The notes under the pieces: model-generated
Databases searched by the model: none
What the model saw: the letters and a program-made list of their open reading frames with translations, nothing else
What the model was told of the DNA's origin: nothing
Program-made: the position numbers and the translations under genes
Source of the DNA: Trichodesmium sp. MAG_R02
GTDB taxonomy: Bacteria > Cyanobacteriota > Cyanobacteriia > Cyanobacteriales > Microcoleaceae
Length of the DNA stretch: 34,066 bases
Assembly: GCA_023356605.1 (NCBI GenBank)
Contig: JAKQYE010000039.1
Span: 1-34,066 of the forward strand
Reading direction: 5' to 3'
Shown: positions 1 through 34,066 of the stretch, one piece after another
Numbering within the stretch: position 1 is the stretch's first letter
How the letters are laid out: every line of letters starts with the position of its first letter

Positions 1-562
1 ACTTAAGGGTAAACAAATGACTGTTATTATAAATGAAGTTATCATTAAGGGTTTTCCTAAGTTGAGGAAATAAAGAATAGTTTTATTCATAATTTTTCCA
101 TGTTGTTGTTAATTTTTATTTCAGCTTTAATACAGTTAAATGAATAGCTAACACCGTTTCACGAAAGTTATTTTAGTTCTCGGTATCTATAGCCAAAGCT
201 GGAGGCTTGAAATACTGAATCGAATATTTTTTTCATCCCCTGAAAGGGGAGGCTTGAGGCCTTATTTTTTGCTCATCATGACTGAAACGGATTGGCAGAA
301 AGCAACCTCAGAGGTTTTGAATACATCAACATTTCGTTATATAGTAAGGTTTATTCGTGCTTATCTACTTAATCACTTTGAAAATATTGGATACTTAAAT
401 GGGATTTATCGCTTCTTCAATATTGGTCATTGATAAAGCATTGATAATAAATTCCTAGACAGTTCTGCGAGATATTACTTGATTAGGTTAACTTGTTTAA
501 ACTTTATGGTCAGAATTTTTTTTTTAATTCCTCTAGAAATATAAATCTTCTTTTTTGGAGAT

Positions 563-2926
563 TTATTTTGATGATTTATAGTTGAAAAATAGATAAATAC
601 ACAACCCAGTAGTTATGAAGAAAAGAATCCATATTCTCTCATCAATAGTATTTAAACCAAATAATAGACTAAGTAACTGTGTTTGCGCTCCTATTATAAA
701 ACTGAGCAAAATGATAACTAATGTAATAATGATAAGTATCCAATTTTTTTTCTGTTGTTTGTAAATGTTATAAGTAGTTGATACAAATAATAAAAAGAGA
801 ATAATAAAAACAAATGGCTCTAATGGTTGAAACCCTTGAAGGTTGTTAGAGTTAAAAATTAGATCTTTAGGTTCGTTGACATAATAAAGTCTAAAAGGTA
901 TCCAAAGTAGCGTCATAGCTTGAGAAAAAACTAGATGTTGCATGTATTTATTCTGATTAAAAAATTTTCTTGGTTCTTGAACTTGCCCCCAAAGAACAAT
1001 AAAGATTAAAATTGTAAAAACTATTAGCAAGAAAGTGTAAGCGTAAAACCAGCGACTGATAGAAACCCAATTTTTTCTTCCTTTCCAAGTTGTATTGAAA
1101 TTTAATCCAAGAGTCATGAAGTTATGGAAACCAATGACTTGTGATTCAGTAATTTTATTGTTGTCTTTCAATTTAAGATAATTAAGTAGGGCTTGTTCAA
1201 GGGTGGGTTTATTAATTATGATCTTGTCTTCATTGATAAGCTCTCTAGTGTTAACGATTTCTAAGGGTATTTCTTTAATGCTATTGAGTTCACCTTTAAT
1301 AGCTGAGACTTTAATACTTGATTGAGCAGACTGACTGACTTCAAAAAGTAGCATATTAGGTGATGTAACTTCTATACAAGTAACAATGATGGAGATTAAT
1401 AATACTATAGGTATTACCCACTTAAATTCATATTTATTAATTATTTGTCCCCAACCTTGGCAAACACTCCAGATAACTGCCCAAAAAGCACACATAGGAT
1501 ATATAATCATATGTGGGTATAATTTGGCGTACCACAAAAACTTTTCTAAGCCAAATTCACAAATAATACTAAGAGGTAGACCAAATACACCTAACATTCC
1601 AAACAACCGTAATTGAAGAGGTAATTGATACTCAGATAAAAAACTTTTCCATGTTGGCAAAGGAACTGCAGGATTTGGTACAATTACAGGCAGGGAATGT
1701 CCTCCCGGATATTTATCAGGTTTATTGTATTCTTTTTTTAACCCTTTTCTTGCTTTCCCCACTGCAACAAATAAAGCTTCATCGCGAGAGAAAGATTTCA
1801 GAAAATATTTGAGAAAATCTATCGCCATTTTATCAGGTATTGATTCTTTCATTACGATACTTTGGGGGAAACGTAATTCAGCAAGCCTATTCGCAATACC
1901 TAACCCGTCACAAGAGTTAAAAATAGCCAAATATAATCCCTGCTCAATAGCGACTTTTAACTCTTCTTCTATATCATCTATAGTAATACCTATTTTATCA
2001 CTTTTATTCAGATATAGGACTCCTTGACCATTTTTATTAGTTTTACTATGACCTGAATAAAAGATAATATTCCACCCTTTTTTTTCTGTTAATTCAGTTT
2101 TTAATTCTTCTAGAGTAGGTTGCGCTAAAAATTTAGGATTTCCACCATATTTCCTTACTTCATTGAGTAAATCTGAGTCTCGATCAGTATTAATATTATC
2201 GCTATCTCCTAAGATAACTAAAATACGAACTTGGGGATGTCGTTTAATATTTTTCCACCCTGGAGGTGGTTCATATTCTGGCGGACTAATAGCAATTTCT
2301 ATTTTAGAATACTCATACTCTTGAAAGAACTCCCATTCTTGCCAAGGAAGTTGTTTTAATAAAGCGTTATCAGTTTGAATAGTGACAGAAATTTCTCCTG
2401 AATTATCAAGATATTCAGTTAACAAATCACTAACTTTTAACCATCTTTCCGATTTCAGCCAATTGTTGAATTTAGTAGTCAAATTTAGATAAGATTCCCA
2501 ACAATTTGGACGAGTATCTTCTTCATCTTGACTGTTAGTGGCAGCTTCTTCTTCATCGTCATCATCATCTATCGTAATTCCATCATCATCATCCTCATCA
2601 ACCACTTGTGGTAAATCTTCTTCATAGTTATCATCATCTATCGTAATTCCATCATCATCATCCTCATCAACCACTTGTGATAAATTTTCTTCAATTGCAG
2701 TTGTACTATTCTTTCGGGATCTAGGGTTTACAATTTGACTAAATGTTTCTTTCCATTGATCAAGTGATGATTCAAGACTTTCAGGAACTGAATGAACAAG
2801 ATATCGCCTATAAATTTTTGATGAATTATTCTCATTATCAATTTTTACTTCTATCCTGAACCATTCCAGTTCACCAGTTCTTTTATTTATCTGTTCAACT
2901 AAGTTGAGGTCAATTTTTTGTGCCAT
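563..2926 (-). CDS. CHAT (caspase-like) domain protein fused to a C-terminal polytopic membrane domain (787 aa)
   Basis: Long ORF. The central part has CHAT-type His and Cys motifs (IIFYSGHSKTN and LAIFNSCDGLGIA), preceded by an LPWQEWEFF segment typical of cyanobacterial CHAT proteins. The N-terminal third contains two 23-aa acidic repeats. The C-terminal ~350 aa has about 7-8 long hydrophobic stretches (e.g. FGMLGVFGLPLSIICEFG, WVIPIVLLISIIVTCI, FYAYTFLLIVFTILIFIVLW, ILIIITLVIILLSFIIG). Confidence 0.8.
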   Translation of the reverse strand: MAQKIDLNLVEQINKRTGELEWFRIEVKIDNENNSSKIYRRYLVHSVPESLESSLDQWKETFSQIVNPRSRKNSTTAIEENLSQVVDEDDDDGITIDDDNYEEDLPQVVDEDDDDGITIDDDDDEEEAATNSQDEEDTRPNCWESYLNLTTKFNNWLKSERWLKVSDLLTEYLDNSGEISVTIQTDNALLKQLPWQEWEFFQEYEYSKIEIAISPPEYEPPPGWKNIKRHPQVRILVILGDSDNINTDRDSDLLNEVRKYGGNPKFLAQPTLEELKTELTEKKGWNIIFYSGHSKTNKNGQGVLYLNKSDKIGITIDDIEEELKVAIEQGLYLAIFNSCDGLGIANRLAELRFPQSIVMKESIPDKMAIDFLKYFLKSFSRDEALFVAVGKARKGLKKEYNKPDKYPGGHSLPVIVPNPAVPLPTWKSFLSEYQLPLQLRLFGMLGVFGLPLSIICEFGLEKFLWYAKLYPHMIIYPMCAFWAVIWSVCQGWGQIINKYEFKWVIPIVLLISIIVTCIEVTSPNMLLFEVSQSAQSSIKVSAIKGELNSIKEIPLEIVNTRELINEDKIIINKPTLEQALLNYLKLKDNNKITESQVIGFHNFMTLGLNFNTTWKGRKNWVSISRWFYAYTFLLIVFTILIFIVLWGQVQEPRKFFNQNKYMQHLVFSQAMTLLWIPFRLYYVNEPKDLIFNSNNLQGFQPLEPFVFIILFLLFVSTTYNIYKQQKKNWILIIITLVIILLSFIIGAQTQLLSLLFGLNTIDERIWILFFITTGLCIYLFFNYKSSK
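2561..2694 (-). repeat. In-frame 69-bp tandem duplication encoding two 23-aa acidic repeats inside the CHAT gene
   Basis: Copy 1 is 2561-2625 and copy 2 is 2630-2694, nearly identical. They encode LSQVVDEDDDDGITIDDDNYEED and LPQVVDEDDDDGITIDDDDDEEE. Confidence 0.9.
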
Positions 2927-3149
2927 AAATGATTAATTATTCATAATAGGACTTAGAAATTTTTGTAGTGGTAAACAACTAATGATTTTTCTACTCTACC
3001 TTCTGACACATAATGAAAGGAATGTAGCAACTAATATCCTTACCTGTTTAGGACTACCGAAATTTTTTAGGAGAAAAATGTGACAAAGCAAGTCTATACA
3101 AAGAAATTATGTCCGTGCCATAAAAATGCCAAGACTCCTTGCTGACAGG

Positions 3150-4439
3150 TTAACTAACCGGAAAAGGTTCAGTTTTACTTTGGCCGTTTAGAGTGATTTT
3201 AATCTGAAACACTTTTCCTTTTTTTATATTACTTTCAAGTTTTTCGATATTCATAGTTGCAGGCTTGCTAGGATTAGGAGGAATAAAAAGCTGATTATCT
3301 CCTGTTTTAGCTGTATTTGAAGTCAAAACTTTACCAGAAGGGTTGAGTAACGCTAATTCTAAACCAGAGGGTAAACTTCTTGTATCTACTCCATGAGGAA
3401 TTAGTTTAAAAGACAGCTTTATGTCTTGATTTTCTTTTCCTTGTTTAATCTCAATCATTAGAACAAATCTTTGATTATCTAATTCAATTATTTTCCCTCT
3501 GTTGAATTGAATAGATTGCTCTTTTTTAGATAGCTGATTAGCATCTGCTCTTGGTCTTCGCGCACTAGAAACTAATATTTTTTCAGGTTCAAGCCAATTA
3601 ACATCTAAAAGTTTTTCAAGCCGTTCCCTATAATAATTAATTTGATCATCATGATGATCAGCACACAACTTCGAGTATAACTGCTCCCGCCAATTATGCT
3701 TCGACATCAATGCCGCCCATTTAGGAAAAGCCACTTCTGAATCATCAATAGGTTCGGAGTTAGTCACTAATAACCTGGGAGAGTAACCACGAGGTTTACC
3801 CAAAACCTCCGAGATGCGATCAAACTCATTATCGGATAACTGTGGGAGCGCCGAGACTTCTGCCCTTTCTGTTTCCTGAAATTGACGGGCAACCCACATC
3901 ACAGTCAAATCCTCAATTAACAACTCCCCTGGAACCGAATAGTTGCGCAAAACTGGGTCATATTCTGCCTTTTGTTTAAGAGTTTTATGAGAAATGAAGC
4001 CCCAGATCCTTAGCCACCTCTGCTCCAAATTAACCTGCACTCCCAAATAATAGTCTGCCAGCCAATTTGGAATATCCACCCACTCTTGAGGCACGGAAAA
4101 TTCATCCGTATCTATGGTCTCCTGGGGAATCAATGCTAGGCGGGTATGGCCGATAGTCAAAGCAGTCCCGTTGACAAATTCCCAAATACTAGGCAAATCT
4201 TCAGCGCTTGGCCAAATATTAAACTCTTCCTCTATAGGCGCCTCCATCCGAAGCCAATTTGTAAAACAATTTAACACTAAACGATTAATTAAGGCATGAC
4301 GGCGGGCTACATCATAAGAATAGTCTGAATTGTTGGGGGATGCTGCCTCTAGATCTTCTGGGGTGATTTCCAGAAAAACTTGTTCTGGATATATTGCTGT
4401 TAACTTTTTGATTAAACTAGACATTTTTGTTGCCTCCAC
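3150..4439 (-). CDS. DUF1822 family protein
   Basis: The 429-aa ORF matches my recollection of the cyanobacterial DUF1822 family (WEFVNGTALTIGHTRLALIPQE, VPQEWVDIPNWLADYYLGVQVN, RIWGFISH). The track start is a GTG overlapping the upstream TAG stop (TAGTG). A more likely start is ATG at 4424, which has GGAGG 7-8 nt upstream. Either start is tightly coupled to the sigma-like gene. Confidence 0.75.
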   Translation of the reverse strand: MEATKMSSLIKKLTAIYPEQVFLEITPEDLEAASPNNSDYSYDVARRHALINRLVLNCFTNWLRMEAPIEEEFNIWPSAEDLPSIWEFVNGTALTIGHTRLALIPQETIDTDEFSVPQEWVDIPNWLADYYLGVQVNLEQRWLRIWGFISHKTLKQKAEYDPVLRNYSVPGELLIEDLTVMWVARQFQETERAEVSALPQLSDNEFDRISEVLGKPRGYSPRLLVTNSEPIDDSEVAFPKWAALMSKHNWREQLYSKLCADHHDDQINYYRERLEKLLDVNWLEPEKILVSSARRPRADANQLSKKEQSIQFNRGKIIELDNQRFVLMIEIKQGKENQDIKLSFKLIPHGVDTRSLPSGLELALLNPSGKVLTSNTAKTGDNQLFIPPNPSKPATMNIEKLESNIKKGKVFQIKITLNGQSKTEPFPVS

Positions 4440-5971
4440 TAATGAATGTTTTCTTGGAAAATATGAATTAAAAACTCGTCAACTAAGTCACTAGTTTTTT
4501 TCTTCAAGGGTTCAGAGGATGCTAGGGAAATTTCTAATTTCTCCTCTAGCCATTGTAAAATTTTGGTAACTAAAACTTGAAAAACATCCTCAATTTTCTC
4601 TTTTTCAGGATCAGTAAGGCTGAACTCTGGAGTATTTGTATTGAAAGGTTTGCGCTTTTCCAATTTAAAAGGTTTGCGCTTTATATGCAATTCAAGTATT
4701 TCTTGGGACGAGGGTTCCAACTGCTGCCATATTTTTAGAAACGATTGGTAAACCAGGGAGGAAAAATGCTTTTCATTATTTTTGCGCACCTTATTAACTA
4801 ACTGAGATGTATTCGCATCCAATTTTTTTTGAGCACGCAACTCCTCCACTTTTTCACTCATTCCTTGCCTCTGACAAAATTCTTCCAGCCACTTTTTATT
4901 ACTCTTATTAATTCGACGACTAACCTGAGATTTGTTTTCTTGATACAGTTCGGCAATCCCATCCATTGAAAGCTCAAAAACATACAATAAAATCAGTGAA
5001 CCATATTCTTTGCTATTTGAATTATCTAGTAAATCGTCGCTTTCTTGAAGATTGATCATGGTAGTATCTGCTTCCCAATTGTATCTTTCTTCAGGAGTTA
5101 CGTCTAGAAATGTTGTCCCTTCACCATTTTTGATATGATCATCTAAGCTAATTTCCTTCGGGCGATAATTATATTGATACAGCGCCTCAATAGCATTTTC
5201 TAAACATTGGTGAATAAACTCAGCATTGACCTGTGAATTATCCTGTTTTAATTCTGGCGATCGCCTCCGCTGCAGAATCGGATATCTTTCTGCCATTGCC
5301 TCTAACTGCTCCTGTGTTGGTGGGTTATATTTTTCCCCTTTTACCGGAGCATAAACTTCCTTAAAGCATTCCCAAGCTAAGAAATAACTTTCTAGTTTGA
5401 TATTGGGATAGCCAGAAAATTTTAAAGCTTGCTTAAGTTTCTTTCCACTGAATGTATATAGTATCCGGTATTTTCTAGATTTTTCTAGTTGTATTTCAGC
5501 ATCTTTCAAACGTAACAATTTTTGAAAGACTTGATCTCTAATTTTATGTTTTATATCATTATAAATATAACCATATGTACCTCGACTGCTATTGTATGTT
5601 GCAAAAAATTTGCCTGGCTCAGAAGCAATTTTAAATCCCTCTTGATAGATATCCTCTAAACCTAATGAACCGGAATACTTAAATTGATCATAATTATTAT
5701 AAAACTCCCTAGCTGCTTTCTGCGCAATATGGCATAAATAAGCTTGCAAATGTTTAACTGCAAATTTGTCATTGCCATTGCGAAACTGTTCAACAAAAAT
5801 CACCAAAGCTTCTTCCGGGTTTAAACCTGGTTTAGACTCTAGCATTTTTTGCAAACTGTGTTTGAGACCTGTTTCTATTTTCCACCTTAGTTTTCCTGAA
5901 CTATCCAAAATAGGCCAACAGCAAAACAACGAAATTAAGTCTTTGTCCATGAAAATCACTCCTCCCATCAC
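4439..5971 (-). CDS. Atypical long sigma-70-like protein (region 2-like and region 4-like segments)
   Basis: 510-aa ORF. GLEDIYQEGFKIASEPGKFF...YGYIYNDIKHKIRDQV resembles sigma70 region 2. ILLYVFELSMDGIAELYQENKSQVSRRINKSNKKW resembles the region 4 HTH. The probable true start is ATG at 5950 (MDKDLISLF), with GGGAGGAG 8 nt upstream. Confidence 0.6.
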   Translation of the reverse strand: MMGGVIFMDKDLISLFCCWPILDSSGKLRWKIETGLKHSLQKMLESKPGLNPEEALVIFVEQFRNGNDKFAVKHLQAYLCHIAQKAAREFYNNYDQFKYSGSLGLEDIYQEGFKIASEPGKFFATYNSSRGTYGYIYNDIKHKIRDQVFQKLLRLKDAEIQLEKSRKYRILYTFSGKKLKQALKFSGYPNIKLESYFLAWECFKEVYAPVKGEKYNPPTQEQLEAMAERYPILQRRRSPELKQDNSQVNAEFIHQCLENAIEALYQYNYRPKEISLDDHIKNGEGTTFLDVTPEERYNWEADTTMINLQESDDLLDNSNSKEYGSLILLYVFELSMDGIAELYQENKSQVSRRINKSNKKWLEEFCQRQGMSEKVEELRAQKKLDANTSQLVNKVRKNNEKHFSSLVYQSFLKIWQQLEPSSQEILELHIKRKPFKLEKRKPFNTNTPEFSLTDPEKEKIEDVFQVLVTKILQWLEEKLEISLASSEPLKKKTSDLVDEFLIHIFQENIH

Positions 5972-6472
5972 AATTGTCTTATATAGGCCTAATCATAATA
6001 GCTATTTAATAATCAAAAGGGACATTGACAAACCATCACCTATCCTCCAAAAGTCCAATTTTTCATAAATTATTGAATTCATGGCCATCCCCATAGCAGA
6101 TACCACCCAATTCAGATTTACAATCCATCCAAGACCTCTTTATCTTTAAATTAGGTGGAATTTTTGACTTTGTTGCAGCGATCGCTAAAATTTCTTTCCC
6201 AACCCCAAGAACCTGTCTTGCTAGCTGAGTAGAAGGTAATAAAAACTAGCCTTCACAGCAAAACCAGCAAATTAAATCTTCCTCCATTAAATTAGCTCCT
6301 CCCATCAGAATTGTTCTATACACACCTATCCTCCAGAAGTCCAATTTTTCATAAATTATTGAATTCATGGCCATCCCCATAGCAGATACCACCCAATTCA
6401 GATTTATGATCCATCCAAGACCTCTTTACCTTTAAACTAGGTGGAATTTTTGACTTTGTTGCAGCGATCGCC
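5959..6472 (-). repeat. Tandem duplication (period ~286 bp) of the leader, RBS and first codons of the sigma-like gene
   Basis: The 150-bp cores 6037-6186 and 6323-6472 differ at about 5 positions by eye. Both end in HIP1 GCGATCGC. The RBS/start segment 5959-5985 recurs at 6296-6320. Confidence 0.9.
6246..6305 (-). pseudogene. Truncated diverged duplicate of the sigma-like gene 5-prime end (19 codons then stop)
   Basis: The reverse strand reads ATGGGAGGAGCTAATTTAATGGAGGAAGATTTAATTTGCTGGTTTTGCTGTGAAGGCTAG, i.e. MGGANLMEEDLICWFCCEG*. The real N-terminus is MGGVIFMDKDLISLFCCWP. Confidence 0.55.
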
Positions 6473-6564
6473 AATATAGTAATCATCCTTATTATTGGTC
6501 TCCGTTTTTGTTAATTGGTAATCAGTTGTAATTCAGTTTATTTGTAACGCTTCCTATTAAGAAG

Positions 6565-6715
6565 GTTTTACCCAAAGGTTGGGTAGTACAAAGAAGATTT
6601 GCCTGGTTTAACCAATATCGTCCCCTGAGAAAAGATGGCTAAATATCTTCCAGAAATGAGTGAGGTTGTTATACTATATATGCTGTTATAACTCACATTA
6701 TACTAGGCTACATAA
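6565..6715 (+). pseudogene. IS5/IS4-superfamily DDE transposase C-terminal remnant
   Basis: Translation LPKGWVVQRRFAWFNQYRPLRKDG* followed after a frameshift by YLPEMSEVVILYMLL. This matches the conserved C-terminal RWVVERTFAWLNxxRRLxKDYE...SE motif of IS5-family transposases. No upstream transposase body is present. Confidence 0.55.
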
Positions 6716-6885
6716 CTTCCTAAATATTTACTTTATAAATGTTTTCTAAAGCTAAACATTACGAGAAAATCAGAGTTTTTTTTATTATGGTAAAACCAAA
6801 AGATTTTAAAGTCATCAAAAAAGATGAACAAGGATTAGTCTATATCTGGAAATTGAGATAATAAATTGACATTAGTAAATATCAA

Positions 6886-6988
6886 CAAGACTTACGTAAA
6901 GAAACCAGGTTTATACAGTAAATCATTGTTTTTAACACATAAATATCTACGAGAAACCGGGTTTCTCAGTTTGCCTGCGTAAGTCCTG
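6886..6988. mobile_element. MITE family A copy 1 (103 bp, TIR CAGGACTTACGCA / TGCGTAAGTCCTG)
   Basis: caagacttacgtaaag...gcctgcgtaagtcctg. About 90-97 percent identical by eye to the copies at 9834, 28767 and 30952. Confidence 0.85.
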
Positions 6989-7165
6989 ATCAAAAAATTA
7001 ACAGTGTAGACAATTTTCCATATTTTTTTAATAGATACAACTCTTATACAACTTTTTACCATTTAGGATTTAAAAGCCCAAGGTTATATATTGTTTGCAA
7101 TTAGTTCGGGTTTTAATTTTCATCTAATTGGTATTCTCTACCATCTTCTCCATTGAATTTATATT

Positions 7166-8251
7166 ATGATTACTTCACAATTCTATAGTTCAAAATATTT
7201 CTCTGAAACTTATAACGAAGCCAGAAATAAATTCTGTGACGCTGCAAAAGCTGCAAATGCAAAACTTGAAACAATCGAATTATACTCTCAAAATTGCCGA
7301 AATAATTCTTTATATACTGATATAGCATGGTTAGGAAATCCCAAGCCTGATAATGTAATTTTGCATTCTTCGGGTTTACATGGAGTAGAGGGGTTTGCTG
7401 GTTCAGCAATACAAATCTGTGTCTTAAAAAATTTACCCGTTTTAAGGAATGAAGATGCATTAATTCTAGTACATTGCTTAAATCCTTATGGAATGATAAA
7501 CTTTCGTCGTGTTAATGCTTCAAACGTTGATTTAAATCGAAACTTTTTATTTTCCAGTGATGAGTATTCCGGTTCTCCAAATATCTATAGTAAGATTAAT
7601 TCTTTAATTAATCCTGACTCTCCTCCAGTATTTGATTTATTTTTTCTGAGAGCATTAGCAATAATTCTAAAATATGGCTTTGTAGCTGTTAAGCAAGCAG
7701 TAGCAAATGGTCAATATGATTTTCCTAAAGGATTATTTTTTGGTGGAATAGAACTTCAGGAAGAATTAGTAAATTATAAGGAGTGGCTTCTCAAAAATTT
7801 ACCTTTAGTAAAGAATATTTGTGCCATAGATGTTCATACAGGTTTAGGTCGTTTTGCCAATGATTTACTTCTTATAGAAGAAAATTGTTCTCATTCAGAT
7901 TTGGAAAAACTTCAAAAACACTTTGGTAAAGAAAGAATAAAAACACCAAATCCAAATAAGTCTGTAGCTTATCAAACAAAAGGTAGTATCTCTCAAGCTA
8001 TTCCTCAGCTTTTAAATCGAGCAAAAGTTAATTTCTTAACACAAGAGTTTGGCACTGTTTCACCTATTTCGGTTCTCTTTGCATTACGAGAAGAAAATAG
8101 AAATTATCATTACGGTAAAAATGATCAGTCGTATTCATCAGTTAAGATTAGGCTTAAAGAGGCTTTTTATCCTTCTTCAAATATATGGAGAAAAAAAGTT
8201 TTATTTAGAGGACTTCAATTAGTACATCAATCAACTAAATTTATCTTTTAA
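7166..8251 (+). CDS. M14-like metallopeptidase / DUF2817 family protein
   Basis: 361-aa ORF with HSSGLHGVEG (HxxE zinc motif), VDLNRNF and a later DVHTGLG histidine. These are hallmarks of the M14 carboxypeptidase/succinylglutamate-desuccinylase-like fold (DUF2817 type). Confidence 0.65.
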   Translation: MITSQFYSSKYFSETYNEARNKFCDAAKAANAKLETIELYSQNCRNNSLYTDIAWLGNPKPDNVILHSSGLHGVEGFAGSAIQICVLKNLPVLRNEDALILVHCLNPYGMINFRRVNASNVDLNRNFLFSSDEYSGSPNIYSKINSLINPDSPPVFDLFFLRALAIILKYGFVAVKQAVANGQYDFPKGLFFGGIELQEELVNYKEWLLKNLPLVKNICAIDVHTGLGRFANDLLLIEENCSHSDLEKLQKHFGKERIKTPNPNKSVAYQTKGSISQAIPQLLNRAKVNFLTQEFGTVSPISVLFALREENRNYHYGKNDQSYSSVKIRLKEAFYPSSNIWRKKVLFRGLQLVHQSTKFIF

Positions 8252-8466
8252 TACTTATTATTGCTTTATTAATAAGGAATTTAAACTATAGCTATACACT
8301 ATAAATTAAAACAAAACTCAAACATTTGAAGAACTTCAAAACAAGCTTCGCCTATGTTGGAGTTAGATTCAAAAAAACATTTTTTTTAGTAGTGGTGTCC
8401 AAGTTGTTCCATTAATAACACTAGATGAAAAACTTATGATTGTTAGGACTTTCGCCCTTAAAATAC

Positions 8467-8596
8467 AGCAGTTTTTATGTCGGCAGACCACAGTAGGGAC
8501 CTTTCGCTACGGGACATGAAACCCATTTTTGTTATGCAACGTCCCTAGAAGGCTTTGTTTATGGCGATGTAGTTTATCAATTTGAAAAGCTCTGTA
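8467..8596. repeat. Dispersed element copy 1 carrying a disrupted GGGAC palindrome
   Basis: cagcagttttt...gtagaccacagtagggac...gcaacgtcccta...cgatgtagtt...gaaaagctctgt. The arms match 8793-8899. Confidence 0.7.
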
Positions 8597-8792
8597 TGAT
8601 CTTAGGCCTCCTGCCTTACCAGGAGCTCCGATTATAACTATTCAACTGGACATGATATAGCTTGTCACCCGTAGTTAGCCGCAGTTATCCTCCAGGATAG
8701 GTGACTATTCAGGAAGCTGTTAGGGTTGGGAGCGATCGCTACTCTCATCGGTGCAGTTAACAATATTATGGGCCAAAGCCCAACTAGGAGCT

Positions 8793-8899
8793 TTACAGCG
8801 GTTTTCATTTTAGTAGACCACACTAGGGACCTTCCTAGGAACATCCTTACAAGGTTTTGGTTGTGACGATGTGGTTGCTCAATCTCAAAAGCACTGTCA
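8793..8899. repeat. Dispersed element copy 2 (shorter) carrying a degenerate GGGAC palindrome
   Basis: cagcggttttc...gtagaccacactagggaccttcctaggaacatcc...cgatgtggtt...caaaagcactgt. Collinear with 8467-8596 but lacks ~38 bp of its core. Confidence 0.7.
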
Positions 8900-8902
8900 T
8901 TA

Positions 8903-8995
8903 TATAGTCATTTTAATTTAGATTGAGACAATTATTTATTGCTATAACTAGGTTTTAGCAGAAAAAGTTTTCCATTCTGATTTGAAATAACTATA
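8903..8995. mobile_element. MITE family B copy 1 (93 bp, TIR TATAGTCATTT / AAATAACTATA)
   Basis: tatagtcattttaatttagattgagacaa...ctgatttgaaataactata. About 85 percent identical by eye to 10402-10494. Confidence 0.75.
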
Positions 8996-9130
8996 CTTAT
9001 TAAAGTTGTTTGAGCCGAGTAAATGCCGCGGTTCTGGGTAAGTCCTATAACAAAAAAAACCACCAAACAAGATATAAATCTCATCTAGTGGCCTAGCCAT
9101 AAGGAGTAACCATGGAAAAAAAAGAAAATT

Positions 9131-9331
9131 TTAGTCTAATCTTTTAGCTTCTATTGTTGTGGGTAACTTTTCTGGTTGGTCTTTAGGAATAGATAATTCC
9201 CAACCATTTCCTAAAGTTAAAATCTTATTGTCTCCCTCAATTTTTTGTGAGACAACCTCTTCTTCTAAGTCTTTTTTAGCAACATAAACTTCTAAGTTTC
9301 CTGCTTCATTATTGCGTAACATTACTTTCAT
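9131..9331 (-). CDS. nifT: NifT/FixU
   Basis: 66 aa: MKVMLRNNEAGNLEVYVAKKDLEEEVV...LGNGWELSIP...LPTTIEAKRL matches the NifT family pattern. The start overlaps the nifZ stop (TAATG). Confidence 0.85.
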   Translation of the reverse strand: MKVMLRNNEAGNLEVYVAKKDLEEEVVSQKIEGDNKILTLGNGWELSIPKDQPEKLPTTIEAKRLD

Positions 9332-9600
9332 TAGTAATTTTCCTCCACAAGTTCAATTTCATTTTTACGACAACCGATAACCATTCCTTTTTTGATGAAA
9401 TGTACCGAATAAATATAAAATTTTTGTAAGAAGGTACCGATGCCACAGATATAACCGACTTCTCCTCCCTCCAAAAGAACATCACCTCGGTTTTTTCCGG
9501 GAAAAGTACCATCGTTACGAACTAGTTTACAAACCCTAACTTTTTGTTCAAGTTCAAATGCAGGGGGTCCGTCTAATTCTATAAGTTCATCTGTTTTCAT
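9331..9600 (-). CDS. nifZ: NifZ
   Basis: 89 aa with FELEQKVRVCKLVRNDGTFPGKNRGDVLLEGGEVGYICGIG...IYSVHF...VIGCRKNEIELV, the NifZ domain signature. Confidence 0.85.
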   Translation of the reverse strand: MKTDELIELDGPPAFELEQKVRVCKLVRNDGTFPGKNRGDVLLEGGEVGYICGIGTFLQKFYIYSVHFIKKGMVIGCRKNEIELVEENY

Positions 9601-9833
9601 TTCGTTACCTCTCTAATACTGGATAAATGTGCTAGTTTTTCTACAATGTTTAATTGAAATAGATATAGCTGAAGTTAGAAGTCTACTCTCCGTATCCCCT
9701 GCTTCTCCCCATCTCCCCATCAAGGGAATACTTATGATTTTTTCAAATTATGAAAATAATACCTTACTTTAAATTATTACATATTCGTGTTTGGAAAAAA
9801 AGTAGCGATCGCTGCCATTTCAGTTATAAATTA

Positions 9834-9936
9834 CAGGACTTACGCAAAGAGACCCGGTTAAGACCGTAAATCATTCTTTTTAACACATAAATATCTAGGA
9901 GAAACCGGGTTTCTCAGTTTGCCTGCGTAAGTCCCG
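9834..9936. mobile_element. MITE family A copy 2
   Basis: caggacttacgcaaagagacccggtt...gcctgcgtaagtcccg. Confidence 0.85.
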
Positions 9937-9957
9937 TTGATATTGGATTAACCAATA

Positions 9958-10300
9958 CAGGCTCTAGCGCACAGCTCACTATTCCCTCGGCAGTAAATGC
10001 CTCTGGGAATTTCTTGTCTTAAATTTGAAGACTCCCATTGATATCGGCATTAATGACTATACCAGTTGCACTCCTGAATAAACCACGTTTGAGTCGTTTA
10101 CCCCCATAAGTTTTATGTTTAATTGGTGGCTATTGGTCAAGTGCAGAAGTTTTACTGGTGTAACTTTCTTCGGTTTCAATGACTTTGAACCCAGCTAGTT
10201 GACATTTATTAAGTTATCTGTTGAATTAGCTTATAGTGGGTTATTTGGGTAAAGTTTTGATTGTTTTTTTTACCTCGGACTACCTTGATTGAGTTTTCAT
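9958..10300 (-). pseudogene. tnpB: IS200/IS605-family TnpB (OrfB) C-terminal remnant
   Basis: The reverse strand translates to ...KKNNQNFTQITHYKLIQQIT (frameshift) KCQLAGFKVIETEESYTSKTSALDQ*PPIKHKTYGGKRLKRGLFRSATGIVINADINGSLQI*. This is the TnpB RuvC-III/zinc-finger region with in-frame stops and a frameshift. No N-terminal part is present. Confidence 0.7.
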
Positions 10301-10401
10301 CCATCGTCTTATTCGACTCTGTTGAGACCTACTTTATATCTTATACCACTTTTATACAAATAACAACAACTTCCTTCATTCTTCATTTTTAGTTCAACAG
10401 T

Positions 10402-10494
10402 TATAGTTATTTTAATTTAGATTCAGACAAGTATTTCTTCCTATAACTGAGTTTCAGCAGAAACAGTTTTTCATTCTTATTTGAAATGACTATA
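10402..10494. mobile_element. MITE family B copy 2
   Basis: tatagttattttaatttagattcagacaa...cttatttgaaatgactata. Confidence 0.75.
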
Positions 10495-10564
10495 ATTACC
10501 CTTTACTATGAAATCTTATTTCTCCGAGTCAAAGGAAAACTATTAATTACTTTAGCTATATATG

Positions 10565-10649
10565 TATAGCACTAAACAAATAAGGCGCGGATATTTATAA
10601 ATGCTTAAACTAACTCAGGGATTACTTCTAAGTCTGGCTTAGTGCTATA
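10565..10649. mobile_element. 85-bp TATAG-ended element with perfect 11-bp TIR (TATAGCACTAA / TTAGTGCTATA)
   Basis: The inverted termini were read directly. The interior is unrelated to family B. Confidence 0.6.
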
Positions 10650-10809
10650 AATCCCTTCCCCAGCAAATAGTCATAGATATAGGCTTTTTATCTGGGATAT
10701 GAAAACTGAGTGCTCTTAAAAAGGCAAACAGTTTGGGGATAATAGACAAGGATAAAGAAGGAAAAAGAGCATTAACATAGTGGCAAACACAAGGATATAG
10801 AATATTTAA

Positions 10810-10870
10810 TACAGTGTTTTTTTAGAAAAAAGCTCGAATACAGATTTACATCTGATTTGAAAACACTATA
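10810..10870. mobile_element. Short TATAG-type element (TIR TACAGTGTTTT / GAAAACACTATA)
   Basis: The right end ctgatttgaaaacactata parallels the family B right ends (ctgatttgaaataactata). Confidence 0.5.
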
Positions 10871-11141
10871 TATAATATCACCTCTTAGAAGATACTTAAG
10901 CAACTAACTTAGACATTTCTAGATTTAACCACTTAAATTACAGTTAGAGTATTTATCTTCATTAAACACTAGTTTGCCAATCAGGTAGCTTTTATTTAGG
11001 TAAATTTTATAATTTATCCTCTAACTCATTTACCTCCGAATTTCATTTTAGTTTTGTTAGAGATGGATTTCATGTATTAGAGAGGACAGCTTGTCTAATA
11101 GTGTAGTTTTTAAGCTATTAAACAGTTATTGTTTGATTAAG

Positions 11142-11399
11142 TCAATTCTCTAACCAATCAAAAATTTGCTGTAGTTGATGAATAGAAATCATACCAAACT
11201 GCCAGAGAACCATTGGTAGCGGACCACAAGAAATTTCGCTATGTTTCCGTGCTACAGAAATTGCTGCTGGGGAAAGAGCTAATTCTTCCTGCAGAAAATT
11301 AATTAATAGAGTATTGTTGCGATCGCCGTTCATAGTTACTATTCTTAAGCTTGAAACTACAGGTAATAGTTTAGGAAAAAACTCCATATCTATTACCAA
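11142..11399 (-). CDS. DUF2949-like small protein (nif-cluster associated)
   Basis: LINFLQEELALSPAAISVARKH...LPMVLWQFGMISIHQLQQIFDWLE matches my recollection of DUF2949. The true start is probably the internal Met at 11333 (63 aa). Confidence 0.6.
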   Translation of the reverse strand: MVIDMEFFPKLLPVVSSLRIVTMNGDRNNTLLINFLQEELALSPAAISVARKHSEISCGPLPMVLWQFGMISIHQLQQIFDWLEN

Positions 11400-11418
11400 T
11401 TAGCATTGTTCATTAAAA

Positions 11419-11697
11419 TCAATGGTTGTATTTAGGAAAAACTTCCATTTTCCAGCATCTTTCTAACCAGTCTACTAACTCTGCCCGGGGAGCAATAAAT
11501 TGCTTAATAGTACTTTGGAGCAGAATAGCATTGGTGGAATTATTGACTTCTACTAACAACTCACCATTGTCAGTACACCAACTATTAATCATTAGCTCTT
11601 GTAGACGATGGTGAATAAACCAGCGGTCTATTTGAGAAAGATTCACAATTTTAGTCAAATACTTGGGATGAGAGTGAGAATTATGATTACTAAACAT
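11419..11697 (-). CDS. Small conserved cyanobacterial protein (Asr1405/Asl0597-like)
   Basis: 92-aa ORF lying 7 nt after cysE. IDRWFIHHRLQELMINSWC...LVDWLERCW resembles small proteins seen in cyanobacterial nif neighbourhoods. The family name is from memory. Confidence 0.5.
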   Translation of the reverse strand: MFSNHNSHSHPKYLTKIVNLSQIDRWFIHHRLQELMINSWCTDNGELLVEVNNSTNAILLQSTIKQFIAPRAELVDWLERCWKMEVFPKYNH

Positions 11698-11704
11698 TGT
11701 TGTT

Positions 11705-12553
11705 TTACCTTGTATCGCTCATAATAGTTTGCAATTTTTCTTCTAGTTGCTCAATTCTGTCAACTAAAGCACGAATTACGGTAGCTTCTGTATCTGGTAA
11801 TTTTCCATGTTCTAGAACTTCAGCCCGTTGACCAGATTTCGATACGACTTTACCAGGTATACCGACAACGGTGCAGTCAGAAGGAACATGACGCAATACA
11901 ATAGAACCAGCTCCGATACGAACGTTATCACCAATGTTGATATTTCCTAGTACCTTGGCACCAGCACCAACTACAACATTTTTGCCAATAGTGGGATGTC
12001 GCTTACCAGTTTCTTTTCCTGTACCACCAAGAGTGACACCCTGATAAATTAATGAGTAATCTCCAACAATTGCTGTTTCACCAATAACCACTCCCATACC
12101 ATGATCAATAAATACTCCTTGTCCAATTTCTGCCCCTGGGTGAATTTCTATTCCTGTGAAGAACCGTCCCAAATGAGAAATCAAACGTGGAATTAAAGGT
12201 ACTCTCTGAGAGTACAATTTATGAGAAAGGCGGTGTAATAATAAAGCATGTAAACCAGGGTAGCAAAATAATACTTCCATCCAGTTCCGTGCTGCTGGAT
12301 CTCGCTCGAAAATTATCTGAAAATCTTTTAAGAGTGTACTTATTTTAGGAAAGGTAAAATATTTGTACCAAAATCTATGACAACCAGAGGAAGAAAGTTC
12401 TCTACCAAATTCTAATATGATATTTTCTGGAGAAAATTCGGCCTCAGGCTTTGGTGTGACTTGAGGCTTCAAGTTATCTTGGCATTTTTTCAAGGTAGAA
12501 TTATGACTTGTATTAGCTAGGGTGCAAGTATTGTCAGTCAGTAGAGTGGTCAT
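11705..12553 (-). CDS. cysE: Serine O-acetyltransferase (nif-associated CysE / NifP)
   Basis: Left-handed beta-helix hexapeptide repeats: GAEIGQGVFIDHGMGVVIGETAIVGDYSLIYQGVTLGG...RHPTIGKNVVVGAGAKVLGNINIGDNVRIGAGSIVL. The gene is divergent from nifB. Confidence 0.9.
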   Translation of the reverse strand: MTTLLTDNTCTLANTSHNSTLKKCQDNLKPQVTPKPEAEFSPENIILEFGRELSSSGCHRFWYKYFTFPKISTLLKDFQIIFERDPAARNWMEVLFCYPGLHALLLHRLSHKLYSQRVPLIPRLISHLGRFFTGIEIHPGAEIGQGVFIDHGMGVVIGETAIVGDYSLIYQGVTLGGTGKETGKRHPTIGKNVVVGAGAKVLGNINIGDNVRIGAGSIVLRHVPSDCTVVGIPGKVVSKSGQRAEVLEHGKLPDTEATVIRALVDRIEQLEEKLQTIMSDTR

Positions 12554-12696
12554 TTCAATTATCAGTTATCAAGTACCGGTGCCTCCAATAATAAGGAGGT
12601 TTGAAGCCTTATTTCTTGCTTATGGATCAAATAAGGTCTTGCTTAATGGATCAAATAAGGGATTTCGTGTTTGACAAGGATGTTTGCTTTTTAATG

Positions 12697-13506
12697 TTTA
12701 TATCAAGTGTATTGGAAATTATTAAGAAATATTTTCTGCTCAGTGTTTATTGAATTTATTAGATTTGTACTCAAAATTTTAAATCTTTGATTTAGAAGGT
12801 ATTACAGATATGTTTTAAATATATTTTGGGGTATATGTTCTAGTATTTTTATAGTATGCACGAGTATTTATTGAATAATGCACTAGCATTTTTGTACTCA
12901 AGGTTAATACTTTTATTTCAGGATGTTTTGGGGATTTTAAGTAGAGTTTTCTCTGAAATCAAAATTTGTACTCAACTTTAGTTGAATTCATAACTATAGT
13001 GAAAATTTCAAAAAAAAACTCAGAATCTATCTACTTAATTCTGAAAAAACTGCTAAGTTAATTACAGAAACTCCAAGTTTGGAGTTAAATGTTTAGTGAC
13101 CAATAGTGGAGTTGAGACTATATTTGTTAACTTAAGATTATTTTTGAATATTGTTTGTTCTAAACAATAGACAAAAACTGATAGATTGTATACAATAATG
13201 AAAGATTGAGTTAAAATAAAAGGTGTATGAGTACAGAGCTATGGATAAAAAATGATAGTTAAAAAGATAGTAAAATAATTGATATATATAAGTTATAGCA
13301 TGAGTACATAGTAGCATGTACCATTACCCCATAAATACATATACCCCACTTAAAAAATACAAGTACCTATACCCCAATAAAAAATTTTAGATATCCTCAT
13401 TTAATTTTAACCATTAAATTAGAAAGATTTGAGTACAAAATTAATAATAATAATAAATACTAACTGCGGTTTTTCAAAGGGTAAGTCTAAAAACCACTGA
13501 TATAAA
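12697..13506. promoter_or_regulatory. Mirror-symmetric bidirectional control region between cysE/nifP and nifB
   Basis: TGTACTCA at 12766, 12893 and 12967. TGAGTACA at 13228, 13301 and 13430. TTGGGGTAT at 12826-12834 against ATACCCCAA at 13369-13377. TTTATATCA at 12697-12705 against TGATATAAA at 13498-13506. All pairs are centred on ~13101. Confidence 0.6.
13498..13506 (+). promoter_or_regulatory. Extended -10-like element TGATATAAA upstream of nifB
   Basis: TGnTATAAA lies 137 nt upstream of the nifB ATG. An exact mirror copy (12697-12705, minus strand) lies 144 nt upstream of cysE. Confidence 0.4.
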
Positions 13507-13642
13507 AAATATAACACTATAACGCCGGACACCTAATTCACTGATGGAACACTGCCAATGTTCAGGTCAAGAGAAAAAGTGTATCGACGCGAGTAATCCG
13601 TCAACCACGGCGACAGCTAGTACAATACAAGTGGAAACTTAG

Positions 13643-15112
13643 ATGTTACAGCCAACAGAAGTATCTTCCAAGCCAACAGTCAACAGCTTCGCAAATATGA
13701 TAGCAACTCCAGAAAAAAAATCTGGTAATTGCGAATCAAAGGGTTGCGGAAGCAGTGAACAGGAAATTTCCCTCAGTATTCAAGAGCGTATTGCTAATCA
13801 TCCTTGCTATAGTCAAGACGCACATCATCATTATGCTAGGATGCATGCTCCAGTTGCACCAGCTTGCAATATTCAATGTAATTACTGTAACCGTAAATAC
13901 GATTGTGCAAATGAAAGTCGTCCTGGTGTAGTAAGTGAACTGCTAACTCCTGAAGAAGCAGCTCACAAAGCTCTAGTAATTGCTGGAAAAATTCCCCAAA
14001 TGACGGTTATGGGCATTGCTGGCCCTGGTGACCCATTAGCGAACCCAGAAAAAACATTCCGCACTTTTGAGCTTGTAGCTGAGAAAGCTCCAGATATCAA
14101 GCTTTGCTTGTCAACCAATGGTCTAGCTTTACCTGAGTATGTAGATCGGATTAAAGCGTTAAATATTGATCACGTCACTCTAACAATTAATATGGTTGAC
14201 CCTGAAATCGGGGTAAAGATTTATCCTTGGGTTCATTACAAGCGGAAACGCTATAAAGGAATTGAAGGGGTCAAAATTTTGCATCAAAAGCAAATGGAAT
14301 CTTTAGACTTACTCAGAGAAGCTGATGTTCTCTGCAAAGTTAATTCAGTGATGATTCCTGGTATTAATGACAAACATCTAGAAGAGGTGAACAGGGTTGT
14401 TCGCTCTAAGGGTGCATTTATCCATAATATCATGCCCCTAATTTCTTCACCAGAACATGGCACTTACTTTGGCTTAAATGGTCAGCGTGGTCCAACTACT
14501 GAAGAATTAAAAGTCTTACAGGATAAATGTGATGTTGGTGGTATGAAAATGATGCGCCACTGTCGTCAATGCCGTGCAGATGCAGTTGGTCTCCTAGGTG
14601 AAGACCGCAGTAAGGAATTCACAAAGGAAGCTGTTATGGATATGACTTCAGAGTATGACATACAAAAGCGTAAAGAATTTCATGCTGGAATTGAAGGTTT
14701 CCGCAGTAAACTAGCAAAAGCTAAGGCTTCAGATCCAACTACTGAGAAAGTTGAGGAAGCTGGTCCGCCAATACTATTGGCAGTAGCAAGTAAGGGCAAC
14801 GGATTAGTTAATCAACACTTTGGTCATGCTAAAGAGTTTATGATCTATGAAGTAGATGGTGTGAATGTTAAATTTATTGCTCACCGGAAAGTTGACCACT
14901 ATTGTCTAGGTGGTTATGGTGAAGAGGGAAGTCTGCAGAATATCATTAAGGCAATTTCTGATTGCAAAGCTGTTCTTGTTTCTAAAATTGGTGATAGTCC
15001 AAAGGAAAAGGTACATAATGCAGGAATAGAGGTAGTTGAGACTTATGATGTTATTGAAACAGTTGCTTTAGATTTTTACAAGCAATTCATTGGAGAACTA
15101 CAGCCAGTATAG
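13643..15112 (+). CDS. nifB: FeMo-cofactor biosynthesis radical-SAM protein NifB with C-terminal NifX-like domain
   Basis: [14 protein letters not shown] radical-SAM motif, HPCYS, and a C-terminal [17 protein letters not shown] NifX/NifB-type domain. Confidence 0.95.
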
Positions 15113-15549
15113 GTAGTGAGTTAAACTATTACTAGCTAATGTATTTTCTGCAATCATTGTGTTTCCCAATGGTTCTAGTATCAAGTCTGGTACTATCGTT
15201 AGTTAATAAAATAAGGTGGTGATAATGGGAAAACACATTTTTCCCCTGAAGATAACTGCCTTCTACCTTTCTGCCACCAAAGTCTAATTGTTCAACCGGA
15301 CATAATGTGACAAGTTTATTTCTCAAAAAATGAGATTAAGCAGAGAAATTATTAGCTTTAGTGGTTTCTACTCTACTAGAAAAGATTCTTGCACTAACTT
15401 CAAGCTTCAATATCCAATGCATAAAAGCTAGTACAGTTAACCAGAAATAAACAATATCAAGATTTATGCACTCAAAATTCTTAAATATTTGACTACTGTT
15501 TTATCTGTGCTAGTTTTTACTTACAACCATCACCTAATTTTTTTAAGCC

Positions 15550-16752
15550 ATGGAACAAACTATTTATCTAGACAACAATGCTACTACTAAACTTGATCAG
15601 GCGGTTCTAGAGGAAATGCTGCCTTACCTGAATGAGTTTTATGGTAATCCCTCTAGTATGTATACTTTCGGTGGACAAGTTAGTAAGGCTTTGAAGAAGG
15701 CGCGATCGCGAGTTGCAGCTTTACTCAACGCTGAAGATACAGAAATTATTTTTACCAGTTGTGGTACTGAGGGTGATAATGCTGCTATTAGAGCTGCCAT
15801 TACTGCTCAACCTAATAAACGGCATATTATTACTACTCAGGTAGAACACCCAGCAGTTTTGAATGTTTGTAAGCATTTAGAGAAGCAGGGGTATACAGTT
15901 ACTTATCTATCAGTAGATAGCCAGGGAATGATAGATTTAACTGAACTCGAAGCTGCTATTACGGGTAATACTGCTTTAGTTTCAGTTATGTATGCCAATA
16001 ATGAAACAGGTGTGATTTTCCCCATTGAGAAAATTGGGCAGATAGCTAAGGAATATGGTGCGCTGTTCCATGTTGATGCAGTGCAGGCAGTAGGAAAACT
16101 ACCTTTGGATATGAAGAGTAGCACTATAGATATGCTAGCTTTGTCTGGTCATAAGTTGCATGCTCCTAAGGGTATTGCTGCTTTGTATGTGCGCCGTGGT
16201 ACTCGTTTCCGTCCGTTATTGATTGGGGGACATCAGGAACGGGGTCGCCGTGCGGGGACTGAAAATGTACCTAGTATTATTGCTCTGGGTAAAGCTTGTG
16301 AATTAGCACAAGAACATTTGGCGCATATCGACCAGGAACGGGAATTACGGGATTATTTGGAAAGTGGTATTTTGGCTACTATTCCTAATTGTGCTGTTAA
16401 TGGACATCCTATTCAGAGGTTGCCTAATACTACTAATATTGGCTTTAAGTATATTGAGGGAGAAGCGATATTGCTGCATTTGAACCATTATGGTATCTGT
16501 GCTTCTTCTGGTTCTGCTTGTACTTCTGGGTCTCTTGAACCTTCCCATGTTTTACGGGCAATGGGTCTGCCATATACAGTTTTACATGGCTCGATTCGTT
16601 TTTCTCTATCACGTTATACAACTCGCCAAGAAGTTGAGGAAGTTTTGGCAGTGATGCCGACCATAGCAGAACGTTTGCGTGCGTTATCTCCTTTCAAAAA
16701 TGATCAAGCTGATTGGCTGCAAGAACGACAACAGGCAACTGTGCTCTCCTAA
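15550..16752 (+). CDS. nifS: Cysteine desulfurase NifS
   Basis: 400 aa with IYLDNNATT, SGHKLHAPKGIAALYV (PLP lysine) and SSGSACTSG (active-site Cys). Confidence 0.93.
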   Translation: MEQTIYLDNNATTKLDQAVLEEMLPYLNEFYGNPSSMYTFGGQVSKALKKARSRVAALLNAEDTEIIFTSCGTEGDNAAIRAAITAQPNKRHIITTQVEHPAVLNVCKHLEKQGYTVTYLSVDSQGMIDLTELEAAITGNTALVSVMYANNETGVIFPIEKIGQIAKEYGALFHVDAVQAVGKLPLDMKSSTIDMLALSGHKLHAPKGIAALYVRRGTRFRPLLIGGHQERGRRAGTENVPSIIALGKACELAQEHLAHIDQERELRDYLESGILATIPNCAVNGHPIQRLPNTTNIGFKYIEGEAILLHLNHYGICASSGSACTSGSLEPSHVLRAMGLPYTVLHGSIRFSLSRYTTRQEVEEVLAVMPTIAERLRALSPFKNDQADWLQERQQATVLS

Positions 16753-17179
16753 ACTTTATAATGTTTTAAGGATTGCTATAATCTTGTTTCAGCTACATTT
16801 TGTAGTGAAAATCACAGAAAACCTTAGTTGATTGAGCAACAATTACTGAGAAAGTTAAAGAGGGGTATAAATCACACTATGAACTCACAATATTGTAGCA
16901 AATTCAACAAAAAAAATCTTGACTAACCTAGAAGATAAAAATATGATTTCTGGGGATGGTAAATGACTTTAATGCCAATAACTTGAAGTTATAAAATTTG
17001 AGGAAAAAAAAGGTAAAAAGGGGTTGCTTGATTCAAAAAAATGTGCAATACTAATAATATCAAGTCTAACCCACATCTTCAAATTAATAAGTTACTACTC
17101 TATTAATTGGGTATTAACCTTCAAGAAAAAGCAAAATTTTTCATCAGTAAAAACTAGGGGATTCTAAAAAATAAGGGCT

Positions 17180-18055
17180 ATGTGGGAATATACGGAAAAG
17201 GTAATGGACTTGTTCTATAACCCTCAAAACCAAGGAACTATTACAGACCAAAAAGAGGGGGAAAAGGTAGTTAGCGGTGAGGTAGGAAGTATAGCGTGTG
17301 GAGATGCTTTAAGTCTACACCTCAAAATAAATGAAGCCTCTGGTGAAATATTAGATGCAAAGTTTCAAACCTTCGGCTGTGCTAGTGCAATAGCTTCATC
17401 TTCAGCCCTAACAGCAATGCTCAAAGGCAAAACTGTAGAGGAAGCAATGAATATTAAAAACCACGATATCGCGGGATATCTGGGAGGGCTACCAGAAGAA
17501 AAGATGCACTGTTCAGTTATGGGAGAGGAGGCATTAGAAGCGGCAATATTTAAGTACAAAGGTATTGAAGTAGAAGTTCACGAAGAAGACCACGAAGGAT
17601 CATTAGTTTGTAGTTGTTTTGCGATTACAGAAAACAAGATTAAACGGGTAATTTGGGAAAATAATCTCAAAACAGCAGAAGAAGTAACAAACTATGTGAA
17701 AGCTGGTGGTGGTTGTGGTTCTTGTCTGGCAGATATTGACGATCTAATCGCATCGGCTTACGAAAAGCCAGAACCTACAATACAACAAATTCCCACAACT
17801 ACTAAACCAGGGATTAAACTGACAAACTTGCAAAAAATTACATCAATTCAAAAAGTCTTGGAAGAAGAAGTGAGACCAGTTCTCGCGGAAGATGGAGGAG
17901 ATGTTGAGTTATTCGATGTAGATGGCGATCGCGTGCTAGTCCAACTTAAAGGAGCTTGTCATTCCTGTAATAGCGCAACGGCGACATTAAAAGGAGCGAT
18001 CGAAGCTACATTAAAAGAACGGGTAAGTGAAAGTCTTGTAGTAGAAGCAGTATAA
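17180..18055 (+). CDS. nifU: Fe-S cluster scaffold NifU
   Basis: N-terminal IscU-like domain (GSIACGDAL, FGCASAIASS, KMHCSVMG), central CxxC ferredoxin-like domain (GGGCGSC) and C-terminal Nfu domain (GACHSCNSATATLK). Confidence 0.93.
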   Translation: MWEYTEKVMDLFYNPQNQGTITDQKEGEKVVSGEVGSIACGDALSLHLKINEASGEILDAKFQTFGCASAIASSSALTAMLKGKTVEEAMNIKNHDIAGYLGGLPEEKMHCSVMGEEALEAAIFKYKGIEVEVHEEDHEGSLVCSCFAITENKIKRVIWENNLKTAEEVTNYVKAGGGCGSCLADIDDLIASAYEKPEPTIQQIPTTTKPGIKLTNLQKITSIQKVLEEEVRPVLAEDGGDVELFDVDGDRVLVQLKGACHSCNSATATLKGAIEATLKERVSESLVVEAV

Positions 18056-18225
18056 AATAGTTAATAGCTATCAGTTATAAATTGTTAACTGAAAGCAATA
18101 AATAACCAAGAAAGCAGGTAAATTAATGATAATGATATATACGCAGGTAATACCTGCTCAAGCTTTAGGGCGAGCGCCTCCGGGTACTCTAATATTGCTG
18201 CTAAATACACACTGTTCTTATATGA

Positions 18226-19269
<1,044 letters not shown>

Positions 19270-19448
19270 GCTGAAAATCTTCTAGTACAAGAGTGGGGAT
19301 GTACAAAATACACCCCATCTCAAAACATGATTAGTGATGAGTTTGTGTTAATTAATTTGTAGGGGTAGGTAAAATAACTGCCCCTATTAATACAAAACTC
19401 GAATACCAAAATATTCAAATATCCGATATCCGAAAGGAGATATGTAAC

Positions 19449-20906
19449 ATGGCATCTGAAAAGATTGAGCAGAATAAACAGTTGATTCAAGAAGTCTTAG
19501 AAGCTTATCCTGCAAAAGCTGCTAAGAGACGGAAAAAGCACCTTAACGTGATTGAAGAAAAGGGAGCTGACTGTGGCGTTAAGTCTAACGTAAAATCAGT
19601 TCCTGGTGTAATGACAACTCGTGGTTGTGCATTTGCTGGAGCAAAAGGTGTGGTTTGGGGTCCTGTTAAGGACATGGTTCACATCAGTCACGGTCCTGTT
19701 GGTTGCGGTTACTACTCTTGGGCAGGTCGTCGTAACTACTATAACGGTGTAACTGGTATTGATAGTTTCGGTACAATGCAATTCACATCCGATTTCCAAG
19801 AAAGAGACATTGTTTTTGGTGGAGACAAAAAACTCGCCAAAATCATGAACGAAATCGAAGAGTTATTCCCTCTGAATGCTGGCATCACAATTGAATCTGA
19901 ATGCCCAGTGGGTCTAATTGGTGATGACATCGAAGCAGTAGCAAAGAAAGCTAGCAAAGAAATCAATAAGCCAGTTGTACCAGTACGTTGCGAAGGATTC
20001 CGTGGAGTATCTCAGTCATTAGGTCACCATATCGCTAACGACACAGTGCGTGACTGGGTATACGAACCTTCTGCCAAAATCACTAACGAAGAAATTGGTT
20101 TTGAGAAGACTCCTTATGATGTATCCTTAATCGCTGACTACAACATCGGTGGTGACGGTTGGAGTTCTCGTTTATTATTAGATGAAATTGGATTAAGAGT
20201 TGTTAGCCAAGCAACAGGTGACGGTACTTATAACGAAGTATTCATGGCTCCTAGGGTAAACTTAAACCTCATCCACTGCTACCGTTCCATGAACTACATC
20301 TGCCGTTACATGGAAGAAGAGTATGGTATACCTTGGGTTGAGTTCAACTTCTTCGGTCCTAGCCAAATTGCTAAGTCTCTCCGGAAGATTGCTTCTTTCT
20401 TTGATGATAAAATCAAGGAAAACACAGAGAAAGTAATTGCTAGGTATCAAGAACAGGCTGATGCAGTAATTGCTAAGTATCGTCCTCGTTTAGAAGGCAA
20501 GAAAGTAATGATGATGGTTGGTGGTCTCCGTCCACGTCACATTATTCCTGCTTTTGACGATTTAGGAATGGAAGTTATCGGTACTGGTTATGAATTTGGT
20601 CACGGTGACGACTACAAGCGTACTGCTGACTATGCTCAAGAAGGTACTCTAATCTATGATGACGTCAGTGGCTACGAATTTGAAGAATTTGCTAAGAAGT
20701 TAAAGCCAGACTTAATTGCTTCTGGTATTAAAGAGAAGTATGTCTTCCAGAAGATGGGTATGCCATTCCGTCAAATGCACTCATGGGATTATTCTGGTCC
20801 TTATCACGGTTATGACGGATTTGCTATCTTCGCTCGTGACATGGATCTAGCTCTCAATAGCCCAACTTGGAACTTAATCAAGGCTCCTTGGAAGCAAGCT
20901 GGCTAA
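19449..20906 (+). CDS. nifD: Nitrogenase MoFe protein alpha chain NifD
   Basis: 485 aa with [14 protein letters not shown], and with CYRSMNYI and [15 protein letters not shown] (FeMo-co ligand regions). AAGGAG RBS. Confidence 0.97.
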
Positions 20907-21128
20907 AACCAACTGCTACGCGCTCAAAAGTCAAAAGTATTAATTTCACCTTTTGGCTTTGAAGATAAATTTAGGAACAGAAATGGGGTAATGCTATCAC
21001 TACGGCAACCCCAAGACGCAAACAAAAGATTTGACTGGAAGTTGGGATTTAGAAGTTGTAGTTGAGGTTATTCTTACTTCTTCTTTCTTCCCTCTTCCTT
21101 CCGAACAATACTATAGAGGATAAACACC

Positions 21129-22667
21129 ATGAGTCAGAATGTAGACAAAATCAAAGATCACTTTCAACTTTTCCAAGAGCCAGAATACAAAGAAATGTTC
21201 GCTCGGAAGAGAGAATTTGAAGGCGGTGCTTCCAAAGAAGAGATAGAAAGAGTTCGTGAGTGGACAAAAAGTTGGGAATATCGTGAAAAGAACTTTGCTC
21301 GTGAAGCTTTAACTATCAACCCTGCTAAAGCTTGTCAGCCTCTAGGTGCAATCTTTGCAGCTGCAGGTTTTGAAGGAACTCTTCCTTTTGTACATGGTTC
21401 TCAAGGATGTGTTGCTTACTTCCGTTCTCACTTAACTCGTAACTACAAAGAGCCATTCCAAGCGGTTTCCTCTTCTATGACTGAAGATGCTGCTGTGTTT
21501 GGTGGTCTGAAAAATATGATTGATGGTTTGGCAAACTCTTATGCTTTGTACAAGCCTAAAATGATTGCTCTTTGCACCACTTGTATGGCAGAGGTAATTG
21601 GAGATGACTTGGGTTCATTCATTACCAACTCCAAAAATGAAGGTGCAGTGCCTCAAGATTTCCCAGTTCCTTTTGCTCACACTCCTAGCTTTGTTGGTTC
21701 TCATATCACAGGCTATGACAATATGCTCAAGGGTATCCTAATAGCTCTGACTGATGGTAAGAAGACAGAAACTGATAATGGTAAAATTAACTTTATCCCT
21801 GGTTTCGACCCTTACATTGGCAACATCCGGGATTTAAAGGATATTCTGTCTTCCATGGATGTTCCTAGCACTATTTTAGCTGACAATGCTGAGAGCTTTG
21901 ATTCTCCTAACTTGGGTGAATTCAAGATGTACAATGGTGGTACAACTCTGGAAGAAGGTGCTGATGCTATTAATGCTAAGGCTACTATTTCCTTCCAAAA
22001 ATACAGCACTCCTAAGACTCTAGATTACCTAGCACAAGAAGGTGGTCAAAAAACAGCTACATACCGCCCTATCGGTGTCCGTGGTACTGATGAGTTCTTG
22101 ATGGCTTTGTCTGAATTGACTGGTAAGGCTATTCCTGAAGAGTTAGAAATTGAGCGTGGTCGTACAGTTGATGCTATCACTGACTCTCAGGCTTGGTTGC
22201 ATGGTAAGCGTATTGCTATCTATGGTGATCCTGACCATGTATTGGGTTTGTTGAATTTCACTCTAGAATTAGGTATGCGCCCAGTTCACGTTGTTGTTAA
22301 TAACGGTAACGTTGCTGGTTTTGAAGAAGAAGCTAAGGAATTATTAGCTAATGATCCTAACGGCCAAGAAGCTACAGTTTGGATAGGTAAGGACTTATGG
22401 CACTTACGTTCATTGTTGGATACTGAGCCAGTTGATTTATTAATTGGTAACTCATATGGTAAGTTCCTCCAACGTGATACTGGTACTCCATTAGTACGTA
22501 TTGGCTATCCTATCTTCGACCGCCACCACCAACACCGTTATTCTATCTTAGGATATAAGGGAGCATTCAATCTACTCAACTGGATCGTTAATACTATCCT
22601 CGATGAGTTAGACCGTGGTAGCATGGAATTAGGTGTTAACGATACGTCTTTTGACTTGGTTCGTTAA
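21129..22667 (+). CDS. nifK: Nitrogenase MoFe protein beta chain NifK
   Basis: 512 aa with [27 protein letters not shown] and [11 protein letters not shown]. Confidence 0.97.
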
Positions 22668-22692
22668 TTCATATTAACCATATAGTTTTTAT

Positions 22693-22716
22693 AGGGGCAA
22701 ATGGCAGTTTGCCCCT
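22693..22716 (+). terminator. Hairpin after nifK (AGGGGCAAA-TGGCAG-TTTGCCCCT)
   Basis: A 9-bp perfect stem lies 26 nt after the nifK stop, followed by aattggttt. A related sequence occurs inside the MITE variant at 33610-33700. Confidence 0.4.
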
Positions 22717-22780
22717 AATTGGTTTGAGAAGTTTTCAGGGATAAGTTATAGTCAAACTGCTATCTATTCCCTATTCCTAT

Positions 22781-23230
22781 ATGGTTTAAACTTACCCCAT
22801 TTCCAAAACTATCTCTACTTTAGTCGATCTTGAGCAAAGGTTTAAGTCATCTCCTACAGATAATGACTTCTTCTTTCAGGAATGGCAATAAGACTTACCT
22901 GACCTAACTGCTGAAGACAAGGAGAAGTTAGACGAAATTCAAAGACGATTTTTGCGTCATAGAAAATGAAGTCCCCTCACAGAAGATGCGATCAATTAAT
23001 TACTAATTGGACCTTTACTTGCTTTATCAGGTTTATATGATGAACCTTTCTATTTGACTACTGAAGCAAGTGTTGAAGTAGAAGTAGAAGATAAAGATGA
23101 AATTTTACGGGGTATAATTGATACTTTAACTATTGCACAACAACTTTGGGTTCTCTTAATTGAGTCTAAGTCTACTATTGCTTTTTCAGTAGCTTTACCT
23201 CAATTAATGACTTATATGAGAGTCATACGA
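22781..23230 (+). pseudogene. Decayed PD-(D/E)XK-like gene of the type often annotated as restriction endonuclease subunit R-like in cyanobacteria
   Basis: One frame reads MV*TYPISKTISTLVDLEQRFKSSPTDNDFFFQEWQ*DLPDLTAEDKEKLDEIQRRFLRHRK*SPLTEDAIN*LLIGPLLALSGLYDEPFYLTTEASVEVEVEDKDEILRGIIDTLTIAQQLWVLLIESKSTIAFSVALPQLMTYM. In-frame stops are at 22787, 22889, 22967 and 22997. The 3-prime end is missing. Confidence 0.6.
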
Positions 23231-23591
23231 CTGTGTGTTATGTTCGGGAGTCTTTCAGCTACTCAGCGCAGAAAACATTGAGCTTGTGGCTAATAAAGCA
23301 AAGAAAGCTCTCAATCCAGGAGGACTGATTTATCTGGATGTGGTTGCCAATATGAAGCACATATTTAGAGAGTCAGGAGAAGAGTTTACATACTCTGGAT
23401 TAGCCAATTGGTCTGATTCGCAAACCAAAGACTTTTTTACAAGTTTATTTGCAGATTGGTCTGTTTTGGATATGTTCTCGTTTCATCGAGAAGCAGATTG
23501 GCCTGTTAAGGAAGGGCGTTATCCAATCGATCCTTATCATTGGAGTGCTGACTATGTTTGTGTCATTGCCAAAAATCCTGCGGTGAGTTAG
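23221..23591 (+). pseudogene. 5-prime-truncated class I SAM-dependent methyltransferase fragment
   Basis: ESYDCVLCSGVFQLLSAENIELVANKAKKALNPGGLIYLDV corresponds to post-motif I/II regions only. No N-terminal SAM-binding GxGxG is present. It abuts the preceding pseudogene in a different frame. Confidence 0.55.
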
Positions 23592-24065
23592 TTCTGTTGC
23601 TAAAAAAATGAAATACTCACAAACCCAATCCTAAATCAGGAGCAATAACTACAAAGGCGGAGTCTATTAGTAGACTGTTTTATCTGAAGATGAAACAGTT
23701 TGTTGCTCATATCATGCCCGGTAGCATCGTTTGTGTATAAAATAAGTCACAATAGGAAGAAACCCTTCTGCCTTTTGTTGGGTTTCGTTCCTCAACCCAA
23801 GGGACAAAATGCTAACTCCTATACAAAAATAATAATAAAAATTTGTCATCCTAAGATTTAAGATTAGATACTCTATAGAAATATTAGGTATCTCTACTTT
23901 AGATTAAATTTTTGAGTCAGGAGTTGAAAGTGAGACAGAGGCAATAGGAGAAATAAGGTTGAAAAATACTCCCAACTCCCCCACTCCCTTACGGACGTTG
24001 CATGCAATGTCCCTACCTACTCCCCCACTGCGCCCCATAGTAGTTAATAATAGAGACTTAATAAC

Positions 24066-26876
24066 ATGGCTATGATAACCCCAGGCAAAGTTGCCGAACT
24101 TTTAAATGAGCCAGGTTGCGAACACAACCATCAAAAAAATAACGAAGATAAAAAACAGAAAGGCTGCCAGCAACAAGCAGCACCCGGAGCTGCTCAAGGG
24201 GGTTGTGCCTTTGATGGTGCTAGTATTGCTCTAGTTCCAATTACAGATGCAGCTCACCTGGTTCACGGTCCTTTAGGTTGTTCCGGTAACTCCTGGGGAG
24301 CTCGTGGAAGTCTTTCCTCCAGTTCCCATCTATACAAAATGGGTTTCACCACTGATATGGGTGAAAATGACATTATTATGGGCGGAGAGAAAAAATTATT
24401 GAAGGCGATCGCTGAGATAAAAAAACGCTATCAACCCCCTGCTATATTTGTCTACGCCACCTGTGTTACGGCTTTGATTGGAGATGACTTAGAAACGGTT
24501 TGTCAAGTCGCTACTAAAAAATTAGAACTTCCGGTCATTCCTGTTAATTCTCCTGGTTTTATTGGGAGCAAAAATCTAGGTAACCGGGTTGGTGCAGAAG
24601 CTTTATTAGATAATGTAGTAGGTACGGCAGAACCTGAATTTACAACTCCCTATGATATTAACCTAATTGGTGAATATAATATTGCTGGGGAAATGTGGGC
24701 CATGTTACCCCTGTTTGAAAAACTCGGGATTCGGGTATTGTCAAAAATTACAGGAGATGCTACCTACAAAGAGGTTTGTTACGCTCACCGTGCTAAACTT
24801 AACATTATGATCTGCTCTAAAGCTATGATCAATATGGCACGGAAAATGGAGGAAGAATATGGTATTCCTTACATTGAAGAGTCATTTTATGGTGTTGCTG
24901 ATATTAACAACTGCCTCCGAAATATCGCTGCAAAAATTGGAGATGCTGACTTACAAGAACGGACAGAAAAACTTATTGCTGAAGAAACAGCTATTCTTAA
25001 AGAAATATTAGAACCATATCGCCAACGTCTCAAAGGCAAAAAAGTTGTACTTTATACTGGTGGGGTGAAAAGTTGGTCTATTATTTCGGCAGCTAAGGAT
25101 TTAGAGATGGATGTGGTTGCTACTAGCACTAAGAAAAGTACAGAAGAGGATAAGTCTAAAATCAAAAAGTTGCTCGGTAAAGATGGTATTTTACTAGAAA
25201 AAGGTAATGCTGAAATTCTATTAAAAGTAATTGCCGAGACTAAAGCTGATATGCTTATAGCAGGTGGCCGTAATCAGTATACTGCCCTCAAAGCTAGAAT
25301 TCCCTTTTTACACATTAACCAAGAACGCCATCATCCCTATGCTGGATATCATGGGATGATAGAAATGGCTAAAGAATTAGACGAAGCTCTCTATAGTCCG
25401 GTTTGGGAACAGGTGAGACAACCGGCACCTTGGTTGGAAGAATGTCAGTTAGATGATGTTTTGGCTGTTGAAACTTTACCAAGTTTAACTAATATTCCAC
25501 CAACAACAGTTAATTTTCATAAAAGCTCATTATCCACAAATCCTCTGAAACTCAGTCAACCTTTGGGTGCGGCTTTAGCATACTTAGGAATTAAGGGGAT
25601 GATGCCAATGTTCCATGGTACTCAAGGTTGTACTGCTTTTGCTAAGGTATTATTGGTGAATCATTTCCAGGAAGCTATTCCCTTGTCTACTACTGCTATG
25701 AGTGAAGTGACGACTATTTTGGGAGGGGAGGATAATATTGATAAAGCGCTGCTGACTCAGCTTGAGAAGTCAAAACCAGAGGTGATTGGTTTGTTGACCA
25801 CTGGTTTAACTGAAACCAGGGGGGATGACATGGAGCGCATTCTTAAGAAATTTAGGGAAGATCATCCGGAGTTAGATGGGTTCCCTGTATTAAATGTTTC
25901 TAGTCCAGATTATAAGGGTTCTGCTCAGGACGGTTTTGCTACTACGGTAGAATGTATAGTAGCTTATGATTATGGCGAGCCTATTCCGACGGAAACTAAA
26001 AAACCTTTTATTACAATTTTAGCTGGTTCTTCTCTTGCCCCTGGAGATGTGCAGGAAGTTAAGGATATCGTAGAAGATTTTGGCTTAACTCCAATAGTTG
26101 TACCGGACTTATCTCAGTCTTTGGATGGACATTTAATTGATGATATTTATAGTGCCACAAGCTCAGGTGGTACTACAATAGAGGAGTTGCGTAATTTACG
26201 TCACTCATGTTTCACCTTTGCTATTGGGGAGAGTATGCGGAATGCTGCTACAATTTTGCAAGAAAAATTTGGGACTCAATATCAAGTGTTCCCTCGGTTG
26301 ACAGGTTTAGGTGCTGTAGATGGTTTTATGTTAAAATTGTCTCAGCTGATTGTATCTCGAAGTGACCCCCATTTTGATCTGAACTGCGAAGTGCCTGAGA
26401 AATACCAACGTCAACGCCGTCAGTTACAGGATGCTATGTTGGATACTCACTTCTATTTTGGGCATAAGCAAGTGTCTATTGCTCTGGAACCAGATTTACT
26501 TTGGGCAACAAGTTGGTTTTTACGGGAAATGGGGGCAGATATTTATGCTACTGTAACAACTACGCGATCGCCATTACTCGAAAAATTACCCACAGAAAAT
26601 GTGATAGTTGGGGACTTGGGAGACTTGGAAGAAGTAGTAGCAGGTTCGGATTTGCTAATTACCAATTCTCATGGTAAGATAATATCTGAGAAGTTAAATA
26701 TTGCTCTCTATCGGATGGGAATGCCAATCTACGATCGCCTTGGCAATGGTCAACGTTGTTATGTTGGTTATCGTGGTACAATGAATTTATTATTTGATAT
26801 TGGTAATATTTTCCTAGAGCAAGAGGAATCAAAAATTCACACCAATGATTATTCATTATTAAGCAGCCAGACATAA
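24066..26876 (+). CDS. nifEN: Fused NifE-NifN FeMo-cofactor assembly scaffold (936 aa, single ORF)
   Basis: The N-terminal ~450 aa is NifE-like (GCAFDGASIALVPITDAAHLVHGPLGC, ATCVTALIGDD). The C-terminal ~445 aa is NifN-like (NPLKLSQPLGAALAYLGIKGMMPMFHGTQGCTAF). The two halves are joined by a ~35-aa linker (nt ~25430-25536) with no stop. Confidence 0.9.
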   Translation: MAMITPGKVAELLNEPGCEHNHQKNNEDKKQKGCQQQAAPGAAQGGCAFDGASIALVPITDAAHLVHGPLGCSGNSWGARGSLSSSSHLYKMGFTTDMGENDIIMGGEKKLLKAIAEIKKRYQPPAIFVYATCVTALIGDDLETVCQVATKKLELPVIPVNSPGFIGSKNLGNRVGAEALLDNVVGTAEPEFTTPYDINLIGEYNIAGEMWAMLPLFEKLGIRVLSKITGDATYKEVCYAHRAKLNIMICSKAMINMARKMEEEYGIPYIEESFYGVADINNCLRNIAAKIGDADLQERTEKLIAEETAILKEILEPYRQRLKGKKVVLYTGGVKSWSIISAAKDLEMDVVATSTKKSTEEDKSKIKKLLGKDGILLEKGNAEILLKVIAETKADMLIAGGRNQYTALKARIPFLHINQERHHPYAGYHGMIEMAKELDEALYSPVWEQVRQPAPWLEECQLDDVLAVETLPSLTNIPPTTVNFHKSSLSTNPLKLSQPLGAALAYLGIKGMMPMFHGTQGCTAFAKVLLVNHFQEAIPLSTTAMSEVTTILGGEDNIDKALLTQLEKSKPEVIGLLTTGLTETRGDDMERILKKFREDHPELDGFPVLNVSSPDYKGSAQDGFATTVECIVAYDYGEPIPTETKKPFITILAGSSLAPGDVQEVKDIVEDFGLTPIVVPDLSQSLDGHLIDDIYSATSSGGTTIEELRNLRHSCFTFAIGESMRNAATILQEKFGTQYQVFPRLTGLGAVDGFMLKLSQLIVSRSDPHFDLNCEVPEKYQRQRRQLQDAMLDTHFYFGHKQVSIALEPDLLWATSWFLREMGADIYATVTTTRSPLLEKLPTENVIVGDLGDLEEVVAGSDLLITNSHGKIISEKLNIALYRMGMPIYDRLGNGQRCYVGYRGTMNLLFDIGNIFLEQEESKIHTNDYSLLSSQT

Positions 26877-27067
26877 ATAAATGAATCTTTGGCAGTCAGG
26901 CTGAGTTAAACTAACAGTTTGACAAGATCAGAAATTTGGAACAAATTTTAACTTATCCTGATTTTGCCGTTTATTTTAGTCTCTGACTTACTCAAAAGCT
27001 TGTTATCAAGAACTAATAGTTTTTTTCTATTAGTTTTTGGTACATACAATAAGGAGGAAAAGTAACA

Positions 27068-27487
27068 ATGAAAGTTGCATTTGCAACAACTGATTTTATT
27101 CATATAGATGGTCATTTTGGTTCTACCAAACAAATGGCATTATATGAAGTTAATGACACAGGATATCAAGCTCTAGAACCTATGACTTTTGGTGGTAATC
27201 TAGATCAAGACGCTTCCAAGCAAGATAAACTAGAAAAACTTCATGCTAAAGTGGCGGCTTTGCTCGACTGCACTATTGTTTATGTGCTAGAAATTGGTGG
27301 TCCGGCAGCAGGTCGTTTAATCAACAAAAAAGTTACTCCAATGAAGTCTAGTTCAGCAGAACAAACAATTGCTGAAGTCCTTGATAAATTGGTACAAACA
27401 TTAAAAGGCAATCCTCCCCCTTGGTTAAGGAAAGCTTTACAAAAAACTTCTGAATCTGACTTAGAATCTGTACTTGAAGAGGTATAA
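27068..27487 (+). CDS. nifX: NifX
   Basis: MKVAFATTDFIHIDGHFGSTKQMALYEV. Strong AAGGAGG RBS. Confidence 0.9.
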   Translation: MKVAFATTDFIHIDGHFGSTKQMALYEVNDTGYQALEPMTFGGNLDQDASKQDKLEKLHAKVAALLDCTIVYVLEIGGPAAGRLINKKVTPMKSSSAEQTIAEVLDKLVQTLKGNPPPWLRKALQKTSESDLESVLEEV

Positions 27488-27491
27488 AACT

Positions 27492-27965
27492 ATGACAGTT
27501 CAAACAGAAACAACAACAACAACAAGTAACATTTATTCTGCACCTTTTATTAAGGAATTAATTAGAGCGGTTGAAGCTCAAGACTCCTATGGAGTATATA
27601 AATCTTGGTCTCCCGAATTAATTCTCAAACCTTACATTGTCAGCAAGCAAGAAAAGCGCCAGATTTCAACTGAAGAAGAAGTCAATCCTATAACTTTATC
27701 TCGGATTAAGTTATTCTATAATGCAATAGCTACTAGCATTGAATTAGAAACTAATCAAATTATGCAGGTAGTTGTTAATATCAACCATGAAGGATTTGGT
27801 TGGGCCCTGGTATTTTGCGGTCGTCTTTTAGTTGTTGCTAGAACTTTACGAGATGCTCAACGTTTTGGCTTTACTTCCCTGGAAAAATTGGAAGATGAAG
27901 GAGAAAAAATGGCTAAAGCTGGCATTGAGTTGGTGAAAAAATATAAGGAAGTTTGTAAACTGTAA
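27492..27965 (+). CDS. NifX-associated nitrogen fixation protein (DUF269)
   Basis: EGFGWALVFCGRLLVVARTLRDAQRFGFTSLEKL is typical of DUF269. The ATG at 27492 is preferred over the TTG at 27474 given in the track. Confidence 0.8.
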   Translation: MTVQTETTTTTSNIYSAPFIKELIRAVEAQDSYGVYKSWSPELILKPYIVSKQEKRQISTEEEVNPITLSRIKLFYNAIATSIELETNQIMQVVVNINHEGFGWALVFCGRLLVVARTLRDAQRFGFTSLEKLEDEGEKMAKAGIELVKKYKEVCKL

Positions 27966-28167
27966 ATAGTAAACTTTTCCTTGATTTGAGAGGTAAGTTA
28001 GAGCAATATTCCATGAATATCTAACAACCTCTCTATAAAGAGATATGACAATTTTTGTGGTTATAACAGAATCTAAAAAGAATTAAAATCTGCCACATTT
28101 ATTGTGATTTTTGCTAAAATAATAAATTAGAAATAGGTACTACTAAATAACACTGAGGTTAATCATA

Positions 28168-28479
28168 ATGAAGACATTAACAGATTTCCAGAAACTCGTC
28201 GATGCTGAAGATTTTCTCAATTTTTTTGACATCCCTTTTGACCAAACAAGTGTAAATGTAAATCGGCTCCATATATTAAAATTGTTTTCTGTAGCAATTG
28301 CAAAAGTTGACGAAAAAAAAGGACTAGCTGAAGCTGAAAAAATAACTGCATATAAAACAGGGTTAGAATCAGCTTATCAAACTTTCTTGACATCTAATGC
28401 TCAAGAACAAAAGGTATTTCCAGTATTTCAAAAAGAACACAACGATGTGGTTAAATTAACAGAAATTACTGCTGAGTAA
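28168..28479 (+). CDS. nifW: NifW
   Basis: 103 aa: AEDFLNFFDIPFDQTSVNVNRLHILKLF matches NifW. Confidence 0.85.
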   Translation: MKTLTDFQKLVDAEDFLNFFDIPFDQTSVNVNRLHILKLFSVAIAKVDEKKGLAEAEKITAYKTGLESAYQTFLTSNAQEQKVFPVFQKEHNDVVKLTEITAE

Positions 28480-28582
28480 GGAGAAAAGTTTGACCAATAA
28501 ATAAGGTCGATGGCTTCCTACCATTTCAAGGGAATAAAAAAAGGAAATTTCAGATTTTAAGTATCTCTACTGCTGGAGGTAC

Positions 28583-28657
28583 TGATAACTGAAATGATGT
28601 TCTCAGGTTTCGGGTAGGAAGCAACCCAGGGACTCAAGTCAACAACAGCTCTGGTAA
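28583..28657 (+). pseudogene. Decayed duplicate of the hesA 5-prime end
   Basis: tgataactgaaATGATGTTCTCAGGTTTCGGGTAGGAAGCAACCCAGGGACTCAAGTCAACAACAGCTCTGGTAA aligns with the hesA ATGATGCTCCCAGGTTTTGGAGAGGAAGCACAGCAACGACTCAAGTCAACAACAGCACTGGTAA at about 80 percent identity. It lacks 45 bp and carries an early TAG. Confidence 0.7.
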
Positions 28658-28698
28658 AAGGAAATTTTGGATTTAAAGTATCCCTATTGCTGGAGATA

Positions 28699-28766
28699 CT
28701 GATAACTGATAACTGATAACTGATAACTGATAATTCATAATTCATAATTGATAATTCATAATTGAT
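28699..28766. repeat. STRR heptamer array (CTGATAA x5, then TTCATAA/TTGATAA x5), continued at 28870-28890 beyond a MITE
   Basis: Read directly: ctgataa x5, ttcataa, ttcataa, ttgataa, ttcataa, ttgat | MITE | ttaataa, ttcataa, ttgataa. Confidence 0.9.
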
Positions 28767-28869
28767 CAGGACTTACCCAAAGAAACCAGGTTTTGACCGT
28801 AAATCATTGTTTTTAACACATAAATATCTACGAGAAACCGGGTTTCTCAGTTTGCCTGGGTAAGTCCTG
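28767..28869. mobile_element. MITE family A copy 3, inserted inside the heptamer array upstream of hesA
   Basis: caggacttacccaaag...gcctgggtaagtcctg. Both TIRs carry complementary substitutions (G to C on the left, C to G on the right). Confidence 0.85.
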
Positions 28870-28895
28870 TTAATAATTCATAATTGATAACTGAA

Positions 28896-29717
28896 ATGAC
28901 CTCCAACCTCACGCCAAAAGAATTAGAACGTTATAGTCGTCAAATGATGCTCCCAGGTTTTGGAGAGGAAGCACAGCAACGACTCAAGTCAACAACAGCA
29001 CTGGTAACTGGAGTTGGTGGCTTAGGTGGCACAGTAGCATTGTATCTAGCAGCAGCAGGGATCGGGAAATTGATTTTAGTCCGAGGTGGGGAACTACGAC
29101 TTGATGATATGAACCGTCAAATCTTGATGACAGATGATTGGGTGGGTAAAGTCCGAGTAGATAAAGCTAAGGAAACTCTATCCGCTATTAACCCAGATGT
29201 TGAGATTGAAGCAGTCCCCGAATATGTTACAGCTAAAAATGTCGACCCATTGGTACAGTCTTCTGATATTGCTCTCGACTGCGCCCACAACTTTGACGAA
29301 CGGAATTTACTTAATGCAGCCTGTGTACGTTGGCGCAAACCCATGGTGGAAGCTGCCATGAATAGTATGGAAGCTTACTTAACCACCATAGTTCCTGGTA
29401 AAACTCCTTGTTTGTCTTGTCTATTCCCAGAAAAACCACAGTGGGATAGACGCGGGTTCGGAGTATTGGGGATAGTTTCTGGAACTTTAGCTTGTCTAGC
29501 AGCTTCAGAAGCCATCAAACAGATTACAGGATTTAGCAAACCCTTGTGGTCACAACTGCTAACAATTAATTTAGATGGTATGGAATTTGCCAAACGTCGC
29601 CCCTACCATGACCTAAACTGTCAGGTTTGTGGTTCTCTCAGTAGAGAATTAATAGCTGACTCCATAGGTACTGGGAATAATTTAACTACAGAAGTTATCA
29701 CAGCGAACAGTTTGTAG
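28896..29717 (+). CDS. hesA: HesA (ThiF/MoeB-like adenylyltransferase)
   Basis: RYSRQMMLPGFGEEAQQRL...VTGVGGLGGTVALYLAAAGIG nucleotide-binding motif and CxxC pairs (CLSC, CQVC). The ATG at 28896 is preferred over the TTG at 28884. Confidence 0.85.
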   Translation: MTSNLTPKELERYSRQMMLPGFGEEAQQRLKSTTALVTGVGGLGGTVALYLAAAGIGKLILVRGGELRLDDMNRQILMTDDWVGKVRVDKAKETLSAINPDVEIEAVPEYVTAKNVDPLVQSSDIALDCAHNFDERNLLNAACVRWRKPMVEAAMNSMEAYLTTIVPGKTPCLSCLFPEKPQWDRRGFGVLGIVSGTLACLAASEAIKQITGFSKPLWSQLLTINLDGMEFAKRRPYHDLNCQVCGSLSRELIADSIGTGNNLTTEVITANSL

Positions 29718-30023
29718 TTAGACTTTTGGTTTAACCTATAAATAGGGAATTAATATTAACGGCGAGTTTAAGGTATTTTAGGGTGTACGATCGCAATCGC
29801 GATGTGCAGTAAGATCTGGCTGACACTGAGACTATAACTTTTAAAATCAGGGTGTATCTTTCTGATCAATACAATCAGTTTTAGTGTTAGCCTGATTTAC
29901 CTATGACTTCTCAGACTACCATTTTTCCCGAAACCACTAAATCACTAAGCCAGACAAGAGGCGGATGTCCCCTATCTGGATAATTATTTTATCGGTAAGT
30001 ATTAATTACTTTGCCTTAAGATT

Positions 30024-30374
30024 ATGACTCTGAGTTTAACAGAAAAAGCTGCTTCTCAACTTACCAAGTTCCTGCAAGACTCAAATCAAGGCATTCGCAT
30101 ATCTGTTGTGGATGGAGGTTGCAGTGGTTATCAATATTCTTTAAATATTGCTAACGCTCCCAAGGCAGATGACTTGCTCCTCGAAAAAGATAAATTACAA
30201 ATATTTATCGATCCTAAAAGTGCACCTTTATTAGATGGAGTTGTAGTTGACTACATCGAAAGTCTAACAGAAGGCGGTTTAAAGTTTAGTAATCCCAACG
30301 CCACAGAAACTTGTAGTTGCGGAAAGTCTTTCCAGGCAGGTAGTTGCACCCCAACAGCAGTACCTTGTAGTTAA
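30024..30374 (+). CDS. hesB: HesB/IscA-type Fe-S cluster assembly protein
   Basis: GGCSGYQY and C-terminal FSNPNATETCSCGKSF motifs. Confidence 0.85.
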   Translation: MTLSLTEKAASQLTKFLQDSNQGIRISVVDGGCSGYQYSLNIANAPKADDLLLEKDKLQIFIDPKSAPLLDGVVVDYIESLTEGGLKFSNPNATETCSCGKSFQAGSCTPTAVPCS

Positions 30375-30478
30375 AATAGGATTTGGCACTTAGCACTCAC
30401 ATTTAGCAAGTAAACCTTGTTAATAGCTGATAGCTTATTCACATAGTTTTCCATTAAACAACAAGGAGAATAAAACCA

Positions 30479-30793
30479 ATGACTACTTATAAAGTAAGAT
30501 TAATCAAAGGCAAGAAAAACAAACCCCCAGAAATGGATGTCACCATCAATGTTGATGACGATATGTATATACTGGATGCTGCCGACGAAGCAGGCATAGA
30601 TTTACCTGTTTCTTGTCGTGCTGGAGCTTGCTCTAGCTGCACTGGTAGATTAGTTGAAGGTGAAATAGATCAAGAAGACCAAAACTTCTTAGATGACAAT
30701 CAGATGGAAAAAGGCTTTCTATTAATGTGTGTTACTTATCCTCGTTCTGATTGCACTATCAAAACTCACCAAGAGGCTTATTTACCTGTGTAA
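30479..30793 (+). CDS. fdxH: Plant-type [2Fe-2S] ferredoxin, FdxH-like
   Basis: [13 protein letters not shown]...[27 protein letters not shown]. It has a short basic insertion near the N-terminus ([10 protein letters not shown]) compared with the FdxH sequences I recall. Confidence 0.85.
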
Positions 30794-30818
30794 TAACACT
30801 TGTCAATAATTATTATTT

Positions 30819-30844
30819 TAGGGACGTTCCATGGAATGTCCCTA
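30819..30844 (+). terminator. GGGAC palindrome hairpin after fdxH (candidate intrinsic terminator)
   Basis: AGGGACGTTCC-ATGG-AATGTCCCT forms a 10-bp stem including one G-U pair, followed by attcggtttt. It lies 26 nt after the fdxH stop. Confidence 0.5.
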
Positions 30845-30951
30845 TTCGGTTTTGAGCTGATCAAGTCTTTTGGACAAAAGGAGCGATCGCTCTTTTCTGA
30901 TTTAGAGGCAACTCTGCCCAAGTTATATTATGTCTGGTTGAATAATTAGAT

Positions 30952-31054
30952 CAGGACTTACGCAAAGAAACCAGGTTTTGACAGTAAATCATTGTTTTTA
31001 ACACATAAATATCTACGAGAAACCGGGGTTCTCAGTTTGCCTGCGTAAGTCCTG
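30952..31054. mobile_element. MITE family A copy 4
   Basis: caggacttacgcaaagaaaccaggttttgac...gcctgcgtaagtcctg. Confidence 0.85.
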
Positions 31055-31100
31055 TAAATTTTAGTGCCAGGAAAGCAGAAGTTTTTTCCTCTGCCTGACG

Positions 31101-31799
31101 TCATTTTACTGTGACTTGTTTCTTTCGGGATAAAACAGCAATAACAAAGGTGCTTACTATTCCTATAAGTAATGATGGTTCTGGTGTTGATTTCTTATCA
31201 ATCCTTGAGCCTTGGATAATATTATCAATTCCTGTATTAATTTTCCCTCCATTTACAGTAGTCCAGCGAATAGAACTAATTTCTTCACTAGCAAGTATTC
31301 CTAGAAATCCTACAGTTGTTGGGTCTTGATTTAACACAAAAGTATCAAGGAGATTATTAGCACCAAAAACACTGACTGTTGCTGGACCATAAGTATTAAG
31401 ATAAGTATCAAATCCCACTGCTTCCGTAGGTGTACCAAATTCCACTGTAAAATCTTCATCACCGTTAGCAGTAATTATGCTACTAGTAGTTATAGGAACA
31501 CCGTAATTAGTATATCCAGGGGAAGAAACCAATACATTGGGATATGGTATACGCCCACCAGTATATAAACCAGCATGGCCTGTATATGTATTGCCATTAC
31601 TAACAAAGGATGACAAAGGCTGATTTTTTAGTGGGAAAGCCTCAAAATCTTCTATTAAAGTTGTATCTGTTAATGCATCAAAAGCATTAACATCAGTGAA
31701 AAACATTGTACTAGCATAAGCATTTCCAGCAGCAGCAGCAGTGACAATTAACCCTCCAGCAACTATTGATAATTTCCCAAATATAGTTCCAATGTTCAT
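31101..31799 (-). CDS. PEP-CTERM sorting-domain secreted protein
   Basis: N-terminal signal-like segment (LSIVAGGLIVTAAAAGNAYA). The C-terminus has TPEPSLLIGIVSTFVIAVLSRKK, i.e. the PEP motif, a TM helix and a basic tail. Confidence 0.75.
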   Translation of the reverse strand: MNIGTIFGKLSIVAGGLIVTAAAAGNAYASTMFFTDVNAFDALTDTTLIEDFEAFPLKNQPLSSFVSNGNTYTGHAGLYTGGRIPYPNVLVSSPGYTNYGVPITTSSIITANGDEDFTVEFGTPTEAVGFDTYLNTYGPATVSVFGANNLLDTFVLNQDPTTVGFLGILASEEISSIRWTTVNGGKINTGIDNIIQGSRIDKKSTPEPSLLIGIVSTFVIAVLSRKKQVTVK

Positions 31800-32755
31800 G
31801 TTATTTATTCCTTGTAGATTGTAGTATTATGAAGTAGGAGTTTGTATAATCTAGCTTTATAAGTTTACTAGCCTAATTCTATGAGAAATAATCATATAAG
31901 TCAAGCATAATTAGTCTACATTTTATATACAGTAATCTCTTAATTTGTCAAGTATAAATATTCAATCTCTCCTAACACCCAAAAATTTCAAGATAAAATA
32001 ATAGGGAGACAATATTAGCTCTGGTGAATCTACAGCATTAAATTTTTGAGTAAGCATTTTATCATACTATTTCTCTGTAATAATGCTGTAATAATGCCCT
32101 TAATAATTATTTACCGGAACAAGTATTTTGCTAATAGTTGTTATCCTTTATTAAGGGCAACTTTATGGAGAAATGGTATCAGTACCAAAATTGTAGAAAA
32201 AACATTAATCTTTGATGCTCAAGCCTTAAAACCTGAAAGTATTGCACACACTATGTGATAATTATAGATTAAATATTACTTCTCAGAACTGAGGCAGAGG
32301 CAATTGCTAATTTTTTTTATTTGCAAATTGGAGAAATTTAAACTAGCTTTTGCCTCTGTATTGGAAATAGTATTAAAAATTCAATGTAACAGTACGCGAT
32401 ATATAGTGTTCTTGGGTAAGTCATAATTACATATAAACTTTAGAAAAAATATGTATAATCTCATGATTCAAGACATTTAATAATACAAACAGTCCTCAAT
32501 AACGCAGGTTTAGACTACAAATTATAACTAGAAAATGGAAAAATATAATCTTCCTACTCCAGGGGCAATTTATCATATTAATTCAGTATCTACAGCTCCA
32601 TTTACTACTTTTTTAATGGTACCGTTGAAAATCTTCTGAAGGCTAATATTTATATTTAAGATTCTAAGATAAAATTGTTTTATTGTGGAATTTTAACAAA
32701 AAAAGTTCTACAATATTAATAACTTTGATAAAACTTAAACAGGGGAATAATAGAT

Positions 32756-33571
32756 ATGAAAAAAAGCGCGATCGCGACCTTCAATTTTATAGCCATACTT
32801 GCTTGTTTATTAATAATTAGTTGCAGTCAAAATACCAATAATTCATCTTCTCAGCTTACTACTTCCAGAATAAATTTAACAATTTCAGCAGCAGCTAGTC
32901 TCAAAGATGCAATGGCAGAGATTAAACCTATCTATGAACAAAAAAAAACTGATGTTTCTTTAACATTAAACTTAGCTTCCTCCGGCTCCCTACGACAACA
33001 AATTGAACAAGGTGCCCCAGTAGATTTATTCATCTCTGCATCTCCTTCCCACATGAATATGTTGCAAGAAAAAGGTCTTCTAATAGATGAAAGCCTTCGT
33101 GATTTACTCAAAAATCAAATGGTGTTAATAGTTCCTCAAGAAAATACGGCTGCAGTTAACACTTTTCAAGATTTAACAAAAGACGCTATTAGTAAAATAT
33201 CTATTGGTGAACCAAAAAGTGTTCCTGCGGGAAAATATGGTCAAGAAGTTTTGAGTTATCTAGATATTTATGAAGCAGTAGAACCGAAAATAGTTTTTGC
33301 TAAAAATGTGCGCCAAGTAGTCAATTATGTAGCAACAGGAAATGTTGATGCTGGAATTGTTTATCGGACAGATACTAAGGGTTCAAGCCGAGCAAAAATT
33401 GTTGCTAATGCGCCGGAAAGATCTCATACACCAGTAGTTTATCCTATGGCAATAATTAAAGATAGTAAAAATATTGAAGCGGCTAAACAACTAGAAGAAT
33501 TTATATTGACGCCAGAGGCAAAAGCTGTCTTTGAAAAATATGGCTTTATTACACTAAACAAGGATGATTAA
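32756..33571 (+). CDS. modA: Molybdate ABC transporter substrate-binding lipoprotein ModA
   Basis: Lipobox LIISC, ISAAASLKDAM, LASSGSLRQQIEQGAPVDLFISAS and VPAGKYGQEVL match ModA. No modB or modC follows within the window. Confidence 0.88.
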   Translation: MKKSAIATFNFIAILACLLIISCSQNTNNSSSQLTTSRINLTISAAASLKDAMAEIKPIYEQKKTDVSLTLNLASSGSLRQQIEQGAPVDLFISASPSHMNMLQEKGLLIDESLRDLLKNQMVLIVPQENTAAVNTFQDLTKDAISKISIGEPKSVPAGKYGQEVLSYLDIYEAVEPKIVFAKNVRQVVNYVATGNVDAGIVYRTDTKGSSRAKIVANAPERSHTPVVYPMAIIKDSKNIEAAKQLEEFILTPEAKAVFEKYGFITLNKDD

Positions 33572-33609
33572 TTGAGTTAAATAAGTAGGAAAACTTTGTC
33601 AAATTCTTT

Positions 33610-33700
33610 CAGGACTTACGCAAATCAGCCTTTAAAACGCCATATGTAGGGGTAAATGGCATTCGCCCCCACTAGATATAGTGCCTGTGCGTAAGTCCTG
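33610..33700. mobile_element. MITE family A variant (same TIRs, different 65-bp core)
   Basis: caggacttacgcaaatcagcc...taggggtaaatggcattcgccccc...gtgcctgtgcgtaagtcctg. Confidence 0.7.
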
Positions 33701-34066
33701 ATTTATTACATTAGCACTCAACCCCGAAATCGTGATTTCAAAGGTCCTGATTTCTTTGTAGTCTTGAATGTTGAAGGGGATACAGCTCGTCAAGGATGGG
33801 TAGTTTGGGAAGAAGAAGGTCGTTATCCAGATGTGATAGTTGAAGTAACCTCTCCTTCAACTGCTAGTATAGACATTGGCAGTAAAAAGGATATTTACGA
33901 GCAAACATTCCGCACCCCAGATTATTTTATCTTTAATCCATTTGATAAGAAGTCATTACAGGGATGGCATCTGGAGAATAATCAATATCAGGAGTTGCAG
34001 CCGAATGAGCAGGGATGTTTGTGGTGCGAGAGGTTAGGTCTCTGGTTAGGTACTTGGGAAGGAACT
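33695..34066 (+). pseudogene. Uma2-family (DUF820) endonuclease gene, 5-prime truncated at the MITE boundary; runs off the window end
   Basis: The frame open from 33695 reads VLIYYISTQPRNRDFKGPDFFVVLNVEGDTARQGWVVWEEEGRYPDVIVEVTSPSTASIDIGSKKDIYEQTFRTPDYFIFNP. The N-terminal ~60-70 aa normally present in this family are absent, and there is no start codon. Confidence 0.7.

Follow-up and report, generated by a model that had tools for sequence, protein, structure and literature searches.

In cyanobacteria, genes for a sigma-70-family protein, a DUF1822 protein and a CHAT protease are linked beyond chance and form a conserved module. We analysed one copy in a window of 34,066 nt, a contig of Trichodesmium sp. 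MAG_R02, where the ORF list confirms three intact, co-oriented minus-strand genes at 563–5971 (Table 1). A sigma-like gene lies immediately upstream of DUF1822 in 54 of the 58 cyanobacterial loci with room for an upstream gene. A CHAT gene lies immediately downstream in 31/48 loci, compared with 7/152 of the remaining ORFs that reach 300 aa in these loci (Fisher's test, p = 1e-17), which bears out the expectation that CHAT genes adjoin sigma/DUF1822 pairs more often than chance allows. The adjacent CHAT gene is absent in 17/48 loci, and therefore a linked protease is not essential to the occurrence of the sigma/DUF1822 pair.

An initial reading of the sequence alone had called the triad uncharacterised, but the gene arrangement has already been described computationally. 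Kaur et al. (2021; eLife, PMC8195603) found by computer analysis that EACC2-caspase genes, multi-TM versions included, adjoin genes for a sigma factor and for a DUF1822 protein, and proposed that the neighbourhood encodes a signalling step pairing a caspase with an ECF sigma. New here are the sigma2/3/4-plus-extension anatomy of the sigma protein, the two-domain fold of DUF1822 and the bipartite co-variation of DUF1822.

Table 1. Coordinates of the triad genes, their domains and intergenic features in the window
Feature	Coordinates	Strand	Remarks
ORF	563-2926	minus	787 aa
ORF	3150-4439	minus	429 aa counted from GTG start
ORF	4439-5971	minus	510 aa counted from GTG start
Sigma upstream region	5951..6477	minus	conserved sequence blocks and tandem duplication
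Divergent sigma-70-family gene	4439..5950	minus	503 aa from ATG 5950; 510 aa from GTG 5971
Sigma2-like region	5516..5773	minus	aa 60-145; aligns with SigF/FliA region 2
Sigma3-like region	5168..5446	minus	aa 169-261; RpoS alignment and fold matches
Disordered linker (sigma)	5024..5164	minus	aa 263-309; SLD...LD motif
Sigma4-like helix-turn-helix region	4868..5023	minus	aa 310-361; matches region 4 of SigF, FliA, SigW
Sigma C-terminal helical extension	4442..4858	minus	aa 365-503; AF2 helices 365-502
Sigma/DUF1822 gene junction	4424..4441	minus	read directly from sequence
DUF1822 N-domain	3675..4424	minus	aa 1-250; alpha+beta, highly conserved; AF2 pLDDT >90
DUF1822 long helix and flexible inter-domain linker	3513..3674	minus	aa 251-304
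DUF1822 C-domain	3153..3512	minus	aa 305-424; beta-sandwich; AF2 strands 305-422
DUF1822-CHAT spacer	2927..3149	minus	223 bp
EACC2-CHAT-membrane gene	563..2926	minus	787 aa; Pfam CHAT
N-terminal constant domain ('EACC2' of Kaur et al. 2021)	2717..2926	minus	aa 1-70
Acidic low-complexity linker	2522..2704	minus	69-nt tandem duplication 2547-2615 + 2616-2684
CHAT (caspase-fold) protease core	1637..2509	minus	aa 140-430; His293 2050-2048, Cys339 1912-1910
C-terminal membrane domain	566..1618	minus	aa 437-787; hydropathy and loop-charge analysis

The sigma stop overlaps the DUF1822 start region, as first reported: its TAG (4441–4439) shares one base with a GTG at 4439. GGAGG at 4437–4433 stands 8 nt ahead of ATG 4424, likely the true DUF1822 start. 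The true sigma start is likely ATG 5950 (MDKDL), also preceded by GGAGG; this ATG and its Shine-Dalgarno sequence are kept in relatives. The sigma–DUF1822 gap is −59 to +30 nt in most related loci, and two Nostoc plasmids show overlaps of 4 and 17 nt. The CHAT gene does follow after 223 bp, a spacer with no terminator-like site found on the minus strand and no excess of promoter-like sites over shuffle expectation. Elsewhere in the window, a nif cluster comprising nifB, S, U, H, D, K and EN begins at 13643; the triad lies 7 kb from nifB.

The first gene encodes a real, divergent sigma-70-family protein, in which sigma2, sigma3 and sigma4 regions are followed by an extension of 140 aa at the C-terminus; it is therefore not ECF-like. 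The original sigma-like call is significant at the family level, while the window protein alone scores below threshold (NCBIfam TIGR02937, 22.7 bits, cut-off 42.9). A profile of 46 DUF1822-linked upstream proteins matches SigF (1l0o_C; E = 4.6e-7) along the region 2 and region 4 stretches; 30 of the 46 match Pfam Sigma70_r4_2 and 16 match Sigma70_r2. With a profile of 13 relatives, 25/27 PDB matches are sigma factors, and the top 20 PDB fold matches of the whole window protein are all sigma factors, over ~340 columns of three-domain proteins. PGAP labels the PCC 7120 and N. punctiforme homologs 'sigma-70 family'.

The sequence-only reading placed long non-sigma sequence between region 2-like and region 4-like patches. 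That stretch aligns with RpoS regions 3–4 (profile positions 224–368, RpoS residues 177–323); the misreading of the anatomy lay in overlooking a sigma3-like region. The sigma2-like region, which includes DIYQEGFKIA...KFFATY...YGYIYNDIKHKIRD (translation checked), is modelled as helices with pLDDT 80–90. Residues 263–309 (pLDDT <50), covered by the RpoS alignment, resemble the region 3.2 linker of sigma factors. The sigma4-like region matches NCBIfam Sig-70_gmx1 (E = 1.5e-5). The extension (~140 aa) has no equivalent among canonical sigma factors. The consensus of the 46-member family retains a block that follows region 4.

The second gene product matches Pfam DUF1822 over its full length (223 bits, cut-off 25; E = 7e-66), so its assignment stands. 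AF2 predicts two structured halves with a flexible linker between them; in this linker residues 287–303 have pLDDT <50, and its length differs between aligned relatives. The fold is not TPR, the AF2 model having an alpha+beta domain and a beta-sandwich. The N-domain has no significant match among solved structures, and its alpha+beta fold sets it apart from the class I anti-sigma domain, which is helical. The similarity partner of DUF1822 changes within aa 251–304, an observed recombination joint.

Sequence comparison shows that DUF1822 is bipartite, its N-domain tracking the sigma protein and its C-domain the CHAT protein. N-domain identity is 84% to Okeania locus L001 and 72–75% to L002, L004, L007 and L008, and it follows sigma similarity. 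By BLAST, the C-domain has no match among the DUF1822 proteins of L001–L009 except L005, a close Trichodesmium relative with an orthologous CHAT gene, to which it is 87% identical. It is also 63% identical to the DUF1822 protein of L068, 47% to that of L067 and 54–58% to those of L065/L066, all encoded next to orthologous CHAT-membrane genes; the CHAT proteins of L068, L067 and L065 are 63%, 47% and 54% identical to that of the window. Across 18 triads, Mantel correlations are r = 0.65 for N-domain and sigma (p = 2e-4) and r = 0.64 for C-domain and the CHAT constant module (p = 2e-4), with partial r = 0.65 and 0.56. N-domain and CHAT are not significantly correlated in the same triads (r = 0.11). 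Both co-variations could also follow simply from physical linkage, with the recombination joints falling in a permissive linker. The free recombination of CHAT genes among different sigma/DUF1822 pairs speaks against strict partner specificity.

The product of the third gene is a CHAT protease of the caspase fold whose His/Cys dyad is intact; its constant N-terminal module (EACC2 and CHAT) is fused to an eight-helix membrane domain. The match to Pfam CHAT passes threshold (28.2 bits, cut-off 24). Its sequence matches a protein of Trichodesmium sp. MAG_R02 at 100% identity, and full-length orthologs occur in Okeania, Crocosphaera and Microcystis (45–88% identity). The dyad reported initially is located in SGHS (2056–2045) and NSCDG (1918–1904); across 22 relatives, His293 and Cys339 reach at least 95% conservation, within FFAGHS and AIFNSCDGLG. 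The EACC2 domain, with conserved W58, aligns between relatives whose C-termini are unrelated. The fusion to a polytopic membrane domain was also read correctly, with eight hydrophobic segments between aa 441 and 783 and a 104-aa loop at aa 523–626. This domain has no Pfam match and is absent from all long-DUF1822 loci compared. A search of 1.8 billion representative proteins found only 42 relatives of it, including stand-alone proteins 340–400 aa long. Relatives of the protease carry CHASE2, NACHT/STAND, WD40, TPR, solute-/ligand-binding, GUN4 or kinase C-termini in its place. None of the three triad proteins matches any PADLOC defence model.

We give about an even chance to the triad being a single signalling or conflict module in which DUF1822 inhibits sigma until a CHAT protease, triggered by its membrane sensor, cleaves DUF1822 and frees sigma. 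The conserved N-domain, as the proposed sigma-facing half, would keep sigma inactive, and the variable C-domain, as the protease-facing half, would be the docking site for the protease. The membrane domain, a putative sensor, may perceive envelope damage, phage attack or other stress, probably through its outward-facing 104-aa loop, and activate CHAT. Activated CHAT would then cut DUF1822, most likely in the flexible linker as the candidate cleavage site, and the released sigma would drive a response regulon that probably contains its own operon. This mechanism would parallel Craspase-Csx30-RpoE, in which TPR-CHAT (Csx29) cleaves Csx30, whose N-terminal domain binds sigma RpoE (Kd ~0.2 uM), while RpoE resists Csx29 (PMC9825189). 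The CalpL-CalpT-CalpS and PCaspase-PCc-sigma systems share the protease/sigma theme.

The circuit of sigma, partner and regulated proteolysis suggested by the sequence-only reading is partly supported; it came with the misread sigma anatomy and for a triad already described. Counting against it are the non-helical N-domain of DUF1822, the loci in which no CHAT gene adjoins the pair, physical linkage as another source of the co-variation, the free recombination of CHAT genes and the lack of PADLOC matches. Support comes from the N-domain varying with sigma and the C-domain with CHAT, and from the experimental precedents (Craspase-Csx30-RpoE; CalpL-CalpT-CalpS). It comes also from other clades, which put a TPR-CHAT or FHA/PrsW protease gene in the CHAT position: two unrelated architectures, EACC2-CHAT-X and TPR with C-terminal CHAT, share the DUF1822 linkage, and FHA/PrsW takes the CHAT position in two Calothrix loci. 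PrsW is the site-1 protease that acts on the anti-sigma factor RsiW. Most of the variable C-termini found in relatives are domains of a sensor type, which counts for a sensor role of the membrane domain; in EACC1-caspase systems the sensor is the variable part (10.1101/2025.11.14.688446).

The module could instead be a protease-gated suicide effector, a possible but unlikely reading. CHAT activation would lead to self-cleavage, for example in the acidic linker, and free EACC2 or the membrane domain as a membrane-damaging toxin in abortive infection or programmed cell death, with sigma/DUF1822 only controlling operon expression. Autopeptidase activation was put forward by Kaur et al. (2021), who also considered that multi-TM C-termini 'might form membrane pores', and EACC1 is cut by its caspase-like partner and pore-forming (10.1101/2025.11.14.688446); however, EACC1 is a namesake analogue, not a demonstrated relative, of EACC2. 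The stand-alone membrane-domain proteins fit this reading, as do the Asp/Glu-rich linker between EACC2 and CHAT, found only in the CHAT-membrane subfamily and with a recent 23-aa duplication, and the toxin-antitoxin or restriction genes that often neighbour related loci. Yet most alternative C-termini are sensor-like, not toxin-like, and neither the co-variation of the DUF1822 C-domain with CHAT nor the TPR-CHAT and PrsW substitutions beside sigma/DUF1822 pairs would be explained.

That the sigma factor is itself the substrate, losing for example its C-terminal extension, while DUF1822 is a scaffold or co-activator presenting it to protease or RNA polymerase, seems quite unlikely. The extension is partly conserved across the family, some ECF groups (ECF41; PMC3426412) have fused C-terminal regulatory domains, PCaspase directly cleaves its associated sigma factor PCc-sigma, and bipartite co-variation fits a scaffold as well as an inhibitor. 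In the best-studied precedents (Csx30, CalpT, RseA, RsiW), however, the partner is cut and not sigma, and the present results do not separate this reading from cleavage of DUF1822. A HetF-like role, in which CHAT degrades a regulator of division or differentiation, with a possible tie to nitrogen fixation given the nearby nifB and its cluster, is very improbable: HetF, a CHAT protease anchored in the membrane, has a defined substrate (PatU3) in filamentous cyanobacteria and is the top NCBIfam match of the window's CHAT protein, but the match covers the catalytic core only (30.8 bits, cut-off 1200), HetF has one TM helix and TPR repeats rather than eight helices, and the triad occurs in several paralogous copies per genome and in unrelated contexts (GH116 in L070, purL in Okeania L001, conjugative plasmids in Nostoc).

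Upstream of the sigma gene, the duplication in 5951–6477 includes a second, truncated copy of the sigma gene start. Its repeat pairs are 6037–6191 / 6323–6477 (95% identical) and 5918–5991 / 6255–6328 (78% identical). The blocks GCGATCGC-TGCAACAAAGTCAAAAATTCCACC and GAAAAATTGGACTTYTGGAGGA are confined to the upstream regions of this clade's sigma genes.

The gene anatomy described in the sequence-only reading is confirmed. The ORF listing gives three co-oriented minus-strand genes with a 223-bp spacer between the DUF1822 and CHAT genes, and at the overlapping sigma–DUF1822 junction the sigma-like stop codon TAG is followed by a GGAGG and an ATG, as had been claimed. This ATG is most likely the true DUF1822 start. 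The sigma protein most likely begins with MDKDL, at an ATG that is kept in relatives of the gene together with its own GGAGG. An NCBI protein of the Trichodesmium sp. MAG_R02 assembly matches the encoded CHAT protein at 100% identity. A promoter/terminator scan found no minus-strand terminator and fewer promoter-like sites than expected from shuffled sequence; Rfam and tRNA scans of the window gave zero matches. The accompanying interpretation, a sigma / anti-sigma / regulated-proteolysis circuit, is partly supported.

Table. Coordinates of the triad and other features (window positions unless a locus, plasmid or residue range is named)
Feature	Position	Strand	Detail
CHAT-membrane ORF	563-2926	minus	787 aa
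NSCDG motif	1918-1904	minus	Cys339
SGHS motif	2056-2045	minus	His293
Tandem duplication in CHAT gene	2547-2684		69 nt, 96% identical
DUF1822 ORF	3150-4439	minus	429 aa
DUF1822 N-domain	aa 1-250		alpha+beta; pLDDT above 90 (AF2)
DUF1822 long helix, then flexible linker			pLDDT below 50 at residues 287-303 (AF2)
DUF1822 C-domain	aa 305-422; 3153-3512		beta-sandwich (AF2)
DUF1822 start, most likely	ATG 4424	minus	GGAGG at 4437-4433
Sigma-like stop	TAG 4441-4439	minus	
Sigma-like ORF	4439-5971	minus	510 aa
Sigma start, most likely	ATG 5950	minus	
Tandem duplication upstream of sigma gene	5918-6477	minus	
First repeat pair	6037-6191 and 6323-6477		95% identity
Second repeat pair	5918-5991 and 6255-6328		78% identity
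Truncated second gene start	ATG 6287		
Conserved upstream blocks	6043-6064, 6329-6350, 6154-6177, 6440-6463		
DUF2817 gene	7166-8251		
Stretch lacking ORFs of at least 100 aa	8252-11704		~3.4 kb
111-nt dispersed repeat	6883-6993, 9831-9941, 28764-28874, 30949-31059		four copies, 88-100% identity
97-nt repeat pair	8903-8999 and 10402-10498		
Nitrogenase cluster	13643-26876		7 kb from triad
nifB	13643-15112		
nifH	18238-19269		
Apparently fused nifE-nifN	24066-26876		936 aa
FHA/PrsW-type genes, Calothrix	L031 6424-7746; L033 8680-10223		
Sigma-DUF1822 deletion products	L069 32-1885; L005 1844-4794		P0011, P0015
Plasmid set, Nostoc sp. PCC 7120	L075, pCC7120alpha 336563-341853		
Plasmid set, N. 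punctiforme	L076, pNPUN03 65214-70127		

Chance adjacency of the three genes is excluded. Scanning the DUF1822 alignment against one genome per species yielded 60 loci; one clear bin contaminant and several MAGs whose titles give just 'uncultured bacterium' are the exceptions in an otherwise cyanobacterial set. Of the 58 loci with room for a gene directly upstream of DUF1822, 54 have a sigma-like ORF there. The ORF directly downstream encodes a CHAT protein in 31/48 loci (about 22 with the N-terminal constant domain EACC2 and 9 with TPR and a C-terminal CHAT), compared with 7/152 for the remaining ORFs of 300 aa or more in these loci (Fisher p = 1e-17); the expectation that CHAT genes adjoin sigma/DUF1822 pairs above chance thus holds. 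Two Calothrix loci have an FHA/PrsW-type intramembrane protease in the CHAT position, fused or split. Seen from the CHAT side, in five of six relatives bearing a different C-terminus the two preceding genes encode a 225-260-aa protein and a short DUF1822 protein (305-346 aa).

Gene fusions of sigma and DUF1822 (P0011 and P0015) were considered as Rosetta-stone evidence for interaction and dropped as clean evidence, because they arose by in-frame deletion and the rearranged loci around them contain an additional fragment of DUF1822. In these Trichodesmium-type metagenome contigs, sigma residues 1 to ~440 are joined to the C-terminal half of DUF1822 at one shared joint, between QEILE and SKHN. 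Some loci contain duplicated or fragmented DUF1822 genes, and these loci are undergoing active rearrangement.

The assignment of the first gene product as sigma-like is upheld by family-level profiles and the predicted fold; the window protein itself stays under curated thresholds. No Pfam sigma model matches it, and the NCBIfam model TIGR02937 scores 22.7 bits (cut-off 42.9); another NCBIfam model, Sig-70_gmx1, matches in the sigma4 region at E = 1.5e-5. With a profile of 13 close relatives, 25/27 matched PDB chains are sigma factors, and profile positions 224-368 align with residues 177-323 of RpoS (regions 3-4). A second profile (A3), built from 46 proteins whose genes immediately precede DUF1822 genes, matches regions 2 and 4 of SigF (1l0o_C, E = 4.6e-7) as separate stretches and also aligns with region 2 of FliA. 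Region 4 of SigF, FliA and SigW was matched in the PDB profile searches, with whole-sequence E-values down to 4.6e-7. Among the same 46 proteins, Pfam finds Sigma70_r4_2 in 30 and Sigma70_r2 in 16. The AF2 model of the window protein (pLDDT 71.6) has only sigma factors of the three-domain type among its top 20 PDB fold matches, over ~340 columns. By direct reading, DIYQEGFKIA...KFF..Y fits the region 2.1-2.2 pattern, and PGAP labels the Nostoc homologs 'sigma-70 family'. Judged by these profiles and the predicted fold, the protein is a genuine, if divergent, member of the sigma-70 family.

What had been taken for long non-sigma sequence between the region 2 and region 4 patches is actually a sigma3-like region and a disordered stretch resembling the region 3.2 linker. 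Departures from the canonical layout are the first ~60 residues and a ~140-aa helical C-terminal extension. ECF (group 4) sigma factors consist of sigma2 and sigma4 only, with no sigma3, and are about 170-250 aa long. Membership of this class is ruled out for the window protein by its 503 aa, its sigma3-like region and C-terminal extension, the alignment to RpoS regions 3-4 and the three-domain fold matches. The 225-260-aa proteins before most EACC2-CHAT genes do look ECF-like, from weak but consistent NCBIfam matches that are almost exclusively to sigma families (best TIGR02937, 7.9e-7); an hhalign comparison between these short proteins and the long sigma family gave no significant similarity (probability 1.9%). 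The sigma is mosaic: two relatives, P0012 and P0013 (alignment A1; loci L070 and L071), differ strongly from the window sigma in the N-terminal half, which by eye is ~45% identical, and from ~aa 230 onward they are nearly identical to it. Their DUF1822 and CHAT neighbours show 88% identity to those of the window.

The second protein is DUF1822 as named beforehand: Pfam PF08852 scores 223.1 bits (cut-off 25) and covers profile positions 1-369 of 370. Its AF2 model, a confident one (pLDDT 83, pTM 0.66), has two domains separated by a long helix and a flexible linker (Table), and the predicted fold is alpha+beta plus beta-sandwich, not TPR. Solved structures gave no sequence match to the DUF1822 profile and no similarity among the top-50 fold matches; anti-sigma factors are absent from both sets. 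The class I anti-sigma domain (ASD) is N-terminal and helical, often with a zinc-binding HxxxCxxC motif. The mixed alpha/beta fold of the N-domain, and the lack of anti-sigma factors among its matches, lower the claim that DUF1822 is a class I ASD protein and leave unlowered the claim that it acts as sigma partner. Weak fold matches of the C-terminal beta-sandwich put MATH domains first (SPOP, E = 0.013). In animals, MATH is the partner of TRADD-N. In Kaur et al. (2021, PMC8195603) the alternative neighbours of EACC2-caspase genes are TRADD-N proteins. The MATH match is too weak to build on.

The assignment to the CHAT (caspase-fold cysteine protease) family is likewise sustained (Pfam PF12770, 28.2 bits, cut-off 24, aa 264-398). 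Both dyad motifs reported earlier are present, and across 22 relatives the putative catalytic residues His293 and Cys339 show conservation of 95% or more. Kyte-Doolittle hydropathy gives eight hydrophobic segments in aa 441-783, with a 104-aa loop; together with K+R counts, the values fit a topology with both termini inside and this loop outside the cell. The N-terminal ~430 aa are common to proteins with differing C-termini: CHASE2 (commonest), NACHT, nSTAND1-WD40, kinase, solute-binding, GUN4, cyclase, TPR and pentapeptide. Relatives of the membrane domain number only 42 in a set of 1.8 billion representative proteins; they include stand-alone proteins, and Pfam matches none of them. Through a tandem duplication in the gene, the linker that joins EACC2 to the protease core contains an Asp-rich 23-aa unit (VVDEDDDDGITIDDD) twice; an acidic insert at this linker is present in every ortholog of the CHAT-membrane subfamily.

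DUF1822 is bipartite in its evolution. Identity of the N-domain tracks sigma similarity, and the window C-domain matches only DUF1822 proteins that adjoin orthologs of the window CHAT-membrane protein (Table). Mantel tests over 18 triads agree: sigma and the N-domain co-vary at r = 0.65 (p = 2e-4), the CHAT constant module and the C-domain at r = 0.64 (p = 2e-4), and the partial r values are 0.65 and 0.56; the correlation of the N-domain with CHAT is not significant (r = 0.11). Recombination joints in a permissive linker would yield the same co-variation without protein contact, because the C-domain DNA adjoins the CHAT gene and the N-domain DNA adjoins the sigma gene. The joint lies at the intragenic domain boundary, not in the 223-bp spacer, which is consistent with selection keeping the halves with their neighbours.

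Table. Identity to the window in related loci (CHAT constant module, EACC2 plus CHAT core)
Locus	DUF1822 N-domain	DUF1822 C-domain	CHAT constant module
L001 (Okeania)	84%	no match	34%
L002, L004, L007, L008	72-75%	no match	32-35%, excluding L007 (no BLAST match, CHAT ORF masked)
L065/L066	no match	54-58%	54%
L067	no match	47%	47%
L068	no match	63%	63%

Gene anatomy, synteny and co-variation are observed; we infer the binding, the cleavage and the kind of signal as follows. The N-domain of DUF1822 would hold sigma, and its C-domain would dock to the EACC2-CHAT module. A membrane or envelope signal would be sensed by the 8-helix domain, which would activate CHAT; CHAT would then cut DUF1822, probably in the linker, and so free sigma. 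This hold, sense and cut-and-release scheme is the best-supported reading, and we put its chances at about even. More tentatively, DUF1822 may be a new, non-helical two-part anti-sigma adaptor in which the N-domain sequesters sigma and the C-domain is the docking and cleavage handle for CHAT. The CHAT protein, with its predicted protease core and membrane domain, could instead be a self-cleaving suicide effector, which we regard as unlikely.

Kaur, Iyer, Burroughs and Aravind (2021, eLife, PMC8195603) described an EACC2 plus caspase module with variable C-termini, including multi-TM ones, whose genes adjoin an ECF sigma gene and a DUF1822 gene; the description is computational only. Since these neighbourhoods are already described, the triad is a further member of that kind. 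Our locus shares with the published systems the constant N-terminal alpha+beta domain directly before the caspase/CHAT core, a variable C-terminus, adjacent sigma and DUF1822 genes in the window and in relatives, and a spread over cyanobacteria and other multicellular bacteria. From these matching architectures and neighbourhoods the N-terminal domain of the window protein appears to be the published EACC2, for which there is no public model. The window sigma differs in its 503 aa, sigma3-like region and C-terminal extension, which are not ECF-sized, and DUF1822, called a 'TPR protein' in the paper, is modelled here as alpha+beta plus beta-sandwich. The two-part co-variation of DUF1822 and the TPR-CHAT and PrsW alternatives are not in the paper. 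New here are the three-domain sigma clade, the predicted non-TPR DUF1822 fold, the bipartite co-variation and the TPR-CHAT and FHA/PrsW partners. No experimental study of a sigma/DUF1822/EACC2-CHAT triad was found in the literature searched. In EACC1-caspase systems the variable part is a sensor (10.1101/2025.11.14.688446). The module is real and mechanistically attractive, yet already described computationally and with characterised analogues.

One of these analogues also combines a CHAT protease, a sigma factor and a two-domain partner: the type III-E Craspase, where TPR-CHAT (Csx29) cuts Csx30 in its inter-domain loop and the Csx30 N-terminal domain binds RpoE (CASP-sigma) (PMC9825189). Some sigma/DUF1822 pairs likewise adjoin a TPR-CHAT gene. 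The trigger here would be the membrane domain, whereas that of Craspase is target RNA. Cas7-11, a CRISPR array and Csx31 are absent from the window, and DUF1822 has neither sequence nor top-50 fold similarity to solved chains, Csx30 complexes included. By the type III-E criteria (Cas7-11/gRAMP, array, Csx30) the locus falls outside that type: Rfam has no match in the window, the Pfam-scanned ORFs in its remainder are nif and other non-cas genes, and PADLOC matches none of the three triad proteins.

CalpL-CalpT-CalpS and SAVED-CHAT/PCaspase/PCc-sigma are protease-sigma cascades linked to type III-B CRISPR and CBASS. In both, a signal-activated protease controls an adjacent sigma factor, by cutting an anti-sigma partner, CalpT, or the sigma factor itself, PCc-sigma. 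A corresponding arrangement for the triad, with sigma itself as the substrate and DUF1822 as a scaffold, seems improbable. The cascades are triggered by cyclic oligoadenylates through SAVED, whereas the triad has no SAVED domain or cyclase; CalpL is moreover a Lon-type protease, not CHAT, and the partner proteins are unrelated to DUF1822.

The RseA/sigmaE (DegS, RseP) and RsiW/sigmaW (PrsW) systems follow the same logic as the hold-and-release scheme, a partner-held sigma factor released by signal-triggered membrane proteolysis, and PrsW is a link in that an FHA/PrsW gene replaces CHAT in the Calothrix loci. In contrast to these systems, DUF1822 is soluble and lacks a helical anti-sigma domain, the membrane domain is on the protease, and the protease is caspase-fold, not a serine or metalloprotease.

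A developmental role like that of HetF, which degrades PatU3 in Anabaena/Nostoc, is very improbable: both are membrane-associated CHAT proteases of filamentous cyanobacteria, but HetF has one TM helix and TPR repeats and no linked sigma/DUF1822 pair. Orthology to HetF (NF045509) was rejected at 30.8 bits against a cut-off of 1200, with eight hydrophobic segments and no TPR in the window protein.

The collapse of blooms of Trichodesmium, a major marine nitrogen fixer, has been linked to caspase-like activity. If the adaptor reading is true, cyanobacteria would have a CRISPR-independent pathway in which a caspase cuts an adaptor to release sigma, coupled in this locus to a membrane sensor. Within Trichodesmium such a pathway could tie envelope or phage stress to a transcription programme preceding caspase-associated cell death at bloom collapse. 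If the mechanism is confirmed, DUF1822, a family of cyanobacteria whose function is unknown (374 word-index homologs), would gain a concrete role, and control of dedicated sigma factors by caspase-fold proteases would extend beyond CRISPR systems. The two-part co-variation predicts which half of DUF1822 should bind which partner. Conjugative plasmids in the model strains Nostoc sp. PCC 7120, where the CHAT gene is divergently oriented, and N. punctiforme carry homologous sets of sigma, DUF1822 and EACC2-CHAT-CHASE2 genes, which makes the model testable in tractable strains.

The region upstream of the sigma gene contains a tandem duplication with two repeat pairs, and the upstream copy holds a truncated second gene start (an ATG, MEEDLICWFCCEG, then a stop). 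Two conserved non-coding blocks, GCGATCGC-TGCAACAAAGTCAAAAATTCCACC and GAAAAAYTGGNYTTNTGG, lie ~100-290 nt 5' of sigma genes in the window and in L001, L002, L004, L005, L007, L008 and L014, whose sigma proteins are only ~40% identical. Both L004 and L014 also have the blocks in two copies, so duplication of the region recurs. A search of the window for a possible regulon gave no further copies of the blocks beyond the region upstream of the sigma gene itself, and the fetched loci have none elsewhere. The blocks could be an autoregulated promoter or leader.

A tie of the triad to the adjacent nitrogenase cluster was rejected because the same triad occurs in other genomic contexts. The cluster comprises nifB, nifS, nifU, nifH, nifD and nifK and an ORF with two nitrogenase component 1 domains. 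An ORF-poor stretch adjoins the DUF2817 gene. The window also holds a 97-nt repeat pair and a 111-nt dispersed repeat, all copies of which are intergenic and which looks like a miniature mobile element.

Follow-up and report, generated by a model that had tools for sequence, protein, structure and literature searches.

Two divergent promoter modules, very probably of the CnfR-dependent nif type, between cysE/nifP and nifB in a Trichodesmium nif cluster

The DNA stretch analysed here (34,066 nucleotides from Trichodesmium sp. MAG_R02, called the window throughout) is a 34-kb cyanobacterial nif cluster. On the plus strand, nifB is followed by nifS, nifU, nifH, nifD, nifK, a fused nifEN, hesA and others; on the minus strand, an operon running leftward begins with cysE/nifP and continues with an asr1405-family gene, a DUF2949 gene and nifZ. 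The spacer between the divergent cysE and nifB genes is 1089 bp long, which is 3% of the window, and its G+C content is 28.5%, compared with 36.4% for the window as a whole. In a collection with one genome per species, the best match of the NifB protein is Trichodesmium erythraeum IMS101 (92% identity), followed by three Dapis genomes (89-91%) and a Microcoleaceae MAG (87%). By these matches, the source is a filamentous diazotroph of that clade without heterocysts.

The most conspicuous element of the spacer is the octamer TGAGTACA, which is found on the plus strand at 13228, 13301 and 13430, and in the opposite orientation, as TGTACTCA, at 12766, 12893 and 12967. These six sites are the only exact octamers on both strands of the window, where 1.07 +/- 1.01 are seen in 100 dinucleotide-preserving shuffles (maximum 4; none of the 100 reached 6). 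All six lie inside the cysE-nifB spacer and are sorted by strand, the three minus-strand copies being nearest to cysE and the three plus-strand copies nearest to nifB. Variants with one mismatch are not enriched (28 found, 28.1 expected), and therefore the signal is the exact box. Other elements are arranged in the same mirrored fashion: TTGGGGTAT at 12826 is mirrored by ATACCCCAA at 13369, TGGGGTATATGT at 12827 by ACATATACCCCA at 13337, and TGATATAAA at 13498 by its reverse complement, which starts at position 12697. The midpoints of the mirrored pairs agree within 1 bp in this window. All these positions had been given in a preliminary description of the region, and each coordinate there was correct on recheck. 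The features of the spacer and of its flanks, from left to right, are:

11705-12553, minus strand: cysE/nifP coding sequence, serine O-acetyltransferase (NCBIfam TIGR01172 cysE, E = 1e-75)
12554-12690, minus strand: predicted nifP 5' leader, placed from the -10 position
12697-12705, minus strand: nifP extended -10 (TGATATAAA on the minus strand), beginning 68 bp downstream of the start of 1C
12745-12773, minus strand: nifP motif 1C (TGAGTACA, 12766-12773) with its conserved 3' extension AAnnTAATAAAnnnAATAAAC
12826-12872, minus strand: nifP motif-2 block, from the alignment of the arms and cross-phylum rows, equivalent to the published A/C-rich motifs 2A/2B
12893-12900, minus strand: nifP motif 1B (TGAGTACA), 127 bp from 1C
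12967-12974, minus strand: nifP motif 1A (TGAGTACA), 74 bp from 1B
12975-13227, no strand: central spacer between the two modules, from alignment and blastn
13228-13235, plus strand: nifB motif 1A (TGAGTACA), at -415 from the nifB ATG, as in T. erythraeum
13301-13308, plus strand: nifB motif 1B (TGAGTACA), 73 bp after 1A
13318-13377, plus strand: nifB motif-2 block GTACCATTACCCCATAAATACATATACCCCACTTAAAAAATACAAGTACCTATACCCCAA, equivalent to the published motifs 2A/2B
13430-13460, plus strand: nifB motif 1C (TGAGTACA, 13430-13437), 129 bp after 1B, with its conserved 3' extension AAAATTAATAATAATAATAAATAC
13498-13506, plus strand: nifB extended -10 (TGATATAAA), beginning 68 bp after the start of 1C
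13507-13642, plus strand: predicted nifB 5' leader, better conserved than any other non-coding part of the region
13643-15112, plus strand: nifB coding sequence (NCBIfam TIGR01290, E = 2.9e-196)

Each arm of the spacer is a module of about 280 bp. Read towards its gene, it consists of box 1A, box 1B 73-74 bp further on, a motif-2 block of AAATACnnGnACCCC-like units, box 1C with a TAAT...AATAAA extension 127-129 bp past 1B, and TGATATAAA 68 bp past 1C, with no -35 element. A two-hexamer sigma-70 scan found no -35 partner for either TGATATAAA, and at the nifB promoter the sequence in the -35 position is AGGGTA; the classical sigma-70 sites that the scan did report (11, where 7.5 +/- 3.0 are expected) do not coincide with the TGATATAAA elements in any case. 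The motif-2 block of the nifB arm contains three ACCCCA cores, at 13326, 13343 and 13371. In the nifP arm, motif 2B (AAATACTAGAACATATACCCCAA) is intact and motif 2A (TAAATACTCGTGCATAC) has a degenerate C-run, leaving one intact ACCCC core there versus three in the nifB arm. The GGGGTAT/ATACCCC boxes noticed in the preliminary description are the cores of motifs 2A and 2B, and the TGATATAAA noticed there is the extended -10.

The two arms can be aligned to each other without gaps and are colinear over about 300 bp, so that they have more in common than the boxes initially listed: they also share a block of about 50 nt, TAAATACnnGTnC...AAAAATACnAGnACnTATACCCCAA, and a 3' extension of the proximal box, TGAGTACAAnnnTAATnA....AATAAA. 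Identity between the arms is about 0.9-1.0 in the three boxes, 0.69 in the motif-2 block, 0.79 in 1C with its extension and 0.78 in the -10 element. In the stretches between the motifs it drops to 0.34 (1A to 1B), 0.40 (2B to 1C) and 0.32 (1C to -10), which is the random level, given an expectation of 0.29-0.37 from composition alone. The same stretches are 0.69-0.77 identical to their orthologues, and each arm as a whole is 0.7-0.9 identical to its own. The initial impression that the intervening sequences had diverged to background similarity is borne out by these values, and so is the view, also expressed then, that selection on binding sites explains the pattern better than a recent inverted duplication. 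The motifs and their phasing are kept while the spacers are free to change, a pattern that points to old paralogous promoters under selection and not to a recent duplication. The inverted-repeat geometry within an AT-rich spacer might still suggest that the arms are nested MITEs or another dispersed repeat, or a recent inverted duplication, devoid of regulatory meaning. Random-level similarity of the spacers across arms, together with 70-90% identity of each arm to its orthologue, speaks against this, and no further copy of the module is found in the window.

A promoter of this type, in this genomic context, is already known from the literature, and we have in effect rediscovered it. According to one preprint, three TGAGTACA motifs (1A, 1B and 1C) with two A/C-rich motifs (2A and 2B) between 1B and 1C are located upstream of Anabaena variabilis nifB1, nifB2 and nifP, and in the nifB-nifP spacer of Leptolyngbya boryana (bioRxiv 10.1101/2025.04.01.646610). 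These promoters depend on CnfR, lack a -35 element and carry an extended -10 (PMC8510180; PMC5943405), and a 2026 preprint uses these cis-elements as a standard marker of canonical cyanobacterial nif clusters. The window matches the published motif definitions letter for letter, as these are worded in later papers citing the primary ones. Both arms have the box spacings, the motifs 2A/2B, the extended -10 without -35 and the conserved position that characterize promoters of the nifB/nifP type. It is thus very probable that the region consists of two independent, divergent copies of the canonical CnfR(PatB)-dependent nif promoter. The preliminary description had suggested two back-to-back activator-dependent promoters of one architecture, which the published elements and the footprinting described below support; it had also put forward CnfR/PatB as the candidate activator, and comparison with the published cis-elements, which shows the same motifs and the same extended -10 without -35 in CnfR-dependent promoters, makes this a likely assignment by analogy. 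From raw sequence alone, that description had recovered the full cis-architecture of cyanobacterial nif promoters along with what is very probably the right regulator.

If so, one module would drive the nifB-...-nifHDK-nifEN operon, and the other the nifP(cysE) operon. In L. boryana, A. variabilis and Nostoc PCC 7120, the orthologous promoters are known to be bound by CnfR and to need it for transcription (PMC8510180; bioRxiv 10.1101/2025.04.01.646610; PMC5943405). By extension from these promoters, CnfR, an activator with Fe-S and HTH domains, would bind to the upstream block under low oxygen and nitrogen limitation, and would then recruit or activate RNA polymerase at the extended -10; such a promoter would be unable to fire on its own because it has no -35 element. 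CnfR binding and a response to oxygen and nitrogen at this locus are thus expected by orthology. No candidate cnfR gene is found within the 34-kb window. A 510-aa open reading frame at 4439-5971 was considered for this role and rejected, as it is devoid of the CxxCxxCxxxC Fe-S cysteine motif and has only weak matches to the sigma-70 family.

One of the closest parallels is the nifB-nifP spacer of L. boryana, which has the same divergent arrangement of nifP and nifB, CnfR dependence of both promoters and the same conserved segments (Tsujimoto et al. 2016, via PMC5943405 and bioRxiv 10.1101/2025.04.01.646610). In the segment nomenclature used there, segments I-II are box 1B, and segments IV-V and VI-VII are motifs 2A and 2B (bioRxiv 10.1101/2025.04.01.646610). 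The organism and sequence in the window, in contrast, belong to the Trichodesmium/Dapis clade, and the likeness is one of arrangement and described motifs rather than base by base. In A. variabilis ATCC 29413, nifB1 and nifB2, which are activated by CnfR1 and CnfR2 (PMC4284476; PMC8510180), likewise have three TGAGTACA boxes, A/C-rich motifs and an extended -10 without -35. The spacings in the Nostocales loci examined here are 71, 127-128 and 68 bp (the last from 1C to -10), compared with 73, 129 and 68 in the nifB arm of the window, whereas the nifB leader is much longer in Nostocales (the nifB1 start is mapped at -328) than the approximately 130 nt predicted in the window. Furthermore, one regulatory region is reported to serve both nifB2 and the divergent nifZT2 operon in the A. 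variabilis nif2 cluster (PMC8510180), whereas the window has two complete modules. The nifP gene of A. variabilis is also preceded by 1A, 1B, 2A, 2B and 1C, but it is a separate locus with its own motifs and does not stand opposite nifB (bioRxiv 10.1101/2025.04.01.646610). The nifP of the window further differs in its leader (about 137-144 nt) and in an N-terminal extension of NifP of about 70 residues.

In proteobacteria, the NifA/sigma-54 systems have upstream activator sites, promoters that are silent alone, a response to oxygen and nitrogen, and often a bidirectional arrangement between divergent nif operons. The resemblance to the window is a functional analogy only, as the machinery is unrelated: a sigma-70-type extended -10 is seen here instead of the -24/-12 promoter, the activator would be an Fe-S/XRE-HTH protein, CnfR, instead of the AAA+ enhancer-binding NifA, and the motif is TGAGTACA with an A/C-rich block instead of TGT-N10-ACA.

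The same module precedes nifB in about 70 cyanobacterial species. Phylogenetic footprinting, which had been proposed as a check in the preliminary description, was done on 80 nifB loci from genome assemblies plus the window, a set that spans Nostocales, Oscillatoriales, Chroococcales-type unicells, and MAGs of Pseudanabaenales and Synechococcales. The result is strongly positive, with both boxes and spacing conserved. In 77 box triplets, the distance from 1A to 1B is 70-74 bp, and that from 1B to 1C is 124-129 bp in 67 and 114-118 bp in the other 10. A TGnTATAA element follows 1C by 66-70 bp in 76 of the 77 triplets, with a mode of 68 (59 at 68, 9 at 67, 4 at 69, 3 at 66 and 1 at 70).

Every non-heterocystous relative examined has, in addition, a second and divergent module that serves cysE. 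The cysE module faces nifB in T. erythraeum IMS101, the three Dapis genomes, the Microcoleaceae MAG, Prochloraceae, Pseudanabaenales and Mastigocoleus, as well as, with more degenerate distal boxes, in Lyngbya, Limnoraphis and Crocosphaera; cysE next to nifB was not found in heterocystous species. The twelve arms from the six closest genomes form a colinear, almost gap-free alignment, in which the three boxes, the block TAAATAC...AAAAATAC.AG.AC.T.TA.CCC.A, the 1C extension TAAT.A....AATAAA and TG.TATAA are invariant. In the nifP arm, the offset from 1C to -10 is 68-69 bp in T. erythraeum, the three Dapis genomes and the Microcoleaceae MAG. These observations extend the published architecture to the Trichodesmium/Dapis clade, which is important in marine nitrogen fixation and in which nif genetics is hard.

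We also scanned metagenome contigs in a pattern-first manner, searching for three boxes at the right spacings with 113-130 bp allowed between 1B and 1C. Of the 120 loci returned, 56 have TGnTATAA at 64-72 bp after the triplet and amount to 63 distinct complete modules. The other 64 were set aside as dense short-period tandem arrays that contain TGAGTACA by chance and have no -10. The complete modules precede nifB (31), cysE (16) and other genes (12), or run into contig ends (4). Among the other genes are nifV, a nifZ-nifT fusion, nifH, an asr1405-family gene, an SDR gene, and a recurring gene for a membrane protein of about 140 amino acids, for which no family match was obtained. Complete modules are found almost only before nif-regulon genes and are therefore a mark of the nif regulon, not a mobile repeat or MITE. 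The repeat family that the preliminary description had named as the finding that would speak against regulatory sites is seen neither in the metagenome scan nor in the window. With about 70 species from different parts of the phylum carrying the module at the orthologous place ahead of nifB, with all complete modules of identifiable downstream context in front of nif-regulon genes (bar one SDR gene and the membrane-protein family), and with the remaining pattern matches explained as unrelated tandem arrays, the chance that the arms are repeats or a recent duplication without regulatory meaning is negligible.

The exact mirror symmetry deserves separate consideration, as the preliminary description had treated the 810 bp as a single mirror-symmetric lattice. 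It could be read as one symmetric bidirectional enhancer, on which a single nucleoprotein complex is centred at about 13101, the mirror-phased halves serving to co-activate both operons. The coincidence of the midpoints within 1 bp would fit, as would the single regulatory region that is reported to serve nifZT2 and nifB2 in the A. variabilis nif2 cluster (PMC8510180). The distance between the innermost boxes, however, is not conserved: it is 261 bp here and 382, 331, 487, 781 and 871 bp in the five closest relatives (loci L001, L004, L007, L003 and L002, respectively), and these distances share no helical phase, their residues modulo 10.5 bp being scattered. The flanks of the central spacer are conserved in the clade, while its middle is a zone of insertions and deletions of variable length. 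In heterocystous species, nifP and nifB modules are at separate loci and each works there, nifP having its own mapped start. Finally, the two arms of one genome may differ in the class of their 1B-1C distance (locus L015 and Lyngbya, see below). A single complex of this kind is thus very improbable, and the notion of one lattice is not borne out by modules that stand between 261 and 871 bp apart in close relatives. The modules are independent of the mirror axis, which is a by-product of two equal modules standing tail to tail. The start codons are nearly mirrored as well, as the preliminary description said, and this is true of the present genome; it is nevertheless accidental, because in the six closest relatives the nifP -10 and its ATG are separated by anything between 57 and 152 bp.

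Across the loci, the distance between 1B and 1C falls into two classes. It is bimodal both in the genomes (114-118 or 124-129 bp) and in the metagenomes (31 modules at 114-119 bp and 32 at 125-128 bp), the counts not being phylogenetically independent; intermediates are absent at 119-123 bp in the genomes and at 120-124 bp in the metagenomes. The classes are one helical turn apart, and the change in length takes place between 2B and 1C. Both are found on either arm. The Microcoleaceae MAG (L004), in which both arms are about one turn shorter, prompted the idea that the two arms are bound to one class, but mixed genomes rule this out: the arms are 116 and 127 bp in L015, and 115 and about 128 bp in Lyngbya. 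The fixed spacings (7 turns from 1A to 1B, 11 or 12 from 1B to 1C, and 68 bp to -10) imply that the bound proteins are located on defined faces of the helix.

As to the protein that occupies the boxes, published functional studies differ in the motifs that they find important. In a reporter system for the L. boryana promoter in Synechocystis, changes in 2A/2B abolish activation by CnfR and a change in 1B has little effect; in A. variabilis, 1A and 1B each account for about 50% of the activity of nifB1, and 1A is inhibitory at nifP (bioRxiv 10.1101/2025.04.01.646610). One explanation would keep the architecture as described but deny that the TGAGTACA triplet is the CnfR site: CnfR would read the motif-2 block, and the boxes would bind an architectural protein or a second regulator. 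The indispensability of 2A/2B and near-dispensability of 1B in L. boryana, the inhibitory 1A of nifP, and box distances of whole helical turns (about 7, then 11 or 12) are compatible with this. Whole-turn spacing is typically seen where proteins have to sit on the same side of the helix. On the other hand, we know of no second factor that acts at the TGAGTACA boxes. In A. variabilis, nifB1 expression falls by half when 1A or 1B is lost, the boxes are likely CnfR sites in the opinion of the authors of that work (PMC8510180; bioRxiv 10.1101/2025.04.01.646610), and CnfR binds in vitro to fragments with the whole region (Rachedi et al. 2023, as cited in bioRxiv 10.1101/2025.04.01.646610). On balance, we consider such a division of labour rather unlikely; because the mutational data conflict, we keep as a subordinate, doubtful option that the boxes are bound by some other factor, or by CnfR acting in a different way.

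A related and equally tentative suggestion is that the TGAGTACA triplet may be a phase-locked scaffold instead of a simple set of activator sites, with the boxes on one face of wrapped or looped DNA. The two 1B-1C classes, together with the constant distances from 1A to 1B and from 1C to -10, prompt this reading. They might be held there by a CnfR oligomer, or by a second protein while CnfR reads the motif-2 block. Were it true, it would explain the contradictory results of mutating the motifs in Leptolyngbya and Anabaena. The 68-bp offset, the two 1B-1C classes and the independence of the arms could guide CnfR footprinting and spacer-insertion work.

Returning to the canonical promoter, the -10 elements allow transcription to be predicted to start near 13514 for nifB (leader of about 130 nt) and near 12690 for nifP (leader of about 137 nt), so that precise predictions of both -10 elements and starts are now given for the two operons. 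The basis of the estimate can be compared with mapped starts elsewhere. In 10 of 13 nifP modules of the Nostocales type, the ATG is 40-42 nt past the last base of the -10 hexamer, and with the usual 6-8 nt from hexamer to start the latter is therefore predicted 33-35 nt before the ATG; the start of A. variabilis nifP is mapped at -33/-34 (bioRxiv 10.1101/2025.04.01.646610). The same calculation for Nostocales nifB gives leaders of about 260-340 nt, and the A. variabilis nifB1 start is mapped at -328 (PMC4284476; PMC8510180). For Trichodesmium itself, the text of a dRNA-seq paper makes no mention of nif genes (PMC4143802). As an aside, the published position figures, if taken literally, clash with 1C standing about 80 bp ahead of the predicted start, and fit distances to the ATG instead.

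The predicted nifB leader is 88-93% identical to those of Trichodesmium and Dapis. It gives no signal of RNA structure (fold z-score -0.89; none of 35 predicted pairs covary), and Rfam has nothing above threshold in 12300-13900. An upstream open reading frame of 32 codons (13546-13644), which ends at the nifB ATG, was rejected as a gene; its start codon ATG is replaced by ATA in T. erythraeum and by ACA or ATA in other relatives, and the frame is broken by indels in relatives. Within the predicted nifP leader there is a tandem duplication of 24 bp (12622-12636 and 12646-12660); the five relatives in the alignment lack these additional 24 nt, and the duplication is found in this genome only.

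In cyanobacterial modules of the CnfR (PatB)-type nif promoter, each built of boxes 1A and 1B, a motif-2 block (2A/2B), box 1C and an extended -10, the distance between 1B and 1C is bimodal, being either 114-119 bp or 124-129 bp, and no module with a spacing of 120-123 bp was found among loci L001-L200 (nifB loci from genome assemblies, together with metagenome contigs from the pattern-first module scan). The gap between the two classes amounts to one helical turn, and the change in length is located in the stretch from 2B to 1C. In the Microcoleaceae MAG (L004), both arms, i.e., the divergent nifP and nifB modules, are shorter, by 12 and 10 nt, than in the relatives with the 128/129-bp spacing. 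The same intervals in the window are as follows:

13301-13430, plus strand, 1B-1C interval of the nifB arm
12766-12893, minus strand, 1B-1C interval of the nifP arm

Several genes other than nifB and nifP are found directly behind a complete module:

L082 and L162, nifV
L199, nifZ-nifT fusion
L114, nifH
L087, asr1405-family gene
L195, short-chain dehydrogenase gene

Different lineages thus employ this module for various parts of the nif regulon. Complete three-box modules with a -10 are also followed, in metagenome contigs L116, L155, L173, L180, L183 and L198, by a recurring membrane protein of ~136-142 aa with the sequence pattern MKxKLVxxLTVC...YDRYL...QQQVEMLExLWQQ. A scan of its 136-aa representative from L116 against NCBIfam produced no family match; this protein may correspond to alr2522 of Nostoc, a gene described as being of unknown function, for which binding of CnfR has been reported.

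The central spacer between the two arms of the window holds, at 13031-13070, a nearly invariant block, TCTACTTAATTCTGAAAAAACTGCTAAGTTAATTACAGAA, which includes a plus-strand element resembling an extended -10, TGCTAAGTT. In five of the six members of the clade (the window and its five closest relatives), this element is found 83-85 bp from nifP box 1A, on the distal side; it might act as an additional promoter, with transcription running across the region upstream of nifB. Directly upstream of nifB box 1A, Dapis M126 and M172 have a ~247-bp duplication, which gives rise to a fourth TGAGTACA box (L002 3346, L003 3345) and to a second copy of TGATACATT. The duplication region and the putative nifB leader are located as follows:

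L002 3297-3600 and L003 3077-3600, Dapis duplication region
Window 13507-13642, plus strand, predicted nifB 5' leader

The predicted leader is the best-conserved non-coding stretch: its identity is 88-93% in comparisons with Trichodesmium and Dapis and 80% in that with the Microcoleaceae MAG. Its G+C is higher than in the flanking sequence. It has no match to known RNA families, its fold has a z-score of -0.89, and no covarying pairs were detected in that fold. Within the leader, a 32-codon ORF (13546-13644), which ends at the nifB ATG, is present in the window only, and the start codon of this ORF is not conserved. In the nifP leader, a 15-nt sequence, ATGGATCAAATAAGG, is directly repeated without mismatch (12622-12660), its two copies being 24 bp apart; this represents a 24-nt insertion unique to the window genome in comparison with its five closest relatives.

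Upstream of the nif region, a 510-aa ORF (4439-5971) overlaps a DUF1822 gene by one base (pair at 3150-5971), and this pair is adjoined by a gene for a CHAT-domain protein (563-2926). The 510-aa ORF has only a weak sigma-70 region-4-like match, and was rejected as a candidate for CnfR. The mechanically called nifH ORF (18238-19269) is 343 aa long; the NifH model begins at its residue 49, which puts the likely true start ~48 codons after the first ATG. Finally, nifE and nifN are fused into one 936-aa ORF (24066-26876), and its match to the bifunctional NifEN model of NCBIfam is full-length.
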